Shown here in pieces: positions 1 through 64,000 of a stretch of 64,000 nucleotides of DNA. The DNA comes from Candidatus Omnitrophota bacterium (GTDB lineage Bacteria > Omnitrophota > Gorgyraeia > Gygaellales > Profunditerraquicolaceae). The notes under the pieces are model-generated. The model worked only from the letters and a program-made list of their open reading frames with translations, ran no database searches and had not been told where the DNA came from. The translations under genes and the position numbers were made by a program. Location of the stretch: NCBI GenBank assembly GCA_026387335.1, contig JAPLLX010000002.1, forward strand, positions 77,326 through 141,325, in the 5' to 3' direction. The stretch's first letter is position 1. The number at the start of each line of letters is the position of its first letter.

Positions 1-940
1 CGAACAGAAAATAAGAGCAGTCCTGTTTTACTTAAGTCTGGCGGTATTTTTCTCCGGGCTCCCGCTGATTTTATCATTCTCCTTAGGTTATAAGTTTGAC
101 CCGCGCACATTTAAGTTTACTAAGACCGGGATCGTCAGTTTAAAAACTCAGCCCCAGGGAGCAGATGTTTACCTGGACGGCAGGCTCCTGGATCAGAAGA
201 CCCCGCTTACTATTAATGAACTTCTCCCCGGTTCATATAATCTTAGGGTCGAGTTAAAACATTATTATCCGTGGTCCTCTCAAATCAATGTCCAACCGCG
301 TAAAGTCATCCGCTTTGAAAAAATAATACTTTTTCCTTCCCGCCCGAATATAGAACAGCTGAATCAGGATAAAGTATCGTATTTCTGGCTGGATAAAGCA
401 GGGGGGAGGGTCTATTATTTCAATCAAAATGATAATATTCTCTATAAGTCTAATCTTAACGGAGATAGGTTTGAAGAAATAGGAAGTATCCCGGCAGAAT
501 TTTCGGCGTTACCCAGGGAATTAAAAATTTCTCCCGACAGGCAAAAGATGCTTATCTTTAACGCGCATCAGATCTGTACGCTTTATTTAAAGCCGCAAGG
601 CAATTTATCATATGTTCAGGCGCCGGTAGTTTATAATTTTCCGAAAAAACAGATCAACAATGTATTCTGGCATTCAGACAGCTATCACCTTATTTTAGCC
701 ACGGATACTAATATTGAAGCTTTGGAGATTGAATCCCGGTCTGATCCGGTTGCCCTGGTAAGCCTGAACAATAAGATGGCGGATATATTTTATGATACCG
801 ATAAAGACACGCTTTATTTTATGGACTCCCAGAAAGGCGTTGACGAAGCTATCTACGAAAACGTATATAAACTGGAATTAAATAATGAAAATAATATTCT
901 AAATGAACTCATGGGGATAAGAAAGAATGTGGAAGAATAG
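1..940 (+). CDS. PEGA domain-containing membrane protein (5' truncated by the window edge; reading frame starts at nt 2)
   Basis: Frame-2 ORF is open from nt 2 through 940; the track ORF 548-940 is only its 3' part. The translation has an N-terminal TM segment (AVLFYLSLAVFFSGLPLILSF) and a PEGA-like stretch (GADVYLDGRLLDQKTPLTINELLPGSYNLRVEL). Confidence 0.55.
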   Translation, partial: EQKIRAVLFYLSLAVFFSGLPLILSFSLGYKFDPRTFKFTKTGIVSLKTQPQGADVYLDGRLLDQKTPLTINELLPGSYNLRVELKHYYPWSSQINVQPRKVIRFEKIILFPSRPNIEQLNQDKVSYFWLDKAGGRVYYFNQNDNILYKSNLNGDRFEEIGSIPAEFSALPRELKISPDRQKMLIFNAHQICTLYLKPQGNLSYVQAPVVYNFPKKQINNVFWHSDSYHLILATDTNIEALEIESRSDPVALVSLNNKMADIFYDTDKDTLYFMDSQKGVDEAIYENVYKLELNNENNILNELMGIRKNVEE

Positions 941-2420
941 GACTATAAAGAGGTGGTTAGAGGTTATTCCGGGTTTTTTATCCTGGGCAATAGTGCTGGG
1001 CCTTATTTTATTAGCCATAGTTAACCCCGTTTCCTGCGCCGTTATCATCATAGTCTTTGATTTTTATTGGATCATCCGCACGGTTTATCTGACCACCCTC
1101 TTAGCTATGGCCCACCATAAGCTTTACCGGCAAAGGGATAAAGATTGGCTAAGCGAATGCCGGAAACTTAAAGATAATAGCGCCCTGAGCAGGTTAAAGC
1201 ACCTGGTCATCTTTCCGGTGTATAAAGAGGGAGTAGATATTTTAAGGCCGTCTTTAAGGGCTATACAGGAATGCAATTATCCGAAAGATAAGCTTATTGT
1301 GGTTGTGGCTTTTGAAGAACGTAATCCCAACTCCAGAGAGAACGCCTTAAGGTTAGAATCCGAGTTTAAAGATAAATTCTTTCGCTATATCTCCACTTTT
1401 CATCCGGATGGCCTTCTGGGCGAGAGCCGGACTAAAGGCGCCAATGCCACCTGGAGCGCAAAGAAGGCCAGGGAATTATTAAAATCCGAAAATATCCGGG
1501 ACGAAGATGTGGTTGTCTCTTGCTTTGACGCGGATACCTGCGTGGAAAAAGAGTATTTTGGCTGCCTCACTTACCATTTTATGACTTCAGCCAATCCGCA
1601 TCAGGCAAGTTACCAGCCTATCCCGGTCTATAACAATAATATATGGCAGGCTCCTTCATTTGCCCGGCTGGTTGAGATAAGCTCATCATTCTGCCAGATG
1701 ATTGAAAGCATGCGCCTGGAAAAATTCGTCACCTTTTCCAGCCATAGCATGAGTTTTAAGACTTTAGTGGATATAGGTTATTGGCCCGTGGATATGGTTT
1801 CAGATGATTCAGTAATTTACTGGAAGGCCTTTCTCTTTTTTAAAGGGGCCTACCGGGTGGTGCCGTTATATATTACAGTTTCCATGGATGTGGCCTATTC
1901 CAGCAATTTCTTTAAGACGATCCAGATGCAGTATAAGCAGAAGAGAAGGTGGGCCTGGGGGGTGGAGAACTTTCCGTTTTTAGTAAACGGGTTTTTAAAT
2001 GAGAAACAAATACCTTGGGCGGTAAAAATAAGAAGGTCGTTCCATCTTCTGGAAAGCCACGTGACCTGGGCGGTTTGGGCGATTATACTGGTTTTTATCG
2101 GGCCTCTGCCGCTTATTCTGGGCGGGACATTCTTTAATCAAATGGCTATAGGCTACAATTTGCCTAAGGTAACCGGCCTGCTTTTTAATTTTACTTTCCT
2201 GGCTAGCTTGGCTTGGATAGCCCTGAGCCGTATAATTTTGCCTCCCCGGCCAAAAGAGGTCAGCTGGATGAAAAATGTAGTGATGATACTGGAATGGTTC
2301 TTGGTCCCTTTTATAATACTGATCCTGGGATCTCTTCCGGCGCTGGACGCGCAAACGCATTTATTATTGGGCAGGTATATGGAATTTAATCCTACTCATA
2401 AAAGCAAGAGGATGGTATAA
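927..2420 (+). CDS. Family 2 glycosyltransferase, integral membrane (cellulose-synthase-like / processive GT2)
   Basis: GT2 motifs (IVVVAFEERN, CFDADT) with several C-terminal TM helices. It overlaps the PEGA gene by 14 nt, which suggests coupling. Confidence 0.6.
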   Translation: MWKNRTIKRWLEVIPGFLSWAIVLGLILLAIVNPVSCAVIIIVFDFYWIIRTVYLTTLLAMAHHKLYRQRDKDWLSECRKLKDNSALSRLKHLVIFPVYKEGVDILRPSLRAIQECNYPKDKLIVVVAFEERNPNSRENALRLESEFKDKFFRYISTFHPDGLLGESRTKGANATWSAKKARELLKSENIRDEDVVVSCFDADTCVEKEYFGCLTYHFMTSANPHQASYQPIPVYNNNIWQAPSFARLVEISSSFCQMIESMRLEKFVTFSSHSMSFKTLVDIGYWPVDMVSDDSVIYWKAFLFFKGAYRVVPLYITVSMDVAYSSNFFKTIQMQYKQKRRWAWGVENFPFLVNGFLNEKQIPWAVKIRRSFHLLESHVTWAVWAIILVFIGPLPLILGGTFFNQMAIGYNLPKVTGLLFNFTFLASLAWIALSRIILPPRPKEVSWMKNVVMILEWFLVPFIILILGSLPALDAQTHLLLGRYMEFNPTHKSKRMV

Positions 2421-2477
2421 TAATTTCCAGTCGGAAAGATCAAATATCAGGATTTTAATTTTAGGGAGGCTAGAAAT

Positions 2478-3551
2478 ATGAGCATTAAGAAATTAATGCA
2501 AGAGATGGTTGAACGTAACGCCTCGGACTTATTTTATCGGGCAGGAGGGAGCGCGCGTTTAAAAATTGACGGTAAATTGCTTTCCGTGGATGAGAAAATA
2601 CTTACCGTTGATGATGTTGTCGCGGCAGCGCAGGAATTAACCACCGCCAAGCAGCGGGAGTTTTTCAAGCATAATTTAGATGTGGATTTTGCTATTTACT
2701 TAGAGGAGCTGGGTTTGCGGTTTCGGGTCAGCATATTTATGCAGAGAAACTGGCCCTCTATTGTCATAAGAAAAGTAAATAATACAACCCAGACGTTTGA
2801 GGAGTTAAGCTTACCGGCGGATGTTTTGAATAGATTATCCATGGAAAGAGGCGGCCTGGTCCTTTTAACCGGCAGTATGGGCTCTGGCAAATCTACGACT
2901 ATTGCCAGTATGATCGACCACATTAACAATAATAGCCGAAAACATATCCTGACCATTGAGGAGCCGATAGAGTTTACTTTTAAAGATAAAGAATCGCTTA
3001 TTAATCAAAGAGAACTGGGTATTGATGTTGCATCTTATCCGGCAGCCCTGCGCTCTTTTGCTTTACAAAGTCCCGATGTTTTATTTATCAGCAATATTCG
3101 CGATATGGAGACTATGGCTAGCGCTCTTACCGCGGCCGAAACAGGAGTATTGGTATTAAGCACCCTGCATACGATTAATGCCGCCCAGACTATAGAGAGG
3201 ATCATTAATTTATTTCCCGCGCATCAGCATCAGGAGGTCAGGAACCAGCTTTCTTCTCTTTTAAAAGGCGTCATATCTTTAAGGCTTGTTCCGGCAAAGA
3301 GCGGTAAAGGCAGGATCCCGGCTTATGAGGTTATGCTGCTTACGCCTACCATTAGCCGTTTGATCCGCGAAGGAAAGATTTGGGAAATCCCCCAGTTTAT
3401 TGATGATGGGTCAATTTTTGGAATGCAGTCTTTTACGCAGTCGCTGATAAAATTAGTCCGGGAGGGCAAGGTCAGCGAAGAAGACGCTATTTATTTCGCA
3501 GATAGTAAAGATGAATTTACCTTAGCGCTAAGAGGCATAAGAAGGAACTAG
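2478..3551 (+). CDS. pilT: Type IV pilus retraction ATPase PilT
   Basis: Walker A (GSMGSGKST), a PilT-type His box and the PilT C-terminal signature (SLLKGVISLRLV). RBS GGGAGG lies upstream. Confidence 0.9.
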   Translation: MSIKKLMQEMVERNASDLFYRAGGSARLKIDGKLLSVDEKILTVDDVVAAAQELTTAKQREFFKHNLDVDFAIYLEELGLRFRVSIFMQRNWPSIVIRKVNNTTQTFEELSLPADVLNRLSMERGGLVLLTGSMGSGKSTTIASMIDHINNNSRKHILTIEEPIEFTFKDKESLINQRELGIDVASYPAALRSFALQSPDVLFISNIRDMETMASALTAAETGVLVLSTLHTINAAQTIERIINLFPAHQHQEVRNQLSSLLKGVISLRLVPAKSGKGRIPAYEVMLLTPTISRLIREGKIWEIPQFIDDGSIFGMQSFTQSLIKLVREGKVSEEDAIYFADSKDEFTLALRGIRRN

Positions 3552-3565
3552 ACAGGAGAGTTGGG

Positions 3566-4673
3566 ATGTTAGATGAGATAAAAACCAAACTTAGCCTTAT
3601 CCAGATCAGCCTGGAGCAACTAAGAGGTTATCTTTGACATTGATAACAAAAAGAAGCTTATAGCGGATTTATCGGCGAAGATGTCCGAGCCCGGATTTTG
3701 GGATGCCGGCGAGAATTCTACGAAAATAGTCCGGCAGCTCAAAATCCTTAAAAATACGGTTGAACCGTGGGACTCCGCGGGTAAAAAATTTCAGGAGTTG
3801 CAAGAACTCACCCTTCTCCTTAAACCCCAGGATAGCGAATTCTTTTCAGATCTAAACAAGTCCGCGGATTCTCTTCTGAAGGAGTTGGGAGCGTTAGAAT
3901 TTAAGACTCTTCTATCCGGAGAACTTGACCCGAACAACGCGATTTTAAGCATCAACGCCGGAGCCGGCGGGACCGAGTCTTGCGATTGGGCAGAGATGCT
4001 TTTTAGGATGTATTCCCGTTTTTGCGAGAAGAGAGGCTGGAAGGTCAAGGCTATAGATGTGCTTTATGGAGAAGAAGCCGGCATAAAGAATGTCACGGTT
4101 TTAGTTGAAGGGGATTATGCTTACGGTTATCTTAAGGAAGAGCGCGGAGTGCATAGGTTAGTGCGTATATCGCCTTTTGACGCTAATAAGCGCAGGCATA
4201 CATCTTTCGCTTCGGTAGATGTGATCCCTGAAGTCCTGGAGGATATAGACGTAAAACTGGAAGAAAAAGACTTAAGGATCGATGTTTACCGTTCCAAGGG
4301 CGCGGGAGGCCAAAGCGTAAATACTACGGATTCCGCGGTGAGGATCACGCACCTACCCAGCGGAATAGTCGCGCAATGCCAGAACGAACGCTCGCAGCAT
4401 CAGAATAAACAGACAGCGTTAAAGATCTTAAAGGCGCGCATATATGATATGGAAAGGCTTGCTCGGGAAGCAGAGATGCTCAAAAATTACGCCGGAGGGA
4501 AAAAGAAGATAGAATTCGGAAGCCAGATCCGCTCTTATGTTATGCACCCCTACAGTATGGTTAAGGACCACCGCACAGATCATGAGACCGGGGATGTTTC
4601 TAGCGTCATGGATGGGGCCCTGGATGAATTTATTGAAGCGAATTTAAAGTTGCAAAAAGGAAGAAAAAAATAA
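3566..4673 (+). CDS. prfB: Peptide chain release factor 2, requiring a programmed +1 ribosomal frameshift at CUU UGA C (3632-3638)
   Basis: ATG at 3566 encodes MLDEIKTKLSLIQISLEQLRGYL and then hits an in-frame TGA at 3635. The +1 frame continues DIDNKKKLIADL..., with SPF and GGQ motifs downstream. The N-terminus matches the E. coli RF2 ...LRGYLD... frameshift context. Confidence 0.9.
3623..3638 (+). promoter_or_regulatory. prfB: RF2 autoregulatory +1 frameshift site: internal SD-like AGAGGT followed by CTT TGA C
   Basis: Sequence AGAGGTTATCTTTGAC. This is the canonical CUU-UGA-C slippery/stop context, with an SD-like element 3 nt upstream of CUU. Confidence 0.85.
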
Positions 4674-7600
4674 TGTTAAGGTATATTAAAAAATTGGCTT
4701 TAAGCAGCAAGCAGAAACAGATCAATCGCCTGGCTCCCGGAGTGAAGATATTTTTACATCCGGATATGCCGCAGCCATCAATGCATAAAATGGCCCAGAT
4801 AAGCTCTATAGTGTATGCGGTTAACGCGCTGGAAGCAAAAGTCAGCGGTTTGACCGATGAGCAGTTAAGGGCCAAGACACCGGAATTTAAGGAACATATC
4901 CAGCGGGAGGCGAAAGTCTATGAGCAGGAATTACTGGAGTTGGAAGAGGCGATGCTCTCCGTGGCTATTCCGGAAGAAAAAGAGAAATTAAAGGAAAAGC
5001 TTAAATTTACGCGCAATAATGTTTTTAAAGATATCCTCCCCGAAGCGTTCGCGATAGTCAGGGAGGCGGCCAAAAGGACAATAGGCCTGCGGCATTTTGA
5101 TTCCCAGCTCGCCGGAGGCGTAATCTTACACGAAGGCCGGATCGCGGAGATGTCTACCGGTGAAGGAAAAACTCTGGTGGCGACCCTTCCGGCGTATCTG
5201 AACGCCCTTCTGGGTAGAGGAGTGCATATAGTCACGGTAAACGATTATCTGGCCCGCCGCGACTCAGAGTGGATGGGGCCGGTCTATGAATTTTTAGGGT
5301 TAAGTGTGGGGGTCATCCAGCATGAGATGTCCGACGAGCAAAGGAAGCTGGCTTATTCCTGCGATATCACCTACGGGACAAACAATGAATTTGGCTTTGA
5401 TTACCTGCGCGACAACATGAAGTATTCACTGGAAGATCTTGTGCAGAGGCCTTTTTACTACGCCATAGTTGACGAAGTAGATTCAATATTGGTGGACGAG
5501 GCGCGCACCCCGTTGATTATCAGCGGAGCGGCTGAGGAGTCTACGGGAAAATATTTTACCGCTAAAAATATCGCCGACCAGCTAAAGGGCAGGCGGGTTA
5601 CCGAGAGGGACGAGATAGACGCTAAATACAAGGGCCTGGATTTAGGCAAGGGCTTTGATTATGTGGCGGATGAAAAAGCCCAGACCATAGCCTTGACTGA
5701 TGACGGTGAAACAAGGGCAGCCCAGCTTTGGGGGGTAGAGAGCCTGCATAATATTGAAACTATAGAATGCCGGCATCATACTATCGCCGCCCTAAGGGCC
5801 AAAGAATTTTATGAGCGCGATGTAGATTATGTAATTAAGGATGGCGAAGTCATTATTGTTGATGAATTCACCGGCCGCATGATGCCGGGGAGGCGCTGGT
5901 CAGACGGCTTACATCAGGCAGTGGAAGCCAAGGAAGGGATGAAGATAGAACGCGAGAACCAGACGTTAGCCACGGTTACCTTTCAGAATTATTTCCGGAT
6001 GTATGAAAAGCTAGCCGGAATGACCGGGACCGCTTTTACTGAAGCCAATGAGTTTAAGAATATATACCAGCTGGATGTTATAGTCATCCCGACAAATAAG
6101 CCGCTAATCCGGGCAAATTACCCTGACCGTATTTATAAAACAGAAAAAGAAAAATTTGCAGCGGTAGTTGAAGAAATCGTCGAACTTTATAATTCAGGCA
6201 GGCCGGTTTTGGTAGGCACCATCTCAATTGATAAGTCTGAGCGGCTCGCGCAGATGCTTAAACTGCGCGGGATAACCCATCAGGTGCTTAACGCCAAATA
6301 TCATGAGTTGGAAGCGCAGATTGTCGCCCAGGCCGGAAGGTTTAAGGGTGTTACTATCGCCACCAATATGGCCGGCCGGGGGACAGATATTTTATTAGGC
6401 GGTAACCCGGAATTTATGGCTAAAAATGTAGCCAAACAAAAACTTAATACTGAAGATCCTGCTTATCAGGAAGAGTATAAAAAAATATTGGATAAATATA
6501 AGCAGGAGACTGAGACTGAGCATAATAAAGTAGTGGAATTAGGCGGCCTGCATGTTTTAGGGACTGAACGGCATGAAGCGCGCAGGATTGATAATCAGTT
6601 GCGCGGCCGCTGCGGCCGTCAGGGAGACCCTGGTTCATCCAGATTTTATGTTTCTTTAGGGGATGACCTGATGCGGCTTTTTGGTTCTGACCGGCTTATC
6701 GGCATTATGGATAAGCTGGGGTTAGAAGAAGGCCAGGTCATTGAGCATCCCTGGGTCAGCCGCTCCATTGAAATTGCCCAGAGGCGGGTTGAGCAGCATA
6801 ACTTTGAAATAAGAAAGCAGCTTTTGGAATATGATAATGTAATGAATAAGCAGAGAGAGATAATTTACGGCCAGCGCCACCAGATCCTGCAGGGGATTTC
6901 TTTAAGAGAGAGAGTGTTGGAGATCGCCGAAGCCGTTGTGGATAATCTTATGAGTATCTATTTTCCGGATAATTCTTCCGGAGCTGATCCGGACTTGGAA
7001 GGTTTTGTGACCGCGCTAAATTCTAAATTCGCTTTAGTGCCCGCCGCGGAAATGCTGAATAATAATTCTAAAAACGGCCTTAGGCAAGAATTATTTAATC
7101 AGGTAATCAGCCTTTATGAAAATAAAGAAAAGGCAATCGGCTTAGATTTAATGCGGCATTTAGAGCGTATGGTATTCTTGCAGATCATTGACGCCAAATG
7201 GAAGGATCATTTATACGCTATGGATAGCCTGCGCGAAGGCATAGGGTTACGCGCTTATGGCCAACGCGATCCGTTAGTGGAGTATAAACGCGAGGCATTT
7301 GGTATGTTTAGTCAAATGGTCGCTTCCATTGAAGAGGAGTCAGTAGAGGCTATTTTCAAACTGCAACCGTCCCAGCCGCAGAGTTTTAGAGGGGCATTTA
7401 GTTCCGTGCATCAGGAGCTTTCGCATCCTGAGATTACCGGACTACAAGGCCCCCAAGAAGGAGACAGCGGCGAAGATTTTGCAGCCGCTGAAGAAGGGCC
7501 ATCCCAAAAAACAGTAAAATTATCCCACCCTAAAGTCGGACGCAATGAGCCTTGCCCTTGCGGTTCCGGCAAAAAATATAAAAAATGTTGCGGCAAATAA
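4673..7600 (+). CDS. secA: Preprotein translocase ATPase SecA
   Basis: DEAD-like motor motifs (MSTGEGKTLVATLPAYLNAL, VTVNDYLARRD) and a C-terminal zinc-binding tail (CPCGSGKKYKKCCGK). The start overlaps the prfB stop (TAATG). Confidence 0.95.
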   Translation: MLRYIKKLALSSKQKQINRLAPGVKIFLHPDMPQPSMHKMAQISSIVYAVNALEAKVSGLTDEQLRAKTPEFKEHIQREAKVYEQELLELEEAMLSVAIPEEKEKLKEKLKFTRNNVFKDILPEAFAIVREAAKRTIGLRHFDSQLAGGVILHEGRIAEMSTGEGKTLVATLPAYLNALLGRGVHIVTVNDYLARRDSEWMGPVYEFLGLSVGVIQHEMSDEQRKLAYSCDITYGTNNEFGFDYLRDNMKYSLEDLVQRPFYYAIVDEVDSILVDEARTPLIISGAAEESTGKYFTAKNIADQLKGRRVTERDEIDAKYKGLDLGKGFDYVADEKAQTIALTDDGETRAAQLWGVESLHNIETIECRHHTIAALRAKEFYERDVDYVIKDGEVIIVDEFTGRMMPGRRWSDGLHQAVEAKEGMKIERENQTLATVTFQNYFRMYEKLAGMTGTAFTEANEFKNIYQLDVIVIPTNKPLIRANYPDRIYKTEKEKFAAVVEEIVELYNSGRPVLVGTISIDKSERLAQMLKLRGITHQVLNAKYHELEAQIVAQAGRFKGVTIATNMAGRGTDILLGGNPEFMAKNVAKQKLNTEDPAYQEEYKKILDKYKQETETEHNKVVELGGLHVLGTERHEARRIDNQLRGRCGRQGDPGSSRFYVSLGDDLMRLFGSDRLIGIMDKLGLEEGQVIEHPWVSRSIEIAQRRVEQHNFEIRKQLLEYDNVMNKQREIIYGQRHQILQGISLRERVLEIAEAVVDNLMSIYFPDNSSGADPDLEGFVTALNSKFALVPAAEMLNNNSKNGLRQELFNQVISLYENKEKAIGLDLMRHLERMVFLQIIDAKWKDHLYAMDSLREGIGLRAYGQRDPLVEYKREAFGMFSQMVASIEEESVEAIFKLQPSQPQSFRGAFSSVHQELSHPEITGLQGPQEGDSGEDFAAAEEGPSQKTVKLSHPKVGRNEPCPCGSGKKYKKCCGK

Positions 7601-9561
7601 GAAAACAATTAGCAACTGAGTTAATTTTATGTTTCTCTAGCGCGCTCCTGCTTATCCTTTCCTTTTCTTCAAGTAAGTGGTGCTGGGTATTCGCCTGGGT
7701 GTCTTTTGTGCCGTTGTTTTTTGCTCTGGAGAACAAAGGGGCTAAGCGAGCGTTTGGCCTGGCTTACTTTACGGGAATATTATTCTGGTCAGGCACAATA
7801 TATTGGTTAGCTAACGTAACTATTTTCGGCCAGATCCTTTTAATCCTGTATCTTGCGCTTTATTTTGGCCTGTTTGGTTTATTAATGACCCGGCCATTTG
7901 CCAAATGCAGCCTGTTATTTATACCCGCATTATGGGTCTTCCTTGAATATGCGCGCAGCCATCTTCTAACGGGCTTTCCCTGGGCTTTGCTGGGTTACTC
8001 GCAGTACGCGAATCTGGCGATTATCCAGATTGCCGATATCGCCGGAGTCTGGCTCGTCTCTTTCCTGGTCATGTTTGTGAATGTCGCTATTAAGGAAGCA
8101 TGGTCCAGGAGGCAGCGCAGGTATCTATTTTTTGCCGGTATTTTTTTAGCCCTCAGTCTTGCTTATGGGTCTTTAAGGTTGCCTAAGATCGAGAGCCCGG
8201 AGACATTAAGAATATCTGTTGTGCAGGGGAATATCCCGCAGGAGTTAAAATGGGAAGAGAGGGCCAGAGAATTTGTAATCAACAGGTATTTTAAGTTAAC
8301 CGGTGAGGCCAAGAAAGACGCGCCGGATTTAATCATCTGGCCTGAAGCAGCCCTGCCGGTAGTCCTGGAAGAGCAACCTCTTTATTATGAAAGATTAAGC
8401 CGGTACACAAAAACAATCGGCCGGCCGTTAATTTTTGGCGCGGTCACCAGCCGTAACGACGCTTATTATAATAGCGCGCTGCTCTTATCTAAAGAAGGCA
8501 GATTATTAAGGAGTTACGATAAGTTCCACCTTGTTCCGTTCGGTGAGTTTATTCCTTTCCGAAAGGCTTTTCCGTTCCTAGAGACAATCGCTCCCATTGG
8601 CGATATTACCAGGGGCCGGGATTATACCCTGTTTAATATCCAGCATCAGGGTTTAAGGATAAGGCATCAATTCGGGGTATTGATCTGTTTTGAAGATGTT
8701 TTTCCGGAATTAGCCAGGGAATTTGTAAACAAGGGCGCGGATTTTCTGGTCAATATTACCAATGACGCCTGGTTTGGCAAGACTACCGAAGCCTACCAGC
8801 ATCTGGCCGCTTCGGTTTTTAGGGCGGTAGAGAACAGGGTTTGCCTGGTGCGCTCGGCCAATACCGGCATCTCCGGATTTATCGACCCGCAAGGAAGAGT
8901 TGTTCCTTTAGCTGACGCGCAAGGTAATTTAATTTTTACCCCGGGCTATAAAACAGAGAATATATTTTTGCCCGCGCATGCGTCATTTTACGGTTATTAC
9001 GGAGATTTTCTGATTCCTCTATGTTTATTGCTTCTTATATATATTATACTTTTTTCTTTATATAAAAAGGCGATGCGTAAGATCCTGCTGATTTCTCTGC
9101 TTATTTTGGCTATTTATTCAGCGATAAATTATTATTTCGCCGATAAATATTATTTTCTTTGCCCTATACGTTACGATACTAGTCTTATTGTCCGTAGCGA
9201 TTCCCGGGGGGATGGTTTTTTCGGCTCCAGCCGTAATGGCAATAGGATGCATCAGGGGATTGATTTGTTTGCCCAGGTCGGCACTCCGGTTTTGGCAGCT
9301 CGTTCGGGTATAGTTACGGCGGCCAAGAGCAACCGGGGTATGGGTAAGTATGTTATCATCCGCCATAGTTTTAATCTGGTCAGTATTTACGGACACCTCT
9401 CCCAGATTTTCGTTACTAAGAATCAAATCCTGCGCCAGGGACATATTATCGGCAGCGTTGGCAAGACCGGAAACGCCAGGCATCCCGGGATACAGCCGCA
9501 CTTGCATTTTGAGGTCAAGAAAAACGGCATTCCCCAGGATCCCTTGGAGTATTTAAAATAA
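7585..9561 (+). CDS. lnt: Apolipoprotein N-acyltransferase (Lnt) fused in frame to a C-terminal M23 (LytM-type) metallopeptidase domain
   Basis: Residues 1-~495 carry Lnt TM helices plus the CN-hydrolase domain (ISVVQGNIPQE..., IIWPEAALP, CFEDVFPE, NITNDAWFG). From the internal ATG at 9073 (MRKILLISLLILAIYSA...) there is an M23 domain (HQGIDLFAQVGTPV..., GHLSQIFV, HLHFEV). There is no stop between the two. Confidence 0.8.
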   Translation: MLRQIRKQLATELILCFSSALLLILSFSSSKWCWVFAWVSFVPLFFALENKGAKRAFGLAYFTGILFWSGTIYWLANVTIFGQILLILYLALYFGLFGLLMTRPFAKCSLLFIPALWVFLEYARSHLLTGFPWALLGYSQYANLAIIQIADIAGVWLVSFLVMFVNVAIKEAWSRRQRRYLFFAGIFLALSLAYGSLRLPKIESPETLRISVVQGNIPQELKWEERAREFVINRYFKLTGEAKKDAPDLIIWPEAALPVVLEEQPLYYERLSRYTKTIGRPLIFGAVTSRNDAYYNSALLLSKEGRLLRSYDKFHLVPFGEFIPFRKAFPFLETIAPIGDITRGRDYTLFNIQHQGLRIRHQFGVLICFEDVFPELAREFVNKGADFLVNITNDAWFGKTTEAYQHLAASVFRAVENRVCLVRSANTGISGFIDPQGRVVPLADAQGNLIFTPGYKTENIFLPAHASFYGYYGDFLIPLCLLLLIYIILFSLYKKAMRKILLISLLILAIYSAINYYFADKYYFLCPIRYDTSLIVRSDSRGDGFFGSSRNGNRMHQGIDLFAQVGTPVLAARSGIVTAAKSNRGMGKYVIIRHSFNLVSIYGHLSQIFVTKNQILRQGHIIGSVGKTGNARHPGIQPHLHFEVKKNGIPQDPLEYLK

Positions 9562-9563
9562 AT

Positions 9564-10709
9564 ATGTTCAATATTATTTTATTAGGCGTCACCAGTTTAT
9601 TGACGGATATCTCCAGCGAAATGGTTTATCCGATACTCCCGGTTTATCTGGTTACAAAACTTGGGGCTAGTCCGGCTATATTGGGTTTAATTGAAGGCAT
9701 TGCTGAAAGTTTAGCCAGCTTGCTTAAGGTATTCTCAGGTTATTTCTCGGATAAGATTAAACTAAGAAAACCTTTTACTATATTTGGCTACGCCGCTTCT
9801 ACCGTTGGGAAATTTCTTCTCTATATTTCTACAAGCTGGGGTTATGTTTTGGTAGCCCGGATAGTGGACCGTTTCGGAAAAGGGATGCGCACTGCTCCGC
9901 GCGACGCCTTGATTGCGGAGAGTAGTAAGGAGAGGAAAAGAGGGGCGGCTTTCGGATTACACAGGGCTTTAGATTCGCTGGGCGCTTGCCTGGGAGTTTT
10001 AGGCGCCTATTTTTTGATTACTCATTATCAGGGTGAGTTTAAGAATGTTTTTCTTCTTGCGCTTATACCGGCGATATTAGGTGTGTTATTCCTTTTTTTC
10101 GTCAGAGAGAAGAAGGCTCCCGCGCCGAAAGAAGCCGGCAATAAAATTGAATTCAGATGGCGCGCTCTGGATAAAAGACTAAAGCTCTTCCTGGTATTCA
10201 CATTTGTATTTACTCTTGGTAATTCGTCTAATCAATTCCTGCTCTTACGCGCGCAAAATCTGGGTAATCCCCTCCCCATAGTTATACTATTGTACCTTTT
10301 TTATAATATAAGTTACGCTATTGTTTCGTATCCAGCTGCGCGCCTTTCGGATAAAATAGGCAGAAAGAAACTGCTTGTCGCAGGTTACCTATTTTACGCC
10401 CTGGTTTATTTAGGGTTTGCCTTAAACAAATCGCCGCATAATTTCTGGTTTTTATTCGGCGTCTATGGATTATATATAGGATTTACCGAAGGTGTAGAAA
10501 AAGCGCTGGTAGCGGATATCGCACCGAGCGAACTTCGCGCTACAGCCATAGGTTTACACGCCACGCTTGTGGGTATAGGTTTATTGCCGGCGTCAATATT
10601 TGCCGGATTACTTTGGAAATCTATCGGTCCGCAAGCCGCGTTTTATTTCGGCAGCTTTATGGGGCTAATCTCAAGTATAGGATTTTATTGGGTTTTAAAG
10701 GGGATATAA
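9564..10709 (+). CDS. MFS transporter
   Basis: Twelve predicted TM helices, MFS loop motif (GKGMRTAPRDA). Confidence 0.75.
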   Translation: MFNIILLGVTSLLTDISSEMVYPILPVYLVTKLGASPAILGLIEGIAESLASLLKVFSGYFSDKIKLRKPFTIFGYAASTVGKFLLYISTSWGYVLVARIVDRFGKGMRTAPRDALIAESSKERKRGAAFGLHRALDSLGACLGVLGAYFLITHYQGEFKNVFLLALIPAILGVLFLFFVREKKAPAPKEAGNKIEFRWRALDKRLKLFLVFTFVFTLGNSSNQFLLLRAQNLGNPLPIVILLYLFYNISYAIVSYPAARLSDKIGRKKLLVAGYLFYALVYLGFALNKSPHNFWFLFGVYGLYIGFTEGVEKALVADIAPSELRATAIGLHATLVGIGLLPASIFAGLLWKSIGPQAAFYFGSFMGLISSIGFYWVLKGI

Positions 10710-10731
10710 ACTAGGGGGTTTGACCTAAAAA

Positions 10732-12129
10732 ATGCTTAAAAAATTAATTACTATTTTAATATTATTGCTGCTTTATTCCGCACTAGGAATAAGCCTGGCC
10801 TTAGCCCAAAGCGCTTACGGCACAATAACTGCGTTTAATAAAGATGACCGCGTCCTTATACTTGCCCCGCATCCGGATGATGAAACTTTAGGTTGCGCAG
10901 GCGTGATCCAAAACGCGCTAAAAGCCGGGGCAGAAGTAAAAATAGTTTATCTTACTAACGGGGATAATAACGAGTTTGCTTTTATTGTTTATGAGAAGAG
11001 GTTGACTTTTAAGAAGGGCGAGTTTATCCATATGGGCCAGGTGCGCAGGCAAGAAGCGATTGAGGCAATGAAGCTATTGGGTTTAAACGAAGATAACCTG
11101 GTATTCTTAGGTTACCCGGATTTCGGGACATTTACCATATTCACAAAATATTGGCAGGCGCTTAAACCCTACCGGAGTATGCTTACGCGTTCGACAAAAG
11201 TGCCTTACCAAAATGACTTGTCATTCGGCGCTCCTTATGTCGGAGAAAGTATCTTAAGCGATTTGGAGAAAATCCTGCTTAATTATAAACCGACGCAGGT
11301 TTTTGTCGCGCATCCGGCGGATGTTAACCCCGACCATAAATCGCTTTATCTGTTTTTCCAGATAGCTTTGCGTAATTTAAGAAAACAAATTCCTGATCCC
11401 AAGGTATATCCTTATCTTGTCCATTCTTCAGGCTGGCCTAAACCGCGGCATTATCATCCAGAATTAAGCCTGGAGCCGCCGGTTAACCTTACGGATTCTC
11501 AAGGAAAGTGGCTGAAGTTGGATTTGACCCCGCTAGATTTAGAAAATAAGCACAAAGCCGTACTCTGTTATAAAAGCCAGACAGAATCCAGCGCTTTTTA
11601 CCTGTTGTCATTCGCGCGTAAAAATGAATTATTTGGAGATTATCCCGAGATTGAATTAAGCCGGCAGGTTTCTTTAAAAGAGCGGGCAATTGCCTTTTTC
11701 GGCTTCTCTAAGATGTTCACGAATTCAGAAGAAGAGGGGACCCTGGCTAATGACAGCCTTATAGAAAATCAGGGAGAGGTAAGTTATGCCGTTGTAGATA
11801 ATTGCCTGCTTATACGCGTGGAGAAGGATAAGGAGCTAATACACAGGTTCAGCTTAACGCTTTATATTTTTGGGTTTAACGCTAAAGTCCCGTTTTCTTC
11901 TATGCCTAAAATACGCATAGTAACTAAGTCTAATAAGTTTAAAGTTTATGACGGCAAGAAAATAATTAATCCCGGCAGTATCCGTTTGGATTTGACCGCC
12001 GACGATTTAGTCTTACGTATACCGCTGAACATATTGGGGGACCCTGAATTTATACTTACTTCGGTAAAGGCGCGGGGAGAGAAGTCAGCTTCAGGCACCT
12101 CGGGTTTTAGAAAAATTGTTATCAAATAA
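10732..12129 (+). CDS. PIG-L / LmbE-family N-acetylglucosaminyl deacetylase with signal peptide and a C-terminal extra domain
   Basis: Signal peptide, then LILAPHPDDETLGCAG and YLTNGD motifs typical of LmbE-like zinc deacetylases. Confidence 0.65.
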   Translation: MLKKLITILILLLLYSALGISLALAQSAYGTITAFNKDDRVLILAPHPDDETLGCAGVIQNALKAGAEVKIVYLTNGDNNEFAFIVYEKRLTFKKGEFIHMGQVRRQEAIEAMKLLGLNEDNLVFLGYPDFGTFTIFTKYWQALKPYRSMLTRSTKVPYQNDLSFGAPYVGESILSDLEKILLNYKPTQVFVAHPADVNPDHKSLYLFFQIALRNLRKQIPDPKVYPYLVHSSGWPKPRHYHPELSLEPPVNLTDSQGKWLKLDLTPLDLENKHKAVLCYKSQTESSAFYLLSFARKNELFGDYPEIELSRQVSLKERAIAFFGFSKMFTNSEEEGTLANDSLIENQGEVSYAVVDNCLLIRVEKDKELIHRFSLTLYIFGFNAKVPFSSMPKIRIVTKSNKFKVYDGKKIINPGSIRLDLTADDLVLRIPLNILGDPEFILTSVKARGEKSASGTSGFRKIVIK

Positions 12130-12143
12130 CAGGAGGAGGCAAC

Positions 12144-12629
12144 ATGCTAGAGCTCAAATTAATTGAGGTCAAAAAACCGCAGGATGTTAATTTAATATTG
12201 GGCCAGAGCCATTTTATTAAAACAGTAGAAGACCTTTATGAGGTTTTGATGAATAGCGTGCCGGGTATAAAATTCGGTTTGGCCTTTGTTGAATCCAGCG
12301 GGGCCTCTAAGGTAAGATCAGAGGGTAACGACCCGGAATTAAAGTCGTTGGCTTCCTCAAACATCCTGGAAATAGGCGCGGGCCATAGCTTCATCATATT
12401 TATGCGCGACGCCTTTCCGATTAATGTCTTAAATGCGATTAAAAACATCCCGGAAGTCTGCTCCATATACTGCGCGACAGCCAATCCTTTAAAGGTAATA
12501 GTAGCCCAAACGCAAGATGGTTCGGGTATCCTGGGAGTGATTGACGGCGGAAAGCCTAAGGGCGTGGAAAACGAGGCAGATATAGCTTGGCGCAAAGATT
12601 TCTTGCGTAAAATCGGATATAAGCTATAA
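12144..12629 (+). CDS. Conserved hypothetical protein, possibly adenosine-specific-kinase family (PF04008-like)
   Basis: Motifs GIKFGLAFVESSG, CATANP and GILGVIDG recall that family. The assignment is tentative. Confidence 0.3.
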   Translation: MLELKLIEVKKPQDVNLILGQSHFIKTVEDLYEVLMNSVPGIKFGLAFVESSGASKVRSEGNDPELKSLASSNILEIGAGHSFIIFMRDAFPINVLNAIKNIPEVCSIYCATANPLKVIVAQTQDGSGILGVIDGGKPKGVENEADIAWRKDFLRKIGYKL

Positions 12630-12682
12630 TCTTTCTTACAAAATTAAAGCCGCTAAGATTTGACTTGTTTAAGTGAGGGGAT

Positions 12683-13594
12683 ATGGATTTAAAAAAAATA
12701 CGTAAAAGCATTATTGGGTTTTTAAGCTGGTTTGGTTTGACTACCTGTTCCCTGATAGTCAGGATTATGCCCGCGAGCTTCCTCTATTGTTTCGCTGATT
12801 GCGTAAGCTTTTTAGCCTGTAGATTTGCCGCTAAACAAAAACGGATTGCCTTGGAGAGCCTAAGTTTTGCTTTTGGCGAGGAGAAAACTGCTTTTGAGCT
12901 TGAGCAGATTGCCAAAGATTGTTTTACTATTATGGCTAAATCGGCGGTAGAATTGATGTTCTTTTTTGATAAGCCGTCTATCTTGAAGAAGCGGGTTACG
13001 CTTGTGGGCAGGGAAAATTTGGATAGCGCGTTAGCCAAAGGCTGCGGAGTGGTTTTAGTTAGCGCCCATTTCGGTAATTTCCCGCTTTTACTCGGGAGGC
13101 TGGCGGTTGAAGGCTATATAGCTGGAGGTATAATGAAGCCGATGCATGATGCGGGTGTAGAGAGGATTTTTTTGGAAAAACGCAAAAAATTCGGGGTCAA
13201 AACCATCTACAGCCAGCCGCGCAATGCTTGCGTAAATAATACCATTCAAGCGTTACGTAACAATGAGTTAGTTTTTATCCCGATAGACCAGAATTTCGGA
13301 ACCGGCGGAGTTTTTGTTAATTTTTTCGGCAGGAAAGCAGCTACTGCAGCAGGGCCGGTTGTCTTTGCCCAGCGCACGGGCGCGGCACTCTTACCCTGTT
13401 TTATAGTCAGGCAGCCCAATGATACGCATAAAATTATCTTTGAACCGGCGGTAAAACTAGAAGAGGGTAAGGATTCCCGGGATACCGTTCTTATAAATGT
13501 TCAGAAACTGACTAATATCATTGAGGCATATATCCGCAGATACCCGGCGGAATGGGGATGGATCCACCGCAGATGGAAGAGCCAGCCGGGCTAA
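12683..13594 (+). CDS. Lipid A biosynthesis lauroyl/myristoyl acyltransferase (LpxL/HtrB family)
   Basis: N-terminal TM, an acyltransferase core, and the C-terminal YPAEWGWIHRRWK typical of LpxL-family proteins. Confidence 0.7.
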   Translation: MDLKKIRKSIIGFLSWFGLTTCSLIVRIMPASFLYCFADCVSFLACRFAAKQKRIALESLSFAFGEEKTAFELEQIAKDCFTIMAKSAVELMFFFDKPSILKKRVTLVGRENLDSALAKGCGVVLVSAHFGNFPLLLGRLAVEGYIAGGIMKPMHDAGVERIFLEKRKKFGVKTIYSQPRNACVNNTIQALRNNELVFIPIDQNFGTGGVFVNFFGRKAATAAGPVVFAQRTGAALLPCFIVRQPNDTHKIIFEPAVKLEEGKDSRDTVLINVQKLTNIIEAYIRRYPAEWGWIHRRWKSQPG

Positions 13595-13616
13595 AAGGTA
13601 AAAGGAGGATCGACAA

Positions 13617-13817
13617 ATGAGCCAGACAGCTAAAGAAAATGCTTCAAAAAAATATTTTGCTACTTTTTTTAAGGTTATTCTGGGTTTGCTATTCTTAGGG
13701 TTAGGAGCCTGGGCGATCTTAAAATGGTGGAGCCTTCTTTTTATGATAATCAAGGGATGCCTGGGCCCGTTATTGCTTTTGGCAGGTATAATTACTTTAA
13801 TCATAGCCAAAGAATAA
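13617..13817 (+). CDS. Small two-TM membrane protein, hypothetical
   Basis: 66-aa ORF with two hydrophobic helices; RBS AAAGGAGG upstream. Confidence 0.4.
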   Translation: MSQTAKENASKKYFATFFKVILGLLFLGLGAWAILKWWSLLFMIIKGCLGPLLLLAGIITLIIAKE

Positions 13818-13884
13818 GATTTAAGGTATAATTATTTATAGTTTGATCCAGGTTAGCTGGCGTTAAGAAAGCTTAGGAGGGATA

Positions 13885-14451
13885 ATGGTCGGTGTATTAA
13901 AAAGAGAATTAGCCTTGAGTAAGCAGGCCAATAGGATTTGCGCCGTATTATTTTCGGTGATTTTTATCGCTCTTGGCGCTTTTGTGCGCCTACCTTTGCC
14001 TTTTACGCCAGTCCCGATTACCTTGCAGACATTTTTTGTTTTGTTATCTGCCGGCCTTTTAGGCAGGAGATTAAGCGTAATTACGCAATCAAGTTATATG
14101 CTATTAGGGGCATTGGGCTTACCGATATTTGCAGGAGCAGCCAGCGGTTTAGGTTATTTTATTTCTCCTACGGCCGGCTATTTGTTCGGATTTATCCCGG
14201 CTGCTATTATCGCTGCGCTATATTTAAGGCGCGCCGGAGATAATCCGCGTTTGATACTACAGGTTTTTTGCCTATCCAGTATAATTATTTTATCAGCCGG
14301 GTCCATCTGGCTTAAGGTCAGCCTTAGAATTCCGTTAAGTCAGGCCTTGGTTATCGGGTTTGCGCCGTTTATCATCGGCGACTTCTTAAAAGCGACAGCC
14401 GCAACCTGGGTTTATTTAAAGCTTAAGGCCCGCTTCGGGAATATCTTATAA
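13885..14451 (+). CDS. bioY: Biotin transporter BioY
   Basis: BioY signature (PITLQTFFVLLSAGLLG ... GYLFGFIPAA). Confidence 0.8.
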   Translation: MVGVLKRELALSKQANRICAVLFSVIFIALGAFVRLPLPFTPVPITLQTFFVLLSAGLLGRRLSVITQSSYMLLGALGLPIFAGAASGLGYFISPTAGYLFGFIPAAIIAALYLRRAGDNPRLILQVFCLSSIIILSAGSIWLKVSLRIPLSQALVIGFAPFIIGDFLKATAATWVYLKLKARFGNIL

Positions 14452-14529
14452 GATTACCTCCCCGCTAGCTTTCTTGACAAGAATTACCATTCATGGTAAA
14501 TTAATCTAAGGTTAAAGGAGGGGCTACTC

Positions 14530-14988
14530 ATGAAAATAAGGATAATCGCGATATTAGCGGTATTGGTATTAGCAGGCACAGTCTTAGGCTTCAGTGAGGA
14601 GAAGGCGCTCCCTGTTCCCGAAGAAACTCCTGCCGCGGCAACCACCCCGGTCATCCAGGAAAATAGCGATTTAGCAAATACGCAGTGGGTTTGGGGCGAG
14701 GTCATAAGCGTGAATGCGCAAGATAAAACACTTAGCCTTAAATATCTGGATTACGAGACTGACCAGGAAAAAGAGATGTCCATAATAACGGATGACTCCA
14801 CCAGCTATGATAATGTTAAGTCCCTGGGAGAAATCCAGCCTAAGGATAACTTAAGCGTTGATTATATTTCGAAAGACGGTAAGAATATCGCTAAGACTAT
14901 AGGTTTAGAGAAGGCCGAAAACGCGCTGCCCGCGGCGAATAATATTGACGCAGGGGTAAATATCCCGGCTCTTCAGGCAAGTCAATAA
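14530..14988 (+). CDS. Secreted hypothetical protein (signal peptide)
   Basis: N-terminal signal peptide (MKIRIIAILAVLVLAGTVLG); no recognisable domain. Confidence 0.45.
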   Translation: MKIRIIAILAVLVLAGTVLGFSEEKALPVPEETPAAATTPVIQENSDLANTQWVWGEVISVNAQDKTLSLKYLDYETDQEKEMSIITDDSTSYDNVKSLGEIQPKDNLSVDYISKDGKNIAKTIGLEKAENALPAANNIDAGVNIPALQASQ

Positions 14989-15046
14989 TCTAGATTTTCC
15001 TATTAGCTAAAAACGCATAAGGCAGGGTATTCACCCTGCCTTTAAT

Positions 15047-15733
15047 ATGATGAAGCTTAAATATATTTTAGTTATTGGTTACGGTATTTTGATTTTGGCT
15101 GGCTGCGCGGTCTTAAATAAACCTGTTCAGTTTGTCGATGATTTTATAGGCTCAACCTTTTTCCCTCCATATTCCGGGCCGAAGGCCAGGGTGGTCGTAG
15201 CTGATTTTGAGATTAAGACGGTTAATATTACTACTGAAGTGAACTTAGGCTTGCGCGATATGTTAATAGAGGAATTAAATAAAACCAATCGTTTTTTAGC
15301 GGTCTCTGCCCCTAAGGATTACGCTGAAAAAAACACCGGATTGATTATCGCGGCTGAGGTAATAAATTTTGATCCGCTTATATCCGGCGGAAGCGAAGGT
15401 ATCGGCGGAGGAGGAAGTTCAGCCAGCGGTACGCTGGGGAGTTTATTGGGCGTGAGCACCAATAAATCAGTCGTGGCTTTAAATATCCGTATAGTTGACG
15501 CGCTGTCGTCTAAAGTATTAGTCGCGGAGCGCCTTACGGGACAGGCCGTGGATACGGGCAGCTTAAGTCGGGAACACCATCATAAGGGAAGTAATTTAAA
15601 CGAAGGCCTATCCGCCTATGCCAATACCTCTATGGGGGAAGCAATCAATAAGTGTATTGCTGAAGCCGTAAGGTATATTGTGCGCAAGGTTCCGGATAGC
15701 TATTATAAAGGGGATAAAAATGGGAAAGCGTAA
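15047..15733 (+). CDS. CsgG-family lipoprotein (curli-transport-component-like)
   Basis: Lipobox (LILAGCAV); CsgG-like motifs (VVVADFEIKT, GLRDMLIEELNKTNRFLAV). Confidence 0.45.
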   Translation: MMKLKYILVIGYGILILAGCAVLNKPVQFVDDFIGSTFFPPYSGPKARVVVADFEIKTVNITTEVNLGLRDMLIEELNKTNRFLAVSAPKDYAEKNTGLIIAAEVINFDPLISGGSEGIGGGGSSASGTLGSLLGVSTNKSVVALNIRIVDALSSKVLVAERLTGQAVDTGSLSREHHHKGSNLNEGLSAYANTSMGEAINKCIAEAVRYIVRKVPDSYYKGDKNGKA

Positions 15734-15800
15734 GCGCAGGGGCAAACTTAACTGGCGTTCCAAAAAAGCAAATAAGGGCAGAAAGCCAAACTTAGGCTAA
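15720..15800 (+). CDS. Possible ribosomal protein bTHX-like basic mini-protein (26 aa, MGKRKRRGKLNWRSKKANKGRKPNLG)
   Basis: An unannotated small ORF overlapping the 3' end of the CsgG-like gene, with a GGGG RBS 7 nt upstream. The RRGK(L/I)xWR pattern resembles Thermus THX (RRGKIWR). Confidence 0.3.
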   Translation: MGKRKRRGKLNWRSKKANKGRKPNLG

Positions 15801-15823
15801 TCAAGGGGATTTAGGTTTACGTT

Positions 15824-16564
15824 ATGGTCCTAGGCTGGATTCTCATAAGCACATTATTGGTCAGCGTTATTTCGCTTATCGGCATATTTACGCTGGCGAT
15901 AAAAGAGGAGAGGCTGCATAAGATTATTTTTAGCCTTATCGGATTCTCCGCCGGCGCGCTTATCGGCAGCGCCTTCCTGCATATTCTGCCGGAAGCTTTA
16001 GAAAAAACAAACAGTACAGTTGTTTTTTATTATCTTATTCTGGGGTTAACCCTGTTTTTTTTGCTGGAGAGATACCTCCACTGGCGGCATTGCCATGATA
16101 AAGACTGCGCTGTGCACGCCTTCACTTATTTAAATCTTTTCGGGGAAGCCTTCCATAATTTCATTGATGGCATTGCCATTGCCGCCAGCTTCATCATTTC
16201 ATTTAAATTGGGGCTGGCTACTACTTTAGCGATCATACTGCATGAGATCCCTAAGGAGCTGGGGAACTTCGGAGTGCTTATTTACGGCGGGTTTAGCCGC
16301 AATAAGGCCCTGCTTTATAATTTTATTTCGGCTTTAGCGGCGGTTATCGGGGCGCTTGTAGGATATTTTATCTCTGATTTCGCGCACGGTTTTTCCGATT
16401 TTATTATGCCTTTGACCGCGGGCGGATTTATTTATATCGCCACCTCTGACTTAATCCCCGAGATACATAAAGAAAAGGACCAAAGGCGCGCGACCCTGGC
16501 TTTTGTTTCTTTCTTATTCGGGATTCTATTTATGGCGCTAGCCAAAATATTACTGCCGGAGTAG
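15824..16564 (+). CDS. zupT: ZIP-family zinc transporter (ZupT-like)
   Basis: HNFIDGIAIAASF and HEIPKELGNFGVL signature helices. Confidence 0.8.
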   Translation: MVLGWILISTLLVSVISLIGIFTLAIKEERLHKIIFSLIGFSAGALIGSAFLHILPEALEKTNSTVVFYYLILGLTLFFLLERYLHWRHCHDKDCAVHAFTYLNLFGEAFHNFIDGIAIAASFIISFKLGLATTLAIILHEIPKELGNFGVLIYGGFSRNKALLYNFISALAAVIGALVGYFISDFAHGFSDFIMPLTAGGFIYIATSDLIPEIHKEKDQRRATLAFVSFLFGILFMALAKILLPE

Positions 16565-16606
16565 GAACATTTCCCTATTTATAGCGAAAAATACATTATC
16601 AAGATC

Positions 16607-17614
16607 ATGAAAGCGATTGCTTTGATTTCAGGAGGTTTGGACAGCATTCTGGCGGCAAGGATAATTAAAGAGCAGGGTATTGGAGTCCTGCCTTTGAATT
16701 TCAAGATTCCTTTTTGCCAGCGTAAAAAACAAGCCTCCCAGGATAACGACATAAATTCATTAGTAAAGAGAAGTCTAGGCCAAGAGCTTAAGGTGGTTGA
16801 CATAAGCAGTGAATTTCTGGAACTGGTTTTAAAGCCAAGGCACGGATTCGGTTCAAATATGAATCCCTGCATAGATTGCAAGATTTTTATGTTAAAAAAG
16901 GCTAAAGAGTTGTTGCGTTTTTTTGACGCGCAATTTGTAGTTACCGGGGAGGTCTTGGGCCAGAGGCCGATGTCACAGCACAGAAGGGCGCTGGATACTA
17001 TTGAGAAAGAGAGTGGTTTAGACGGCCTCTTGCTTAGGCCATTGTGCGCTGGTGTCCTTGCGGAAACCCGGCCTGAGAAAGAGGGTTGGGTCAAGCGCGA
17101 TAGATTATTTAAATTTAGCGGCCGTTCCCGCAGGCCGCAGATGGATTTAGCCAGAGAATTTAGCATAGATAATTATCCTAACGCCTCCGGAGGTTGTCTG
17201 TTAACCGACCCGCGATTTTCTAATAAGCTCAGAGACCTTATTTCCCACCAAGCCCTAAACTTAGAAGATGTGGGGTTATTAAAGATAGGCAGGCATTTCA
17301 GGCTATCCGAGAAGGCCAAGTTAATTGTCGGCCGCAACGAAGAAGAGGACAGGGAACTGGAATTAAGCGCCCGCGGGAATGATTATATATTTATGCCAAA
17401 TCCGGAATTGGCTGGTCCGACTTGTTTGGGCAGAGGAGAGTTTGATAACGACTTAATCCAACTCTCTTTACAGATAACCTGTCATTATTGCGACTTAAAT
17501 ACAACTAAAAGCGCGAGGTTAATCTATTATCGGGCCGGGATTAGCCCACGGGAAGAATCTTCCTGGGAGGTTTCTCCTCTCCCGGAGGATAAACTTAAAT
17601 TATTCAGACTATGA
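16607..17614 (+). CDS. PP-loop ATPase, ThiI/MnmA-like tRNA-thiolation-type, lacking THUMP and rhodanese domains
   Basis: N-terminal PP-loop (SGGLDS), an NPCIDCK Cys motif (compare MnmA NPCVLCN), and TGEVLGQRPMSQ (compare ThiI TGEALGQVSSQT). The C-terminal ~130 aa is a Cys-containing extension of unknown fold. Confidence 0.45.
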   Translation: MKAIALISGGLDSILAARIIKEQGIGVLPLNFKIPFCQRKKQASQDNDINSLVKRSLGQELKVVDISSEFLELVLKPRHGFGSNMNPCIDCKIFMLKKAKELLRFFDAQFVVTGEVLGQRPMSQHRRALDTIEKESGLDGLLLRPLCAGVLAETRPEKEGWVKRDRLFKFSGRSRRPQMDLAREFSIDNYPNASGGCLLTDPRFSNKLRDLISHQALNLEDVGLLKIGRHFRLSEKAKLIVGRNEEEDRELELSARGNDYIFMPNPELAGPTCLGRGEFDNDLIQLSLQITCHYCDLNTTKSARLIYYRAGISPREESSWEVSPLPEDKLKLFRL

Positions 17615-18621
17615 AAGAAGCGTTACTTTATGAAAAATTGGATAAAAGTTTAGTACATTGTTATTTGTGCAGCCATCACTGTAAGATTGCCGACCAGGGA
17701 TTCGGTTTTTGCGGGGTTCGGCAGAATTTAGAAGGGACATTGTATACCCACGCTTATGGGAATGTAATTTCCGCGCAGGTTGACCCTATTGAAAAGAAAC
17801 CGCTCTATCATTTTTTACCGGGTTCAAGCAGTTTTTCAATAGCCACCCGGGGTTGTAATTTTCGTTGCGGGTTTTGTCAGAATTGGGAAATATCCCAGCA
17901 ATCTTTTAAGGATGGAAGCAGCAGCCTGGGGGAAGAAGAATTAAGCCCGTCCGATATAGTAGAAGAGGCTCTGAAAAACGACTGTAAAAGCATAGCTTAT
18001 ACTTATACCGAGCCGACCATATTTTTTGAATATGCCTATGAAACCGCCAGGCTGGCCAAAGAAAAAGGCCTACGTAATATTTTTGTTACCAACGGCTATA
18101 TGACTAAAGAGTGCTTGATTATGATTAAGCCGTATTTAGACGCCGCGAATGTGGACCTTAAGTTTTTCAACGATGCTTCCTATAAAAAGATTTGTTTAGG
18201 TAGTTTAAGTCCGGTATTGGATTCTATCAGGCTTATGAAGGAATTAGGGATATGGATAGAGATAACTACTTTGCTTATACCTGGAGAGAATGATTCTGAT
18301 GTAGAATTATCCGGGATAGCCCGTTTTATCTCCGGCGTTGATAAAGGCATCCCCTGGCATATTTCCCGCTTCCATCCTGATTATAAGTTCAGCGAATACC
18401 CGGTTACCCCGCAAGAGTCACTTAAAAAAGCGTATTCTATCGGCCGGGAAGCGGGTTTAGACTTTATTTATATAGGTAATGTTTCAGGTTGGGGGAGTGA
18501 TACGGCTTGTCCGGCTTGCAAAAAAAGATTAATTAGAAGAGATTATTTTAATATTTTAGAGTATAATATCAAAGAAAGCAGGTGTATTTATTGCCGGGAG
18601 CGCCTACCGGGAGAATTTTAA
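17611..18621 (+). CDS. Radical SAM enzyme of the AmmeMemoRadiSam-system / PFL-activase-like type
   Basis: Family-typical N-terminus (CYLCSHHCKIADQGFGFCGVRQN ... DPIEKKPLYHFLPGS ... GCNFRCGFCQNWEIS). ATGA overlap with the upstream gene. Confidence 0.75.
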   Translation: MKEALLYEKLDKSLVHCYLCSHHCKIADQGFGFCGVRQNLEGTLYTHAYGNVISAQVDPIEKKPLYHFLPGSSSFSIATRGCNFRCGFCQNWEISQQSFKDGSSSLGEEELSPSDIVEEALKNDCKSIAYTYTEPTIFFEYAYETARLAKEKGLRNIFVTNGYMTKECLIMIKPYLDAANVDLKFFNDASYKKICLGSLSPVLDSIRLMKELGIWIEITTLLIPGENDSDVELSGIARFISGVDKGIPWHISRFHPDYKFSEYPVTPQESLKKAYSIGREAGLDFIYIGNVSGWGSDTACPACKKRLIRRDYFNILEYNIKESRCIYCRERLPGEF

Positions 18622-18640
18622 GGCGGATTAAGGGCTGAAG

Positions 18641-19309
18641 ATGAAGATAATCAATCCGGAAAAATGTATTGTTTTTTTTGATTTTGATAATACCATCGCC
18701 ACCTGCGATGTATTTGATAATATGCTCCCGCGTTTCTCCCAGGATGACCTTTGGGTCAAACTGGAGAAGGATTGGCAAAAGGGGAGAATCGGCTCGCACG
18801 CCTGCCTTGCCGGACAGATTAACGGGATAAGTATTAGCAAACAGGCGTTGGATAAGTATTTGTCCGGGATAAAACTGGACCCCTATTTTAAGAAGATCGT
18901 AAAGTTGCTCGCGGTGCATAAGATAACCGTGGCGGTATTAAGCGATAACTTTGACTATATATTAAAACGCATACTAGGCTTTAACTCCATTAAGAACCTT
19001 AAGGTTTATTCCAATAAGCTAAAGTTCGTTAAAGATAAGCTTATCCCGTTTTTTCCGTTTAGGAGCAAAAAATGCCAGGTCTGCGCCCATTGTAAGACAA
19101 AAAACCTCTTGGCAAATGTTTCCCAGGATTCTATAATAATCTACGTAGGTGACGGCCGTTCCGACATCTGCCCGTCACAGTATGCGGACCTGGTCTTCGC
19201 TAAAGACGCGCTCTTAAAATATTTTCAGGATAAAAAACTTACCTGTTTTGCTTATAAGTCTTTAAAAGATGTGTATACTTATTTAAAAGGAGTTTTGTAT
19301 GAACAATAA
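18641..19309 (+). CDS. HAD-superfamily (subfamily IB-like) phosphatase with C-terminal CxxCxxC
   Basis: DxDxT motif (FFDFDNTIA); C-terminal GDGRSD; CQVCAHC. Confidence 0.55.
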   Translation: MKIINPEKCIVFFDFDNTIATCDVFDNMLPRFSQDDLWVKLEKDWQKGRIGSHACLAGQINGISISKQALDKYLSGIKLDPYFKKIVKLLAVHKITVAVLSDNFDYILKRILGFNSIKNLKVYSNKLKFVKDKLIPFFPFRSKKCQVCAHCKTKNLLANVSQDSIIIYVGDGRSDICPSQYADLVFAKDALLKYFQDKKLTCFAYKSLKDVYTYLKGVLYEQ

Positions 19310-20717
19310 ACTGGCCAACAAAAAAACCAAGATCAATAACAGTCCCGCTCTTTCAGATGACCTTTTAGCCCTGGAAGCGAAATATTGTTCCTGGGGCGAT
19401 ACAGTCCATTACGCGGATAAGCTAAATATATTCAAGTCCGCCGAAGGAAGTTTTTTGTATGATAACAACGGAGTCGAGTACCTGGATCTGCAGATGTGGT
19501 ATTCAGCGGTTAATTTTGGCTACAAGAATAAGCGCCTGAACGCGGTCTTAAAAAAACAGATTGATACCCTGCCTCAGCTGGCCTGCCAGTATTTACACGA
19601 AGAGAAGATACGGCTAGCCGCGAAAATCGCGCGGAAAAACGAAATGGCTTTTGAAGAAAAAGGCAGAGTCCATTTTAATGTCGGAGGCTCTTCCGCTCTG
19701 GAGGATGCGCTCAAGTTGATCCGGAATCATTCCGGCCGCAGCCTGGTTTTCGCTTTCATGGGCGGTTACCACGGCCGGACATTGGCTGCCTCGGCAGTTA
19801 CCTCAAGCTTTCGCTACAGGGAGCGCTTCGGACATTTTGGTGACCGGGCGCAGTTTATCCCGTTTCCTTACTGTTTTCGCTGCCCTTATGACAAAAAGAA
19901 GGATTTTTGCGACCTTTATTGCCTGAAACAATTTGAAAGACTCTTTGAAACAGAGTACCATTCCGTAGTCAATAAAAAAACGAATAAATGTGAATTCTCC
20001 GCTTTTATTGTGGAAGCAGTCCAGGGAACAGGCGGTTATGTCATTCCGCCTCAGGAGTATTTTTCAGGCTTAAAAGAGATCCTGGACAGATACGGTATAC
20101 TCTTTGTTGATGATGAAATACAGATGGGTTTCTTTAGGACCGGAAAACTCTGGGCCATAGAGCATTTTAACGTCACTCCGGATATAATTGTCTTTGGCAA
20201 GGCCTTGACTAACGGTTTAAACCCGATTTCGGGCGTCTGGGCGAAAGAAAAACTGATCTCTCCCGATGTTTTTCCTCCGGGATCCACCCATTCGACATTC
20301 TCCTCCAACCCCTTAGGCACCGCGGCAGGGTTAGAGGTAATGAAATTAATTGAAGAATCAAATTTTGCCGTGGATATCCCTAAGAAAGGGCAATATTTCA
20401 TCAATCATTTTAAGAAGCTGCAAAAGAAATACCCGCAGATAGGCGACGTAGATGGTTTAGGCCTGGCTATACGCGTGGAGATGTGTGAAAAAGACGGTTA
20501 TACGCCCAGCAAGGAATTAGCCGACAGAATAGTGAATTTAGGCTTAAGCGGAAACCTGGGAGCGGGTAGTAAAAAACGCGGGCTGATATTAGATATCGGA
20601 GGATATTACAAAAACGTCTTTACCATGGCGCCTTCTTTTTATATCACCGAAAAAGAGATAGACCTGGCAGTCGAGCTTTTTGAAGAAGCGCTCTCTAAGG
20701 CCCTCAAGAAAGCTTAA
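19299..20717 (+). CDS. Class-III PLP-dependent aminotransferase
   Basis: FIVEAVQGTGG, DDEIQMGFFRTG and FGKALTNG (PLP-lysine motif). Confidence 0.8.
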   Translation: MNNKLANKKTKINNSPALSDDLLALEAKYCSWGDTVHYADKLNIFKSAEGSFLYDNNGVEYLDLQMWYSAVNFGYKNKRLNAVLKKQIDTLPQLACQYLHEEKIRLAAKIARKNEMAFEEKGRVHFNVGGSSALEDALKLIRNHSGRSLVFAFMGGYHGRTLAASAVTSSFRYRERFGHFGDRAQFIPFPYCFRCPYDKKKDFCDLYCLKQFERLFETEYHSVVNKKTNKCEFSAFIVEAVQGTGGYVIPPQEYFSGLKEILDRYGILFVDDEIQMGFFRTGKLWAIEHFNVTPDIIVFGKALTNGLNPISGVWAKEKLISPDVFPPGSTHSTFSSNPLGTAAGLEVMKLIEESNFAVDIPKKGQYFINHFKKLQKKYPQIGDVDGLGLAIRVEMCEKDGYTPSKELADRIVNLGLSGNLGAGSKKRGLILDIGGYYKNVFTMAPSFYITEKEIDLAVELFEEALSKALKKA

Positions 20718-20740
20718 AGAAAATTCAATCCTCGCCTTGT

Positions 20741-21670
20741 ATGCTTAGTCAAGATATCCGCGTACTGGATTTTGATGGCAGCGTTAGAAAGCAGCAGGGC
20801 CTTCTGCATAAATATCCGCATCAAATTGTATCCCTGGGAGATTTAGCCCCGCGTTCCCGGCTTTGGATGGATAAGCGCGTAAGACTTGGTATTAGCGAAC
20901 GCCTGGATAAAACTAGACGTAATTGCGTTACTTTCCTGGGTTCGGGAGATTTTCATAACATTACACCGCTACTCCTGGAAAAATTTGAGGAACCGATTTC
21001 ACTTATTGTTTTTGATTTTCATCCTGACTGGGATACGCTCCCGCCGCGTTTTGGCTGTGGCTCCTGGGTAAGTGATGCTTTAAGAAGAAAGAATATTGTA
21101 AAATGCCTGCTTATCGGTATCGCCTCCGATGATATTTCTTTTCCCTGGATACAAAGCGGAAATTTAGGCAGCCTTAATAATGACCGGCTGGAAATCTATC
21201 CCTACGCGCATGAGCCCTCAACGGTATTTTTGCGAAAGGTTCCGGAGAATATTTCTTTAAGGAAAAAAGTTGGTTTCTTAAAAACCCGGCTCTACTGGGA
21301 GGAGCTAAGAAGTAAGAACTTAATGGATTTTTTTAGCCCGCTCTTTAGCCGCCTGCCGGTAAAAGATGTATATGTTTCCATAGATAAGGATTGCCTGGAG
21401 AGTAGAAGCGCTCTGACTAATTGGGAAGAAGGCAGGTTAACCCTAGCGCAGCTTCTTCTAATACTTGAACTAATAAAGAAAAACCTCAATATTGTGGGTG
21501 TGGATATTACGGGAGATTATTCCAGGATTTCTATTTCCGGAAGGCTAAAAAGCATCTTTTCTCGGTTAGACCATCCTAAGGCAGTCCAAGCGGATAAGTT
21601 ATCGGAAGAAGCAGTAACCCGCGTAAATGAAGAGACCAATCTCAAGATACTCAAAACCCTTATAGCGTAA
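20741..21670 (+). CDS. Divergent ureohydrolase (arginase/agmatinase-fold) family protein
   Basis: Three arginase-like metal motifs in order: GSGDFH, DFHPDWDT, SIDKDCL. Confidence 0.4.
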   Translation: MLSQDIRVLDFDGSVRKQQGLLHKYPHQIVSLGDLAPRSRLWMDKRVRLGISERLDKTRRNCVTFLGSGDFHNITPLLLEKFEEPISLIVFDFHPDWDTLPPRFGCGSWVSDALRRKNIVKCLLIGIASDDISFPWIQSGNLGSLNNDRLEIYPYAHEPSTVFLRKVPENISLRKKVGFLKTRLYWEELRSKNLMDFFSPLFSRLPVKDVYVSIDKDCLESRSALTNWEEGRLTLAQLLLILELIKKNLNIVGVDITGDYSRISISGRLKSIFSRLDHPKAVQADKLSEEAVTRVNEETNLKILKTLIA

Positions 21671-21673
21671 GTC

Positions 21674-22534
21674 TTATTTATACTTTGCAAAGAAAGATAT
21701 AGTCTGATCAGCGACTTTATCCCTCTCTTGGTCGGCGATAATAATATGGTAAGAATCCTCAAAGAGCACGACGTTTTTATCTTTAGCGGCAATATGATTA
21801 TATATATAGTAGGAATTCTTCGGGCTGGTTACGTCATCGTCCTTTGCTTGTAATAGCTGTATCGGGGTAGTTACTTTATCTAATAAGCGCATAACGTGTT
21901 TGGTTAACAGGGAGTTTTGCTCCATACTGGAGACAGGTATGACCGGATAACCATAGAGATGGACCTTGCTGTAATCAAATAAGTCCGATTCTTTGTAGAA
22001 ACTTTCGATCCTCGACCTTAACCTTTCGTTCTTCACTCCATAAGGATATCCCTCTTTAAGATAAAAATAGTATTTAAGAGGCGTCCTGTAAATAAGAGGC
22101 AGCAGGATCCTTAGCTTGGGCGTGGCCCAACCGTCAAAAAAGAGAGTAGGCGAAAAACAGTTAATCGCTTTTATTTTATTAGGGAATTCATAGGCCAGGA
22201 GTATCCCTAAAAGCGCCCCGAATGATAACCCGGCTACAAATATATTATCATAGGATGATTCATATTTCAGGAATTCCCGTTTTATCCCGCTGTATAACTC
22301 CTGCCAGGTTTTTCTTTTTAATACCGATATAGATTGGTTATGCCCGTCCAGCATGGGCGCTGCTACTGAAAACCCTTCTTTATTCAGGCGCGCTCCTATG
22401 GAGCTCATTTCTTTAGCGGTCCCAGTAAGCCCATGGATAAGAAAGCAAAGGTTTTTCCCTCCTTCTAAGAAAAAGCTTGAGTCCGGTATATCATTTATCT
22501 GGCGGCGGTCTTCGGCAAGAGAGAAGATGATCAT
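21674..22534 (-). CDS. Alpha/beta hydrolase (lysophospholipase/esterase-like)
   Basis: HGLTGT oxyanion region; GLSFGA nucleophile elbow. Confidence 0.7.
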   Translation of the reverse strand: MIIFSLAEDRRQINDIPDSSFFLEGGKNLCFLIHGLTGTAKEMSSIGARLNKEGFSVAAPMLDGHNQSISVLKRKTWQELYSGIKREFLKYESSYDNIFVAGLSFGALLGILLAYEFPNKIKAINCFSPTLFFDGWATPKLRILLPLIYRTPLKYYFYLKEGYPYGVKNERLRSRIESFYKESDLFDYSKVHLYGYPVIPVSSMEQNSLLTKHVMRLLDKVTTPIQLLQAKDDDVTSPKNSYYIYNHIAAKDKNVVLFEDSYHIIIADQERDKVADQTISFFAKYK

Positions 22535-23752
22535 TTATATTTTCTTTATCCTTTCAATCAGGGAGCAGATATCTTTTTGGGTTAAGAAACGGCTGGTAGT
22601 CAAGGTAATATGGTTTTTGGCGATTGCCCTGGCGTTGGGATAAACTGCGTCACCCACCATATCTTTTAGGTAAGCGTAATCGGTGATAGCCGCAAGGTAG
22701 ATTAACGCTACGCCTAATCCGGAGTTATGTAAAATATTGAATACCTTATCGCGTTGCGCTGTTTCGTCAAAGAGCAGGGTAAGGTAAGGGTAATTGGCAG
22801 TAGAGCCGTTAGGTTCGGTAATCAATTTTATCCCCTGGAGGCCTTTTAAGCCTTCTATATAATCTGCCGTGGTTTTTCTCTGGTTGGTTATTTCGTTTTC
22901 CAGGCGATCAAACATCGCGTGAGCCACCGATTTTCTCATCTTGGATACTTTATGGAGCGGGAAATCAACGCTAAAATATTCAATAAACGCCTTTTCCATC
23001 TTGCCCTGCAGCTGCCAGAAAAGCTGCGGAAGCCTGAAGACGAACCAGAAGAGGAAGGGCCTGTAAAAAATCCAATAGCCGAATAATTCCAGGACTTTTA
23101 AGCATTCAGAGAAGAGGTCGGTTTTAGCTAGACGATTCAATTCGCTGTCAATGAGCGCGGCGAATTTAAGGCTGCTTACAATTACTCCTCCTTCGTAGGT
23201 AGTCAGGCCTTTACCCCGGCAGAGGCTAAAGAAGGCGAAATCTCCCAGTGTCCCGGTTTTTTTATTTTGATATACCGCGCCTAAGCTTTGCGCGCAATCT
23301 TCAACGATAAATATTTTATTTTCTTTTACTATATCTTGTATTACTTGAAAATCCGCCGCTATGCCGGCTAAATGCACGGCTACAATTGCCAGTATGTCGT
23401 TATTATTTGCGCATAATTTTTTTAACTGGTTGACTTCAAAATTGAAGTCAACTTTATTAATGTCGCAGACCGCCACCTTTAATCCCGCCCTCTTGATGGC
23501 TAATGGAATAAGTGGGCAGATAAAAGCAGGGATAATAACGGTTTTTCTTGGGGAGAGCTTTTTTAACGCTTCTAGTATGATATAAAAAGCAGCTGTCCCC
23601 GAATAAGTTATAGCCGCGTAAGAGGCGCCCAGATACTTTTTAAAATCTTCTTCTAAAGAAGCGGATGGGTTTCTTTTAGAGAAGGCGCAAAAGATATCCC
23701 TGGCGTAAAGAGGCAGGCCGGCTGTGGGTGGTATTTCTCGGAATAAGCTCAT
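22535..23752 (-). CDS. DegT/DnrJ/EryC1/StrS-family sugar aminotransferase (ArnB-like)
   Basis: Family motifs (DCAQSLGAVYQNKKTGTLGDFAFFSL ... GKGLTTYEGG). It abuts the downstream hydrolase gene. Confidence 0.75.
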   Translation of the reverse strand: MSLFREIPPTAGLPLYARDIFCAFSKRNPSASLEEDFKKYLGASYAAITYSGTAAFYIILEALKKLSPRKTVIIPAFICPLIPLAIKRAGLKVAVCDINKVDFNFEVNQLKKLCANNNDILAIVAVHLAGIAADFQVIQDIVKENKIFIVEDCAQSLGAVYQNKKTGTLGDFAFFSLCRGKGLTTYEGGVIVSSLKFAALIDSELNRLAKTDLFSECLKVLELFGYWIFYRPFLFWFVFRLPQLFWQLQGKMEKAFIEYFSVDFPLHKVSKMRKSVAHAMFDRLENEITNQRKTTADYIEGLKGLQGIKLITEPNGSTANYPYLTLLFDETAQRDKVFNILHNSGLGVALIYLAAITDYAYLKDMVGDAVYPNARAIAKNHITLTTSRFLTQKDICSLIERIKKI

Positions 23753-23778
23753 TTTAGCATTAGTATTTCACCTATTCT

Positions 23779-24945
23779 ATGCTAAAATACTTCATAATTC
23801 AAGCTACTTATTGTAAGCCGCTTATGGAAAACCTAACTTGCCAAATTCTGGATTCAGTCGCCAAAATCCGCAAAAATGACTGGGATAGGGTTTTTGGAGA
23901 TATCCCCGAGGGGTATGAATTTTATAGGACGATTGAGGAGTCCGGGCTCAAAGAATTTACCTTCTTTTATCTTATTCTCTATAATAACCAGTGCTTAGTT
24001 TTAATTGCCCCCATTTTTATCGCGGATTTTAACCTGGATATTGCTGTTGAGGGATGGCTCAAAAATGTTATTGCGTCTGTGCGTAAGATTATCCCCCGTT
24101 TTTTAATGATGCGGACCATCTTTTGCGGTTCGGTGTTCGGAGAGCATGGCGTTATCGGTATAGATAAAGGCGCGCAGGAAAATCCGGCTATCCCGCGAGA
24201 ATTGTTAAAAGGCCTGGAAGACTTCCGTAAACAAAAAAAAGCCAGCCTGGTGATGTTTAAAGACTTTCTTAAAAACTCGCCGGGGTTTTTAGATTCATTT
24301 AAGCAAAAAGGCTTCTTTCGGGTCAATAGTTTCCCTTGCGCAGCCAGTGAAGTTAATTTCCCTGATTTCCAGGGGTATTTACAGAGCTTGGGGCATTCTA
24401 CCCGAAAGAACCTGCGCCGTAAGCTCAAAGAAGCCTATAAAGAGTCCAAGATAAGCGTAGAAGTAGCGGATAATGTTGCTAATATCATAGACGAGATTTA
24501 CGGGCTTTACCTGCAGGCGCATCGCGACGGCGCGACAAAATTCGAGAAACTTACCAAAGTGTTCTTTTTAAAGGTATCCGAACACATGGCTCCTTATGTA
24601 AAATACTTCTTATATTATGTTAACGGCAAGTTAGGCGCGTTTAATCTCTGTTTTGTGCAAAAAAATTTATTCATTGATAAATTCATTGGTTTCGATTATG
24701 ATATATCTAGAAGGCACCATTTATATTTTGTCAGCTGGTGTTATAATGTGGAATGGTGCATTAAGCATTCCATACCTTTTTATCATACCGGCCAGACGGA
24801 TTACGAAGCTAAGGTAAGGTTGGGATCAAAACTTATACCGCTTTATGCTTACCTGAGGCATAAAAACAAAGCCGCAAATTTATTTTTTAAAGCCTTAAGC
24901 TTAGTTTTAAAGCCCGATAATTTTGATAGAGAGATCAAAACATGA
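23779..24945 (+). CDS. FemAB / Acetyltransf_6 (GNAT-fold)-like protein
   Basis: Size and secondary-structure pattern fit FemAB/BioF2-like acyltransferases; the call is weak. Confidence 0.35.
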   Translation: MLKYFIIQATYCKPLMENLTCQILDSVAKIRKNDWDRVFGDIPEGYEFYRTIEESGLKEFTFFYLILYNNQCLVLIAPIFIADFNLDIAVEGWLKNVIASVRKIIPRFLMMRTIFCGSVFGEHGVIGIDKGAQENPAIPRELLKGLEDFRKQKKASLVMFKDFLKNSPGFLDSFKQKGFFRVNSFPCAASEVNFPDFQGYLQSLGHSTRKNLRRKLKEAYKESKISVEVADNVANIIDEIYGLYLQAHRDGATKFEKLTKVFFLKVSEHMAPYVKYFLYYVNGKLGAFNLCFVQKNLFIDKFIGFDYDISRRHHLYFVSWCYNVEWCIKHSIPFYHTGQTDYEAKVRLGSKLIPLYAYLRHKNKAANLFFKALSLVLKPDNFDREIKT

Positions 24946-25367
24946 TAAAAGTATTTAAAAAAAAACTTACCCTTAAAATATTAGTTTTTCTTATTCTGAC
25001 CGACTTTTTGGAGACGTTCACCCACCTTTGCTTTAAGAAGAGCGCCCTTACCGAGAGCGATTTTGTTATAAATAAATTACCGGATGCGCTGATTTTCTTA
25101 CAGAGTGTTTTTTCATCCGGATTTTTATGGCTGGGCCTTTTTTCTGTAGTAGTAACATTTATTATCTGGTCAAGCCTGCTTTCTAAGATTGATTTAAGCG
25201 TTGCCGTACCGGTATGCAGTTTTAGCTATATCCTTATCCCGATAGCTTCTATTATCTTCCTGCAGGAAAAGGTAAGCCTTTTCAGGTGGTCAGGGGTATT
25301 ATTCATATTATTGGGGGTGGTTTTTGTTTCCCTGAGCGCCTCAGAGAAGGAGCATATCCTAGAATGA
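24942..25367 (+). CDS. Small EamA/SMR-like 4-TM protein (ArnE-like flippase subunit candidate)
   Basis: 141 aa, four TM helices; ATGA-coupled to the next gene. Confidence 0.5.
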   Translation: MIKVFKKKLTLKILVFLILTDFLETFTHLCFKKSALTESDFVINKLPDALIFLQSVFSSGFLWLGLFSVVVTFIIWSSLLSKIDLSVAVPVCSFSYILIPIASIIFLQEKVSLFRWSGVLFILLGVVFVSLSASEKEHILE

Positions 25368-25750
25368 GAGAAGGACTAGGATTCATCTTATTTCTTATAG
25401 CCCTCACCAGCATCTGCGATACTATAAATCAACTTTTCTTAAAATCCGCGATTAACTCCCTTTTTTCGCCTTCAGGAAATATCCGGGAAATATTAAGGTT
25501 CATTTTCAAGCTGCTTCTGGTGCCCAGGGTCTGGGTCAGCTTCTTATTCAGTTTAATTTCGTTATGTATATGGCTATTTGTATTGAGCCAAGTGGATTTA
25601 AGTTTTGCCTTTTCCGCGGATAGTATGCATTATATTTTTATTGCTCTTGCCTCAAGGTTTATATTGAAGGAGAAGGTTTGTTTTAAGCGCTGGGTAGGAA
25701 TAATACTTATCGTGGTAGGTATTATGATGGTGAGCGTAAGCGTAAGCTAG
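25364..25750 (+). CDS. Small EamA/SMR-like 4-TM protein (ArnF-like partner)
   Basis: Starts at the internal ATG 25364 (MREGLGFILF...), overlapping the upstream stop as ATGA, with RBS AGAAGGA. Confidence 0.5.
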   Translation: MREGLGFILFLIALTSICDTINQLFLKSAINSLFSPSGNIREILRFIFKLLLVPRVWVSFLFSLISLCIWLFVLSQVDLSFAFSADSMHYIFIALASRFILKEKVCFKRWVGIILIVVGIMMVSVSVS

Positions 25751-25838
25751 GCAAGAATACTCCTATATGCTTTAAGAAGTAAAATAAGCTTAAAGCCAAG
25801 AGGCGTGCCGAGTAGATTTTAGTAAAAAAGGAGGGAAG

Positions 25839-25937
25839 ATGATCTGGCTGTGGATAATTTTAGGTATTGTTGTCGTGGTTATTTTGTTTAGGAAATTTTG
25901 CGGTAAATGCGGGTGCGGCTGTTCCCCTAAGAAATAA
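25839..25937 (+). CDS. FeoB-associated Cys-rich membrane peptide-like mini-protein (32 aa, MIWLWIILGIVVVVILFRKFCGKCGCGCSPKK)
   Basis: Strong RBS AAAAGGAGGG 4 nt upstream. One TM helix followed by a C-terminal CxxCGCGC-KK tail characteristic of that family. Followed by the intrinsic terminator at 25973-26003. Confidence 0.5.
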   Translation: MIWLWIILGIVVVVILFRKFCGKCGCGCSPKK

Positions 25938-25972
25938 ATCAGTCATAGACTAGGTCGCTATTTTAGAAATGG

Positions 25973-26003
25973 GGCCAGAGAAATAATTCTGGCCTCATTT
26001 TTT
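25973..26003 (+). terminator. Rho-independent terminator
   Basis: GGCCAGA stem (25973-25979), loop, TCTGGCC (25988-25994), then a T-run. Confidence 0.6.
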
Positions 26004-26005
26004 AC

Positions 26006-26034
26006 TTGACAAATGATACAATTATGGTATCATT
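26006..26034 (+). promoter_or_regulatory. Sigma70-like promoter of the Rrf2 gene, with an overlapping inverted repeat (candidate Rrf2 operator)
   Basis: TTGACA (26006-26011), 16-nt spacer, TATCAT (26028-26033). Inverted repeat AATGATAC (26012-26019) / GTATCATT (26027-26034). Confidence 0.5.
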
Positions 26035-26051
26035 TCTGAAGAAAGGAGAAG

Positions 26052-26450
26052 ATGAAATTAATCACCAGGAATACGGATTACGCATTAAGGGCGGTATGTT
26101 TTATGGCTAAACATAAGGGGAAGGTTGTTTCGGTCGCAGAATTGACCCGAAAATTACGGGTGCCCCGGCCGTTCTTAAGAAAGATACTCCAATCATTAAA
26201 CAGAAGCGGGATACTTAAGTCTCTTAGGGGACAGGGAGGCGGGTTCATCCTGGCGAAAGATGCGACGCAGATATTTCTAATGGATATAATGCGCATATTT
26301 CAGGGGAAATTGAGGCTAAACGATTGTCTGCTCAAAAAACTTATCTGTCCTAATAAAAGAAGCTGTCCTTTAAGAAAAAAGATCGCTAAAATTGAAAGTT
26401 ATGTGCTTAAAGAGTTAAGTGCTATTAATATAGCGTCATTATTGGAATAA
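26052..26450 (+). CDS. Rrf2-family transcriptional regulator (three Cys, probably Fe-S or redox sensing)
   Basis: Rrf2 wHTH N-terminus (MKLITRNTDYALRAVCFMA ... GQGGGFILAKD); C-terminal Cys residues. Confidence 0.85.
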   Translation: MKLITRNTDYALRAVCFMAKHKGKVVSVAELTRKLRVPRPFLRKILQSLNRSGILKSLRGQGGGFILAKDATQIFLMDIMRIFQGKLRLNDCLLKKLICPNKRSCPLRKKIAKIESYVLKELSAINIASLLE

Positions 26451-26464
26451 GAGAGAGAATATTG

Positions 26465-26581
26465 ATGAATAAGTGTCCGGGGCAGGATGCGCAAAAGCAG
26501 TTGCCATATTGCTTAGTTTGTTGTATCTTAATATCACAGGTAAACAGGCTGCCGATAGGCAGCCAGGGAGGTGAAATATGA
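26465..26581 (+). CDS. Hypothetical 38-aa Cys-containing peptide (MNKCPGQDAQKQLPYCLVCCILISQVNRLPIGSQGGEI)
   Basis: Small ORF whose TGA stop overlaps the ATG of the next mini-ORF (ATGA). Speculative. Confidence 0.25.
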   Translation: MNKCPGQDAQKQLPYCLVCCILISQVNRLPIGSQGGEI

Positions 26582-26637
26582 GTTGCGGATGCGGTTGTGG
26601 GACAAAGAAGAAAAAGAAAAAAGCCAAAAAGAAGTAG
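26578..26637 (+). CDS. Hypothetical 19-aa peptide MSCGCGCGTKKKKKKAKKK (CG-repeat plus poly-Lys)
   Basis: RBS GGAGGTGAAAT directly upstream; terminator-like hairpin downstream (26649-26685). Its CGCGC motif is shared with the peptide at 25839-25937. Confidence 0.3.
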   Translation: MSCGCGCGTKKKKKKAKKK

Positions 26638-26648
26638 TTTTTTAGTCC

Positions 26649-26685
26649 GGGCGCCGTTTTAGCAAGCGGCGCCCGCTTATTTTCT
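26649..26685 (+). terminator. Terminator-like hairpin after the mini-ORF pair
   Basis: GGGCGCCG / CGGCGCCC 8-bp stem, followed by GCTTATTTTCT. Confidence 0.45.
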
Positions 26686-26698
26686 AACGGAGGCAGCG

Positions 26699-27094
26699 AT
26701 GGCGGATTTAAAAGATTTATTGCAAAACGCAGATTGGAAAACCGAAAAACATGTTCCGGTTATTGAAGCCCCGGATAAGATCAACAAGGGCGAACCAGTA
26801 AAGGTTACTGTCAGTGTTGGCAAGCAGGTAGCCCATCCTAATACCACTGAACACCATATTAGATGGATCGAGGTCTATTTTCTGGGCCAGGGAGAAAAAT
26901 TTCCTTATCAGCTAGGCAGGTTTGAGTTCTCCAGCCACGGCGAATCAGCCCAGGGGCCCAACACCAGCACTATTTTTACTCAGCCGGAGGTTCTGCTTAC
27001 TTTTAAAACTGAGAAAAGCGGGACGATCCTGGCCGTTGCTTATTGTAATATCCATGGTTTGTGGAAAAACGCAAAAGAAATCCAGGTTGAATAA
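26699..27094 (+). CDS. Superoxide reductase (1Fe-SOR / neelaredoxin-type)
   Basis: EKHVPVI, HPNTTEHHIRWIE and CNIHGLW iron ligands. Confidence 0.85.
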   Translation: MADLKDLLQNADWKTEKHVPVIEAPDKINKGEPVKVTVSVGKQVAHPNTTEHHIRWIEVYFLGQGEKFPYQLGRFEFSSHGESAQGPNTSTIFTQPEVLLTFKTEKSGTILAVAYCNIHGLWKNAKEIQVE

Positions 27095-27148
27095 TTTTAG
27101 CGGGATGAAACTTAAAAGCCTGTTCCTTAGGCAGGCAGGGAGGTAAGT

Positions 27149-27442
27149 ATGTGTATGCTGGGTAAAATGGCCGGATATTTTGCTTTAGTACCTGCGACGA
27201 TGTTATTGGTAGTAAGCTTCTTTGTTTTGTTTACGCTCGGAAAGGTTGTTTCCCGTAATCTAAAGTTATTCGGAGCGGTGATTGTGGCCCTACTTTGGCT
27301 AAGCGCGCTGCTGATTTTTTCTACCGGAGCCTATACTACTGTTAAGGGTAGGCCGCCTTTTAAGTGCCCGATGATGGAGATGATGAAAGGTAAACAGGAT
27401 ATGATGCCTGGTGGTATGATGCAAGCCCCGCAACCCAAGTAA
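27149..27442 (+). CDS. Membrane protein with Met-rich C-terminal tail (hypothetical)
   Basis: Two TM helices, then [25 protein letters not shown]. Confidence 0.4.
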
Positions 27443-27455
27443 GGAGATATTCAAT

Positions 27456-27614
27456 ATGGATAAATACAAGTGCACTGTCTGCGGTTATATTTATGATCCT
27501 AGCCAAGGCGATTCTGTCGGGGGAATCCCCGCTGGTACGCCTTTTGATAAACTGCCCGCGGATTGGGTCTGTCCTGAGTGCGGAGTAGGCAAGGACATGT
27601 TTGAGAAGATTTAA
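27456..27614 (+). CDS. rub: Rubredoxin (52 aa)
   Basis: Not in the ORF track (under 60 aa). [15 protein letters not shown] ... [16 protein letters not shown] with two CxxCG knuckles; RBS AAGGAG. Confidence 0.9.
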
Positions 27615-27642
27615 CCGGGCAAGCTTAGTTTTAGGTACTTAA

Positions 27643-28347
27643 ATGGCTCAGGAATTATCCGTAAGAGTTAAAGAAATAATTCCCAGGACCTATAATGTCA
27701 AAAGCGTTCGGCTGGATATAGGTCAGGAAGCAGAATTTAAGGCCGGGCAGTTTCTTGCGGTCACACTGCAGGATAATCCGGGCCTAAAAAGATACCTTTC
27801 CATATCCAGCTCGCCCACTGAAAAATCTTACCTGGAATTTACCAAGAAGCTTACGGAAAGCGCTTTTTCAAAAGTCCTCCTGAAACTTAAGCCCCAAGAT
27901 CCCGTTAAGATCCAATACCCTATGGGTAAATTTACTCTGGATGACGCCTATACAAATATCGCGTTTTTATCCGGGGGGATCGGCATTACCCCTATAAGGA
28001 GCATAGTTAAATATGTTGTGGACAAAAATTTGGGGACGGATATGGTTTTAATCTATGCCAACCGGTCAGTAAAAGATATCGTCTTTAAAGAAGATTTTGA
28101 CGCGCTGCAGAAAGTTTATCCAAAGCTAAAAGTCGTCCATGTGCTTGGCGAACCTGCCCCGGATTTTAAGTGTATTCCCGGATTAATCAACGTCCAGGTG
28201 ATTAAAAACGAGGTGAGCGATTATCTAAATAGAAGATTTTATCTGTGCGGCCCGCCCCAGATGGTGGAAGTCATGGGAAAAATACTGACTGACGGATTGA
28301 AATTAGCTAAAGAAAATATAATTACGGAAAATTTTCAGGGGTACTAG
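27643..28347 (+). CDS. FNR-type FAD/NAD(P)-binding oxidoreductase (candidate NAD(P)H:rubredoxin reductase)
   Basis: RYLSISS (RxYS FAD motif), GGIGITP and a C-terminal YLCGPPQM. Confidence 0.65.
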   Translation: MAQELSVRVKEIIPRTYNVKSVRLDIGQEAEFKAGQFLAVTLQDNPGLKRYLSISSSPTEKSYLEFTKKLTESAFSKVLLKLKPQDPVKIQYPMGKFTLDDAYTNIAFLSGGIGITPIRSIVKYVVDKNLGTDMVLIYANRSVKDIVFKEDFDALQKVYPKLKVVHVLGEPAPDFKCIPGLINVQVIKNEVSDYLNRRFYLCGPPQMVEVMGKILTDGLKLAKENIITENFQGY

Positions 28348-28377
28348 AAAAATAACAGGCAGGGAAGGAGAAACGAT

Positions 28378-29571
28378 ATGGCAGTTTTAGAAATATTACC
28401 GGGCATCTATTCTGTAGGAGTTGTGGACTGGAACGTACGTAATTTTCACGGGCATACCTATACTACAAAGAGGGGCACTACCTATAATGCCTATCTTATT
28501 ATTGATGAAAAAGTCACCCTTATCGATACGGTTTACGGGCCTTTTGCCGCGGAGTTGATGGAAAATATCCGGCAGGTTATACCCGTGGAGAAAGTAGATT
28601 ATATTATCGCTAACCACGTGGAGACAGACCATAGCGGCGCGCTCCCTGAAATTATGAAACTCGTTCCGAAAGCTAAAATATTCGGGACAAAAAATTGCCA
28701 GGAAGGCCTCTACCGTTATTATTACGGCGACTGGGATTTTGGAATAGTTAAAACCGGAGATAAATTAAAATTAGGCAAAAGGAGTTTAACGTTTATTGAG
28801 GCTCCTATGGTCCATTGGCCGGATAGCATGTTTACCTATTGTCCCGAAGAAGAATTACTTATGCCCAACGACGCCTTTGGCCAGCATCTGGCGACTAATG
28901 AACGTTTCGCCGACCAGGTTGATCCGTGCGCGTTGTGGGATGAAGCGGCGAAATATTACAGCAATATACTCTGGCCGCTGGGGGCAGTCATCTTAAAGAA
29001 AATAGAAGAAGTCCTGAAATTAAACATTCCCATAAAGATTATCGCTCCCAGCCACGGCGTTATCTGGCGTAAGGATCCTATACAGATAATCAATAAGTAT
29101 GTCAGTTGGGCCAAGAATGAAACTTTGGCCAAGGTAGTCCTGGTCTATGAATCTATGTGGGGAGCGACTGAAAAGATGGCCCGTAAAATTATTGAGGGAG
29201 TCCAAAAAGAAGGGTTAAGCGTAAAGTTGTTTGATATAACCGGCTCTGACCGCACGGAAGTTGTTAAAGAGATGCTGGAGGCAAAAGGTTTTATTTTCGG
29301 TTCGTCAACCCACGATAATGGGATACTTACTACGCTGGCCGGCTTTCTGGAATTTATAAAGGGATTTAAACCGAAGAACAGGCTGGCCGCCAGTTTCGGC
29401 TCTTATGGTTGGGCCGGCGGGGCGGTTAAGCAGATAGAGGATATAGCAAAAGAAGCCGGCCTGGAGTTGGCAGCAACCGGATTGCAGGTAAAATATATGC
29501 CGGATAAGGATGACTTAGAAAAGTGTTTTGAATTCGGCAGGAATTTCGCTCTAAAGATAAAAGGGAAGTAA
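28378..29571 (+). CDS. fprA: Flavodiiron protein FprA (rubredoxin:oxygen/NO oxidoreductase)
   Basis: Metallo-beta-lactamase-like diiron site (ANHVETDHSGA) plus a flavodoxin domain (GSSTHDNG). Confidence 0.85.
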   Translation: MAVLEILPGIYSVGVVDWNVRNFHGHTYTTKRGTTYNAYLIIDEKVTLIDTVYGPFAAELMENIRQVIPVEKVDYIIANHVETDHSGALPEIMKLVPKAKIFGTKNCQEGLYRYYYGDWDFGIVKTGDKLKLGKRSLTFIEAPMVHWPDSMFTYCPEEELLMPNDAFGQHLATNERFADQVDPCALWDEAAKYYSNILWPLGAVILKKIEEVLKLNIPIKIIAPSHGVIWRKDPIQIINKYVSWAKNETLAKVVLVYESMWGATEKMARKIIEGVQKEGLSVKLFDITGSDRTEVVKEMLEAKGFIFGSSTHDNGILTTLAGFLEFIKGFKPKNRLAASFGSYGWAGGAVKQIEDIAKEAGLELAATGLQVKYMPDKDDLEKCFEFGRNFALKIKGK

Positions 29572-29574
29572 GCA

Positions 29575-30039
29575 ATGAGTCAGCTTAGTGAAACGGTTAT
29601 TCATTTTCTTCAAAGACAGGGGTGCGTTGTTGTCTCTAGCATTGATAGCCGGGGTTTTCCTCACTCTGCGTGCAAGGCGATAGTCAAAATTGAGAATAAT
29701 GGGACTGTTTATTTGTTGGACGCTTACCAAGGAAAAACTTTTCATAACCTGAAAAATAATCCTTTAGCCAGCGTGACTTCTTTTGACGAAGATAAATTCG
29801 CCGGTTATTGCCTTAAGGGCCGGGCGAGGATCTTATCCAAAGAAGAGCTGGATGCCGAAATAATCAAAGCTTGGGAGGAGAGGATCGTCAGCAGGTTAAC
29901 CCAGAGATTGCTTAAGAATATTCAGGGCGGGGCGAAAGGCCATCCAGGCCATCCGGAAGCTTTACTCCCTAAGCCCGAGCATATGATTGTTATTGATGTG
30001 GAAGAAGTTGTTGATCTTACGCCGCAGCATTTAAAGTAA
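29575..30039 (+). CDS. Pyridoxamine 5'-phosphate oxidase-like FMN-binding split-barrel protein
   Basis: Size and pattern of the PNPOx-like family; low specificity. Confidence 0.45.
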   Translation: MSQLSETVIHFLQRQGCVVVSSIDSRGFPHSACKAIVKIENNGTVYLLDAYQGKTFHNLKNNPLASVTSFDEDKFAGYCLKGRARILSKEELDAEIIKAWEERIVSRLTQRLLKNIQGGAKGHPGHPEALLPKPEHMIVIDVEEVVDLTPQHLK

Positions 30040-30075
30040 TCTGTTCTTTAGGCAGACAGGAGGTAAAAGGAAAAT

Positions 30076-30312
30076 ATGGCTAAGAAGGTTAAGATTTATA
30101 GCACTCCTACTTGTCCGTGGTGTATCCGGGTCAAGCAGTTTTTAAAAGAAAATAATATAGTTTTTGAAGATTATGATGTTTCTTCCGACCCGGCAAAGGC
30201 TGAGGAGATGGTTAAAAAAACCGGGCAAATGGGTGTGCCGGTATTGGATATTGAAGGCGAAATCATCGTCGGGTTTGATAAAGAGAAAATAAAAGCGTCT
30301 TTAGGGTTCTAA
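30076..30312 (+). CDS. Glutaredoxin-like protein (YruB-type, CPWC active site)
   Basis: KIYSTPTCPWC ... GVPVL. Confidence 0.8.
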   Translation: MAKKVKIYSTPTCPWCIRVKQFLKENNIVFEDYDVSSDPAKAEEMVKKTGQMGVPVLDIEGEIIVGFDKEKIKASLGF

Positions 30313-30322
30313 GTTTTAAGCT

Positions 30323-31231
30323 ATGCAGACATACGATTTGATTATTATTGGCGCCGGGCCGGCAGGGATTACCGCCACCGTATACGCGGCGCGCAAGAAA
30401 ATGGATTTCCTGGTTATAACCGGGGATATCGGCGGCCAAACCGCCTGGAGCTCAGATATTGAGAATTATACCGGATATCAATTTATTAGCGGGCCGGATT
30501 TAGTGCAGAAATTTGAGGAGCATATGCGCAGTTACCATACAAACGTCAAAGAAGGAGAAGGGGTAACTGAAGTAGAAAAGTCCGCAGGGCTGGTTTTGGT
30601 AAAGACTGACAAGGGCCTAGAATATCAAGCTAAATCCGTCATCATCGCTTCCGGCAAGCGCTCAAGAGAACTGAATGTTCCGGGCGAGAAGGAGTACAGA
30701 AATAAAGGCGTCAGCTATTGCGCTACTTGCGATGGGCCTATTTTTAGCGCTAAAGATGTGGCGATTATCGGAGGAGGGAATTCCGCCTTAGACGCTTGCC
30801 TGCAGTTAATAAGGATCGCCAGGCAGGTTTATATTATCAATAATGTTCCCCAGCTCGCCGGAGACGCGATTATGCGCCAGAAAGTAGAAGCAGCGGCGAA
30901 TGTCAGCATTTTTAATAATTCTAAAGTAACTGCTGTTTTGGGCGATAAGATGGTGAAGGCCATCAGGATAAATCAAGAAGGTGAGGAAAAGACGCTTAGC
31001 GTCCAAGGGGTCTTTGTTGAAATCGGGCTCATCCCTAATTCAGACTTTGTTAAAGGCGTGGAGAAGAACGCTCAAGGTGAAATCATTATCAATAACCGTA
31101 ACGCGACAAATATCCCCGGAATTTTTGCCGCAGGCGATGTCACGGATGTCTCCGAAAAACAGATTATTATCGCCGCGGGTGAAGGTTCCAAGGCCTGCCT
31201 ATCCGCCTTTCGTTATTTAGCCCGACATTAA
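30323..31231 (+). CDS. trxB: Thioredoxin-disulfide reductase
   Basis: GAGPAG FAD motif and the CATCDG redox-active disulfide. Confidence 0.85.
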   Translation: MQTYDLIIIGAGPAGITATVYAARKKMDFLVITGDIGGQTAWSSDIENYTGYQFISGPDLVQKFEEHMRSYHTNVKEGEGVTEVEKSAGLVLVKTDKGLEYQAKSVIIASGKRSRELNVPGEKEYRNKGVSYCATCDGPIFSAKDVAIIGGGNSALDACLQLIRIARQVYIINNVPQLAGDAIMRQKVEAAANVSIFNNSKVTAVLGDKMVKAIRINQEGEEKTLSVQGVFVEIGLIPNSDFVKGVEKNAQGEIIINNRNATNIPGIFAAGDVTDVSEKQIIIAAGEGSKACLSAFRYLARH

Positions 31232-31253
31232 AAGTTAATAAAGAAATAAATAC

Positions 31254-31296
31254 TTGACAAAATCCGCGTATCTTGTATACTCTACTATTATAATAG
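31254..31296 (+). promoter_or_regulatory. Sigma70-like promoter plus a perfect 12-bp palindrome upstream of the CymR-like Rrf2 gene
   Basis: TTGACA (31254-31259), 16 nt, TATACT (31276-31281). CTATTATAATAG (31285-31296) lies immediately downstream of the -10. Confidence 0.5.
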
Positions 31297-31312
31297 AGAT
31301 TATCTAGAATAA

Positions 31313-31753
31313 ATGAAAATCACCTATAAGGGCGATTACGCCTTAAAGACAATTTTGGATTTAGCCGCTCATTTCGGGAACGGACCGGTGGTCATCAACG
31401 ATTTATCCCGGCGCCTGGATATCCCCACAAAGTTCCTAGAGCAGATACTTTTGGATTTAAAGCGGGCGCACTTTGTGGAGAGTAAGCGCGGTAAGATCGG
31501 AGGCTATTCTTTGGCCAGGCATCCAGGGCAAATTACCCTGGGAGAGGTGACCCGTTTTATTGACGGCCCGATTGAGCCGATTGCCTGCGTAGATAAAAGA
31601 TATTCCGGCTGTCATGACGCGGGAGCCTGTGTTTTTAGAAGCATTTGGGGCCAGGTAAGCAGCTCAACCGCCAAGATCATAGATAATATAACCTTTGAAG
31701 ACCTTTTGAAAAGGTCAAAGAGGACAAATAAGTCTTTCAATTACCAAATTTAA
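31313..31753 (+). CDS. Rrf2-family regulator (CymR/IscR-like)
   Basis: Rrf2 N-terminal wHTH; it precedes cysK, as cymR does. Confidence 0.8.
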   Translation: MKITYKGDYALKTILDLAAHFGNGPVVINDLSRRLDIPTKFLEQILLDLKRAHFVESKRGKIGGYSLARHPGQITLGEVTRFIDGPIEPIACVDKRYSGCHDAGACVFRSIWGQVSSSTAKIIDNITFEDLLKRSKRTNKSFNYQI

Positions 31754-32671
31754 ATGAAAATAGCCAAAGATATTACAGAATTAATCGGCAATACCCCTTT
31801 GGTTAAACTTAACCGTTTAACCAAAGATTCCCTGGCCAACGTTGTGGCCAAGCTAGAAGCATTTAACCCCTGTTCTTCAATAAAGGATAGGATAGGCTTG
31901 AATATGATTGAACAGGCGGAAAAAGACGGCAAGATTAAAAAAGACACCATTATTGTTGAGCCGACTTCCGGGAATACGGGGATCGCTTTAGCTTTTGTCT
32001 CGGCGGTAAAGGGCTATAAATTGATTTTAACTATGCCCGAGACGATGAGCCTTGAGCGCCGCCAGCTTTTGTCAGCTTTTGGAGCTGAAATCATCCTTAC
32101 TCCCGGAGCTGAAGGGATGTCTGGCGCAGTAAAGAGGGCCGAGGAGTTAGCTAAGAGCGATAAGCGTTATTTTATTCTGCAGCAGTTTGAGAATCCAGCG
32201 AATCCGGATATCCACCGGCGCGTGACTGCGCAGGAAATTTGGCGCGATACAGACGGAAAGATTGATATTTTAGTTGCGGGCGTGGGTACAGGTGGTACAA
32301 TCACAGGTATAGCCGAAGCGCTGAAAAAGAAGAAAGCTGCGTTTAAAGCAGTTGCTGTTGAGCCGGAAGATTCGGCGGTTTTATCCGGTGATAAACCCGG
32401 GCCGCATAAGATCCAGGGGATTGGCGCGGGTTTTATCCCGCAAGTATTGAATACGAAGATCATTGATGAGGTGATCCGGGTTTCCAATGATGATGCCCTG
32501 GAAACTTCCCGTAGGCTAGCTAAAGAAGAAGGTATCTTAGCGGGGATATCCAGCGGCGCGGCTACTTTCGCGGCGATAGAAATTGCCAAGAGAAAAGAGA
32601 ATAAAGGAAAATTAATCGTGGTAATCTTGCCGGATACAGGCGAACGGTATCTGAGCACAGGATTATTTTAA
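31754..32671 (+). CDS. cysK: Cysteine synthase A (O-acetylserine sulfhydrylase)
   Basis: SSIKDR PLP-lysine motif and the GNTG loop. Confidence 0.9.
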
Positions 32672-32682
32672 GGGGGATAAAA

Positions 32683-32904
32683 ATGAGAGATAGAATTGAG
32701 AAGGCATTAGCAAAAGTAAGGCCCATGTTGGAAGCTGACGGCGGAGATGTGGAGTTGATTGATGTGACAGCCGACGGTGTGGTTAAATTAAAGCTTAAAG
32801 GAAGCTGCGGTTGCTGCCCAATGAGCTCAATGACTTTAAAGATGGGTATTGAGAGGATTATTAAACAAGAGGTTCCGGAAGTCAAAGAGGTTGTGGCAAT
32901 ATAA
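32683..32904 (+). CDS. nfu: NifU-like Fe-S scaffold/carrier protein (Nfu domain)
   Basis: GSCGCCPMSSMTLK CxxC motif. Confidence 0.85.
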   Translation: MRDRIEKALAKVRPMLEADGGDVELIDVTADGVVKLKLKGSCGCCPMSSMTLKMGIERIIKQEVPEVKEVVAI

Positions 32905-32925
32905 ATATTATTTTAGAGGTAATCA

Positions 32926-34140
32926 ATGAAAACGATTAAAGAGATAAATGAAAAAATTAAAAGAGGCGAAGTAGTTGTAGTCACTGCCGAAGAGGTCATT
33001 GATTTGGTGGAAAAGAAGGGAGCCAAAAGGGTGGCCCAGGAGGTTGACGTTGTGACTACCGGCACCTTCGGCCCGATGTGTTCATCGGGAGCCTATTTTA
33101 ATATCGGTCATTCTAAGCCCAGGATAAAAATCGGTGGAGGGATCTGCACGCTTAATGATGTTCCCGCCTACACCGGTTTTGCCGCGGTGGATATTTATAT
33201 TGGCGCCACCGCTCTTCCCGATAATGACCCGCGCAATAAAGTTTACCCGGGAGAATTTAAATACGGCGGCGCGCATGTCATTCAGGAATTGACCGCCGGA
33301 AACGATGTGCGTTTAGAGGCCAGCGCCTACGGCACAGATTGCTACCCGCGCAAGAAATTAGCGACCCTTTTGAATATAAAAGACCTGAATGAAGCGGTGT
33401 TATTCAATATCCGTAATGCCTATCAAAATTATAATGTGGCGGTAAATTTATCGGATAAACCCATATATACCTATATGGGGCTGCTTAAACCGAACCTGGG
33501 TAACGCTAATTATTGTTCCGCTGGCCAGCTTTCACCGTTGCTTAAGGATCCTAAATACCGTTCAATAGGCATAGGGACTAAGATATTCCTAGGCGGAGGC
33601 GTTGGTTACGTTGCCTGGCAGGGGACTCAACACAATCCCTCTGTTTTGCGAAAAGAAAACGGCGTACCGCAGGCGCCCGCAGGTACTTTAGCGGTCATCG
33701 GCGACTTAAAACAAATGAAACCGCAGTGGTTAGTCGGAGCAAGTATGCTGGGTTACGGAGTTACTCTTATCGTCGGTATAGGTGTTCCTATACCGGTTCT
33801 GGATGAAGAAACAATCCAATACGCCGCAATCCGGGATAAAGATATTTATGCCCAGGTTATAGATTACTCTCAAAATTATCCGCAGTGCGTAGGTTCATCG
33901 CTGGGTGAGGTAAATTATGCCCAGCTCAAAACCGGTAAAATAACTCTTCAGGGTAAAGAAATACCGACAGGCAGCCTCTCCAGTTATTCCAAGGCCCGCG
34001 AGATTGCCGAGGAATTAAAAGCTTGGATTAAAAGGGGAGAATTTACGCTGACTGAACCGGTGGAGAAGATTCCGGGGCAAGAGTCCGGCTATAGCTTTAA
34101 AATGCTTAAAGAGCGCCCGATAATTGAAAAAGAGGTATAA
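32926..34140 (+). CDS. COG1900/DUF39 homocysteine-biosynthesis enzyme (sulfide-dependent)
   Basis: Size and conserved N-terminal region; immediately followed by the NIL-ferredoxin partner, as in methanogens. Confidence 0.6.
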   Translation: MKTIKEINEKIKRGEVVVVTAEEVIDLVEKKGAKRVAQEVDVVTTGTFGPMCSSGAYFNIGHSKPRIKIGGGICTLNDVPAYTGFAAVDIYIGATALPDNDPRNKVYPGEFKYGGAHVIQELTAGNDVRLEASAYGTDCYPRKKLATLLNIKDLNEAVLFNIRNAYQNYNVAVNLSDKPIYTYMGLLKPNLGNANYCSAGQLSPLLKDPKYRSIGIGTKIFLGGGVGYVAWQGTQHNPSVLRKENGVPQAPAGTLAVIGDLKQMKPQWLVGASMLGYGVTLIVGIGVPIPVLDEETIQYAAIRDKDIYAQVIDYSQNYPQCVGSSLGEVNYAQLKTGKITLQGKEIPTGSLSSYSKAREIAEELKAWIKRGEFTLTEPVEKIPGQESGYSFKMLKERPIIEKEV

Positions 34141-34143
34141 AAA

Positions 34144-34551
34144 ATGGTTTCTAAGAGAATAGTCCTGCATTTTCCGACTCGCCTGGTTGACCAGCCGATA
34201 GTCTATAAACTGGTCAAAGAATTTGATTTGCAGTTTAATATCCTGAAGGCCTTTGTTACTCCGCAAGAAGAGGGCCTTATGGTTGTGGAGCTAAACGGAA
34301 AAAGAGAAAATTTTGATAAGGGGATAGAATATTTACAGTCTTGCGGGGTGCGCATCCAATCCTTAGCTCAAGATGTTATCAGGAATGAAGATAAATGCAC
34401 GGAATGCGGCGTATGCGTCCCGATCTGTCCGACTGAGGCCCTGGTAGTTGACCCCGCAACGCGCAAGGTAATTTTTCATAATAAAAAATGTATTGCCTGC
34501 GAGCTCTGCGTTAAAATCTGTCCTCCGCGCGCCATGGAAGTGCATTTCTAA
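34144..34551 (+). CDS. NIL domain plus 2x[4Fe-4S] ferredoxin-domain protein (partner of COG1900)
   Basis: NIL-like N-terminus; CTECGVCVPICP and CIACELCVKICP. Confidence 0.7.
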   Translation: MVSKRIVLHFPTRLVDQPIVYKLVKEFDLQFNILKAFVTPQEEGLMVVELNGKRENFDKGIEYLQSCGVRIQSLAQDVIRNEDKCTECGVCVPICPTEALVVDPATRKVIFHNKKCIACELCVKICPPRAMEVHF

Positions 34552-34558
34552 GTTTACA

Positions 34559-35365
34559 ATGCGGCTTAAAAATAAATTATCCAGGTTAAAGAAGATACTT
34601 TTAAAATCCGGCTCTTGTGTAATCGCTTTTTCCGGCGGAGCGGATAGCGCGTTTTTGTTAAAAACAGCTTCTTTAGTTTTGCCTAAGGCAAAAATACTGG
34701 CAGTCACCGCAAATTCCGCCACCTACCCTAAAGAAGAATTGATCTTGGCGAAAAAAATCGCGGGTACCTTCGGCGCAAAGCATAAAATAATCAATACGGC
34801 GGAATTAAAGAACAAAAGATTTATCGCCAATACCCGCCAACGCTGCTATTTTTGTAAAAAAGAACTTTTTACCAAGCTAAAAGATATCGCCAGGCAAAAC
34901 AAACTCGTGTTTGTTTTTGACGCCAGTAACATTTCGGATAAATCCGATTTTCGCCCCGGGGAAAAAGCAAAAAAAGAATTAGGTATTCGTTCGCCGCTGC
35001 AGGAAGCGGGTATTACCAAAGCCGATATCCGGACTTTAAGCAAAAGGCTGGGCCTTTTGACCTGGAATAAGCCGGCTCAAGCTTGTTTAGCCTCCCGGAT
35101 CCCTTACGGAATAAATATCTCTAAGCCTATACTTAACCGTATTAATAAGGCGGAGAACTTTTTAAAGAAGTTAGAATTCTCACAAGTAAGGGTCAGGCAC
35201 TATAACGGGTTATGCCGGATAGAGGTCCCTAAGAATAAAATCGCCAGGCTGTTCAATAAAAGCCAAAGCCTAATCGACAAACTAAAAAAAATAGGCTATA
35301 ATTATGTTACTGTGGATCTGGAAGGTTACCGCGTAGGCAGTTTAAATGAGGTGGTTAAAAAATGA
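34559..35365 (+). CDS. LarE-like PP-loop ATPase (COG1606, sacrificial/relay sulfur-transferase family)
   Basis: Start placed at ATG 34559 (MRLKNKLS...). FSGGADS PP-loop and a conserved CYFCKKELF Cys motif. Confidence 0.6.
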   Translation: MRLKNKLSRLKKILLKSGSCVIAFSGGADSAFLLKTASLVLPKAKILAVTANSATYPKEELILAKKIAGTFGAKHKIINTAELKNKRFIANTRQRCYFCKKELFTKLKDIARQNKLVFVFDASNISDKSDFRPGEKAKKELGIRSPLQEAGITKADIRTLSKRLGLLTWNKPAQACLASRIPYGINISKPILNRINKAENFLKKLEFSQVRVRHYNGLCRIEVPKNKIARLFNKSQSLIDKLKKIGYNYVTVDLEGYRVGSLNEVVKK

Positions 35366-36525
35366 AGAATATTTATTTAGATTATGCGGCAACTGCTCCC
35401 TGCGACCCGGAAGTAGTCAAAGAGATGGAGCCTTATTTCTTCAAGAAATTCGGCAATGCCTCCAGTCTTCATGCTTACGGACAGGAAGCCAAGAAAGCCC
35501 TTGAGGATAGCCGCCAAACTACAGCCGAATTTTTAGGCGCCAAGAGCGAAGAAGTAATTTTTACTTCCGGCGGAACAGAGTCAGACAATAATGTTATTTT
35601 TGGGGTAGCTGGCGCCTTAGAAAGCAAAGGCAACCATATTATTACTTCCGCGATAGAACATCACGCCATCATTGAGCCTTGTAAAGTTTTAGAGAAGAAA
35701 GGTTTTAAGGTCACTTATCTGGGAGTTGATCAGGACGGAGTGGTTTCTCCCGATGACGTTAAAAAGGCGATTACCGACCAGACAATCCTTATTTCTATAA
35801 TGCAGGCGAATAATGAAATCGGCACAATCCAGCCCATTTCCCAAATCGGTAAAATTGCCAAAGAAAAAGGAGTTTGTTTCCATACTGACGCGGTGCAAAC
35901 CGTAGGGCATATCCCGGTAAATGTTGATGACCTCAATGTTGACCTTTTATCGCTTTCGGCCCATAAATTTTACGGGCCCAAAGGCGTAGGCGCTTTGTAT
36001 ATCAGAAAAGGCACGCGCATAGGAAGATTTTTGTGCGGCGGAGACCAGGAGAAGGGAAGGCGCGCCTCCACTCATAATATTAGCGGTATAGTAGGTTTAG
36101 CCAAGGCCATAGAGTTGTGCGCTAAGGGTATGGATAACGAAACCAAGTTTTTGCTATCTTTACGCGATAAATTGATTAAAGAAATACCGAAGACAATCCC
36201 GGAGGTCCGGCTTAACGGCCATCCGAATCAGCGACTTCCGAACAATGTTAATTTCTCTATAAAATACATAGAGGGAGAGTCTATTCTTTTAAGTTTAGAT
36301 ATGCTGGGGATTGCCGCTTCCACCGGTTCAGCCTGCACTTCCAGTTCTTTAGAGCCTTCTCATGTGCTTTTAAGCATCGGCTTAGACCACGCGACTGCCC
36401 ATGGCTCGCTCAGGATCAGTATGGGTAGATGGACCAAAGAATCCGATGTAAATTATTTGCTGGAAAACCTTCCTAAAGTAGTTGAGAAGCTGCGCGCTAT
36501 GTCTCCGCTTTACGAGAAAAAATAA
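35362..36525 (+). CDS. nifS: Cysteine desulfurase (NifS/IscS)
   Basis: YLDYAATAP N-terminus, PLP-lysine (SLSAHKFYGPKG) and active-site SSGSAC(TSSS). Confidence 0.9.
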   Translation: MKNIYLDYAATAPCDPEVVKEMEPYFFKKFGNASSLHAYGQEAKKALEDSRQTTAEFLGAKSEEVIFTSGGTESDNNVIFGVAGALESKGNHIITSAIEHHAIIEPCKVLEKKGFKVTYLGVDQDGVVSPDDVKKAITDQTILISIMQANNEIGTIQPISQIGKIAKEKGVCFHTDAVQTVGHIPVNVDDLNVDLLSLSAHKFYGPKGVGALYIRKGTRIGRFLCGGDQEKGRRASTHNISGIVGLAKAIELCAKGMDNETKFLLSLRDKLIKEIPKTIPEVRLNGHPNQRLPNNVNFSIKYIEGESILLSLDMLGIAASTGSACTSSSLEPSHVLLSIGLDHATAHGSLRISMGRWTKESDVNYLLENLPKVVEKLRAMSPLYEKK

Positions 36526-36542
36526 ACGCGTTAAAATAAATA

Positions 36543-37499
36543 ATGCAAAATAAAATTTTAGGTTTGTTAAAGAAAAAAGAGGGTTATGTTTCCGGCGAGG
36601 ATATAAGTGCTCATTTAAAAATAAGCCGCCAGGCGCTTTGGAAGCATATACAGGAGTTAAAAGATAAAGGTTACCTGATTGAAGCGGTCCCGCATTTAGG
36701 CTATCGCTTAAGCGCTAGCCCCGATAAGCTCTTTGAATTTGAAGTCGCCAGAGACTTAAATACAACGATTTTAGGGAAAAAGATCTTTTATTTTGAGACC
36801 TTAAGCTCGTCTATGGATAAGGCTATGGAGTTGGGGGTCAGTGGCGCAGCCAGCGGGACTTTGATTATGACTGAGACGCAGACCAAAGGCCGGGGTAGGT
36901 TGGGTAGGGTATGGTTCTCTCCAAAATATAAGGGTTTGTACTTCTCTTTGATTTTGCGGCCGGATATGCTTCCTACACAGGCATCTATCCTTACCTTGTT
37001 AAGCGCCGTAAGTATCTGTGAGGCGATTAAGGAAGTCAGCGGAATTGACGCGCAGATAAAATGGCCGAATGATATTTTAGTGCATAATAAAAAAATCGGC
37101 GGCATATTGACCCAGATAACCGCGGAGACTGATAAGATAAACTTTGTGAATATCGGTATCGGAATAAATGTGAATAATGATAAGAAAGCTTTAATAAGCA
37201 CGGCCACTTCCTTAAAAGAGCAAAAGAAAGAAGAGGTAAGCCGTATAAGCCTGTTACAAGAGATACTGCGCAGGATGGAAGCTAATTATTTAGCCTTAAA
37301 TAAAAAGGGAAGCGGCCCGATACTTGAGAAATGGCGCCAGTACGCTACTACTTTAGGCAGGCGGGTTAAAATATATTGCCGGAGTAAACATATTGAGGGA
37401 GAAGCGGTAGATATAGATACCGACGGTTCGCTTTTGTTACGCAGGGACTCCGGTTTTGTAGAAAAGGTTTCTGCCGGGGATGTGGTGCACTGCAGATAG
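36543..37499 (+). CDS. birA: Biotin-[acetyl-CoA-carboxylase] ligase / BirA repressor
   Basis: N-terminal HTH and the GRGRLGRVW biotinyl-AMP motif. Confidence 0.85.
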   Translation: MQNKILGLLKKKEGYVSGEDISAHLKISRQALWKHIQELKDKGYLIEAVPHLGYRLSASPDKLFEFEVARDLNTTILGKKIFYFETLSSSMDKAMELGVSGAASGTLIMTETQTKGRGRLGRVWFSPKYKGLYFSLILRPDMLPTQASILTLLSAVSICEAIKEVSGIDAQIKWPNDILVHNKKIGGILTQITAETDKINFVNIGIGINVNNDKKALISTATSLKEQKKEEVSRISLLQEILRRMEANYLALNKKGSGPILEKWRQYATTLGRRVKIYCRSKHIEGEAVDIDTDGSLLLRRDSGFVEKVSAGDVVHCR

Positions 37500-37528
37500 C
37501 CTATTGTAAACTATAATTAGATAATAAG

Positions 37529-37556
37529 TTGACAATAAGCCACGGCCATTTATAAT
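37529..37556 (+). promoter_or_regulatory. Near-consensus sigma70 promoter of the TonB-receptor gene; the ATG lies 7 nt after the -10 (leaderless transcript predicted)
   Basis: TTGACA (37529-37534), 16 nt, TATAAT (37551-37556); ATG at 37564. Confidence 0.55.
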
Positions 37557-37563
37557 ATGCCGT

Positions 37564-39357
37564 ATGCATAAGATAAAGTGGCACGGCTTATTTTTTGCAA
37601 TAATTCTAGCGGGTACTTTTTCTTTTGCCTTGGCGCAGGATGATACCTCGACAGACTTAGATAGAATAGTTGTTTCTAAGAGCAGAAACTTGTTTTCAGG
37701 CGGGTATTCTTTAAGTGCTGCCGACCTAGAAGCCCTTCCGGCAAGCTCAATTATTGAAGCAGTAGGTTCATTACCTTTAGATTTACAGAGCCGCTCACCG
37801 CACTCAGGGATCCAAGCAGATTTTTCTTTACGCGGGTCAAGTTTTCAGGATGTGCTTCTTCTTCTTAACGGCCGGCGGATTAACGATCCCCAGACAGCCC
37901 ATTTTAATTCCGATATTCCCTTTACCCGCGCGGATATCTCCAAGGCCCAGGTTTTGCCTTCAGCTTCTTCATCGCTTTTTGGCCCGGACGCGATAGGAGG
38001 GGCGGTTAATTTCATTATTAAAAGGCCGCAAGAGAAAAAATACGTTTTAGAATTATCCGGGGGCCAGCATAACACTTTTTCAGGGCTTTTTAGCGCCAGC
38101 GATAAGATTAAAGACTTGGGGTTAAGGCTATCCATAGAGAGAGCGCAGTCATCCGGGTTCCATGAGGACACAGATTATAAAAAATTTACCACAAGTATCG
38201 CTTCTTCTCTAGCCTTGCCGTTGGGCTCCTTTGATTTTAATATGGGGTATCAGCAAAAGGAATTCGGAGCGTTTGATTTTTATACCCCCGGAAAAAATAA
38301 TCCTTCCAAGGAGTGGACAAGGACGTATCTTTTAGATACCGGATTCAATTTAGATAAGGATGGTTTGGTGATTAAGCCGAATTTTATCTGGCGCAGGCAT
38401 TTTGATAAATTCCAGCTGGATAAAACAGGGGTGAAAAGTAATTTTGTCAGTAATCACCGTAACGACACATATACACCGAGTATTTATTTTCAAAAGGAAT
38501 TTTTAAGCCTGGGCAAACTCGGTTTTGGCCTGGAATATGGAGATGAACGTATTACCTCCACTACTTTAGGCAGGCACAATAGGGAGCACAAAAGCCTATT
38601 TATTGATGACGCGCTAGATTTAACTCCAGCGCTTTCTTCAGGCTTATCTTTTCGCCTGGATGATTTTGACAGTTTTAATACAGCTTATACCGGCTCCTTA
38701 ACCTTGCGCTACGAAATCCTTAGCCAAAACTTTTTGCATTTTGCGGTTTCCCGGAATATTCGCGTGCCTTCTTTTACCGAGCTTTATTATAGCGATGACG
38801 GTTATACTATAGGTAACTCTAATCTTTCAGCCGAGAAGTCCCTGAATTACGAAATCGGTTACGAAATCAAAAAAGAGAGATTTTCCTTTAGCCCGACACT
38901 ATTCTTCCGCAGGGAGGATGATTTTATTGACTGGGTAATGGCTGGTTCAAGATGGCAGGCTAAAAACATTTCCGGCGCGGATGTGCTTGGGATAGAAACT
39001 CGATTCGGATGGGAAATAAATAAAATTGCTAGCGTAAATACCAATTATACCTATATTAATAAATTCACGAATAATGAGTACCTTTTTAAATACGGGCCCA
39101 ACTATGCCCGGCACCTGTGGAATACCGAATTTGTCTTCCAGCTTCCTTTCGGCGCTCAAAGTATAGGTTTTACCTATAAAAAGAAACCCGGTCGAGACGG
39201 CTGGTTTCTGCTTAACGCCCGCGCAAACTTCAATTTAAATAAAAATACCTCTTTATTTATTACGGGGACAAACCTGCTTAATACCGGTTATCAGGAGATA
39301 GAGGGGATACCTCAGCCCGGAAGGTGGGTAGATTCCGGATTTAGGCTTGAATGGTAA
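37564..39357 (+). CDS. TonB-dependent outer-membrane receptor
   Basis: Signal peptide; plug-domain motifs (DRIVVSKSR, GPDAIGGAVNFI); C-terminal barrel ending in ...LEW. Confidence 0.8.
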   Translation: MHKIKWHGLFFAIILAGTFSFALAQDDTSTDLDRIVVSKSRNLFSGGYSLSAADLEALPASSIIEAVGSLPLDLQSRSPHSGIQADFSLRGSSFQDVLLLLNGRRINDPQTAHFNSDIPFTRADISKAQVLPSASSSLFGPDAIGGAVNFIIKRPQEKKYVLELSGGQHNTFSGLFSASDKIKDLGLRLSIERAQSSGFHEDTDYKKFTTSIASSLALPLGSFDFNMGYQQKEFGAFDFYTPGKNNPSKEWTRTYLLDTGFNLDKDGLVIKPNFIWRRHFDKFQLDKTGVKSNFVSNHRNDTYTPSIYFQKEFLSLGKLGFGLEYGDERITSTTLGRHNREHKSLFIDDALDLTPALSSGLSFRLDDFDSFNTAYTGSLTLRYEILSQNFLHFAVSRNIRVPSFTELYYSDDGYTIGNSNLSAEKSLNYEIGYEIKKERFSFSPTLFFRREDDFIDWVMAGSRWQAKNISGADVLGIETRFGWEINKIASVNTNYTYINKFTNNEYLFKYGPNYARHLWNTEFVFQLPFGAQSIGFTYKKKPGRDGWFLLNARANFNLNKNTSLFITGTNLLNTGYQEIEGIPQPGRWVDSGFRLEW

Positions 39358-39372
39358 AAGATTATTGCTATA

Positions 39373-39672
39373 ATGTTATCTATGTTTATTCATGTTGTTT
39401 TATTCCAGGTTAAGCCTAAAGAAGTGGCCAAATACCGCAAGGATAGCCTGATGTGGGCCAGTTATACTAAGAAAGCTAAAGGATTTGTGGCGTATTTTAC
39501 TATGAAGCGTTACGGTCGCCTTAATCAATACGCTTCAGTGTATGAATGGGATAGAAAAGTTGATCACAACCGCTTTATGAAGAAATACCACGATTGGTTG
39601 GTAAGCAAATCCAAAGCCAAGGTAAAAGTGCTGGGTTATTATAACCTTAAAGGCATAGATAGGCTAAGGTAA
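39373..39672 (+). CDS. Small hypothetical protein (ABM/dimeric alpha-beta-barrel-like?)
   Basis: 99 aa with no clear motif. Confidence 0.3.
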   Translation: MLSMFIHVVLFQVKPKEVAKYRKDSLMWASYTKKAKGFVAYFTMKRYGRLNQYASVYEWDRKVDHNRFMKKYHDWLVSKSKAKVKVLGYYNLKGIDRLR

Positions 39673-39688
39673 AAATACCTAAAAAAAC

Positions 39689-39716
39689 TTGAAATTCGCC
39701 TATTTTATGGTATACT
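39689..39716 (+). promoter_or_regulatory. Sigma70-like promoter of the giant gene
   Basis: TTGAAA (39689-39694), 16 nt, TATACT (39711-39716). Confidence 0.5.
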
Positions 39717-39782
39717 TTCTTAAGTTTTAGGTAGTTAGGATTAGCGTTCCCGCTGGAGGGCGGAAACGCGGAGAAGTCTATA

Positions 39783-39830
39783 AACCAGAATGCCACGAAC
39801 AAGGGTCGGCTTTCTGGTTTTTTATTTTCC
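39783..39830 (+). terminator. Terminator-like hairpin inside the 5' leader of the giant gene (candidate attenuator or riboswitch expression platform)
   Basis: AACCAGAA (39783-39790) ... TTCTGGTT (39812-39819), then TTTTTTATTTT; it sits about 35 nt upstream of the RBS and ATG at 39866. Confidence 0.4.
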
Positions 39831-39865
39831 GGTATTATTAAAGAGATTAAAAAAGGAGTTAGGGA

Positions 39866-42800
39866 ATGAAAGTCAAATTAAGAAAAATCCTATCTTTAGC
39901 TTTAACCATTAGTTTACTTTTTCAGCAAATAGGTTTTGCCCAGATAGCTACCGAACTTAACCTGGTCAATCACTTCGCCAGGATGGCTAGCAGTCTCACA
40001 GTAGAGAAATTTCGGCCCCTGCACCTGCGTTATTTCTCTTACGACAACTTAAATGACAATTTCAAGGTATTGGTGGATAAAGGTGACTTCGAGAAGGGAC
40101 TGTCCCCGAAGGGGGCTGTCCCTGAAGAGAAACTTAAAGAAGAAACCAAAACCCTCCTTAGCTACTTCCTTGTAGGAGTTACTCTTCCAGATAGTATGTT
40201 CTGGGTTAACCTGCGCCCTGATTCCGAAGACCAGATAATAGACCAGTATCTGGAGAAGACAGATATAGGTAAGATAATGCTGGAAGCAGATCTCCAGCTA
40301 AAGAAAGACACCGCGCTAATGACTTCTCCGGCTACCCCTGAAGGTAGGGAATACTGGGATAGGCTCTATAAGAAGGCAGCCGAGCTTTATGGCTATGATA
40401 ATGTTAGCATACCTACCTTAACCCGGCCCTGGATAGTCCCCGGAGAAATAATTGTCCGGGAATCTCAAGACTCAGCCTATGTTTATAAAGCTAATCTTAA
40501 GGTAATGCTGGAGCAGGATTACTTAAAAGATTCTAGTAACTATAACTTTAAAGACAGCCGCTCCAAAGCCCTGAATGAATACTCATCCGAACTAATAAGG
40601 GAATTAATTATCCCTAAGCTCACTAAAGAAGTAAACTCCAGCAAAAGATACGCTCCTTTACGCCAGGTATATTACTCTTTAATCCTGGCCCGCTGGTTTA
40701 AACTGCGCTTTAGCGGCAAAACCGGCACCTATGCTTCGCTCATTAACACTAGGAATTTAACTAACTTAATATCTAAAGACTCCTGGTCCAAGACCGATTA
40801 TTTTAAACAATACCAAAAATCCTTCTCTGAAGGCGAATACAATATCCAAGAACCAGTGCGTACCCCTACAGGCCAGGTAATCAGGAGTTACTTTAGCGGC
40901 GGGATAGATGTAGCTAGTAGCGCTATTAATACTCAGAATGGCGTTAGTAATCTTAAAGCGGCGTTGCCCCTTTCTTTGTTTTCTCGAACCGGAGTCATAA
41001 TAGGAGGAAATGCCGCAAGGCCTTTTAGCGTAAATCTGCAGCCCGTTGTTGCCGCTTCAGTCGGCGCCGCCTCGCCGGTTAAAACCTCTAGCCCGATATT
41101 TACTCTTGATGATAGAAATGGGGTAGTCTTTTCTGTTTATCCCAGAACAGAAATAAGAGAGGATCAACTAAGAGAGGCGGCGGAGGTTTTGAAAAACCGG
41201 ATTTTTAACTATCCAAAAAATGGCAAGATTATTGATATTCAGCTAGTCCCTGGCTCTAAGCGGCAGATAGCTTATCCTACGCGCTGGAAAATAGTTATAG
41301 AGCATAAGCCTGATTTAGAAGAAACTCTGGTTACATTAGTAAATGATCAGGGCAAAGTTATTATTAATATAGGCTATTCTATCGATAGTAAAGCGCTCGA
41401 TTTACCAGAAAAACTTCTTAACGAACACCTGCAGATGGCATTGATTAGCGCCGCATCCAGAATAAGGTTTAATTCACTGGCCGCCGCCTCGCCGGTTAGT
41501 TCATTAGAAAATCAAGCATATCTTCTTGCTTTAACCTTGGGCATAAAAGATTCAGAAAGGAAGTATGTCGCGGTGGTATTTATGATGCCTTTGATAAAAG
41601 CCTTTATGGATAATAGTAATCCTCCTCCGACTTCAAGCCAGGCCAAAGAATTCTATCAGAGAATAATAAATAATACAGACAAGACAGTTTCAGTTGAAGT
41701 TTTAGCCCGGTCGTTTGCTTTCCTTTCAAATCCGAACGCTAGCTTGTCGGAAAAAGAAAAATTCAACAGCTCGCCGGTGACTTCAAATTTAGCTAAGGCA
41801 GTTGAGGAAGCGCAAAGCCAGTTGCCGGCAGATGTAAATGAACAGATTTTAAAGTTTATTGTTACCGGCGATGAAAATGGAAGAATACTTTATCCTATTT
41901 GGCCGCAAGATTCTGTTATGGTCGGACATGTCAGAGATGACCGGGCTGGATATTTTGCCAGAGGCCTGCAGAATAGAGGCTTTAAAAATTTATTAGGATA
42001 TATTAAATTTACCAATGATTTCCAAGGTAAAGCTGTTTTGTCCGAAGAAACTATCGCTAGTGTTCCAAATACTTTTTTTGAGAGAATATCCAACAAGGGG
42101 TATCAAGTGTTGGTGATTTCTGAAGATGAGAAGAAAAGCCATACGGGTAAAAACGCTGCCGGTAGGAAAAAGGACGGGCTTTTCCCCGGGCAAAAACAGA
42201 TTGTAATACCTATGCAGAAATCTGAAATGGCCTATGTAGATACTCCCCAGATGAAAATGAAAGAATGCGCTGACGAGGTATTAAATGGACTGGATGACGA
42301 TGCTACAGATTTTATTTTAGTTAATCTGCTAAGTTCAGATATGATGAAACACACCGGTAACTTCCAAGCGGCAAAAAAAAGTAATGAAATAACCGACCAG
42401 CAGATCGGAAGAATAAAAGAAAAGGTTGATAGAATAAAAAGCCATATTCTGGGTGATATGATGAAAGAAGTCAATAAATACTTATCTAGAGAAGAGGCCA
42501 GTCAGCTTTATGTTTTACTATTGAATAATTATGCTGAATTTTTAGCAAGGCTGAAGAATAAAAACCAGGAGCTCTATAAACGGATAAAAGATTTAGAAGC
42601 CAAAATTCCCATCTTTGTTATTACTGCTGACCATGGCGCTTCTGAGGCAGGTCTCACTGATAATCCGAAGGAATCCGACACTTTCCATACAGCCAATCCA
42701 GTGCCGTATATTATTTATGATCCCCTAAGAACTCAAAAATTAGCTTTAAAGTCCGGACAGACCATCAGGAATAACGGGGCTACATTATTACACCTATTAG

Positions 42801-45800
42801 GCGAAGAGATCCCCCAAGGGTCTGATCCCAGCTTGCTGCCTGATGATTATCAAGGAAGTAAGCGTAGGATCACGATGGCTGTTTTGGATGGCTGGGGTAT
42901 AAACCCTGATCAGAATTATCCCTGGGATGCTATCCGGCTGGCCAATACACCTAATTATGACTGGATGGTTGAGAATGCGTCTTTCACTCAGGTCCAAGCG
43001 CACGGTGAAGTGATCGGATTAAGAGGCCCATTATCTTTGGAAGAAGGTAGACACCATTTAAGAGGCCTGCAAGCAGGCCAGACTGACGTTGGCCACCTGC
43101 ATTTGTTCTCACTGAGAGAGATTAAACAACCTTTATGGTATGTAGACAGGCTTATCAAAGGCAGTATACGCGATGGCGTTTTTGATGAAAGCAAACCCGA
43201 AGTCCAGGTATTGGTAAAAGAATTACAAAGGGTTAAGGATAATAATTTGAGATTTCATTATATAACCATCGCTTCTGAGGGTGGAGTGCATTCTTCGCTC
43301 TATCATATGTATGCCTTGATGAGATTAGCTAAGAAAATCGGCTTAAGGCAGGATCAATTTATTATCCATTTTGCCGCTGACGGTAGGGATGTGCCTACGC
43401 GCACCGCGCATCTATACATTCAGGATGTTGAAAAACGCATTGAAGAAATTGGAATAGGCGTAATTGCAACGGTATTTGGCAGGGATATGTTCGTACGTAA
43501 GGATGGCGCAGAAAATATCACTAATCGCATCATTGATGTAATGGAGGGTATTAATCTGGATGCGCAGGATGTCACGCAGGTAAAATCTGTCGCCAGCTCG
43601 GCGGTCACAGCAGTAGAATCTTTGAGAAATGATATTCTAACTAGGCTAAAAGAACGGATAAAAGATGATTCTGTTGTTAACCTGGTAAGGTCAAACTACT
43701 TATTTTATACGGCGAATACTCCTTCTAAATTAGCAAAGGCACTTGTTCAGATAGAAGAGAATCTGGATGGATTGATTATGTCTGCCACCGAAGAAAGATC
43801 GAGAGACCTGCAGACGCTCCAAGAATCAATAGAATCAGAACTGGCTAAACTTGTCTCCGTCGACTTGCCGGTGGAGACTATCAGTGAATTTGCAAAGATA
43901 GTTGAAAAACTGGCTGGTTATGGAGATGTAAGTTTTGATATATCGGGAACGGGAACTTTGAGAATACGCTATGCTGGTAATTTGTCTATGGTAGATAAGG
44001 TAGAAGCCGACAAGCTTCTGGTTAAGGCTAGAAAATTAATAGTAGAAGTTTCTTCTATAATAGGAAAAAAGATAAGCCAGTCATATGTGATGAAATTCCC
44101 GCAGGGGACTTTAGCTGCTAAGATAAGGGAAGATTTACTGCTTGAAAAAGCAAGGATATCAGAAAGTTTCGCCAGCTCGGAGGTTACTTATATAGACATA
44201 AATGAAGTAAGGCCGCCGGATAAGAGTTTTACTTTTCAACCCACAAATGGAGTGAGAATTTTTATTAATAATCGTGTCAATTGGTATACTCTGCAATTGG
44301 CTAGGTATGAGCCGGGAAAGAAGAATTATTTGATATTTAAGATTGGCAATCAACCTGTTCATTACGCTTACCTGAGCAGTAATCTTACAATTGGCCAACA
44401 GGATGTTGTTAGGACTATAATGAGAAAAATAGAGAATGGAACTCAGCTGTGGACAGAAATAGACTTAATCCAAGCGTTGGAAAAAGCATTATCTATGTCA
44501 CAATATAAGCCTAAAACTCAAGAATTACCGTCACCAATTATAATAGAACCTATTGTAGATAATAAAATTAAAGTGGAGTCGGGTGATTCAGAGCGCGCCA
44601 GCTCGCCGGTGCAGAAGGAAGAAAGATCGAACTATCTATTCTCTGGGTTACAGGAGGCAACCTTAGATGCAATTGGGGATATCCAGGGATTGGCAAGTTG
44701 GGCGCCTTTAATAGAAGAAGGCCCCAGCGGCGTAGAGCTAGGTATGGATATTATAATGAAGGAATACGGTTTAGATTCAGATAAGCCTATTCTTACGCAA
44801 CGATTAGCCGAACCAGGTAATTTTAAAGAGCTTTTGGAAAAAATCGATAAATTATATGAGTTTTTGGAAAAAAAATTAGAGAGCTTTTCTAAATTACTCG
44901 CTGATGTTAAAGAACAACAAAAGAAAATAATGACCCAGCATATAAGTAGTGTTAGCGACCAGGGTAAGGGTATAGAAAAAAGTTCCGTTTATTGGGGGAG
45001 TGAGTTTGTTTTAGAAGTTGCAATTAATAACATTGAAATAGCAATGCTTAAGTTAAGGCAAGCTGTTGAGAAAGTCAAAGGAGATATAGCTATTGTACCC
45101 AACTCATATATCGGGACTAAATTAAAGGAAGGCGCCAGCTCGGCGGTAACCAGAGAGAAAAAAGAGTCAGTTAACCTTTTAGGCGGAAGCACGCAAAAAA
45201 GAGTGCTTAGGGTTTATGAAGAGAAGGGCAGAGATTTAATAGCTACAGCCCTAGCTACAGGCCTTACTTTGGATATTGTATCTGAGTATGTTAAGGACGC
45301 CAAGCGTAATCCGGCCAGCTCGGCGGTGACGGAAAAAATTAAGGAAACGTTTCGCCAAGGAGGACTTTCCTTGAGTGAGTATACTATGGATTATATCGCG
45401 AAAAGGTTAAGCTCCATATTAAAGGATGGCGATGATATTGATAGAGATACTGCTGCTAAAATATTAATTAGCGTATATGATAATAATAAGCTTGCGGGTG
45501 GAACTCGAGCCCTCGGTCAAGTGTTTGCAACGCTTAATGATGCCAGGGAATTGCGGGAAATGGTAAAATACATCCGCGATCAGAAGGATAAATCTGTTGC
45601 CAGCTCGGCGGTGCATCATAAAATAATCAACCTCTACGATTTTGATTCTATCAAGGCGAAGAAAATAGATCCAAGTATTTTAAAAAATAGATTCATAGAG
45701 AAAATAGAAGAATTAATAGCAGATGTAAGGGAAGGTAAGAGAAGAGAATTTGCCGGTGAGTTGATACGATTAGCGAAAGCTGATGAGAACCTTTATACGA

Positions 45801-46357
45801 TTTGGTTTACCGATACAACATGGGTAGATATTAGACCTCAAGGGACAGAGATAGATATTAATTTTAGGTGTCGAGCTGGAATAGAGCAAAGCGTTGTGTG
45901 GGATGTTAGGCGTTTGATTAAGCTTTCCCAGTCAGAATTGTTAGTAGGAACCGTCGGCTCGGCGGTGCAGACTCCTGAGGAGACCGCAAGTTCAGCGTTG
46001 ACTCCCGGCGGTATTGATTTCCGCGCTCTACCGATGAGCATCCAGCCGATGGGAAGTTTTGCGGGCCTGAATTTTAAGCTGCCGCAGTTGACTCAAGCGC
46101 AGCTTAAGCAAATCAATATTGAATCAGAGATGCAACAGGTTAAGAATCTGGTAGAATCAGGGATTGTTCCTTCCGGAGACAGGATTAAAGAGCTTATCGC
46201 CGCTTGCAGCCAGAAGGGGAAGATTAGTTATTATGTAGATAATCTATTACTCTGCCTGGTAGATATATGTAAACTTGAAGAGCAGAATGCCTTTGAAACT
46301 TCCCCGGAGCTAAGAGAGGCGCTGGCGATTGTTGATTCGCTTGGCGGGCAGGTATAA
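39866..46357 (+). CDS. Giant secreted modular protein (2163 aa) with embedded iPGM-like metalloenzyme segments and at least 10 recurring A-S-S-A-V motifs; function unknown
   Basis: RBS AAAAGGAG; signal peptide MKVKLRKILSLALTISLLFQQIGFAQ. Hallmark iPGM motifs are internal: ITADHGASE ... HTANPVP (aa ~918-940), MAVLDGWG (aa ~1004), AGQTDVGH, SEGGVHSS (aa ~1135), DGRDV, IATVFGR. See findings. Confidence 0.85.
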   Translation: MKVKLRKILSLALTISLLFQQIGFAQIATELNLVNHFARMASSLTVEKFRPLHLRYFSYDNLNDNFKVLVDKGDFEKGLSPKGAVPEEKLKEETKTLLSYFLVGVTLPDSMFWVNLRPDSEDQIIDQYLEKTDIGKIMLEADLQLKKDTALMTSPATPEGREYWDRLYKKAAELYGYDNVSIPTLTRPWIVPGEIIVRESQDSAYVYKANLKVMLEQDYLKDSSNYNFKDSRSKALNEYSSELIRELIIPKLTKEVNSSKRYAPLRQVYYSLILARWFKLRFSGKTGTYASLINTRNLTNLISKDSWSKTDYFKQYQKSFSEGEYNIQEPVRTPTGQVIRSYFSGGIDVASSAINTQNGVSNLKAALPLSLFSRTGVIIGGNAARPFSVNLQPVVAASVGAASPVKTSSPIFTLDDRNGVVFSVYPRTEIREDQLREAAEVLKNRIFNYPKNGKIIDIQLVPGSKRQIAYPTRWKIVIEHKPDLEETLVTLVNDQGKVIINIGYSIDSKALDLPEKLLNEHLQMALISAASRIRFNSLAAASPVSSLENQAYLLALTLGIKDSERKYVAVVFMMPLIKAFMDNSNPPPTSSQAKEFYQRIINNTDKTVSVEVLARSFAFLSNPNASLSEKEKFNSSPVTSNLAKAVEEAQSQLPADVNEQILKFIVTGDENGRILYPIWPQDSVMVGHVRDDRAGYFARGLQNRGFKNLLGYIKFTNDFQGKAVLSEETIASVPNTFFERISNKGYQVLVISEDEKKSHTGKNAAGRKKDGLFPGQKQIVIPMQKSEMAYVDTPQMKMKECADEVLNGLDDDATDFILVNLLSSDMMKHTGNFQAAKKSNEITDQQIGRIKEKVDRIKSHILGDMMKEVNKYLSREEASQLYVLLLNNYAEFLARLKNKNQELYKRIKDLEAKIPIFVITADHGASEAGLTDNPKESDTFHTANPVPYIIYDPLRTQKLALKSGQTIRNNGATLLHLLGEEIPQGSDPSLLPDDYQGSKRRITMAVLDGWGINPDQNYPWDAIRLANTPNYDWMVENASFTQVQAHGEVIGLRGPLSLEEGRHHLRGLQAGQTDVGHLHLFSLREIKQPLWYVDRLIKGSIRDGVFDESKPEVQVLVKELQRVKDNNLRFHYITIASEGGVHSSLYHMYALMRLAKKIGLRQDQFIIHFAADGRDVPTRTAHLYIQDVEKRIEEIGIGVIATVFGRDMFVRKDGAENITNRIIDVMEGINLDAQDVTQVKSVASSAVTAVESLRNDILTRLKERIKDDSVVNLVRSNYLFYTANTPSKLAKALVQIEENLDGLIMSATEERSRDLQTLQESIESELAKLVSVDLPVETISEFAKIVEKLAGYGDVSFDISGTGTLRIRYAGNLSMVDKVEADKLLVKARKLIVEVSSIIGKKISQSYVMKFPQGTLAAKIREDLLLEKARISESFASSEVTYIDINEVRPPDKSFTFQPTNGVRIFINNRVNWYTLQLARYEPGKKNYLIFKIGNQPVHYAYLSSNLTIGQQDVVRTIMRKIENGTQLWTEIDLIQALEKALSMSQYKPKTQELPSPIIIEPIVDNKIKVESGDSERASSPVQKEERSNYLFSGLQEATLDAIGDIQGLASWAPLIEEGPSGVELGMDIIMKEYGLDSDKPILTQRLAEPGNFKELLEKIDKLYEFLEKKLESFSKLLADVKEQQKKIMTQHISSVSDQGKGIEKSSVYWGSEFVLEVAINNIEIAMLKLRQAVEKVKGDIAIVPNSYIGTKLKEGASSAVTREKKESVNLLGGSTQKRVLRVYEEKGRDLIATALATGLTLDIVSEYVKDAKRNPASSAVTEKIKETFRQGGLSLSEYTMDYIAKRLSSILKDGDDIDRDTAAKILISVYDNNKLAGGTRALGQVFATLNDARELREMVKYIRDQKDKSVASSAVHHKIINLYDFDSIKAKKIDPSILKNRFIEKIEELIADVREGKRREFAGELIRLAKADENLYTIWFTDTTWVDIRPQGTEIDINFRCRAGIEQSVVWDVRRLIKLSQSELLVGTVGSAVQTPEETASSALTPGGIDFRALPMSIQPMGSFAGLNFKLPQLTQAQLKQINIESEMQQVKNLVESGIVPSGDRIKELIAACSQKGKISYYVDNLLLCLVDICKLEEQNAFETSPELREALAIVDSLGGQV
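41066..45967 (+). repeat. Dispersed direct repeats of a GC-rich 12-15-nt element inside the giant ORF
   Basis: GCCGCCTCGCCGGTT at 41066-41080 and 41483-41497. AGCTCGCCGGTG at 41769-41780. GCCAGCTCGG(C/A)GGT at 43592-43605, 44171-44184, 45134-45147, 45314-45328 and 45599-45613. GCCAGCTCGCCGGTG at 44597-44611. GGCTCGGCGGTG at 45956-45967. All are in the same frame and encode A(A/S)S(A/P/E)V. Confidence 0.8.
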
Positions 46358-46381
46358 AGCCGGTTTAGAGGCAAAATTTAG

Positions 46382-46409
46382 TTGACAATTGCATAATTTA
46401 GTGTATACT
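46382..46409 (+). promoter_or_regulatory. Near-consensus sigma70 promoter of cspA
   Basis: TTGACA (46382-46387), 16 nt, TATACT (46404-46409); about 120-nt 5' UTR. Confidence 0.6.
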
Positions 46410-46445
46410 TATTTAATAGTGAACAAGGGAGTAGAAGGTCTTGAA

Positions 46446-46481
46446 CCGTAAGGAGAAAGAGCGACACACCTTACGGTTTTT
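46446..46481 (+). promoter_or_regulatory. Perfect 8-bp-stem hairpin plus T-run inside the csp 5' UTR (candidate cold-shock attenuator or thermosensor)
   Basis: CCGTAAGG (46446-46453) / CCTTACGG (46469-46476), followed by TTTTT. Confidence 0.4.
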
Positions 46482-46532
46482 GTCTATTCTAGTAGTTTGC
46501 TAAAATTTTAGAAGGAAGGAGGAATTGCGGCA

Positions 46533-46733
46533 ATGGCAAAAGGTAAAGTAAAGTGGTTTTCCAACCAAAAAGGTTATGGGTTTATTACTCCTGAGAATGG
46601 TAATGATGTCTTCGTGCATCATACAGCTATACAGGGTGATGGCTATAAGACTTTAGAAGAGGGCCAGGAAGTGGAGTTTGAGATTGAAAAAGGTCCGAAG
46701 GGCGAGCAAGCTACAAAAGTAACCAAGTTATAA
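46533..46733 (+). CDS. cspA: Cold-shock protein CspA family
   Basis: [16 protein letters not shown] and VFVHH RNP motifs. Confidence 0.9.
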
Positions 46734-46756
46734 CCTAAAAAAGAAAAAAGAAAGCA

Positions 46757-46819
46757 AATAAAGGGGACGGTTCTATTTTTTCAGGTTTAAGATTAAAAAA
46801 TAGAACCGTCCCCTTTATT
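46757..46819. terminator. Long perfect-stem intrinsic terminator (potentially bidirectional)
   Basis: AATAAAGGGGACGGTTCTATTTTTT ... AAAAAATAGAACCGTCCCCTTTATT, a perfect inverted repeat of about 22 bp flanked by A/T runs. Confidence 0.75.
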
Positions 46820-46838
46820 CGTATGCTATAATTACCGT

Positions 46839-47951
46839 ATGAAAAAACGCGTAGTGGTGGGGATGAGCGGAGGGGTGGATTCTGCGGTAGCCGCGGCTCT
46901 GTTAAAAAAACAGGGCTATGAGGTTATTGGGGTAACTATGTGTTTTAATCTTAAGGATTCAGCCCGCAAAAAAGCCGGCTGCTGCAGCCTTCAAGGGATA
47001 GAAGACGCCCGTAGAGTAGCTCATAAGTTAGGGATAAAGCATTATGTTTTGAATATGGGCAAAGTTCTGGAAGAGCGGGTAATCAAGAATTTCTGCCAAG
47101 AATATCTTTTAGGCCGCACGCCTAATCCCTGCGTGCTATGCAATCAATACCTTAAATTCGGCGAGCTACTTAACAAGGCACATGTTTTGGGCGCTGATTT
47201 TTTAGCTACGGGCCATTATGCTCGTGTAGTTAAAACAGCTTCCGGTTTTTTGTTAAAGAAAGCAAAAGACCCAAAGAAAGACCAATCCTATTTTTTATAT
47301 CGTCTTAATCAAGCTCAACTTAAGCATATAATTTTTCCTTTAGGTAATTATACCAAGGAAGAGGTGCGGGATTTAGCCCGGAAATTTAAACTCCCTGTTG
47401 CCGAGAAGAAAGCGAGCCAGGAGATTTGTTTTCTTCCGGATGATGATTACCGGGCGTTTTTAAAGGCAAGAATCAATAAAGATATGAAGCCGGGTCCGGT
47501 AGTAGACACTCAAGGCAATATCGTAGGCCAACATAAAGGCATTGCCTATTATACGATTGGTCAGCGCGAAGGCCTGGGGATTGCCAAGGGTTACCCGGTA
47601 TATATAACCAGAATAGACCCTAAGACTAATAAGATTTTTATCGGTTCCAAAGAAGACGCCTCTAAGCGCGAGTTTATAATTAAGGAACTGCATTATGCCC
47701 TTAAAGCCCCTATAAAAAAGAAAGTTGCCTTTAAGGTGAAGATAAGATATAATCATAAAGAAGCTGAAGCAAGGATTATTCCTTCCGGTAAAAAAGCTAC
47801 AGGCCACAAGGCCGTGGTTTGGCCTCCGATAGCCAAAGCCAAAATAGTTTTTAAAAAACCGCAATTTGCTATAACTCCCGGGCAATCAGCAGTTTTCTAT
47901 AGAGAGAACAGGGTTTTAGGCGGAGCTATTATTGATAAGGTTATAGATTAG
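46839..47951 (+). CDS. mnmA: tRNA 2-thiouridine(34) synthase MnmA
   Basis: GMSGGVDSAVAA PP-loop; NPCVLCN; GHYAR. An extended -10 TGcTATAAT ends 6 nt before the ATG. Confidence 0.9.
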   Translation: MKKRVVVGMSGGVDSAVAAALLKKQGYEVIGVTMCFNLKDSARKKAGCCSLQGIEDARRVAHKLGIKHYVLNMGKVLEERVIKNFCQEYLLGRTPNPCVLCNQYLKFGELLNKAHVLGADFLATGHYARVVKTASGFLLKKAKDPKKDQSYFLYRLNQAQLKHIIFPLGNYTKEEVRDLARKFKLPVAEKKASQEICFLPDDDYRAFLKARINKDMKPGPVVDTQGNIVGQHKGIAYYTIGQREGLGIAKGYPVYITRIDPKTNKIFIGSKEDASKREFIIKELHYALKAPIKKKVAFKVKIRYNHKEAEARIIPSGKKATGHKAVVWPPIAKAKIVFKKPQFAITPGQSAVFYRENRVLGGAIIDKVID

Positions 47952-48869
47952 ATGACTAAGGAAATCTCCAGTTTAGAAAATAAAATCAAAGAGCTTAAAA
48001 AGCGGCATAACGCTATAATTTTGGCGCATAATTATCAACTCCCCGAAGTCCAGGAGGTGGCGGATTTTAGGGGCGATTCTTTGGAGTTGAGCCGCGTGGC
48101 AGCTAAGACTGACGCCAAGGTGATTATTTTCTGCGGGGTTTATTTTATGGCTGAGACAGCCTCAATCCTTTCTCCGGATAAATTAGTGATCGTTCCGGAT
48201 GCCAACGCGGGTTGCCCGATGGCCAATATGCTCAGCGCCCAAGAATTAAGAAAGCTTAAAGAAAAGCACCCGCAAGCCGTGGTTGTAGGTTATGTAAATA
48301 CGTCGGCGGAAGTCAAAGCGGAATTAGATTATTGCTGTACATCTACGAACGCGGTAGCCGTGGTTAATGCTCTTAAAGGTAAAGAAGAAATTATTTTTGT
48401 CCCGGATAAATACCTGGCTGATTATGTATCTAAACAAACCGGTCGGCAGCTGATTACCTGGAATGGTTTTTGTCCTACCCATATAAAGATTCTCCCTGAA
48501 GATATAAGGCGGGAAAAGAAATTCCATCCTTTCGCTAAAGTTATAGTGCATCCGGAGTGTTTGCCTCAGGTTGTGGCTATGGCTGACGCGGTTTTATCTA
48601 CGAGCCAAATGGCTAAATACGCCAAAGAAACAGAAGCTAAAGAGATGATCATAGGCACAGAAGTGGGGATTATTTACCGGTTGAAGAAGGATAACCCCGG
48701 AAAGGAATTTTATCCCGCTTCCGAACGCGCTATTTGCCCGAATATGAAACGCACTACGCAAGATAAAATACTCTGGGCCCTGGAAGAATTGAAAGAAGAA
48801 GTTAAGGTTCCTGATGATATACGGCAACGGGCTAAAAAAGCAATAGACAGGATGTTGGAGATAGTTTGA
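47952..48869 (+). CDS. nadA: Quinolinate synthase NadA
   Basis: AHNYQ and VPDANAGCPMA motifs, plus three conserved Cys. Confidence 0.9.
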   Translation: MTKEISSLENKIKELKKRHNAIILAHNYQLPEVQEVADFRGDSLELSRVAAKTDAKVIIFCGVYFMAETASILSPDKLVIVPDANAGCPMANMLSAQELRKLKEKHPQAVVVGYVNTSAEVKAELDYCCTSTNAVAVVNALKGKEEIIFVPDKYLADYVSKQTGRQLITWNGFCPTHIKILPEDIRREKKFHPFAKVIVHPECLPQVVAMADAVLSTSQMAKYAKETEAKEMIIGTEVGIIYRLKKDNPGKEFYPASERAICPNMKRTTQDKILWALEELKEEVKVPDDIRQRAKKAIDRMLEIV

Positions 48870-49462
48870 ATATCCCCATAGCTTATGAAGACGAGTGGCT
48901 TCTGGTAGTAGATAAACCTTCAGGGCTTCTCACCGTGCCTACTCCTAAAAACGAACAACGCACGCTTACCAGTATTTTAAATTTATATCCCTGCCACCGG
49001 CTTGACCGGGAGACCTCCGGTTTGATAATCTACGCGAAAGATAAAAGCGTTCAACAAAAAATGATGGATGAATTTCGGGATAGAGAGGTTAAGAAAACTT
49101 ACATTGCTTTCATCCGGGGAGTCCCTTATAAAAACGCGGGAGAGATCAAGAATAAAATAGAAGGTTTAAGCGCCGCGACGCGTTACAAAGTTATTGCAAA
49201 AAGAAAAGATTTTGCTATTGTAGAAGTGCATCCTCTGACCGGACGGACTAACCAGATAAGGATCCATTTTAAGCAGATCGGCCATCCCATATTGGGAGAG
49301 ACTAAATACGCGTTCCGCAAGGATTTTAAGATTAAGGCCAAAAGGCTTATGTTACAAGCGAAGGAGTTAAGTTTTCCTCACCCCGTAACCGGCGCGCAAG
49401 TTCAAGTACGCCTGGATCTTGCTATGGATATGGCGGGGTTTTTAGAGAAACATCCGCATTAA
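48866..49462 (+). CDS. RluA-family pseudouridine synthase
   Basis: HRLDRETSGL catalytic-Asp motif. Confidence 0.85.
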   Translation: MNIPIAYEDEWLLVVDKPSGLLTVPTPKNEQRTLTSILNLYPCHRLDRETSGLIIYAKDKSVQQKMMDEFRDREVKKTYIAFIRGVPYKNAGEIKNKIEGLSAATRYKVIAKRKDFAIVEVHPLTGRTNQIRIHFKQIGHPILGETKYAFRKDFKIKAKRLMLQAKELSFPHPVTGAQVQVRLDLAMDMAGFLEKHPH

Positions 49463-49474
49463 GGAAATTGGAAT

Positions 49475-50245
49475 ATGGATTTGATTCAGGCTTGTATATT
49501 GGGGATCATTGAAGGGATCACGGAGTTCCTGCCTATTTCTTCCACCGGGCATTTAATGCTCGCCAGCCGCAGTATGGGAATTGCCCAGACAGAGTTTGTC
49601 AAAAGTTTTGAGATCGCGATTCAATCCGGAGCTATTCTGGCGGTAGTTATTCTTTACTGGAAGACGTTATCTAAGGGTATTGATATCTGGAAGAAAATCT
49701 TAACCGCGTTTTTACCGACCGCGGTAATCGGAGTATTATTATACAAGGTTATTAAGACCTTCTTTTTGAGCAGCAGCTCAGTAGTGCTTTGGTCGTTATT
49801 CTTAGGGGGCGTCGCGCTTATACTTTTTGAAATTTTTCACGGAGAGAGGCAAGGTTCTTCGGAGGAATTAGTTTCCATCACTTATCCCCAGGCCCTAATT
49901 ATCGGTTTTTTTCAGTCGATTGCCATTATTCCGGGAGTTTCCCGGGCGGCAGCGACTATTGTAGGGGGTCTGGCGTTGGGTTTAAAACGCAAAACAATAG
50001 TGGAATTTTCTTTTTTACTGGCCATTCCCACAATGTGCGCCGCGACTGCCCTGGATTTGGCCAAGAGCGCTAAAAGCTTTAGAACAGATCAATTTTTGGT
50101 TTTAGGTGTCGGGTTCATTGTTTCATTTCTGGTCGCCCTTTTAGCCATAAAATTTCTCCTTGTTTTCATAAAGAAACATACGTTTATTCCTTTTGGGATA
50201 TACAGAATACTTATAGCTGCGGCATTCTGGTTAAGAATGGGGTAG
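49475..50245 (+). CDS. uppP: Undecaprenyl-diphosphatase UppP (BacA)
   Basis: GITEFLPISSTGH and PGVSRAAAT signatures. Confidence 0.9.
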   Translation: MDLIQACILGIIEGITEFLPISSTGHLMLASRSMGIAQTEFVKSFEIAIQSGAILAVVILYWKTLSKGIDIWKKILTAFLPTAVIGVLLYKVIKTFFLSSSSVVLWSLFLGGVALILFEIFHGERQGSSEELVSITYPQALIIGFFQSIAIIPGVSRAAATIVGGLALGLKRKTIVEFSFLLAIPTMCAATALDLAKSAKSFRTDQFLVLGVGFIVSFLVALLAIKFLLVFIKKHTFIPFGIYRILIAAAFWLRMG

Positions 50246-50254
50246 GAGGTAAAT

Positions 50255-51157
50255 TTGAGTATATTGGTCTTGGGGACAGTGGCGCTGGATAATGTAAAGA
50301 CTCCTTTTGGCCAAAGAAAACAGTTGCTCGGAGGTTCAGCCGCGCATTTTTCTATGGCCGCGCGCATTTTTACCAAAGTGAACCTGGTCGCTATTGTCGG
50401 AAAGGATTTCCCTCAAAGGCATATCCAATTTTTAGAGGCTAAAGGCATAAATCTTAGCGCGCTTATCCGCGAGGCTTCGGGAAAGACCTTTCAGTGGTCA
50501 GGAGAATATAGGGGGGATTTAAATACCGCTATTACTTTAAATACCGAATTGGGGGTCCTGAGCACGTTTAAGCCTGAGATCTCCGAAGAGCAGAAAAGGA
50601 TAGAACACGTTTTTTTGGCTAATGTTGACCCGGATATACAGCGGCACCTCTTGGGGCATATGCGTTCGCCCAAATTAATCGCTTTGGATAGCATGAATTA
50701 TTGGATCAATAATAAACGTAAGGCGTTGATACGTTTATTGAAACAGGTGGATATTTATGTAGCCAATGATCAGGAGGCCCGGGCTTTATCCGGCGAACAT
50801 AACTTAATCCAGGCGGCCCGCGCCTTGCGCTCTTTTGGCCCCAGGATGGTTTTAATAAAAAAGGGCGAGCACGGAGTTTTGTTTTTCAGCGATAAATTCA
50901 TATTTTCTCTTCCGGCATATCCGGCGGATAAAGTGATTGATCCGACCGGAGCAGGAGATACCTTTGCCGGAGGCTTCATGGGTTATTTGGCTAAATCCAG
51001 GATCCTCAATATGCAAAATATAAGAAAAGCGCTGGTATTCGGGACAATCGCGGCGTCATTTAACATCGAAGATTTTGGTTTGGAAAGGACCTCCAAACTT
51101 ACCCTGAAAGATCTGAATAAAAGGCTCGCCCATTTTAAAAAGTGTATTTTAATCTAA
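50255..51157 (+). CDS. PfkB-family carbohydrate/nucleoside kinase
   Basis: DPTGAGDTFAGGF anion-hole / catalytic motif. Confidence 0.75.
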   Translation: MSILVLGTVALDNVKTPFGQRKQLLGGSAAHFSMAARIFTKVNLVAIVGKDFPQRHIQFLEAKGINLSALIREASGKTFQWSGEYRGDLNTAITLNTELGVLSTFKPEISEEQKRIEHVFLANVDPDIQRHLLGHMRSPKLIALDSMNYWINNKRKALIRLLKQVDIYVANDQEARALSGEHNLIQAARALRSFGPRMVLIKKGEHGVLFFSDKFIFSLPAYPADKVIDPTGAGDTFAGGFMGYLAKSRILNMQNIRKALVFGTIAASFNIEDFGLERTSKLTLKDLNKRLAHFKKCILI

Positions 51158-51190
51158 TACCCGTAGAATACCGCGGGTGAGGGAGGATTT

Positions 51191-51640
51191 ATGTTAGAAG
51201 AAAAGATTCTTAACGACTATAAAGAAGCGATGAAGGCCAGGGATACGCTGAAGAGTGCGGTATTAAGTTTCCTAAGGGCGGATATGATGAATGCCGCTCT
51301 CGCTAAGAAAAAGGCTTCTCTTGATGACAGCGAGGCAGTTGCTATAATTAAGAAGCAGATCAAGCAGCGTCAAGACTCAATTGAGCAGTTTACTAAAGGA
51401 GAGCGCCTGGAGATGGCCGAGAAGGAGAAAAAGGAAGCAGAGATATTAAAAACCTATCTTCCTCCTGAAATGTCTGGCGATGAGATCAAAAAAGTGATTG
51501 AAGAAGTTGTCGCGGCTACCAGCGCTTGCGGCATGAAGGATATGGGCAAGGTTATGAAAGAGGTTAACGCTAAAATCGCCGGACAAGCTGACGGTAAATT
51601 AGTCAGTGATCTGGTAAGAACGAGGCTTTCAGCCGGGTAA
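51191..51640 (+). CDS. yqeY: GatB/YqeY-domain protein
   Basis: Typical YqeY N-terminus (ILNDYKEAMKARD) and length. Confidence 0.8.
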   Translation: MLEEKILNDYKEAMKARDTLKSAVLSFLRADMMNAALAKKKASLDDSEAVAIIKKQIKQRQDSIEQFTKGERLEMAEKEKKEAEILKTYLPPEMSGDEIKKVIEEVVAATSACGMKDMGKVMKEVNAKIAGQADGKLVSDLVRTRLSAG

Positions 51641-51647
51641 TCAATTT

Positions 51648-52745
51648 ATGGAAACCTATTTCTTAAAAAATGATGACCTGCTAAAATTTTATGAACGTAT
51701 AGCTCAGGAATATGAGTTGTATGTTCCGGTTAGGTCTAGGCTAGCGTATAAGGATGAGTGCGGATGCAAGCCGGGGTTTCCTACCGATGATTATTTCTTA
51801 AGGAAATTTTCGCAAGTAAATAAAGAGGATATAGTCTTTAGCGATTACCGCTGCGTAGAGCCTACCCGCGCGTTCTTCACCCATTATAAAGAAGAAGTCA
51901 GCGCGTATTTTGAAGACGCGCCCTTAAAAGAGAAGAGGGAGCGGCCTTTGGCCCTCTGCGGGATAAAGAATTGCGATATATTTTCCTTAAAAATACAGGA
52001 TTTTGTATTCCTGGAAGGAGATGAAACAGACCAGCTTTATAAGACCAGGAGGGATGGCGCTTTAATAATTTCTAGCGATTGCCCGCATTTTAAAGAAGTT
52101 TGTTTCTGCAGGGCGTTTGATATCAATCCCTATCCGCTCGAAGGTTTTGATTTTAACCTGGCGCCGCTGAATAACGGTTACCTTCTGGATGTAGCGTCGC
52201 CAAGAGCTAAAAGCATAGCTCTATCCTTAAAAAGTATATTAATTCCGGCGACATTGGGCCAGCTCTCGGGAAGAGCAGCCAAGAGAGAGTCGCTGGATCT
52301 GCGCCTGGATGAGCATCTCAAGCAATATAATATCCCCAAGAAAGAAACCCTGCAGGATACGGTATTATCTGGGTATAATTCCGGGATCTGGAATGATGAA
52401 GCGCGCACGTGCGTTGAATGCAATGGCTGCGTATTTATGTGCGATACCTGCCATTGTTTTCTGCTGGCGGATGAACCTTCAGCGCAGAATTCTAAACGGC
52501 TGCGCCTTTGGGACGGCTGCCTCTTTAAGAATTTTACCCGGGTGGCCGGAGGGGCCAACCCTTTACGCCTGCGTTATATGCGGCTGCGCAACCGTTTTTT
52601 AAAAAAATTTGATTTTTTTATTTCTAATCTAGGGATGCAAGCCTGTTGTGGCTGCGGAAGATGCATTGATGTCTGCCCGGGGAAAATTGATATACGCCGG
52701 ATATTGCGTAAACTATATGAAGAAAAACATCTACCAACCAGTTAA
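51648..52745 (+). CDS. Fe-S subunit, AsrA / HydB (sulfhydrogenase-beta)-like
   Basis: Multiple Cys clusters, including CVECNGCVFMCDTCHC and CCGCGRCIDVCPG. Confidence 0.55.
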   Translation: METYFLKNDDLLKFYERIAQEYELYVPVRSRLAYKDECGCKPGFPTDDYFLRKFSQVNKEDIVFSDYRCVEPTRAFFTHYKEEVSAYFEDAPLKEKRERPLALCGIKNCDIFSLKIQDFVFLEGDETDQLYKTRRDGALIISSDCPHFKEVCFCRAFDINPYPLEGFDFNLAPLNNGYLLDVASPRAKSIALSLKSILIPATLGQLSGRAAKRESLDLRLDEHLKQYNIPKKETLQDTVLSGYNSGIWNDEARTCVECNGCVFMCDTCHCFLLADEPSAQNSKRLRLWDGCLFKNFTRVAGGANPLRLRYMRLRNRFLKKFDFFISNLGMQACCGCGRCIDVCPGKIDIRRILRKLYEEKHLPTS

Positions 52746-53535
52746 GGCTGTTATTGAGGAAATAATCGAGGAATCCTCAACGATAAAGACTTTCCGGCTT
52801 AAGCCCGAAGGGGATTTTAGTTTTTCTACCGGCCAGTTCATTGAATTGACTGTGCCCGGAGTGGGAGAAGCGCCATTTACCCCTTCTTCTGATCCGGGGG
52901 TCAAGGGAAGTTTAGACCTTACTATAATGAATGCGGGTGAAGTCACCTCTAAATTACATTCTCTGCGTAAAGGAGATGCAGTGGGCCTGCGCGGGCCTTA
53001 CGGCAAGGGTTATCCTTTGGATACGTTTAAGGGAAAGGATATTTTGATCGTCGGCGGCGGAGTGGGTCTAGCGCCGTTACGCTCGTTATTATTCAGTCTT
53101 TTCTCCAAGATCAATAATTACAATAAAGTCGTCTTGCGTTACGGCGCCCGCTCGCCAAAAGACATAGTTTATAAGACCTCTCTTCCTGATTGGGCCAAGA
53201 TGGAGCGAGTGGATGTTTTAGTCAGTGTAGATATAGGGGAACCTGCTTGGCAGGGGAACGTGGGTCTGGTGACTACGATATTAGGGAACGCTCCGATAGA
53301 TTTCACGAATGCCGTCGGAATAGTCTGTGGCCCTCCGATCATGATGAAATTTGTCACTTTGAAATTACTGGACATAGGTTTTAAGCCGCCGGATATATAT
53401 TTATCTATGGAAAAGAGTATGTCCTGCGGGCTGGGTAAATGCGGGCATTGCCGTTTAGGCAAATATTATGCCTGTAAAGACGGCCCGGTATTTACTTACG
53501 AACAGTTAAAAGATATCCAGGGTATTTGGGATTAA
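52717..53535 (+). CDS. PyrK/AsrB/HydG-like FAD/NAD(P)-binding subunit with C-terminal [2Fe-2S]
   Basis: Start placed at ATG 52717 (MKKNIYQPVKAV...). FNR-like fold; C-terminal CGLGKCGHCRLGKYYACKDGPVF. Confidence 0.6.
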   Translation: MKKNIYQPVKAVIEEIIEESSTIKTFRLKPEGDFSFSTGQFIELTVPGVGEAPFTPSSDPGVKGSLDLTIMNAGEVTSKLHSLRKGDAVGLRGPYGKGYPLDTFKGKDILIVGGGVGLAPLRSLLFSLFSKINNYNKVVLRYGARSPKDIVYKTSLPDWAKMERVDVLVSVDIGEPAWQGNVGLVTTILGNAPIDFTNAVGIVCGPPIMMKFVTLKLLDIGFKPPDIYLSMEKSMSCGLGKCGHCRLGKYYACKDGPVFTYEQLKDIQGIWD

Positions 53536-53539
53536 TGCG

Positions 53540-54034
53540 ATGAAAAGGTTATTTCTAGATTTAGATATTTGCGATAAGTGTAAAGAATGCAAGGTTACCT
53601 GTGATTATTTCTATCATCCGCAGAACGACGGTATTACGTCTTTACGCGAATACGCGACTTTCGCGACTATCTGCCGGCATTGTGAAGAAGCGCCCTGCGT
53701 GGATTCCTGTTATCATAACGCCCTGGAGAGGGCGCCTGACGGGCATATTAAGCGTTATAAGATGCGCTGCACAAGCTGTAAATCCTGTTCCATTGCCTGT
53801 CCTTTCGGAATTATTTTCCAGGATTTTATTCCCTATCTGGATTCTAAATGCGATTATTGCGTAGGTAAAAGCGCCGAACTTCCTAAATGCGCGTTTACCT
53901 GCCCCGAAAAAGCTATAGAGGTCAAAGAAGTCGAAGAGAGCTTAGAGCGGGATATTTATTTTGTGGGAGAACATTTAGCGGTGCATTCGCGTAAATGGTC
54001 AAGGGAGGATATACAACCCCCGAGAAAGAAATGA
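53540..54034 (+). CDS. Poly-ferredoxin-like 4Fe-4S cluster protein
   Basis: 16 Cys in CxxCxxC(xxx)C-type arrays. Confidence 0.6.
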   Translation: MKRLFLDLDICDKCKECKVTCDYFYHPQNDGITSLREYATFATICRHCEEAPCVDSCYHNALERAPDGHIKRYKMRCTSCKSCSIACPFGIIFQDFIPYLDSKCDYCVGKSAELPKCAFTCPEKAIEVKEVEESLERDIYFVGEHLAVHSRKWSREDIQPPRKK

Positions 54035-54942
54035 AAGAAATTTTTTATTATTTAATATTTCCCGGTTTTTTATTCAGCGCGCTAGTAGGGCTAATGGCCG
54101 GTTGGATAGATAGAAAGTTGACGGCGCGCCTGCAATGGCGGGTCGGACCGCCCTGGCATCAGAATTTTACCGATATCGTAAAATTATTAGGTAAAGAGGT
54201 TATTGTCCCCGAAGGCGCCAGGCTTACGTTTTTATTTTCACCGTATCTGGGCTTGGTAAGCGCGATATTGGTAGCCGCCAGCTTAGGAAGGATCATAATT
54301 TCTCCGGCAAATAGTTTCGGCGCGGACTTGATCGTCTTTTTCTATCTTTTAAGCTTACCGGCCGTAGCCTTGATCATCGGGGCTTCTTCTTCCAGAAATC
54401 CGTTGGCTTCGGTAGGGGTATCCAGGGAGGTTAAACTTCTTTTAGCTTATGAGCTGCCGCTTATCCTCTCTATAATTACTGTGGTCATCAAAAGCAACGG
54501 GTCCCTCCAGATAGGCTCGATAATCCAGCAGCAGATGTTCTTTGGCTCCAATATTTTTTCATTTTCAGGCGCTTTGGCTTTTCTGGTCGCAATATTTTGT
54601 ATGCAGGCAAAATTAGGGTTAGGGCTTTTTGATGTTGCTGAAGCGGATCAGGAGCTTATGTGCGGGACCTTAATTGAATATTCGGGGCTGCCGTTGGCAA
54701 TATTTAAACTAACCAAGGCCTTAATGCTTTATACTGTCCCGCTTTTTATCATTGTTTTATTTTTAGGTTGCTCTTTAAGCCCGGCGTTACTGATCGCTAA
54801 ATATTTGATGCTGTTGGCTATAATGATATTGATCAAGAACACTAACCCGCGTTTACGCATAGACCAGGTTTTAAGATTCTTCTGGAGAATACCGACGCTG
54901 GCAGCCGGGGCAGCCGTTATTCTGGCTATGTTGGGATTATAA
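54031..54942 (+). CDS. Group-4 hydrogenase membrane subunit (NuoH / EchB / HycD-like)
   Basis: Start at ATG 54031, overlapping the upstream stop; NuoH motif (RLQWRVGPP). Confidence 0.7.
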   Translation: MKEIFYYLIFPGFLFSALVGLMAGWIDRKLTARLQWRVGPPWHQNFTDIVKLLGKEVIVPEGARLTFLFSPYLGLVSAILVAASLGRIIISPANSFGADLIVFFYLLSLPAVALIIGASSSRNPLASVGVSREVKLLLAYELPLILSIITVVIKSNGSLQIGSIIQQQMFFGSNIFSFSGALAFLVAIFCMQAKLGLGLFDVAEADQELMCGTLIEYSGLPLAIFKLTKALMLYTVPLFIIVLFLGCSLSPALLIAKYLMLLAIMILIKNTNPRLRIDQVLRFFWRIPTLAAGAAVILAMLGL

Positions 54943-54943
54943 T

Positions 54944-55369
54944 ATGGATATAAGACGTAAGGCTTGGACTAAATCTATCTGGGTATTTCATGTGAGCAAT
55001 GGCTCTTGCAATAATTGCGATATTGAAATCCTGGATTGTTTTACCCCCAGATTCGACCTTGAACGTTTTGGCATACAGCTTATCGGATCAGTCCGGCACG
55101 CCGACGCGCTTTTAATCACCGGGGCAATGAATAAAAAATCAATTCCCAGGATGAAAAAAATCTATGAACAAGCGGCTAAGCCCTGTGTGGTGGTAGCCTG
55201 CGGCACCTGCGCGTGTTCACAGCATATGTTCAGGGATAGCTATAATGTGGGGGAGCCTTTGGATAAAATATTACCGGTAGATGTCTATATTCCGGGTTGC
55301 CCTCCCAAGCCGGAGGCAATCATTGCCGGCATCGTAAAACTGGTAGATAAAGTAAGGAAGGGTAAATAA
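54944..55369 (+). CDS. [NiFe]-hydrogenase small subunit (NuoB / EchC-like)
   Basis: CNNCDIE, ACGTCACSQ and IPGCPPKPE cluster ligands. Confidence 0.8.
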   Translation: MDIRRKAWTKSIWVFHVSNGSCNNCDIEILDCFTPRFDLERFGIQLIGSVRHADALLITGAMNKKSIPRMKKIYEQAAKPCVVVACGTCACSQHMFRDSYNVGEPLDKILPVDVYIPGCPPKPEAIIAGIVKLVDKVRKGK

Positions 55370-55373
55370 GCTT

Positions 55374-55802
55374 ATGGATATGCGCGACAGAATAAAAGAG
55401 AAATTACAGGATAAAATAAAAGATTGGCAGGAGAAGTCTATTAAGAGGATATACTTCGCAATAGACAAGAAAGATATTTTTAAGGTTACGCAGGTATTAT
55501 TTAAAGAGCTGGAACTAAGGTTTATCACTGCTTCCGCCACAGATATGCCGGATTATTTTGAGATTTTGTATCATTTCAGCAATGACCCTTCGGGCGAGAT
55601 CTATTCAGTCCGTGTTTTATTAGAAGATAAGCTTAAACCCGAAATCCAGTCAATAACCCCGATGTTTGCCGGCGCTGAATGGGTTGAGCGGGAGATCTGG
55701 GAGATGCTGGGGATTAATTTTAAGGGGCATCCGAATTTAAAAAAGCTTCTGCTGGCCGAAGAATGGCCGGAAGGTGAATATCCTTTGAGGAATAAAAAAT
55801 GA
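55374..55802 (+). CDS. NuoC / EchD-like subunit
   Basis: Position and size between the small and large subunits; NuoC-like pattern. Confidence 0.55.
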   Translation: MDMRDRIKEKLQDKIKDWQEKSIKRIYFAIDKKDIFKVTQVLFKELELRFITASATDMPDYFEILYHFSNDPSGEIYSVRVLLEDKLKPEIQSITPMFAGAEWVEREIWEMLGINFKGHPNLKKLLLAEEWPEGEYPLRNKK

Positions 55803-57007
55803 GCCATAAAATCATCGTGCCCATAGGGCCATATCACCCTTTACAGGAAGAGCCGGAATATTTCCAACTTTATGTTGAAGGCGAGCGGGTAGTTGATATA
55901 GATATAATTATCGGTTATAACCACCGCGGAATAGAAAAACTATCCGAGTCTAAACATTTTGACCAGGTGCCGTTCTTAGTCGAGCGTATTTGCGGCATTT
56001 GTTCGTCAAGCCATCCTTATGCTTATGTTTTAGCCGTAGAAAATATTTTAGGAGGAGAAGCAACTATTGTTCCGGAGAGAGCACTCTATATCCGCACAAT
56101 CATTGATGAACTCCAGAGGATCCACAGCCATCTCTTATGGTTGGGCCTGGCCGGACATTTTATCGGATATAATACTATCTGGATGTGGGCGTGGAAATAC
56201 CGCGAGCCGGTCCTGGATTGTTTTGAAATGGTTACCGGAAACCGGAATAACTACGCTATGTTCAAAGTCGGCGGAGTCAGGCGGGATATAAAAGACGAAG
56301 ATATTCCGGTCTTAAAAAAGATGCTGGACGAATTAAGCCCGGCGGTAGATTTATTCCGCGGCGCGATTATGGATGACCCGGTCATTAAAATGCGGCTTAA
56401 GGGCGTAGGGGTGTTGACCCGCCAACAGGTGATTGATTGGTGCGTTGTGGGCCCCACTGCCCGGGCCTCAGGAGTGAATATTGATATTCGCCGGGATGAT
56501 CCTTACGGAGTAATTGAGAGGCTGGATTGGAACGTAATTTTAGAAAAAGAGGGAGATATTTTTTGTAAAACCGTAGTCAGGATCCTGGAATTATATGAGA
56601 GTATAAGTATAATCCGGCAGTCCTTAAATAAGATCCCCAAGGGCGCTCCCATTGACGCCGAAGTCAAAGATATCCCTGCCGGAGAAGGCATCGGTAGAGT
56701 GGAAGCTCCCCGGGGTGAATGTTTCCATTATATAAAAAGCGACGGGACCAACCGGCCGATCAGGCATAAGATCCGCTCTCCGAGTTTTATGAATGTGGCT
56801 TCGGATAAAGTTTCGGCGGTAGGAGGGACGATTTCCGATGCTACGCTGACTCTAGCGGCGGTTGACCCCTGTTATTGTTGCACGGAGAGAGTGGCGGTTA
56901 TCCGCAAAACAGATAATCACAAAGTGATGAATGGCTGGGATTTGATTAAGTTGTCTCAAGAAAAGACCCTTAGACTAAAGGAGGTTTATTATGGTAGACC
57001 TGAATAG
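55799..57007 (+). CDS. Group-4 [NiFe]-hydrogenase large subunit (NuoD / EchE-like)
   Basis: N-terminal RICGICSSSH and C-terminal DPCYCCTER Ni-Fe binding motifs. Confidence 0.85.
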   Translation: MSHKIIVPIGPYHPLQEEPEYFQLYVEGERVVDIDIIIGYNHRGIEKLSESKHFDQVPFLVERICGICSSSHPYAYVLAVENILGGEATIVPERALYIRTIIDELQRIHSHLLWLGLAGHFIGYNTIWMWAWKYREPVLDCFEMVTGNRNNYAMFKVGGVRRDIKDEDIPVLKKMLDELSPAVDLFRGAIMDDPVIKMRLKGVGVLTRQQVIDWCVVGPTARASGVNIDIRRDDPYGVIERLDWNVILEKEGDIFCKTVVRILELYESISIIRQSLNKIPKGAPIDAEVKDIPAGEGIGRVEAPRGECFHYIKSDGTNRPIRHKIRSPSFMNVASDKVSAVGGTISDATLTLAAVDPCYCCTERVAVIRKTDNHKVMNGWDLIKLSQEKTLRLKEVYYGRPE

Positions 57008-57608
57008 TATTAAGGTAAAGATTAATCAAATGTCCAAAAGCGCTTCATCTATGTGGCAGCTTACTTATGACGCTTTCATTGAGCACGACGTGGACCTGAT
57101 CACCAAGGCCCTGCTTGAGGAAGATAAACTCAATGCTTTGGAAGAGGAAATCAATAAAGAAATAATCGGCTTAGCTCGTTCGTCAGTCACGCCGGAAGAA
57201 AAATCCAGAGTTATAACTTATGCCAATATTGCCGGGGATTTTGAGTTAATCGGAGACTACTGTAAGGATATTCTGGAGAGGATCCAGATAAAGATAGAAG
57301 AAAAGCTGCTTTTTAGCGAAGGAGCGGTGGAAGAATATAAGAACCTTTACAATAAAACCAAAGGCGCTTTGGATGAAGTTGTTTTTGTTTTGGAGAAAGA
57401 TAACCCCGCCCTGATTAAAGAAGTATTAAGAAAAGAGGAGCATATTGACAGCCTCGTGGATAAATACCGCCATAACCACGACCAGCGAATGCTTGTCGGC
57501 GAATGCACGCCTATGGGCTGTAATATGTTTTTGAACATGCTGGATTTTACAGCCGCGGTTTATTACCATATTAAAAAGATAGCTAAAAGCCTCTTAGAGA
57601 TAAAATGA
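56991..57608 (+). CDS. Hypothetical helical protein (PhoU-like?) inserted in the hydrogenase operon
   Basis: 205 aa, coiled/helical with no redox motifs; RBS AAGGAGG. Confidence 0.3.
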   Translation: MVDLNSIKVKINQMSKSASSMWQLTYDAFIEHDVDLITKALLEEDKLNALEEEINKEIIGLARSSVTPEEKSRVITYANIAGDFELIGDYCKDILERIQIKIEEKLLFSEGAVEEYKNLYNKTKGALDEVVFVLEKDNPALIKEVLRKEEHIDSLVDKYRHNHDQRMLVGECTPMGCNMFLNMLDFTAAVYYHIKKIAKSLLEIK

Positions 57609-59338
57609 TGAATACCAGTTTATTCTTTTTACTTGCGCTTCCCCTGGCCGTTTGTTTAATTTTATTCTTTTTAGGCAAACAGGATAATCTGAGGAAGAAC
57701 TTAAGCTTAGCCGTATTCCTGTTAAGCCTGGTATTTTCCGTTTATTTATTTTTAAAGCCGCCCGGAGCCTGGAGCAGGTATTTATTTAACGGCTACGTTC
57801 TTACGCTCGGGCTGGATAAGCTCTCCCGCCTGATATTAATCTTCGCCAATCTTTTCGGGGTATTGGTCTGCTTATATTCTAAAGATTATATGAACGCTAA
57901 GCGCGGGTATTTCTCCTGGCTCCTGGGATTGCTGGTCTTTACTAATTTAGAAATACTGGCCACGGACTTTATTATATTCGTATTATCCTGGGGCGGTTCC
58001 ATCTTTATGCTCTACGCCTTACTTAACCTGGGTTCAAGTTTTAGCGCTAAAAAGGCCACGACAATATTAGGGTTTTCTTATATCTGTTTTATTATCGGCG
58101 CCTGTATCTATTCCAGGTTTAGCGGTTCATTCAGCATGTCAGGCGGGACGAGCATGGTTCTCAACCGGCCTGTATGCTGGCTAGCTTTTGGCTTGATGCT
58201 CACCGGCGCCCTGGCCAAGATGGGTTCGGGCCCATTTCATACCTGGATACCTACTGCCAGCGAAAATGCCCCTATTCCGGTTATGGCCATATTGCCGGCA
58301 TCTTTGGACAAACTGCTGGGCGTATACATACTCTCGCGCCTTTGCCTGGACTTCTTTGTGATGAATAGTTTTGTAATCGCGCTCTTGCTGATTACCGGGA
58401 GCCTCACTATAATTTTTGCGGTTTTGATGGCGCTTATCCAGCATGACTTAAGGAAGCTGCTGGCGTATCACGCGATAAGCCAGGCAGGATATATGGTCCT
58501 GGGTTTAGGCACCGGAAATCCCGTAGGGGTTATAGGCGCGATATTCCATATGTTTAACAACGCGATATACAAAAACGGGCTTTTCCTGGTGGGTGGCGCG
58601 GTAGAAAAAGAGAAGGGAACTTTTGACCTGGATAAATTAGGGGGCCTGGCCCGCTATATGCCGCTTACTTTTGCGAGCGCGCTGATTTTAGCTCTCTCCA
58701 TTTCAGGAGTCCCTCCTTTTAATGGTTTTGTTTCTAAGTTGATGATTTATCAGGGCACACTTTTAGGGCTTATGTCATCTTCAGGGATCTGGTTGCGTTT
58801 TGCTTTTATGTTTGCTTTAATTTCGGCGATGTTTGGCAGCGCCCTTACTTTGGCCAGTTTTATAAAATTTATCCACGCTATCTTTTTAGGCCAGGATAAT
58901 AACCTTAAGAAGAATAAAATAAGCGAGGCTCCCTGGAAGATGCTTACTCCGCTATTGGTCTTATCCGGGCTTTGCGTAGTCCTTGGGATATTCTCCAGCG
59001 CCTTTATCAGAGGAGAACTGGCTGCGTCTTTCTCATTCGCCCTAAATTATAGCGGAAAAATAAACAGTATGTTTGTCGCCTTGTTCTTAGGCGTAGCCTT
59101 ACTGGCGGGATTCCTTTTATGGAAAGTAATTTCTTCAGGCAAAGGGGTAAGGGAAGATAGCTTTTTTGTAGGAGGGGAGTCGGCCTACGGTTCGCCCAAT
59201 TTCCCGGCTACGGAATTTTATAAGACAATAGAGGACGTTCCTTTATTGTCTAAGGTTTATAAGTTTCTTAAATCCGGGAAATGGGATATCTATAACCTGT
59301 TAAACAAAATTTTGAAAATATGCGCCGTCCAAAAATAA
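57605..59338 (+). CDS. Antiporter-like membrane subunit (NuoL / EchA / MbhH-like)
   Basis: About 16 TM helices and a conserved AYHAISQAGYMVLGLG region. Confidence 0.75.
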   Translation: MMNTSLFFLLALPLAVCLILFFLGKQDNLRKNLSLAVFLLSLVFSVYLFLKPPGAWSRYLFNGYVLTLGLDKLSRLILIFANLFGVLVCLYSKDYMNAKRGYFSWLLGLLVFTNLEILATDFIIFVLSWGGSIFMLYALLNLGSSFSAKKATTILGFSYICFIIGACIYSRFSGSFSMSGGTSMVLNRPVCWLAFGLMLTGALAKMGSGPFHTWIPTASENAPIPVMAILPASLDKLLGVYILSRLCLDFFVMNSFVIALLLITGSLTIIFAVLMALIQHDLRKLLAYHAISQAGYMVLGLGTGNPVGVIGAIFHMFNNAIYKNGLFLVGGAVEKEKGTFDLDKLGGLARYMPLTFASALILALSISGVPPFNGFVSKLMIYQGTLLGLMSSSGIWLRFAFMFALISAMFGSALTLASFIKFIHAIFLGQDNNLKKNKISEAPWKMLTPLLVLSGLCVVLGIFSSAFIRGELAASFSFALNYSGKINSMFVALFLGVALLAGFLLWKVISSGKGVREDSFFVGGESAYGSPNFPATEFYKTIEDVPLLSKVYKFLKSGKWDIYNLLNKILKICAVQK

Positions 59339-59934
59339 GAGAATTAAAAGAGGTTATAAAGTCTTTATTCGGTCGCGCTTACACCAGCGATTTCCCGCGT
59401 AAGCCGCATACGCCTTACGAGAGGTTTCGCGGCAGGCCATATTTCCATGAGGAAGATTGCCTGGGTTGCACTGCCTGCGCTCAGGTCTGCCCGGCGAAAG
59501 CGATAGAGGTAAGCGATCAGGTGGCCGCAGGGGCAATAAAAAGAAAATTAACTGTTCATTGGGATATCTGCATATTTTGCGGGCAATGCGAGGCCAGTTG
59601 CCCTACCTTAAAAGGTATAATGCTCTCGCGGGAATTTGACCTGGCTACAACCGAGAAGAGGCAGGATTTAAAGCAGGTAATTGAAAAAGAGTTCGTAATC
59701 TGCGAATATTGCGGCGAGCCGATCCTGCCTTACGACCAGTATGTTTGGGTCGCTAAACGCTTAGGCGCGCTTACTTTTACCAACGCTTCGCTTCTGCTTT
59801 TTTATTTAAGAAGCGCCGGGCTGGCTTTAAAAGAAAGGTTTCTTGCCGGCAATAAACAGGCCGCTCTCAACCGTTCTACGCGCCTGAAAATCCTTTGTCC
59901 CCGCTGCCGGCGCGAGGCAGTAATCAAATCTTAA
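59320..59934 (+). CDS. 2x[4Fe-4S] subunit (NuoI / EchF-like)
   Basis: CLGCTACAQVCP and CIFCGQCEASCP. Confidence 0.75.
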   Translation: MRRPKIRELKEVIKSLFGRAYTSDFPRKPHTPYERFRGRPYFHEEDCLGCTACAQVCPAKAIEVSDQVAAGAIKRKLTVHWDICIFCGQCEASCPTLKGIMLSREFDLATTEKRQDLKQVIEKEFVICEYCGEPILPYDQYVWVAKRLGALTFTNASLLLFYLRSAGLALKERFLAGNKQAALNRSTRLKILCPRCRREAVIKS

Positions 59935-59994
59935 TTTATGCCCCTGCTGTTCCGAATGTCCGATAAAATGAAACAGCAGGGGTAAATTCGCGCA

Positions 59995-61239
59995 TTGACT
60001 TACTCTCTGCCTTCGGCGGATCGTAAGTCAAGCGCTCATTTAATGTTTTCTTCATTACAGGTAAGAAATTACCGGGTCTATTGGCTTGGTATGTTTGTTT
60101 CGCTTATCGGCACCTGGATCCAGCAGGTAGCCCAGAGTTGGCTGGTCTTTGAGCTGACTAATTCGGCTTTTCTCCTTGGCGTGGTGGGATTTTTAAGCTC
60201 TATCCCCATATTCCTTTTATCATTATTCGGAGGCGTTTTAGCTGACCGCCTGAATAAAAGGAATATCCTCATATTAACCCAAACAATTTTTATGGTCCTG
60301 GCGTTTATATTGGCGGTCCTTACTCAAAATAAATTAATTACTCCTGCGCAGATTATGATTATCGCTTTGCTTAACGGGATAGTTATGGCTTTTGACGCGC
60401 CGGCCCGGCAGGCAGTAGTGGTAGAACTCGTCGGAAAAACCCATTTATTTAACGCGATAGCTTTAAATTCCGTGGCTTTTAATTCTTCGCGGATAATCGG
60501 CCCGGCTCTAGCCGGTATATTAGTCGCGACAATAGGCATGAGCGGTTGTTTCTATATAAACGGGATAAGTTTTTTGGCGGTACTGATTGCTCTTTGGACA
60601 ATTAGTATCAAGAGAGGGATTAATGACGTTAAATCCAAAGGAGCGTTCCACGATTTAAAAGAAGGCCTGATATTTATTAAGAATAATCGCCTGATTTTGG
60701 CTTTGATTTCTAATGTAGCGGTAATCAGCCTATTTGGCGTGGCCCATATTATACTTATGCCCATATTTGCCAATGATATTTTAAAGGTGGGGATTAAAGG
60801 CCTGGGGGTTTTATTGTCTGCTTCAGGGATGGGCGCGTTAATCGGGGCGCTGATTTTAGCTAAACTCGGAGATTCTAAGCGCAAGGGGAGGCTCCTTTGC
60901 GCTTCAACGATATTGTTTTCTTTCGCTCTTATAATTTTCTCTTTATCAAAAATATACTGGTTATCGCTTGTGGCTATGTTTTTGGTAGGAGGGACAAGTG
61001 TTACGGCAGTCGCCCTGATAAATACGTTATTACAGATGAGGGTTGAGGATAAATTCAGAGGCAGGGTAATGAGCGTATTTATGATTACTTTTGCCGGTTT
61101 GATGCCTTTTGGCAATCTTATCGCCGGGAGTATTGCCCAGGTAATGGGTGTTTCTTTCGCGGTTATGTTAGGTGGTAGCATTTGCGCGGCGTTTTTTCTG
61201 ACCGTTAATGTTGTCTACCCGAAAATAAGAGAAATCTAA
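59995..61239 (+). CDS. MFS transporter (EntS-like efflux type)
   Basis: Twelve TM helices and MFS motifs. Confidence 0.7.
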   Translation: MTYSLPSADRKSSAHLMFSSLQVRNYRVYWLGMFVSLIGTWIQQVAQSWLVFELTNSAFLLGVVGFLSSIPIFLLSLFGGVLADRLNKRNILILTQTIFMVLAFILAVLTQNKLITPAQIMIIALLNGIVMAFDAPARQAVVVELVGKTHLFNAIALNSVAFNSSRIIGPALAGILVATIGMSGCFYINGISFLAVLIALWTISIKRGINDVKSKGAFHDLKEGLIFIKNNRLILALISNVAVISLFGVAHIILMPIFANDILKVGIKGLGVLLSASGMGALIGALILAKLGDSKRKGRLLCASTILFSFALIIFSLSKIYWLSLVAMFLVGGTSVTAVALINTLLQMRVEDKFRGRVMSVFMITFAGLMPFGNLIAGSIAQVMGVSFAVMLGGSICAAFFLTVNVVYPKIREI

Positions 61240-61350
61240 GTAATTTTGATTGATTTTTCTAAAAGATTTGTTAAAATTATAGAAACCAGTAACACCCCGG
61301 GCTTATAAGGTATTGCGCGGGTGTGCCCTTCTGGTCAAGGAGGTGAGCAG

Positions 61351-61827
61351 ATGAAAAGATTCGGATTTATTGTTTTGGCTTCCGTAATTGCAATTTCAAT
61401 TTTCGGATGCGGTAAAAAGCAGCAAACGTTAGAAGAGATGCAGCAACCAATGTCTATGGAGACGCTTTCCACAATGTCTACTACAACCGCGCCTACTCTA
61501 GAGACAAAGGTAGAGAGCAAGGCCCCTGAAGCTAAGATTGAAGTAGGAACTCCTTCAGTAGTCAAAGCGGCAAAATTAGAACCCTTACCTCCGGCCGGTC
61601 CTTTTAAACCTACGGCTATCGAGATCCAGGCAGCGCTTAAGAACGCGGGTTTCTATACCGGAACAGTAGACGGCAAAATCGGAGCAAAAACCAAGAAGGC
61701 TATCTCAGAATTCCAGAAGGCAAATGGCCTGACAGGAGATGGCAAAGTAGGTCCTAAGACTTGGAGCGTATTAAGTAAATATCTTAATTCCCAGTCAGCG
61801 TCACCAACATCTTCCGGCGCCAGATAA
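61351..61827 (+). CDS. Lipoprotein with C-terminal peptidoglycan-binding (PG_binding_1) domain
   Basis: Start at ATG 61351 with a perfect RBS AAGGAGGTGA. Lipobox IFGCGK. Tandem GxVDGxxGxxTxxAIxxFQ repeats. Confidence 0.65.
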   Translation: MKRFGFIVLASVIAISIFGCGKKQQTLEEMQQPMSMETLSTMSTTTAPTLETKVESKAPEAKIEVGTPSVVKAAKLEPLPPAGPFKPTAIEIQAALKNAGFYTGTVDGKIGAKTKKAISEFQKANGLTGDGKVGPKTWSVLSKYLNSQSASPTSSGAR

Positions 61828-61853
61828 GCTGAGCCAGTTTTAGTTTTAAGAAA

Positions 61854-61884
61854 AGTCCCGGCATTTTTGCTGGGACTTTTTTTA
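61854..61884 (+). terminator. Rho-independent terminator
   Basis: AGTCCCGGC ... GCTGGGACT stem (one mismatch), then TTTTTTTA. Confidence 0.6.
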
Positions 61885-61906
61885 TTTTTGGTGTTATAAT
61901 AACCTA

Positions 61907-63091
61907 ATGCTTGAATTTCCTAAAGAATTTCTCTGGGGCGCGTCTACTTCCGCTTATCAGGTTGAGGGCGATAATGTATCCAGCGACTGGTGGGAGTGGG
62001 AGAAGCGCGTTAATCTAAAATACCCTTCTGGGAAAGCAGCCCGCCATTACGAGTTTTACGCCCAGGATTTTGACCTGGCCAAAGAGTTAAATCACAATTG
62101 CCACCGTCTCTCTATTGAGTGGTCGCGCATTGAGCCTGAGGAAGGCAGATTCTCCGCTAAAGAGCTGGAGCATTATAAGCAGGTGATTTTGAGCCTAAAA
62201 GCGCGCTCGCTTAAGCCGATAGTCACCCTGCATCATTTCACTAATCCTATCTGGTTTGCCAAAGCCGGCGGTTGGCGCAATAAGCAAGCGGTGCAATATT
62301 TCCTGCGTTATGTTGAAAAAGTTGTAGGCGCGCTTGCCGGCGATGTGCCTTTTTGGGTGACCATCAATGAGCCGATGGTCTATACTTATTTTTCTTATTT
62401 TTTAGGCACCTGGCCTCCGCAGGAGAGGTCAATTTTAAGGGCCAGGCAAGTAACCGGGAATTTGGTCAAGGCGCATATTGCAGCCTATCATTTAATCCGC
62501 GATATTTATCAGAAGAAGAATCTAGAATATCCTCAAATCAGTATCGCCCAGAATATGCAGGCTTTTATTCCTTGCCTACCTAGCCTAAAGAATAAAATAT
62601 CCGCTTACTTCAGGCATAAATTTTACAATCTTGAGTTTATTGATAAATTGATCAGAAAGCACTCGATTGATTTTATCGGGATGAATTATTACAGCCCCAG
62701 CTGGGTGGGAAAGGTAAATTGTGCCAACCAGCCGGCTTTAAGAAAGAATTCCATGGGTTGGGACATATACCCGCAAGGCCTTTACGATTTATTGATGGGA
62801 CTAAAGAAATATAATCTTCCCGTATTTATTCTGGAAAACGGCATTTGCACTGATAATGACGCCTTAAGATGGGACTATATCCGGGAGCATCTTGAGAGTG
62901 TGAATAAGGCGTTGCTTGGCGGAGTAAAGATATTAGGCTACGTATATTGGTCTCTTCTGGATAATTACGAATGGGATAAAGGATTTGCCCCGCGATTTGG
63001 GCTGGTAGAGGTGGATTATAATACTTATAAACGCACGATCCGGGAGAGCGCCCGCAAATTCTCCGAAGTATGCAAGACCGGTAGATTATAA
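61907..63091 (+). CDS. Glycoside hydrolase family 1 (beta-glucosidase/galactosidase-like)
   Basis: FLWGASTSAYQVEG, TINEP (acid/base) and ILENG (nucleophile) motifs. A TGtTATAAT extended -10 ends 6 nt before the ATG. Confidence 0.8.
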   Translation: MLEFPKEFLWGASTSAYQVEGDNVSSDWWEWEKRVNLKYPSGKAARHYEFYAQDFDLAKELNHNCHRLSIEWSRIEPEEGRFSAKELEHYKQVILSLKARSLKPIVTLHHFTNPIWFAKAGGWRNKQAVQYFLRYVEKVVGALAGDVPFWVTINEPMVYTYFSYFLGTWPPQERSILRARQVTGNLVKAHIAAYHLIRDIYQKKNLEYPQISIAQNMQAFIPCLPSLKNKISAYFRHKFYNLEFIDKLIRKHSIDFIGMNYYSPSWVGKVNCANQPALRKNSMGWDIYPQGLYDLLMGLKKYNLPVFILENGICTDNDALRWDYIREHLESVNKALLGGVKILGYVYWSLLDNYEWDKGFAPRFGLVEVDYNTYKRTIRESARKFSEVCKTGRL

Positions 63092-63093
63092 TT

Positions 63094-64000
63094 ATGGAAA
63101 CAATTGAAAAAGATTTAATTATCCGGGAATTTCCTCTTTTCGCCGATTTATCGCCCAAAGAGCGCAAAATAATTAAAGAGCATTCCGGCGTTCTTTCCTT
63201 TAAGAAGGGCGATATCATTTATGAAGAAGGATCGTCCCCCAGCGGTTTTTACTGTCTTGTCCTGGGCCGGGTAGTTATTTATACTAAAGATACTCAAGGG
63301 GTCCAGAAAATCCTGGAATATCTGCATCGCGGTAAATACTTCGGGATAATTTCTCTGTTAACCAGCGAGCCGCATTCGGTGACCGCTCAAGCGACAAATG
63401 ACTGCGTGGTGTTAGTCATTAATAAAGAAGATTTTGATTTGGTTATTAACAAGATTCCCCGCCTGGCAATTGATTTGAGCCGGACCCTCTCCAGAAGATT
63501 GAAACGCAAAGACATACATCAGAAAGCTATCTTTGAAAGCACGGTTGTCTCAGTCTTCAGTTCATATTCTCAAGCCGGTAAAACAATTTACGCCCTGAAT
63601 TTAGCTTTAAGCCTTAAGAAAGAAACGCGTAAATCCATAATCATTCTGGATATTCTTTCAACTGACCAAACACATAGTTTGCCGGCGAGGCTGGATTTAG
63701 CAGGTGAGAAGATTTTTGATCTTTCCAAAGATATGGCGGATGCTCAAAAGGCGCCTAAGGATTTTATCCTCAAAAGCAAGTTTGGTATTGATTTATTTTG
63801 TTTCCATTATAGCCCCGAAGACGCTCTTTGCGTAAGAAGATTGCTGGGGATTTTAAGCGAGCTGGTAAACGAGTATCATTATATTATCCTGGATCTACCG
63901 TCACTGCTGGATAAAAACATCTTCAGTATCCTTAACCAGTCTGATTTTATCCATCTTTTAAGCGGGCCTGACGAACAGGAGTTGCAGAAAACGCATCTTC
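63094..64000 (+). CDS. cNMP-binding (CAP effector) domain fused to a ParA/MinD-like domain with a deviant Walker A (3' truncated by the window edge)
   Basis: Open frame with no stop before the window end. N-terminal FPLFADLS ... GDIIYEEGS cNMP-binding fold, then VSVFSSYSQAGKTIYALNLALSL, which is ParA-like but lacks the KGGxGK glycine pattern. Confidence 0.55.
   Translation, partial: METIEKDLIIREFPLFADLSPKERKIIKEHSGVLSFKKGDIIYEEGSSPSGFYCLVLGRVVIYTKDTQGVQKILEYLHRGKYFGIISLLTSEPHSVTAQATNDCVVLVINKEDFDLVINKIPRLAIDLSRTLSRRLKRKDIHQKAIFESTVVSVFSSYSQAGKTIYALNLALSLKKETRKSIIILDILSTDQTHSLPARLDLAGEKIFDLSKDMADAQKAPKDFILKSKFGIDLFCFHYSPEDALCVRRLLGILSELVNEYHYIILDLPSLLDKNIFSILNQSDFIHLLSGPDEQELQKTHL

Follow-up and report, generated by a model that had tools for sequence, protein, structure and literature searches.

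The final step of lipoprotein maturation is catalysed by apolipoprotein N-acyltransferase (Lnt), an enzyme of the inner membrane. In a 64,000-nucleotide stretch of a Candidatus Omnitrophota contig (the window), the lnt gene does not close after the last helix of the enzyme and its frame continues into an M23 peptidase. We asked whether this gene encodes one genuine protein with two enzymatic activities, how such a gene could have come about, and whether joining the two enzymes means anything for the cell.

Results

One reading frame with two enzyme domains

The fused gene reads through as a single open reading frame with no stop codon and no frame break, and its product combines a complete Lnt with a ninth membrane helix and an M23 domain that is likewise complete (Table 1). 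The original prediction, that Lnt is fused in frame, through an additional signal-anchor helix, to a LytM-type M23 domain whose active site is complete, was borne out by the Pfam domains, the unbroken frame and the fused relatives described below, and the motifs it had quoted were located (HQGID from residue 556, HLHFE from residue 639). The start of the gene overlaps the end of secA by 16 nt. The surrounding genes are of mixed function, several of them belonging to the envelope (secA, MFS, PIG-L, LpxL-like).

Table 1. Positions in the window of the fused gene, its predicted parts and its neighbours
Feature	Position	Residues	Strand	Remarks
secA	4673..7600		+	directly upstream of lnt::M23; equivalent order in relatives
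lnt::M23 fused gene	7585..9561	658 aa + stop	+	
LNT_N membrane domain (N-terminal)	7639..8088	19-168	+	Pfam PF20154, 119.8 bits (gathering 27.1); AF2 helices
CN_hydrolase, periplasmic nitrilase-like domain	8212..8922	210-446	+	Pfam PF00795, 99.8 bits (gathering 23.2)
TM8, last Lnt helix	9010..9060	476-492	+	predicted periplasm to cytoplasm; hydropathy peak 475-493; AF2 helix 476-492
Fusion junction, predicted basic cytoplasmic loop Y-K-K-A-M-R-K	9061..9081	493-499	+	holds former M23 start ATG (9073-9075)
TM9, ninth helix	9082..9138	500-518	+	predicted cytoplasm to periplasm; hydropathy; AF2 helix 494-518
Juxtamembrane linker and M23 N-terminal extension, conserved	9139..9243	519-553	+	DKxYFLCPIxY ... 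RxDxRGxGxF; includes Cys526; alignments A1, A2
Peptidase_M23 catalytic domain	9244..9543	554-653	+	Pfam PF01551, 102.2 bits (gathering 28.7); all 96 profile positions
MFS transporter gene	9564..10709		+	begins 3 nt past the lnt::M23 stop codon
PIG-L family gene	10732-12129			next after the MFS transporter gene

The fusion protein scores 361.8 bits against the NCBIfam model TIGR00546 'lnt' (cut-off 132.9). Its catalytic triad, E254 (codon 8344-8346), K313 (8521-8523) and C368 (8686-8688), lies in the motifs WPE, DKxHLVPFGE and CFE, is invariant across the 24 sequences of alignment A1, and presumably corresponds to E267, K335 and C387 of Escherichia coli Lnt. The AF2 model (pLDDT 88.2, pTM 0.80) contains an eight-helix Lnt membrane domain whose helices 7 and 8 flank the periplasmic catalytic domain, and Foldseek aligned about 510 residues of it with the E. 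coli and Pseudomonas aeruginosa Lnt structures at target-normalised TM-scores of 0.80-0.84, those for E. coli Lnt being 0.82-0.84. Window residues 1-492 share with these enzymes (PDB 5n6h, 8b0l, 5n6m) both TIGR00546 and the triad motifs, at about 29% identity, whereas the window protein goes on past helix 8, adding a ninth helix and then another enzyme domain on the periplasmic side. In E. coli Lnt, of which residue C387 has been named, there are eight transmembrane helices and both termini are cytoplasmic (PMC5500888). As judged from motifs and model, residues 1-492 are a complete apolipoprotein N-acyltransferase that is probably active.

In the M23 half, the HxxxD and HxH zinc-binding motifs and the additional catalytic histidine are all present, and the residues concerned, H556 (codon 9250-9252), D560 (9262-9264), H604 (9394-9396), H639 (9499-9501) and H641 (9505-9507), are invariant in 219 family members, fused and unfused. 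The best partial NCBIfam matches of the module are DipM, Pgp3, ShyC and MepM. Several of these enzymes have been characterised as peptidoglycan DD-endopeptidases. A degenerate LytM amidase activator of the EnvC, NlpD or ActS type was considered and rejected, given that the zinc ligands are all intact and that the corresponding models, whose cut-offs lie at 270-375 bits, reach 30-44. Among solved structures its nearest relatives are Campylobacter jejuni Pgp3 (6jmx), the Neisseria-type structures 3slu and 6muk, and ShyA (6ue4); the Csd1/Csd2-type 5j1l and lysostaphin/LytM were also compared. All share with the window module the fold signature of HxxxD and HxH zinc ligands plus a third catalytic histidine, a match that is limited to the catalytic domain and has E-values of ~1e-16 or weaker. 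The window module lacks LysM and any other N-terminal domain of a regulatory kind and is tethered by the membrane helix and to Lnt. It is, to judge by these residues, a catalytically intact LytM-type domain and a probable peptidase.

The lnt stop codon and the M23 start codon of unfused relatives map exactly to the junction. Here the internal ATG at 9073 encodes M497 (MRKILLISLLILAIYSA), and the string TATAAAAAGGCG, quoted in the original prediction, was found at 9061-9072. The ninth helix aligns with the N-terminal hydrophobic segment of 162-residue stand-alone M23 proteins and is most probably the former signal anchor of such a protein; a TM8-TM9 hairpin is seen in the hydropathy profile and in the AF2 model alike. 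On the pattern of its E. coli homologue, the last Lnt helix would end in the cytoplasm, from where the seven-residue basic loop would lead into the ninth helix, and this helix would re-cross the membrane and place the M23 domain in the periplasm, on the side of the Lnt active site. The predicted topology fits two periplasmic catalytic domains.

An overlapping gene pair in most relatives

We surveyed the 80 best-matching GTDB species loci, of 366 genomes encoding a relative. In 76 of these Omnitrophota loci a stand-alone gene for a membrane-anchored M23 protein of 162 residues lies directly downstream of lnt on the same strand, in 50 of the 76 paired loci the two genes overlap by 4 nt (ATGA/GTGA), and in one locus of the 80 they are fused. 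Window residues 497-658 align end to end, at 60-80% identity, with hundreds of stand-alone M23 proteins of 161-164 residues. Such proteins (for instance P0217, annotated 'M23 family metallopeptidase', and P0125) share the hydrophobic helix and the DKxYFLCPIxY motif with the window protein but are encoded by separate genes with a start codon of their own, usually in a 4-nt overlap with the lnt stop. Relatives have in common the gene order RF-secA-lnt-M23-(MFS/CDF)-PIG-L, and the genes downstream of the pair vary (MFS, CDF, PIG-L). From the surveyed loci, the overlapping lnt-M23 pair is the normal and ancestral state in Omnitrophota, and the fusion is rare and derived. The original prediction had offered, as the contrary case, orthologues always kept as separate genes with an intergenic gap; separate genes are indeed the rule, but instead of a gap there is usually the overlap, and a minority are fused. 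Three close unfused relatives (P0018, P0020 and P0015) have lnt without an M23 gene at the site, so the pairing is not obligatory. These being the closest unfused relatives, the ancestral pair becomes visible only in the wider sample.

Repeated fusion and decay of the internal start codon

Homologues of the window protein are also fused, which the original prediction had left to be checked: 17 fused sequences, the window and 16 other protein clusters of equal architecture, were found in independent JGI, NCBI, ENA and Logan assemblies at 51-97% identity. They are currently annotated simply as 'apolipoprotein N-acyltransferase'. The closest, P0001 (97% identical), has a junction equal to that of the window and is listed under JGI, Logan and ENA, on two contigs. 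When a neighbour-joining tree was bootstrapped, the fused sequences formed one clade in none of the 100 replicates, and a single origin was rejected on this count; each replicate contained four to seven all-fused clades, most commonly five. In P0016 and P0017 the junction is also of a different length. On this phylogeny, the lnt-M23 fusion arose independently at least about four times.

The largest fused clade extends down to ~60% identity, and neither of its active sites has been lost. The window, P0001, P0003-P0005, P0014 and P0016/17 keep the ancestral ATG, while three other lineages have GCA (L005, L088) or GTT (L086) in its place. As the start codon is replaced and the M23 active site intact in these three lineages, the fused form is sufficient there and kept by selection, and their M23 peptidase can be produced only within the fusion.

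To look for the architecture beyond this family, an M23 profile was also compared with 1.84 billion representatives, and among the best 150 matches only P0009 and the fragment P0241 contained Lnt. The other proteins of ~650 residues that were checked among these matches were mostly BlaR1(M56)-M23x2 fusions, and two of them carried M23 repeats only; Lnt was not found in any of these proteins, a result whose scope is the best 150 matches, with more distant M23 domains lying outside it.

Discussion

Our analysis points, with a probability of roughly 80%, to a genuine bifunctional inner-membrane Lnt-M23 protein in the window, derived from an overlapping gene pair and with halves that keep their ordinary jobs. 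The ATGA stop-start overlap is expected to couple translation of the two genes, and a small indel at the overlap would delete the lnt stop codon and join the frames, as has happened several independent times. Each half most likely goes on doing what it did before, Lnt the N-acylation of lipoproteins and M23 the endopeptidase cleavage of peptidoglycan cross-links, while the fusion would fix a one-to-one co-production and a co-localisation already favoured by the gene overlap. The two halves may also cooperate.

The 4-nt overlap of relatives is of course the kind of place where a single-base error could fuse two adjacent genes on paper, and the sequence around the junction is rich in A and T. 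Yet an equal junction occurs in P0001, from three sources, and in another 12 sequences of its clade, and a read error would not yield the substituted start codons of other fused lineages, which together make a spurious indel a negligible prospect. A hidden frameshift at the junction, against which the original prediction had cautioned, is excluded by comparison with the fused relatives (P0001 and fifteen clusters down to 51% identity). It is somewhat less far-fetched, although still improbable, that the M23 enzyme comes chiefly, or as an extra product, from internal initiation at the ATG at 9073, the read-through fusion being a minor or irrelevant product. The window is among the sequences that retain this ATG, the A/T-rich sequence upstream of it resembles the pre-start region of unfused relatives (e.g. 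L007 and L054, 'aaagaagcgATG'), and more than half of the window genes start without a Shine-Dalgarno-like motif. A scan found no such motif ahead of 9073, but this decides nothing, since only 17 of the 39 window genes have one and lnt, MFS and PIG-L are likewise without one at their starts. Internal initiation has more to fear from the junction itself, where termination-reinitiation of the kind expected of an ATGA overlap cannot operate because there is no stop codon, and from L005, L086 and L088, where the start codon is gone and the M23 active site is not. Independent translation from M497, which had been suggested as an alternative, therefore does not hold as a general mode, the start codon being lost in three fused lineages; in the window, where the in-frame ATG and its A/T-rich context are retained, albeit without a Shine-Dalgarno motif, some separate M23 protein could also be made.

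A further alternative is release of the M23 domain after translation, whether by a signal peptidase I cut past the ninth helix or by Lgt/Lsp lipoprotein processing at Cys526, and the second route would make the M23 module a substrate of its own Lnt partner. Cys526 is placed ~8 residues past the helix and a cysteine is found here in 172 of 201 unfused family members. Of 18 fused members only 9 keep it, which would suit a residue dispensable after fusion, although the contrast is weak and confounded by phylogeny, and serine takes its place in 11% of unfused members as well. A lipobox, [LVI][ASTVI][GAS]-C (PROSITE PS51257), has A, G or S at -1 and is free of charged residues in the positions directly before. 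The family consensus D-K-x-Y-F-[LI]-C, with Y-F-L or Y-F-I before the cysteine and thus L or I at -1, and with D and K at -6 and -5, fails this rule, and the module was rejected as a lipoprotein; nor was any A-x-A-type signal peptidase I site seen past the ninth helix in the alignments. We consider either form of release very improbable.

A genuine bifunctional protein could nonetheless be of no consequence. Fusion may be selectively neutral, an accident eased by the 4-nt overlap and compatible topology, with two enzymes that act independently and uncoupled, and we regard this as a real possibility even if we lean against it. One small indel at the ATGA overlap suffices to fuse the genes, both of the joined termini are basic and predicted to be cytoplasmic, the fusion is rare and scattered, some lineages are entirely without M23 at the locus, and the neighbourhood is a general one. 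On the other side stand the persistence of the largest fused clade to ~60% identity with both active sites intact and the adjacency of lnt and M23 in 76 of 80 species; this adjacency is kept while the downstream genes vary, which suggests that selection acts on the pair. Fusions of neighbouring genes are a classic means of predicting that two products interact, functionally or physically, and the Omnitrophota genes have the pattern of a Rosetta stone, being adjacent in nearly all species loci, fused in one of the 80 and in 16 more clusters, and intact at both active sites. A bolder proposal is that Lnt and the small M23 protein of Omnitrophota form a physical and functional unit, produced in most species as two proteins together and in some as one chain, in which the last step of lipoprotein maturation is spatially tied to local peptidoglycan cleavage. 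We put this forward tentatively and think it rather unlikely in so strong a form. If it were true, the M23 enzyme might open the wall at the sites from which newly triacylated lipoproteins depart the inner membrane or at which they are attached to the wall; alternatively, Lnt might scaffold or gate an M23 enzyme that lacks a regulatory domain of its own. Without such a domain an M23 endopeptidase has to be controlled by other means, for which a membrane partner is plausible.

A two-domain Lnt has been described in Mycobacterium tuberculosis and M. bovis BCG, where Ppm1 (Rv2051c / BCG_2070c) joins Lnt to Ppm synthase, and the two are encoded by neighbouring genes in M. smegmatis (MSMEG_3860/3859) and Corynebacterium glutamicum (ppm2/ppm1) (PMC3850990). 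This is the closest precedent, in that the C terminus of Lnt is likewise joined to a second envelope-biogenesis enzyme whose gene is adjacent in relatives and fused in some; in contrast to the window protein, the partner is a polyprenol-monophosphomannose synthase and not a peptidase, and the event, in a different phylum, is unrelated. Ppm synthase acts on the cytoplasmic side and would need no extra membrane helix. Our literature searches on Lnt combined with M23 or LytM, on fusions of Lnt and peptidoglycan hydrolases, and on Lnt, M23 or peptidoglycan and lipoproteins in Omnitrophota found nothing relevant, and a coupling of the lipoprotein pathway to a wall hydrolase of the kind proposed here was not found in the literature searched. 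Each enzyme is familiar by itself. The new elements, neither of them found in the literature searched, are the architecture of Lnt, ninth helix and M23 and, more than this, the near-universal occurrence of lnt and an M23 endopeptidase gene as an end-to-end pair throughout an uncultured phylum.

If the fusion is neutral, it is an annotation curiosity. The locus also offers a clean natural case in which overlapping ATGA pairs with compatible topology repeatedly collapse to one gene, after which the redundant start codon decays. Beyond this, the fusion leads to the hypothesis, backed by the phylum-wide gene pairing, that lipoprotein acylation and peptidoglycan remodelling are linked, such that these very small and possibly host-dependent bacteria may coordinate, at their inner membrane, the maturation of lipoproteins with the hydrolysis of peptidoglycan.

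Domain composition of the fused protein

The lnt and M23 sequences of the window form a single protein (see table), and inspection of the region 9040-9080 revealed neither a stop codon nor a frame break. Besides the three Pfam domains, the NCBIfam equivalog model for Lnt (TIGR00546) scored 361.8 bits against a cut-off of 132.9, while the C-terminal part gave partial NCBIfam matches to the characterised M23 peptidoglycan endopeptidases DipM, Pgp3, ShyC and MepM. The Lnt triad E254, K313 and C368 is invariant in the 24-sequence alignment A1, and the M23 active-site residues H556, D560, H604, H639 and H641 are invariant across 219 sequences; indeed, every membership feature that could be tested was present in the Lnt half and likewise in the M23 half. 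The closest solved M23 structures are those of Campylobacter jejuni Pgp3 (6jmx), 3slu, 6muk, the Csd1/Csd2-type 5j1l and ShyA. Since its active site is intact, the module is predicted to be an active-type M23, and a degenerate activator of the EnvC/NlpD type can be ruled out. The in-frame fusion of Lnt and M23 that formed the core of the original prediction is thus borne out by one reading frame with domains of both families, and its main interpretation was correct; the details quoted for it (ATG at 9073, the peptide MRKILLISLLILAIYSA, the motifs HQGID and HLHFE, and the upstream sequence TATAAAAAGGCG) are found at those positions.

Features of the window
Feature	Position	Strand	Remarks
Gene string	2478-13594		T2SSE ATPase, release factor, SecA, Lnt(-M23), MFS, PIG-L, adenosine-kinase-like, LpxL-like acyltransferase, BioY
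lnt start/secA end	7585-7600		16-nt overlap
lnt::M23 fused gene	7585-9561	+	single ORF, 658 codons
LNT_N	residues 19-168		Pfam, far above gathering score
CN_hydrolase	residues 210-446		Pfam, far above gathering score
Peptidase_M23	residues 554-653		Pfam, far above gathering score
Former M23 start codon (M497)	9073		ATG
Cys526	9160-9162		juxtamembrane motif DKxYF[LI]-C-P-[IV]-x-Y (alignments A1, A2)
Fusion stop/MFS start	9561-9564		MFS start 3 nt past the stop codon
PIG-L family deacetylase	10732-12129	+	465 aa; Pfam covers residues 42-208 only
Giant ORF	39866-46357	+	2163 aa; sole Pfam matches Metalloenzyme (731-857), iPGM_N (1101-1231)

Occurrence of the fusion

The fusion is also present in relatives. 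A search of 5.8 billion proteins recovered 16 further clusters with these three domains (P0001-P0014, P0016 and P0017; 615-676 aa), 97% down to 51% identical to the window protein and drawn from JGI, NCBI, ENA and Logan assemblies, all Candidatus Omnitrophota where named. The junction aligned straight through in all 16, and the 97% identical P0001, with three sources listed and two contigs, has the same junction as the window. For practical purposes, this rules out a frameshift introduced by assembly or sequencing. The databases name these proteins only 'apolipoprotein N-acyltransferase'.

Outside this family the architecture did not recur: among the best 150 matches of an M23 profile to 1.84 billion representatives it was seen only in P0009 and the fragment P0241, and the other long matches checked were mostly BlaR1(M56)-M23 fusions. 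Many high-ranking proteins of ~650 aa in that search are BlaR1-type Peptidase_M56 membrane sensors with two M23 domains (the set includes P0274, P0283, P0287, P0302, P0323, P0333 and P0282), a different and apparently widespread fusion of a membrane protein with M23. Nothing relevant came up in full-text literature searches on Lnt with M23/LytM, gene fusion or peptidoglycan hydrolase, or on Omnitrophota with Lnt, M23 or peptidoglycan and lipoprotein. The nearest architectural precedent is mycobacterial Ppm1 (Rv2051c/BCG_2070c), in which Lnt and Ppm synthase, encoded by neighbouring genes in Mycobacterium smegmatis and Corynebacterium glutamicum, are two domains of one protein (PMC3850990); the evolutionary logic is alike, with adjacent genes in most species and a fusion in some.

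Origin from an overlapping gene pair

The C-terminal 162 residues (M497-K658) align over their full length, N-terminal hydrophobic helix included, with hundreds of separately encoded proteins of 161-164 aa at 60-80% identity. When a profile built from the latter was run on one genome per GTDB species, 366 genomes contained a relative, and we surveyed the loci of the best 80, nearly all Omnitrophota MAGs, by scoring stop-to-stop ORFs with HMMs of the Lnt and M23 parts. In 76 of these 80, lnt lies directly upstream of M23 on the same strand; one (L005) is fused like the window, and in the other three, one of which sits at a contig end, no lnt precedes M23. The 76 pairs mostly share an ATGA/GTGA overlap of 4 nt between lnt stop and M23 start (50 loci), the remainder having other overlaps (3) or gaps of 0-10 nt (7), 11-60 nt (12) or >60 nt (4). 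This adjacency points to the overlapping gene pair as the ancestral and dominant state, phylum-wide in Omnitrophota, and to the window's fusion as rare and derived, the overlap stop codon having been lost. The overlap would be expected to couple translation. Comparison of the junction 'AAA AAG GCG ATG CGT' with the unfused L007-type 'AAG AAG CGA TGA' suggests that a one-base insertion at the overlap would suffice. The pair is not obligatory, since P0018 (locus L001), P0020 and P0015, all closely related to the main fused clade, have secA upstream of lnt and then MFS or PIG-L, with the M23 gene absent at the site.

Two more distant family members without lnt upstream (L083 and L084, 53-56% identity) are possibly paralogues with another genomic setting; the M23 gene of L083 overlaps an upstream 239-aa ORF, and a 1010-aa ORF comes next. 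The same lnt-M23 arrangement occurs in L049 (DATJPP010000180.1), labelled Candidatus Margulisiibacteriota, and L007, L011 and others carry the label 'uncultured Planctomycetales'; such labels probably reflect errors of binning or naming rather than genuine occurrence beyond Omnitrophota.

Relatives share the order release factor, secA, lnt, M23, MFS and/or CDF, PIG-L, adenosine-kinase-like and LpxL-like, and the order from T2SSE ATPase to BioY is conserved across distant Omnitrophota. The string is very tightly packed in the window. The C-terminal half of its PIG-L protein (~250 aa) has no Pfam match, and relatives have proteins of similar length (463-480 aa) at that position. Elsewhere in the window, the matches of the giant ORF correspond to parts of a cofactor-independent phosphoglycerate-mutase-like fold, most of its length being unmatched in Pfam.

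Probable repeated fusion and single-chain product

In a neighbour-joining tree of the Lnt part (121 sequences), the window grouped with 11 fused clusters, while P0011, P0013, P0014 and the pair P0016/P0017, whose junction is one residue longer, were scattered among unfused sequences. The window's subclade of 8 had 93% bootstrap support and the P0008-P0012 subclade 96%, their union 56%. A single fused clade appeared in 0 of 100 replicates, which speaks against a single origin; each replicate contained 4-7 maximal all-fused clades, most often 5. Fusion followed by fission is formally possible as an alternative to repeated independent fusion, but the downstream genes also differ between fused loci, and the best reading is at least about four independent fusions.

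The residue aligned to M497 varies among fused proteins (M, V, L, W or A). The former M23 start codon is still ATG in L085 and L087, as in the window, and has become GCA in L005 and L088 (P0011) and GTT in L086 (P0013), with the five M23 active-site residues intact in these three. M23 can there be produced only as part of the Lnt polypeptide, and because a read error would not substitute a start codon, this is strong sequence evidence that their fusions are old and real. Such decay in several lineages indicates that the single-chain form is functional. For the window itself, the original prediction had raised internal initiation at 9073, judging the ribosome-binding site there weak. We consider a substantial separate M23 product unlikely: although the ATG is retained, no SD-like motif precedes it, and the termination-reinitiation expected from the ATGA overlap of relatives is impossible once the junction has lost its stop codon. 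Only 17 of 39 window genes have an SD-like motif, so that its absence at 9073 is uninformative.

Predicted membrane topology and working model

Escherichia coli Lnt spans the membrane with eight helices and keeps both termini in the cytoplasm; its nitrilase-like domain, between H7 and H8, is periplasmic (PMC5500888). Hydropathy places the last Lnt helix of the fusion at ~475-493 and a further helix at ~500-518, separated by the basic loop Y-K-K-A-M-R-K. An AlphaFold2 model from a 120-sequence alignment (mean pLDDT 88.2, pTM 0.80) pairs helices 476-492 and 494-518 in a hairpin, after which residues 545-657 form a beta-rich domain whose pLDDT is mostly >90; ~510 residues of its Lnt part superpose on solved E. 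coli and Pseudomonas aeruginosa Lnt with TM-scores of 0.80-0.84 (normalised to target). The fusion would thus connect two positively charged termini that both lie in the cytoplasm, so that the former M23 signal anchor becomes TM9 and returns the M23 domain to the periplasm beside the Lnt catalytic domain. Such minimal disturbance of topology may be why the fusion is tolerated and recurrent. Close to the membrane, the position of Cys526 holds Cys in 172 of 201 unfused members, whereas of the 18 fused members only 9 have Cys and 8 have Ser; covalent fusion might have made a role in, for example, association or anchoring dispensable, a weak signal confounded by phylogeny.

The most likely model is a bifunctional membrane enzyme, each half performing its usual, predicted chemistry, in which fusion would make permanent the 1:1 co-production already favoured by overlapping genes. 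Cooperation of the halves is suggested because the pair is conserved while downstream genes vary. Our analysis adds to the original prediction an account of the fusion's origin, from gene pair through recurrence to start codon decay. The Lnt-M23 protein is a new variant of known systems rather than a new kind of system; without demonstrating a new mechanism, it hints at a coordination of lipoprotein maturation with peptidoglycan hydrolysis in Omnitrophota.

Follow-up and report, generated by a model that had tools for sequence, protein, structure and literature searches.

The window analyzed in this study, a 64,000-nucleotide stretch of DNA from a Candidatus Omnitrophota bacterium, contains five consecutive plus-strand genes between positions 16607 and 21670. 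They encode, in order, a PP-loop ATPase (ThiI(NFACT-R), 16607–17614), the radical SAM enzyme AmrS (17611–18621), a HAD-IB phosphatase of the MtnX/PHOSPHO type (18641–19309), a class-III (omega-) aminotransferase (19299–20717) and a divergent ureohydrolase with an arginase fold (20741–21670). All five genes are real, and each has hundreds to thousands of homologues in other metagenome-assembled genomes (MAGs) at 50–100% identity. The thiI(NFACT-R) and amrS genes share an ATGA start/stop overlap (17611–17614), which is read directly from the sequence and bears out the coupling described in the original prediction. A ZIP-family metal transporter gene (15824–16564, plus strand; PF02535, 155 bits) is located directly upstream of thiI(NFACT-R). 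The three enzymes that follow AmrS were also described as a tight co-directional string. The packing is indeed present, but it is the background of the window, where an uninterrupted series of 19 plus-strand genes, spaced by a median of 22 bp, extends from 548 to 21670.

Domain architecture of ThiI(NFACT-R)

ThiI(NFACT-R) is a two-domain protein that consists of a PP-loop (adenine-nucleotide alpha-hydrolase) catalytic domain (residues ~1–225; 16607–17281) and an NFACT-R_2 domain (residues 228–333; 17288–17605) that is predicted to bind RNA. The N-terminal domain matches the Pfam ThiI model PF02568 at residues 2–147 (40.4 bits versus a cut-off of 20.5) as well as PF03054 (28 bits). Neither a THUMP nor a rhodanese domain is detected in the protein with Pfam or NCBIfam, and the two domains account for all 335 residues, in agreement with the assignment of a THUMP-less ThiI/MnmA-like PP-loop ATPase. 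The C-terminal part had been regarded as a Cys-rich extension. It is instead a full-length NFACT-R_2 domain (PF18297; 59.8 bits versus 26.9, E = 3.2e-16, profile positions 1–103 of 104) that contains three cysteines, of which only C295 is near-invariant. A comparison of the AF2 model of ThiI(NFACT-R) (pLDDT 88.6) with known structures using Foldseek retrieved the C-terminal domains of RqcH/FBPS together with ThiI, MnmA, QueC and LarE, and the NFACT-R_2 domain itself matches 5h3w, 8s1u_H and 7aqc_R.

Every residue of the SGGLDS motif (S8-G9-G10-L11-D12-S13) is invariant in 17 homologues, and also invariant are the CxxC motif (C88 and C91), the GGC motif (C197), T154 and E157 of the TxxE motif, and G172, R173, R175 and Q178 of the GRxRxxQ motif (172–178). 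A profile search against the PDB aligned the PP-loop domain with Bacillus anthracis ThiI and with the NPCxxC and GxC motifs of MnmA, and the domain thus combines MnmA-like with ThiI-like motifs; the solved ThiI structures are matched only marginally in this profile search (28 bits). ThiI(NFACT-R) is neither a canonical ThiI (TIGR00342, 41.4 versus a cut-off of 264.5) nor an MnmA (PRK00143, 30.8 versus 284), and a true MnmA is encoded elsewhere in the window (46839–47951, 438 bits).

This architecture is not new. Burroughs and Aravind (2014; PMC4075521) described a ThiI+DUF814 family and predicted it to be an alternative tRNA 4-thiouridylation (s4U) synthase. Members of that family join a ThiI-like PP-loop domain to a C-terminal NFACT-R domain, lack the THUMP and rhodanese domains, and carry the SGGxDS, CxxC plus internal Cys, GRxRxxQ and TxxE motifs, all of which apply to ThiI(NFACT-R). 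Because its C-terminal part is an NFACT-R_2 domain, the PP-loop protein is placed in the ThiI+DUF814 family and, judged from its sequence, is a predicted rhodanese-less and THUMP-less tRNA uridine sulfurtransferase. The present locus differs from the described system in its genomic partner. The sole conserved neighbor reported for ThiI+DUF814 is TusA, with or without IscS and IscU (PMC4075521), whereas no TusA-like gene is detected in the window and the conserved partner is the amrS gene, an association that is not mentioned in that study.

[quoted passage not shown] ThiI(NFACT-R) is likewise a rhodanese-less PP-loop protein with a conserved CxxC + C triad (C88, C91 and C197). However, TtuI binds tRNA through a THUMP domain at its N-terminus, and ThiI(NFACT-R) has the C-terminal NFACT-R_2 domain. 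The searchable literature contains no experiments on the ThiI-NFACT-R or AmrS family.

AmrS and its usual partners

AmrS belongs to the AmmeMemoRadiSam system, which comprises AmrA (AMMECR1), AmrB (Memo) and AmrS (TIGR04335–04337) and for which RNA base modification by AMMECR1, a radical SAM protein and a Memo-like dioxygenase has been predicted (PMC2034487). The profile search substantiates the family assignment of the original prediction: TIGR04337 (cut-off 220) matches residues 7–336 with 340.6 bits and covers model positions 4–333 of 349, and PF04055 matches with 91.8 bits. AmrS is 38–42% identical to the AmrS proteins encoded beside AmrB-AmrA fusions in Ideonella and Segatella. The CxxxCxxC cluster motif is formed by C82, C86 and C89 (CNFRCGFC), and additional Cys motifs are found at 17/20/24/34 and 300/303/325/328. 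The closest solved or characterized relatives by sequence are pyruvate formate-lyase (PFL) activating enzyme and other glycyl-radical activases, and PFL activases are the only solved ones. AmrS differs from these activases in its extra N- and C-terminal Cys motifs and in its low scores with their models (53–56 bits versus cut-offs of 230–250), and no glycyl-radical enzyme is identified among the window ORFs scanned.

The usual partners are not encoded alongside. With the AmrB-AmrA fusions of Ideonella and Segatella as seeds and a limit of E < 0.5, phmmer detects neither AmrA nor AmrB among the six-frame ORFs of the window or across loci L001–L086, whereas the same seeds recover AmrB from anammox loci with E-values between 1e-18 and 1e-30. 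Likewise, PF01871 and PF01875 find no match among the window ORFs scanned, and the called genes of L173–L177 contain no AMMECR1 or Memo Pfam match. The original statement that no AMMECR1 or Memo gene is nearby thus holds for the entire 64 kb, and it extends to the 7–10 kb around AmrS in 19 relatives. AmrA and AmrB may be encoded elsewhere in the genome. At this locus, the fixed partner of AmrS is the PP-loop thiolase-like gene.

In anammox Planctomycetota, AmrB is divergent from ThiI-NFACT-R, and in archaea, AMMECR1 occurs in an operon with NFACT (PMC4075521). All three AmmeMemoRadiSam components are thus associated with an NFACT-R protein, each in another lineage: AmrS in Omnitrophota, AmrB in anammox Planctomycetota and AMMECR1 in archaea.

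Conservation of the thiI(NFACT-R)–amrS pair

AmrS is encoded immediately downstream of ThiI(NFACT-R) in all 19 related Omnitrophota loci (the window/L001, L002, L004, L007–L013, L018, L021, L026, L027 and L173–L177), and the adjacency observed in the original prediction is accordingly conserved, so that the prediction withstands its own refutation test. Thirteen of these loci show the 4-bp overlap, the two genes are no more than 90 bp apart in the other six, and their adjacency is retained down to 49% identity in ThiI and 56% in AmrS. The surroundings are far more variable. The upstream gene is ZIP, FeoAB or CsgG-like, and the pair is followed by HAD-IB, ThiM-ThiE, PncA-Thi4, a second ZIP or opposite-strand pilin-like genes. 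Both flanks are rearranged, and the ThiI/AmrS junction is the only one that is never broken across the 19 loci. A search from the AmrS side gave a consistent picture, in that both AmrS homologues examined carry ThiI(NFACT-R) upstream with a 4-bp overlap. Furthermore, for 28 listed ThiI homologues, the longest contig has the same size as that of a listed AmrS homologue, including contigs of 2–5 kb. The pair lies in what resembles a metal/Fe-S block, with ZIP or FeoAB upstream and a ZIP, a permease, a P-type ATPase and Rrf2 downstream.

Only a single lineage has the pairing. Other Omnitrophota loci (L014, L015, L017, L019, L020, L022, L037, L038, L046 and L072) lack it, as do the approximately 20 other phylum-level groups sampled that encode a ThiI-NFACT-R protein, and no ThiI(NFACT-R)–AmrS fusion is found among the 150 best family representatives. 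The ThiI-NFACT-R neighbors in other phyla are sulfur-trafficking genes (CysK, LarE, MnmA, IscU, Rrf2 and MoeB/ThiF-rhodanese). Given its restriction to a single lineage, the pairing counts as approximately one evolutionary event. Moreover, adjacency alone is weak evidence because synteny in the clade is fairly high and nearly all genes of the window are co-directional and tightly packed.

Three downstream enzymes

The HAD protein matches the MtnX-like HAD-IB model TIGR01489 (100.8 bits versus 81.55) and PF06888 (50 bits) and contains the DxDxT nucleophile motif (FFDFDNT, residues 12–18). It does not qualify as an MtnX equivalog (TIGR03333, 56.6 versus 303.2; PRK09552, 63.5 versus 292). The predicted family and CxxCxxC motif are both present, but the motif is situated in the middle of the protein (residues 145–151 of 222) rather than at the C-terminus. 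The class-III aminotransferase was correctly recognized (PF00202, 276 bits). All of its 69 NCBIfam matches fall below their cut-offs (the best, PRK05769, with 297 versus 552), so that the enzyme is assigned to the family but to no particular specificity. In the PDB, it is most closely related to amino-acid racemases and GABA aminotransferases.

The ureohydrolase scores 27.9 bits with PF00491 against a cut-off of 22. Its AlphaFold model (pTM 0.86) matches agmatinase and related enzymes with a Foldseek probability of 1.00 and superimposes on agmatinase, PAH and guanidino-acid hydrolases with TM scores of 0.50–0.58. The metal-ligand residues D70/H72, D92/H94/D96 and D215/D217 are invariant, and in an alignment their motifs correspond to DAHPD and SIDVD of arginase. 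The protein thus has the fold and all of the binuclear-metal ligand motifs (H, DxHxD and DxD) in common with agmatinase, guanidino-acid hydrolase and proclavaminate amidinohydrolase, as expected for the divergent arginase-fold protein proposed earlier. However, it is only 10–16% identical to these enzymes and reaches no subfamily model (PRK02190, 24 bits versus 302). Every named homologue among approximately 1,000 comes from Omnitrophota, and the family appears to be restricted to this phylum.

These three genes do not share the constancy of the pair. The HAD gene is found in 12 of the 19 paired loci (as an 80-aa fragment in one), the aminotransferase gene in eight (with 82–90% identity where present) and the ureohydrolase gene in seven. 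All five genes occur in this order in L002/L003, L027, L174 and L175, and L008 shows the same order interrupted by an insertion. L173 lacks the aminotransferase, and L007 and L018 lack the ureohydrolase. Only the HAD gene is kept in L021 and L026 and only a HAD fragment in L010, and none of the three is present in L004, L009, L011, L012, L013, L176 or L177. The spacing after AmrS ranges from 1 to 232 bp, and AmrS and HAD can be split apart by unrelated genes (PncA, Thi4, a GNAT and a second ZIP). Because the pair stays where the three downstream genes are lost singly, with ThiM-ThiE, PncA-Thi4 or nothing in their place, the five genes do not constitute a single pathway, contrary to the original suggestion. 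The three enzymes are syntenic neighbors within a compact stretch of the chromosome that has a metal and sulfur theme, and they are not obligatory.

Discussion

We consider it somewhat more likely than not that the locus comprises a lineage-specific, translationally coupled thiI(NFACT-R)–amrS unit followed by three separate, non-obligatory neighbors. The two-gene unit probably acts in Fe-S-dependent RNA thiolation and radical chemistry, with both the tRNA substrate and the Fe-S dependence proposed by analogy. ThiI(NFACT-R) would bind RNA, likely tRNA, via its NFACT-R_2 domain in a manner analogous to ThiI and TtuI, and would adenylate a uridine carbonyl with ATP before sulfur replaces it. The sulfur would probably be delivered as cluster-bound sulfide, given that the C88, C91 and C197 triad matches the [4Fe-4S] motif of the rhodanese-less archaeal TtuI. 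AmrS would be produced from the overlapping ATGA start and may participate in the same process, for example by catalyzing a radical step with that RNA or the thiolated product as its substrate. A functional or physical coupling of ThiI(NFACT-R) and AmrS has, in our estimation, slightly less than an even chance of being correct.

The pair could instead be linked by co-expression only, as two unrelated Fe-S housekeeping enzymes in a metal-transport/Fe-S block that are adjacent through inherited synteny and operon packing. We regard this explanation as rather unlikely, although several observations agree with it. In addition to the single-lineage distribution and the almost wholly co-directional window, the upstream CsgG-like and ZIP genes are likewise kept in 8–10 loci, metal transporters and Rrf2 regulators are repeatedly found near the pair, and AmrS occurs as a locally orphan gene in unrelated bacteria (Trichlorobacter, Sinorhizobium and Methylocystis plasmids). 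However, co-expression does not readily account for a junction that alone survives while both flanks are rearranged, or for a 4-bp overlap that persists in most loci across approximately 50% protein divergence. Persistent gene overlap is typical of partners with a fixed stoichiometry.

It is less likely still that AmrS functions in a canonical but dispersed AmmeMemoRadiSam system with AmrA and AmrB encoded elsewhere, in which case the adjacency of ThiI(NFACT-R) would be uninformative about the substrate. The components of this system are often scattered: 76 of 80 AmrB-like metagenome loci lack AmrS and AmrA in the available flank, and an AmrB-AmrA fusion lies beside only two of five AmrS genes on plasmids. 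In addition, the Omnitrophota AmrS is full length and scores well above the family cut-off, and it is therefore not an obviously diverged paralogue. Dispersal nevertheless leaves the conserved translational coupling unexplained, and the absence of AmrA and AmrB from the window and from the surroundings of AmrS in its relatives argues against it.

A thiamine unit, in which ThiI(NFACT-R), perhaps with AmrS and HAD-IB, serves thiazole/thiamine synthesis instead of or besides tRNA thiolation, is quite improbable. Such a unit could, for example, supply sulfur to a sulfide-dependent Thi4 thiazole synthase and use HAD as a thiamine-monophosphate phosphatase. ThiM-ThiE follows AmrS in L004/5, L011 and L013, a PncA-like isochorismatase and Thi4 follow the pair in L174, L175 and L176, and Thi4 is located immediately upstream of a solo ThiI-NFACT-R in L038, L046 and L067. 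However, only six of the 19 paired loci contain thiamine genes and the window has none, no TPP riboswitch is found in the window or five related loci, and ThiI(NFACT-R) has an NFACT-R domain of the RNA-binding type and no rhodanese domain. The rhodanese domain is the part of Escherichia coli ThiI that is needed for thiazole synthesis. Fusions of HAD-IA with ThiI-NFACT-R exist, but they can equally be interpreted as a means of pyrophosphate removal for the PP-loop enzyme. Similarly, a plant PF06888 homologue was first reported as a ThMP phosphatase, but the same enzyme prefers phosphoethanolamine in planta (PMC9911876, citing Hasnain 2016). Finally, a single pathway of thiolation, radical chemistry, dephosphorylation, transamination and guanidino/amide hydrolysis is highly improbable despite the tight, same-direction spacing and the recurrence of the full gene order, as it is largely refuted by the independent loss of each downstream gene, the variable spacing after AmrS and the insertions that follow it.

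Within the favored reading of a coupled thiI(NFACT-R)–amrS unit, AmrS appears to work without AMMECR1 and Memo, the usual partners of its family. We tentatively propose, as a possibility with well under an even chance, that AmrS has been uncoupled from AMMECR1/Memo and has become an obligate partner of an NFACT-R-type tRNA thiolase, with which it would jointly make a thiolated, radical-SAM-elaborated nucleoside, or that it acts on the thiolase itself. If true, the obligate AmrS–thiolase partnership would offer a first lead on the substrate (tRNA or RNA) of the AmmeMemoRadiSam family.

Identity of the PP-loop ATPase

All five ORFs of the original prediction are present on the plus strand. They encode a PP-loop protein (16607-17614, 335 aa), a radical SAM protein (17611-18621, 336 aa), a HAD phosphatase (18641-19309, 222 aa), an aminotransferase (19299-20717, 472 aa) and an arginase-fold protein (20741-21670, 309 aa). 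The ATGA coupling proposed for the first two can be read in the sequence as an overlap. The five genes do form a tight co-directional string, but such packing is not peculiar to them: between 548 and 21670, 19 plus-strand genes succeed one another at a median distance of 22 bp, and the plus strand holds 56 of the 58 large ORFs of the window. Scanned for promoters and terminators, the 14.4-22 kb region gave counts no better than those of shuffled sequences and no useful operon boundaries.

What is the PP-loop protein? Its PP-loop domain is ThiI-like (PF02568, 40 bits) and is joined to a full-length NFACT-R_2 domain at residues 228-333 (PF18297, 59.8 bits). What was at first taken for a Cys-rich C-terminal extension thus proves to be a predicted RNA-binding domain of a known type, and only C295 of its three cysteines is nearly invariant. 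The protein, hereafter ThiI(NFACT-R), contains the motifs SGGLDS, C88xxC91, C197, GRxRxxQ and TxxE. Its architecture and motifs are those of the ThiI+DUF814 family (ThiI-NFACT-R), for which a function as a tRNA 4-thiouridine synthase lacking both THUMP and rhodanese domains has been predicted (Burroughs & Aravind 2014, PMC4075521). The AlphaFold model (pLDDT 88.6) matches the C-terminal domains of RqcH/FBPS as well as ThiI, MnmA, QueC and LarE. ThiI(NFACT-R) does not reach the equivalog models of canonical ThiI and MnmA, and the true MnmA of the window is encoded at 46839-47951. A single-sequence search of the PDB returned no match, and a profile search returned only ThiI and MnmA, with marginal scores. 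In the archaeal rhodanese-less TtuI, a CxxC + C triad holds an essential [4Fe-4S] cluster (PMC9825150); by analogy, the equivalent triad of ThiI(NFACT-R) may play the same [4Fe-4S] role. The family comprises ~900 clusters at 50% identity, and its function is a prediction.

Conservation of the ThiI(NFACT-R)-AmrS pair

A ThiI-NFACT-R alignment was scanned against one genome per GTDB species and yielded 80 loci that span Omnitrophota, Planctomycetota, Thermodesulfobacteriota, Atribacterota, Nitrospirota, Chloroflexota, several archaeal phyla and others. Among these genome loci, the radical SAM gene (AmrS) lies downstream of ThiI-NFACT-R in Omnitrophota only, in one main clade and in two loci (L012 and L013) that sit on the branch next to it in a rough neighbor-joining tree. 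Genome loci and metagenome contigs together provide 19 paired loci. AmrS is the next gene downstream on the same strand in all 19, so that the adjacency seen in the window is conserved in relatives; a 4-bp overlap joins the genes in 13 loci, and at most 90 bp separate them in the remaining six. Look-ups from the AmrS side placed ThiI-NFACT-R upstream with a 4-bp overlap in both cases. For 28 ThiI homologues, the longest contig equals in size that of an AmrS homologue, and many of these contigs are 2-5 kb long. The pairing was not found in ten other Omnitrophota loci or in any other phylum sampled, and no ThiI-NFACT-R/AmrS fusion occurs among the best 150 family representatives. A link general to many phyla was rejected, with only one Omnitrophota group carrying the pair among the 80 genome loci.

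The strongest rival explanation is that two unrelated Fe-S enzymes are co-expressed inside a metal-transport block. It would suit the ZIP or FeoAB genes found upstream of the pair, a position that is variable and can also hold a CsgG-like gene. The downstream side varies as well (HAD-IB, ThiM-ThiE, PncA-like and Thi4, a second ZIP, or opposite-strand genes). Between these changing neighbors, the order and spacing of the pair persist down to 49% ThiI and 56% AmrS identity, which favors a translationally coupled unit.

AmrS without local AMMECR1 and Memo

The radical SAM protein is a clear AmrS, matching TIGR04337 over its full length (340.6 bits vs 220). It contains the radical SAM motif C82/C86/C89 and additional Cys motifs at both the N and C termini, and among solved structures it matches only PFL activases, with marginal scores. 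In one related locus (L008, 9017-9933), AmrS is split into ORFs of 232 and 74 aa by a frameshift, as in a pseudogene, or by an assembly error.

AMMECR1 (AmrA) is a human disease gene. To our knowledge, the biochemical function of AMMECR1, MEMO1 (AmrB) and their prokaryotic radical SAM partner has gone unestablished for nearly two decades, and the sole functional proposal we know of for the trio is an uncharacterised RNA base modification. Burroughs and colleagues, in their 2019 work on PCAD-Memo contexts, reportedly extended Memo contexts to "nucleotide base modification".

Could AmrS belong to a canonical but dispersed Amr system whose AmrA and AmrB genes lie elsewhere? Two Memo+AMMECR1 fusion proteins adjoining plasmid amrS genes of Ideonella and Segatella served as phmmer seeds, and neither partner was detected when all ORFs in the six frames were searched, in the window and in the related loci; the same seeds recovered AmrB elsewhere at 1e-18 to 1e-30. 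Pfam searches of most window ORFs likewise lacked both domains, in agreement with the original prediction that neither gene is nearby. The plasmid amrS genes of Trichlorobacter, Sinorhizobium and Methylocystis also have no adjoining partners, and amrS without local partners is not rare. A dispersed system would fit this distribution; the 19 paired loci, with ThiI(NFACT-R) directly upstream of AmrS, speak for the two-enzyme unit.

In anammox Planctomycetota, ThiI-NFACT-R has a strong AmrB (TIGR04336, 306 bits) divergently upstream of it, in seven Brocadiia-type genome loci (L031, L042, L044, L045, L048, L059 and L066, with AmrB on the minus strand at ~6750-7900) and one metagenome locus (L093). 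Neither AmrS nor AmrA was found within 8 kb of this AmrB. Among 80 AmrB-like metagenome loci scanned, 76 are solo and 3 canonical, and the ThiI-NFACT-R link occurs in the anammox lineage only. Given the 76 solo loci, the link belongs to one lineage and could be due to chance; it was down-weighted as independent support.

Sulfur and thiamine contexts

In other phyla, ThiI-NFACT-R neighbors genes of sulfur trafficking, namely CysK, LarE, MnmA, IscU, Rrf2, MoeB/ThiF-rhodanese and HcyBio-like genes. The same set appears 14-19 kb downstream in the window (31313-36525), as Rrf2, CysK (484 bits), HcyBio, NIL-ferredoxin, LarE (318 bits) and NifS (570 bits), with MnmA farther on. HcyBio of the window is a homocysteine sulfur-incorporation enzyme, and the cluster could be a sulfur source for ThiI-NFACT-R. 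TusA has been described as the sole conserved neighbor of ThiI+DUF814, with no mention of a radical SAM gene (Burroughs & Aravind 2014, PMC4075521); no TusA neighbor was found in the window, and only weak matches were found in two related loci (L028 and L033). Other radical SAM families beside ThiI-NFACT-R are limited to BioB-like genes at two loci and form no general pattern. These genes, of the biotin synthase type, directly follow ThiI-NFACT-R in Thermodesulfobacteriota/Syntrophus (L025 and L073), so that a different sulfur-inserting radical SAM family occupies the position that AmrS has in Omnitrophota.

A thiamine-related role is a further rival. Thiamine genes follow AmrS in six paired loci, either as ThiM-ThiE (L004/L005 11789-12805; L011 10025-11448; L013 10306-11708) or as a PncA-like isochorismatase with Thi4 (L174 5840-7203; L175 6438-7812; L176 8914-10280). 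Three loci, two from Omnitrophota and one from Planctomycetia, have Thi4 immediately 5' of a solo ThiI-NFACT-R gene (L038 366-1121; L046 2051-2809; L067 3998-4723). On the other side, Rfam gave no match to a TPP riboswitch or other RNA element in the window and five of these loci with thiamine genes. HAD_2/ThiI-NFACT-R fusions were found among the best 150 representatives (P0402, 539 aa; P0472, 519 aa), with HAD_2 (HAD-IA) N-terminal and ThiI-NFACT-R C-terminal, and several paired Omnitrophota loci have a separate HAD_2 gene two to three genes upstream of ThiI. HAD_2 may serve the PP-loop reaction by removing pyrophosphate; alternatively, the fusion may point to a connection with thiamine.

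Elsewhere in the window, 26699-31231 encodes an oxygen-detoxification set (desulfoferrodoxin, flavodiiron protein, PNPOx-like protein and thioredoxin-reductase-like flavoprotein), to which relatives add a rubredoxin-type gene; the set is consistent with an anaerobe. A giant ORF of 2163 aa (39866-46357) matches Metalloenzyme (PF01676) and iPGM_N in its middle part only and is otherwise largely unannotated. A membrane-bound [NiFe]-hydrogenase/complex-I-like module (51648-59934) comprises ferredoxin-type subunits, NuoH-, NuoB-, NuoC- and NuoD-like proteins, an antiporter-like subunit and, unexpectedly, a PhoU-domain protein.

The three downstream genes

The HAD phosphatase falls in the MtnX-like HAD-IB subfamily and matches PF06888; its CxxCxxC motif, originally described as C-terminal, lies mid-protein at residues 145-151. 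The aminotransferase is of class III and reaches no specific equivalog model. The arginase-fold protein is a divergent ureohydrolase in which every binuclear-metal ligand motif is invariant, from a family of ~1,000 sequences that is essentially restricted to Omnitrophota.

Of the 19 paired loci, 12 have HAD-IB (an 80-aa fragment in L010), eight the aminotransferase and seven the ureohydrolase. The losses are separate: the aminotransferase is missing from L173 and the ureohydrolase from L007 and L018, whereas HAD alone is retained in L021 and L026 and only its fragment in L010. PncA, Thi4, a GNAT or a second ZIP can be inserted between AmrS and HAD, and between 1 and 232 bp separate AmrS from the gene that follows it. 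The three genes are therefore syntenic-block neighbors rather than obligatory pathway members, and the single five-gene pathway originally proposed from their tight string is largely refuted by their independent loss and replacement. It is a reasonable guess that the ureohydrolase frees an amine that the omega-aminotransferase then uses; the two genes are lost independently, which speaks against their being strictly coupled.

An envelope-modification-like cluster follows the string (21674-25750), with minus-strand genes for an alpha/beta hydrolase and a DegT-type aminotransferase, then genes for a FemAB-like/GNAT protein and for two small proteins of the EamA type. Relatives have a PagL lipid A deacylase after it, and several loci keep the cluster along with the three downstream genes.

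Proposed role and implications

In the reading that we favor, the two enzymes form a translationally coupled unit. ThiI(NFACT-R) would catalyze ATP-dependent thiolation of an RNA uridine, probably in a [4Fe-4S]- and sulfide-based reaction, and AmrS would contribute a radical SAM step to the same process. The analysis shows the protein identities, the motifs and the pattern of conservation; we infer the RNA substrate, the cluster and the coupling.

All five proteins belong to known families, and the ThiI(NFACT-R) architecture is described, although uncharacterised; a literature search found no experimental work on the ThiI-NFACT-R or AmrS families. The fixed partnership with AmrS in the absence of local AMMECR1 and Memo appears to be new. 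If the pairing reflects inherited synteny only, the finding shrinks to routine annotation of an Omnitrophota MAG. As a functional unit, the pair is a simple two-protein system for expression, points to a concrete substrate class (tRNA, thiolated uridine) and would show that AmrS is able to act without AMMECR1 and Memo. The pair offers a testable way into what AmrS and AMMECR1/Memo do, although it is known from one uncultivated bacterial lineage only.

Follow-up and report, generated by a model that had tools for sequence, protein, structure and literature searches.

A conserved 19–20-codon coding sequence with a Cys-Gly head and a polylysine tail precedes an oxygen-defense operon in one Omnitrophota clade

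In leader-peptide transcription attenuators of the trpL, hisL, and pyrL type, a short open reading frame (ORF) with a Shine-Dalgarno (SD) site is followed by a GC-rich hairpin and by an operon without a promoter of its own. TnaC, ErmCL, and SpeFL are ribosome arrest or sensor peptides of about 20 residues. The pufBA segment of the Rhodobacter puf mRNA is a small cistron stabilized by a hairpin within an operon, and rubredoxins and zinc ribbons carry CxxCG knuckles, two of which form a (Cys)4 site. A locus with features of each of these systems occurs in the window analyzed here, a 64,000-nt stretch of an Omnitrophota contig (JAPLLX010000002.1). A sequence-only reading had placed two translationally coupled mini-ORFs there, between an Rrf2 gene and a superoxide reductase (SOR) gene. 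The layout it described is present, with both ORFs, an ATGA overlap, an SD site, and a hairpin, and ORF1 starts one base later than the position it gave, 26465 (Table 1). Comparison of the neighborhood in related loci separated the two ORFs. The second (ORF2) keeps an intact frame in relatives and, with its SD site and downstream hairpin, is real and unannotated, whereas the frame of the first (ORF1) is not kept.

TABLE 1 Features of the ORF1–ORF2 locus, in window positions (compared loci are designated by L numbers in the text)
Feature	Position	Strand	Description
32-aa membrane mini-protein	25839–25937	+	TM helix and C-terminal CGKCGCGCSPKK
ORF1	26466–26581	+	ATG at 26466, TGA at 26579–26581; 38 aa (MNKCPGQDAQKQLPYCLVCCILISQVNRLPIGSQGGEI); 4 Cys
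Zinc-ribbon gene relic	26466–26489	+	First 8 codons (MNKCPGQD) of the lost "CPGQD" gene (with or without HD domain)
hcp 3' relic	26493–26542	+	50 nt; true frame reads ..AKAVAILLSLLYLNITG; the body of ORF1 reads it off-frame
Promoter-like site	26501–26529	+	TTGCCA-N17-TATCTT, within the hcp relic; promoter scan
5' stem-loop	26547–26564	+	GGCTGCC-GATA-GGCAGCC, directly upstream of the SD; in the centroid fold
Extended SD site	26566–26574	+	GGGAGGTGA, 3 nt before the ORF2 ATG
ORF2 mini-gene	26578–26637	+	ATG at 26578, TAG at 26635–26637; encodes MSCGCGCGTKKKKKKAKKK
3' GC-rich hairpin and T-rich segment	26648–26685	+	Stem CGGGCGCCG / CGGCGCCCG at 26648–26675; CTTATTTTCT at 26676–26685
Downstream operon	26699–29571	+	SOR (ATG at 26699), 97-aa membrane protein, rubredoxin, FNR-like reductase, flavodiiron protein; Pfam
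Second hairpin and SD leader copy	27115–27148	+	TAGGCAGGCAGGGAGGT, before the 97-aa membrane protein gene

ORF2 is, on the comparative evidence, a genuine, conserved, and unannotated small coding sequence. Its family follows the pattern M-[SG]-C-G-x-C-G...polyLys-TAG over 19–20 residues and was found in 14 lineages of one Omnitrophota clade (L111, L017, and 17 other distinct DNA contexts). Among members found via gene neighborhood, 7 of 8 variable sites in the tail fall at codon position 3 (P = 4e-4), and the single exception is a K-to-R change. The family indel is 3 nt long and leaves the frame intact; the Ala codon is GCC, GCA, or GCT. Cys3, Gly4, and Cys6 are invariant, with Cys codons alternating between TGC and TGT and with synonymous variation at Gly codons as well, and residue 2 is Ser or Gly in every member. 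Between the window and L086 the peptide is ~85% identical, compared with 70% for Rrf2 and 59% for the 97-aa protein. Comparison of the members shows ORF2 to be a protein-coding frame under purifying selection.

Conservation is distributed unevenly along the peptide. Over the whole family, the MSCGxCG N-terminus is the most widely conserved part, and it is kept in L017, a divergent member that has a different basic tail and lies inside an operon, 21 nt from its hairpin. The main-clade tail, K6AK3, shows one K-to-R change among 18 sequences, an invariance that is unbiased only for the six members found via gene neighborhood, since the metagenome scan pattern required K6AK3. The Cys region of the main clade is less rigid than the tail, with an indel and C, S, P, or M at position 8, and the CGCGCG form is restricted to hcp-less lineages. 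Codons GGA4, AAG11, and AAA13 are fixed at the nucleotide level. The stop is TAG in all 14 lineages, compared with 15% of stops in the window, and 71% of Lys codons are AAG, compared with 40% genome-wide.

The first regex screen, for CxCxC with a basic tail in 80 SOR loci, was empty, as CxxC is the form that most members have. In 113 loci, looser screens and an nhmmer profile added L017 and no other member. Searches of Pfam and NCBIfam gave no family match for either mini-ORF or for the 32-aa protein. A scan of positions 25700–27300 against Rfam 15 (E ≤ 10) returned chance-level matches only, of which the best overlapping one (ncr982, 23 bits against a threshold of 50, E = 1.6) aligned the hairpin alone; the structured small RNA that the sequence-only reading had raised thus finds no known ncRNA family covering the region. 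That reading had also expected the gene to be missed by standard pipelines, and the JGI gene calls here do use the wrong (-1) frame. A literature search for KKKKKKAKKK found no paper with this peptide tail, a search on lysine-codon leader peptides found nothing relevant, and exact look-ups of the SOR protein and of the 100%-identical Rrf2 (P0001) returned no record. Other decodings of the region were tried and rejected. The -1 frame called by JGI (GTG, 26571–26645) has its GTG within the SD site, changes that amount to K/E swaps, and a variable length. For -1 frameshifting at A-AAA-AAG-like sites, the hairpin is too distant from the slippery sites to act as stimulator, and the continuation after TAG read-through is out of frame with SOR.

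Positions 26547–26685 are, by comparison across members, a compact conserved expression module made of a 5' stem-loop, an extended SD site, a 19–20-codon gene, TAG, and a GC-rich hairpin. GGAGGTG of the SD site is invariant across all members. The 5' stem-loop occurs in eight sequences, where its second stem pair is G-C, A-T, or C-G, and is absent in L085, L092, L102, and L111. All members have the 3' hairpin, with compensatory pairs in the stem (GC to AU twice and CG to UA three times), and same-species variants differ there only in loop and flank. A strict terminator scan flags this hairpin in the window and not in L111, L103, or L017; the hairpins of L092, L101, and L109 have a poor U-tract or none. 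The distance from the ORF2 stop to the stem is 3–27 nt, with 3–11 nt in most lineages, 21 nt in L017, and 27 nt in L109. We infer that the hairpin acts as a partial terminator, a 3' stabilizer, or both. Neither RNAalifold nor single-sequence minimum free energy (MFE) folding gave a conserved alternative (antiterminator) helix, and an MFE pairing of the SD site with the U-tract is missing from the centroid fold. The second copy of the leader matches at 16 of 17 bases (two matches in the window against 0.25 expected) and does not occur in L111 or L103.

The mini-gene stands upstream of the rubredoxin/SOR/flavodiiron operon in all members, and the module is never split. The SOR ATG lies 23 nt after the hairpin in the window; L017, L092, L099, and L104 have similarly little room between hairpin and operon, and at least five lineages have no space for a promoter belonging to the operon. 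In these, the hairpin would necessarily gate the operon, as a cis-regulatory leader does.

ORF1, by contrast with ORF2, is no gene. Aligned with the compared loci, it is a chimera of the start of a lost CPGQD gene and an off-frame 3' relic of hcp, that is, a spurious frame across a deletion scar, a promoter-like block, the 5' hairpin, and the SD site of ORF2. The CPGQD relic matches gene starts in L003 (966–991, 23/26) and L014, and the gene is intact after Rrf2, at the equivalent position, in L001 (75 aa), L090, and L111. Pfam zinc-ribbon matches to the 75-aa form are weak and below Pfam thresholds, and a 238-aa form has a Pfam HD-domain match. Over its 50 nt, the hcp relic has 90% identity with the L006 and L008 genes (E = 1e-10 and 4e-10). 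An intact hcp (Prismane domain) occupies the syntenic position in six lineages (L086, L091, L095, L099, L104, and L109), and decayed remnants longer than that of the window occur in five. Nucleotide homology to hcp, the syntenic position, and the loss of an intact frame mark the segment as a pseudogene relic.

No counterpart of ORF1 was identified outside this species in the compared loci. It is absent in L102, L103, and L111, its alignment in L085 has no start codon, and in L086, L087, L002, L003, and L006 the corresponding sequence is off-frame within intact hcp. Contigs of the same species (L081–L084) carry both ORFs and the ATGA overlap; they are identical over both ORFs and so give no information on coding. 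Upstream of ORF1 there is a weak SD-like sequence only (AGAGAGAGAA). The ATGA overlap depends on the AGT that is codon 2 of ORF2 here, and it is absent where that codon is GGT. ORF1 as a real mini-ORF and its translational coupling to ORF2, both proposed from the sequence, are therefore not borne out. The ancestral order would have been Rrf2, (Fe-S protein), CPGQD zinc-ribbon gene, hcp, mini-ORF, hairpin, and rubredoxin operon. Loss from zinc-ribbon codon 9 to near the end of hcp would have produced the scar at 26466–26545 and left a 45–50-nt piece of hcp.

The promoter-like block inside this piece is predicted by the promoter scan in the window, L111, and L103. It is 80–100% conserved in eight hcp-less lineages, compared with 61–78% for the remaining remnant sequence. 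Across 12 intact hcp genes, the block is the segment of lowest synonymous-codon entropy (0.21, compared with a mean of 0.65; permutation p = 0.0002). L111 keeps both hexamers although its spacer has diverged. As a consensus match that is also conserved, the block is likely the promoter from which the mini-ORF and the operon behind it are transcribed. If so, the 3' end of hcp would already have held an embedded promoter before hcp was lost, and we propose that the piece was retained because of the promoter inside it. One half-site in the block resembles the palindrome of the Rrf2 promoter (6/9 and 4/9), and an Rrf2 operator is not claimed.

Our preferred reading, held tentatively and at somewhat less than an even chance, is that the hairpin-bracketed mini-cistron encodes a CxxC-polylysine micro-protein of an oxidative-stress regulon. 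Protection of the mini-gene segment of the mRNA at both ends would allow efficient translation and an abundant, trans-acting peptide. After removal of the initiator Met, for which Ser or Gly at residue 2 is suitable, the peptide would consist of a CxxC(G) knuckle (CxCxC in the window) and a polylysine tail of charge +9. Its two or three thiols could bind metal or cycle between dithiol and disulfide, and the polycationic tail would hold it on a polyanionic surface such as nucleic acid, an acidic membrane, or an acidic partner. It would serve the rubredoxin/SOR/flavodiiron oxygen-defense system, its constant neighbor. The hairpin would be both a leaky terminator and a 3' stabilizer, giving more mini-gene message than operon message, and the operon, itself without a promoter here, would be expressed by read-through.

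Action in trans is favored by the retention of MSCGxCG in L017 despite its different basic tail, by the bracketing of the cistron with 5' and 3' hairpins, and by the variable distance from stop to hairpin, the several hairpins without a U-tract, and the missing antiterminator pairing. The enrichment of AAG among Lys codons favors faithful translation and works against long A runs; stalling or sliding on poly-A, suggested from the sequence for the run of AAG and AAA codons, finds no support in this codon usage. Eight hcp-less lineages retain ORF2, as does L102 despite its lack of Rrf2, and the role of the mini-gene would thus be independent of both genes. Other observations fit a micro-protein poorly. 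At 19 residues the product is about as short as a functional free peptide can be, a micro-protein does not account for the invariant TAG, and the main-clade tail is more rigid than the Cys region, the opposite of what a generic polybasic anchor should show. Such a tail is more like what an arrest peptide, or constraint on the nucleotides themselves, would leave.

The main alternative is a cis-acting leader peptide or attenuator, in which translation of the mini-ORF would serve solely for control of the hairpin; we judge it somewhat unlikely. A ribosome reaching or pausing at UAG after the polylysine run would abut the base of the stem and weaken termination, which would couple transcription of the promoter-less SOR/rubredoxin/flavodiiron operon to translation of the mini-ORF. 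The signal could be the supply of Cys-tRNA or Lys-tRNA, or a ligand or redox state sensed by the nascent chain, which would still be wholly within the exit tunnel at termination. The order of promoter-like site, SD site, ORF, hairpin, and operon is conserved, its components always occur together, and the short gap between hairpin and SOR in the window agrees with such a leader. So do the near-invariance of the last 10 residues and of the tail length in the main clade, the fixed TAG and fixed codons, and the stem pairing maintained by compensatory changes. However, RNAalifold and single-sequence folds gave no conserved antiterminator structure, and the stop-to-stem distances in L017 and L109 are too long for occlusion by the ribosome. 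Some lineages have a hairpin with no U-tract, or one that the strict terminator scan does not flag. Lys and Cys codons are unrelated to the function of the operon, the most widely conserved MSCGxCG is far from the peptidyl-transferase center, and the Lys codon bias is toward the less slippery AAG.

A more specific function, in either of two equally novel forms, is possible but improbable. In one, the peptide would be a genetically encoded polycationic dithiol, concentrated by its tail on DNA, RNA, or acidic membranes, where the CxxC/CxCxC head would quench radicals or chelate Fe(II). It would be a ribosomally made analog of cationic aminothiol radioprotectors, which oxygen-sensitive Omnitrophota would produce along with SOR, rubredoxin, and flavodiiron enzymes. 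In the other, the Cys residues would detect metal or oxidant within the ribosomal tunnel, and a stall at the polylysine-UAG end would gate the hairpin.

It is very unlikely that the tract is noncoding, a small RNA or a purine-rich element of RNA or DNA with an incidental ORF. The -1 frame is also open in every member, and with a hairpin behind it the purine tract looks like the A-tract that some terminators have. Against this stand the concentration of tail variation at third codon positions with one K-to-R exception, the Ala codon that varies only at its third base, the synonymous Cys and Gly changes, and the 3-nt indel. The SD spacing suits the ATG, the start of the -1 frame lies inside the SD site, the observed changes would read as K/E swaps in that frame, and there is no Rfam match.

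A RiPP-like precursor, one of the possibilities in the sequence-only reading, here taken as modified and exported, is extremely unlikely and gained no support from the annotated loci. The peptide is small and Cys-rich, and NCBIfam gives it a weak match to TIGR04067, a putative sactipeptide family (E = 0.035; 14 bits, cutoff 45), but the match is compositional and ORF2 has no leader/core organization. Called genes and Pfam matches in L081–L113 include no adjacent radical-SAM, YcaO, lanthipeptide-synthetase, protease, or exporter gene; L111 has its closest radical-SAM gene >4 kb off, beyond unrelated genes, and the neighbors are always redox-defense genes. A regulatory pair of translationally coupled uORFs, as the ATGA overlap and the presence of both ORFs in the window and in L081–L084 might suggest, is barely credible and is contradicted by the comparative data, given that ORF1 has no counterpart outside the species and a weak SD-like sequence only, that the overlap is lost wherever codon 2 of ORF2 is GGT, and that most transcripts would start inside ORF1 because it spans the promoter-like block.

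Standard gene callers do not see ORFs as small as this one. Omnitrophota are uncultivated, and so their oxygen-defense biology is known only from sequence. The locus offers a clean, testable case of a 19–20-codon gene that outlives its neighbors and keeps its link with the rubredoxin/SOR/flavodiiron system. The pattern of its conservation, with an obligatory hairpin and a polylysine tail and UAG that are both fixed, may reflect either a peptide or a leader function. Should the peptide prove to be a thiol tethered to DNA or membranes, or a redox sensor that acts as a nascent chain, it would be a new kind of oxidative-stress component.

Among known small proteins, those encoded next to feoB share with this locus small ORFs with a Cys-Gly-rich motif, and the 32-aa protein is likewise built as a TM helix followed by a Cys-rich tail. 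ORF2 differs in having no TM helix or hydrophobic segment. The neighborhood contains no feoB; the neighbors of the 32-aa gene in all annotated loci are EamA, DegT, and Rrf2. Pfam (E ≤ 1) and NCBIfam (E ≤ 10) searches with ORF2, the 32-aa protein, and two of its orthologs gave no match to the feoB-adjacent class, and the 32-aa protein itself matched neither PF12669 nor an NCBIfam model. The 32-aa protein is conserved in L085, L104, and L109. The paralogy with ORF2 that the sequence-only reading proposed holds for the shared motif (CGCGC and KK) and not beyond it, as the nhmmer model of the mini-ORF reaches the tail of the 32-aa gene only at E = 0.27–3.

Compared with trpL, hisL, and pyrL attenuators, the locus has the same short SD-bearing ORF (here 19–20 codons), GC-rich hairpin, and operon without its own promoter. 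It differs in having no antiterminator pairing, in repeated Lys and Cys codons unmatched to the operon, in the variable stop-to-stem distance, and in an amino acid sequence that is conserved even at Gly and Cys residues far from the stop. With TnaC, ErmCL, and SpeFL it shares the length of about 20 residues, the whole peptide within the exit tunnel at termination, and, in the main clade, nearly invariant C-terminal residues and stop codon. ORF2 has no sequence similarity to them, the tail of L017 differs, and arrest is hypothetical for ORF2. Most members carry C-G-[K/R/V]-C-G, a single knuckle like that of rubredoxins and zinc ribbons, and the window has the variant CxCxCG; with one knuckle rather than two, the peptide would form no (Cys)4 site alone.

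As in pufBA, an intercistronic hairpin comes after the cistron of a small peptide, and it would permit read-through into the genes beyond while favoring the upstream segment. The mini-gene has a 5' hairpin in addition, and its product, at 19–20 aa, is soluble and cationic rather than a membrane antenna protein. Some promoters are embedded in the gene upstream, near its 3' end, and the predicted -35/-10 pair likewise lies inside the coding sequence of hcp. In depressed synonymous variation, and in a hexamer pair that outlives the gene around it, the site resembles those embedded promoters. The locus provides a clear case of a likely coding-sequence promoter surviving as the last remnant of a deleted gene, and a warning that intergenic "mini-ORFs" may be gene debris.

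The two mini-ORFs between the Rrf2 gene and the superoxide reductase (SOR) gene separate into gene debris (ORF1) and a well-supported mini-gene (ORF2). The elements named in the sequence-only reading (both ORFs, the ATGA overlap of the ORF1 stop and ORF2 start, the Shine-Dalgarno site, and the hairpin) were each present on rereading and in an ORF listing. Genes 3' of SOR code, in order, for a 97-aa membrane protein, a rubredoxin, an FNR-like reductase, and a flavodiiron protein. The membrane protein (27149-27442) has a Met-rich C-terminus, adjoins rubredoxin in most relatives, and has no Pfam family. Neither mini-ORF matched Pfam or NCBIfam. The region is not a known non-coding RNA family: Rfam gave nothing at the mini-ORFs, and its top overlapping match scored 23 bits where the threshold is 50, with the hairpin alone aligned. 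Elsewhere in the window, a very large ORF (2163 aa) occupies 39866-46357 on the + strand.

Features of the mini-ORF locus in the window, with counterparts from relatives' loci (L numbers)
Feature	Position	Strand	Description
32-33-aa membrane mini-protein	window 25839-25937; L085 1337-1435; L104 1215-1313; L109 3693-3794
Rrf2 regulator gene	26052-26450		flanks the mini-ORFs
ORF1	ATG 26466 to TGA 26579-26581	+	38 aa, four Cys (reading and ORF listing of 25500-27300)
Promoter-like TTGCCA-N17-TATCTT	26501-26529	+	promoter scan prediction
Extended Shine-Dalgarno site GGGAGGTGA	26566-26574	+	3 nt 5' of ORF2 ATG
ORF2	ATG 26578 to TAG 26635-26637	+	encodes MSCGCGCGTKKKKKKAKKK (ORF listing of 25500-27300)
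Hairpin	26648-26675	+	9-12 bp, GC-rich; T-rich stretch CTTATTTTCT follows
One-iron SOR gene	26699-27094		flanks the mini-ORFs
ORF2 peptide, L085			MGCGKCSCGSKKKKKKAKKK; gene neighbourhood
ORF2 peptide, L086/87/88			MSCGKCGSGAKKKKKKAKKK; gene neighbourhood
ORF2 peptide, L105/106			MGCGRCGSGSKKKKKKAKKK; gene neighbourhood
ORF2 peptide, L109/110			MSCGRCGSMAKKKKKKAKKK; gene neighbourhood
ORF2 peptide, L111			MSCGRCGSGAKRKKKKAKKK; gene neighbourhood

Relatives' loci were collected with protein queries. SOR, at identities of up to 77%, gave 80 loci in species-representative genomes, most of them Candidatus Omnitrophota. Rrf2 gave a match at 100%, annotated as an Omnitrophica MAG, another at 99%, and below these a series at 60-74%. 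The 99% Rrf2 group (L081-L084) is the same species as the window. Both mini-ORFs are identical there, and differences are confined to the loop of the hairpin and to sequence just 5' of the stem, a pattern that is consistent with a functional stem and carries no information on coding.

In L002, L003, L006, and L008, the gene directly 5' of SOR is hcp, which codes for a hybrid-cluster protein with a Prismane domain. Over 50 nt, window positions 26493-26542 are 90% identical to hcp sequence from the 3' part of the gene (L006, E = 1e-10; L008, E = 4e-10), and the true frame of this relic differs from that of ORF1, reading ..AKAVAILLSLLYLNITG. ORF1 codons 1-8 (MNKCPGQD) correspond to the opening of a zinc-ribbon gene located after Rrf2 in relatives, including L001 (75 aa, MIFKCPGQD...), L090, and L111; in L003 and L109 this gene takes a 238-aa form with an HD domain. 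The fullest order, in L109 and L110, is Rrf2, 4Fe-4S protein, CPGQD/HD protein, Hcp, mini-ORF, hairpin, rubredoxin. Given these two matches and the intact order in relatives, the window lineage has evidently lost everything between codon 9 of the CPGQD gene and a point near the hcp end, and ORF1 spans the junction, on this comparison an accidental frame over a deletion scar and not a gene. Its counterpart lacks a start codon in L085, is an off-frame reading within intact hcp in L086 and L087, and does not exist in L102, L103, or L111. The ATGA overlap arises because ORF2 codon 2 is AGT, and it is missing where codon 2 is GGT. The proposal of ORF1 as a gene translationally coupled to ORF2 is supported on neither count.

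ORF2 has counterparts in several gene neighbourhoods. A metagenome scan with a pattern that fixed Gly-x-K6-A-K3-stop alone gave 14 loci, 13 of which have the N-terminus M-[SG]-C-G-(K/R/-)-C-G. A divergent member, L017 (MSCGVCGPRKPKKKAKKKKK), was found by nhmmer profile between a flavodiiron gene and rubredoxin; no further member exists among the 113 loci collected. Variable tail sites fall at codon position 3 in seven of eight cases, the eighth being K-to-R (hypergeometric P = 4e-4; six neighbourhood-found sequences). The Ala codon is GCC, GCA, or GCT. As residues, Cys3 and Cys6 never change and Gly7 and Gly9 hardly do, and the codons of all four vary synonymously; Gly4 is GGA in all members, and the sole indel is one codon. 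Identity between the window and L086 is ~85% for the ORF2 peptide, 70% for Rrf2, and 59% for the 97-aa protein. On this comparative evidence, the ORF2 frame is conserved in relatives under purifying selection, and the ORF put forward from sequence alone stands as a conserved coding mini-gene. JGI gene calls here (L085 2303-2380, L087 3360-3452) use the -1 frame, Glu/Lys-rich with a GTG start; this frame was rejected as a real gene, as its changes would be K/E swaps and the GTG sits inside the Shine-Dalgarno site. Public annotation therefore mislabels the locus where it is labelled. An unrelated 45-aa protein in L100 (3668-3706, - strand; MGKIIVKNVIERKPGFLYYVDGKGNVCEAKMARGGKKKKKKAKKK) ends in the exact K6AK3 tail and has no Pfam match.

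Every ORF2 member has GGAGGTG 3-6 nt 5' of the ATG and a strong hairpin 3-15 nt past the stop, except in L017 (21 nt) and L109 (27 nt). Pairing in the main-clade stem (GGGCGCCG/CGGCGCCC) is kept through compensatory changes, two from GC to AU and three from CG to UA. A stem-loop lies directly 5' of the Shine-Dalgarno site in eight lineages, its second base pair being G-C, A-T, or C-G. The module is always 5' of (SOR)-(97-aa protein)-rubredoxin-reductase-flavodiiron protein, a constant association with the rubredoxin operon, and is kept in eight lineages without hcp as well as in L102 without Rrf2. The hairpin is 23 nt from the SOR ATG in the window, and the gap is comparably small in L017, L092, L099, and L104, so operon expression must come via hairpin read-through. 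Judged strictly, the hairpin resembles a terminator in the window and not in L111, L103, or L017; U-tracts are poor in L092, L101, and L109. At 27115-27148, the hairpin and Shine-Dalgarno leader are duplicated 5' of the 97-aa membrane gene, with 16 of 17 core bases identical. Its closest match is the leader as it stands in L096, L097, and L105. The two other lineages with SOR here, L111 and L103, lack the copy.

The promoter-like site in the hcp relic is independently predicted by promoter scan in L111 and L103. The hcp gene has been lost from eight lineages (window, L085, L092, L096, L097, L102, L103, and L105), where a 41-nt block (AAAAAGCAGTTGCYATATTGCTTASTTTGTTGTATCTTAAT) matches the intact-hcp consensus at 80-100% identity, compared to 61-78% for the remaining remnant and a random level for the 40 nt 5'. 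L111, a ninth hcp-less lineage, keeps the block too, with both hexamers retained and the spacer diverged. The block alone remains of hcp in the window, L102, L103, and L111, with differing deletion end-points. Across the last 110 codons of 12 distinct intact hcp genes, synonymous-codon entropy is lowest at TLLYLNIK, the -10 region (0.21, where the mean is 0.65; permutation p = 0.0002). We infer that the predicted promoter lay within the hcp 3' end before the gene was lost; consensus and conservation suggest that the block is retained because it drives the sequence 3' of it. Within one clade, hcp is intact in six lineages, decayed in five, and a bare block of 45-50 nt in four (those listed, L102 being without Rrf2 too). 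Decayed 3' remnants with frameshifts or stops occur in L085 (2095-2300) and in L092, L096, L097, and L105 (~210 nt 5' of the mini-ORF). A perfect palindrome (AAATGATAC-N7-GTATCATTT) overlaps the Rrf2 promoter (26006-26035; TTGACA-16-TATCAT with TG, matching at 11/12) and is kept at the same place in L085 (~1509-1533); it is probably an autoregulatory Rrf2 operator. The block 5' of the mini-ORF contains nothing like this palindrome.

We infer that either the ORF2 peptide acts in trans or translating ORF2 controls the hairpin in cis. A trans-acting micro-protein is the favoured reading, held tentatively and a little short of probable, because the family-wide constant part is the N-terminal MSCGxCG while the L017 tail differs, stop-to-hairpin distance and U-tract quality are unconstrained, RNA folding found no antiterminator, 5' and 3' hairpins bracket a cistron with an 8-9-nt Shine-Dalgarno site, as in a message built for stability and heavy translation, Lys codons are 71% AAG versus 40% genome-wide, avoiding slippery A runs, and the second residue is Ser or Gly throughout, either of which is compatible with initiator Met removal. 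Such a product would carry one CxxC(G) knuckle, in the window CxCxC, on a +9 tail. The head may bind metal or act as a dithiol/disulfide, and the tail may tether it to a polyanionic surface or partner; any specific target would be a guess. A leader or attenuator acting on the hairpin in cis is the less likely rival; it draws on the fixed K6AK3 length in the main clade, several ORF2 codons fixed at the nucleotide level, and a hairpin that necessarily gates an operon without its own promoter. It also draws on the ORF2 stop, TAG in 14/14 lineages compared to 7/48 stops in the window. In all members a T-rich spacer, TTTTT or CTTTT, comes directly after this stop (e.g., window 26635-26647). L017 has a second in-frame TAG three codons past the first.

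The 32-33-aa membrane mini-protein (M.W.GI...KKF.G.CGCGC[ST]PKK), between EamA genes and Rrf2, is real, with a conserved TM and CGCGC[ST]PKK in the window, L085, L104, and L109; several lineages that carry the mini-ORF lack it. Of its supposed Cys-Gly paralogy with ORF2, the shared CGCGC motif survives, but the likeness is five low-complexity residues, and the ORF2 nucleotide profile reaches its gene at E = 0.27-3 only. The CGCGCG form of ORF2 is confined to hcp-less lineages, and all lineages with intact hcp have the CxxC form. PF12669 is a FeoB-associated Cys-rich family (PMC8749426). It matches neither ORF2 nor the mini-protein, which is built alike but has no feoB nearby. Poly-A stalling or sliding is not supported, the Lys codon bias running the opposite way, and neither is a RiPP precursor, with no adjoining maturase in any annotated locus.

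The mini-gene is a new small-ORF family, confined as far as seen to one Omnitrophota clade plus L017, and in kind it belongs with stress-operon micro-proteins or leaders. None of the protein and RNA families in Pfam, NCBIfam, and Rfam matches it, and a literature search found the K6AK3 tail in no paper. The layout of the module is like that of leader-peptide attenuators and arrest peptides, but the alternative structure and pathway-matched codons that define attenuators are missing, and it is therefore not filed with them. Its layout is also like that of hairpin-stabilised small cistrons.
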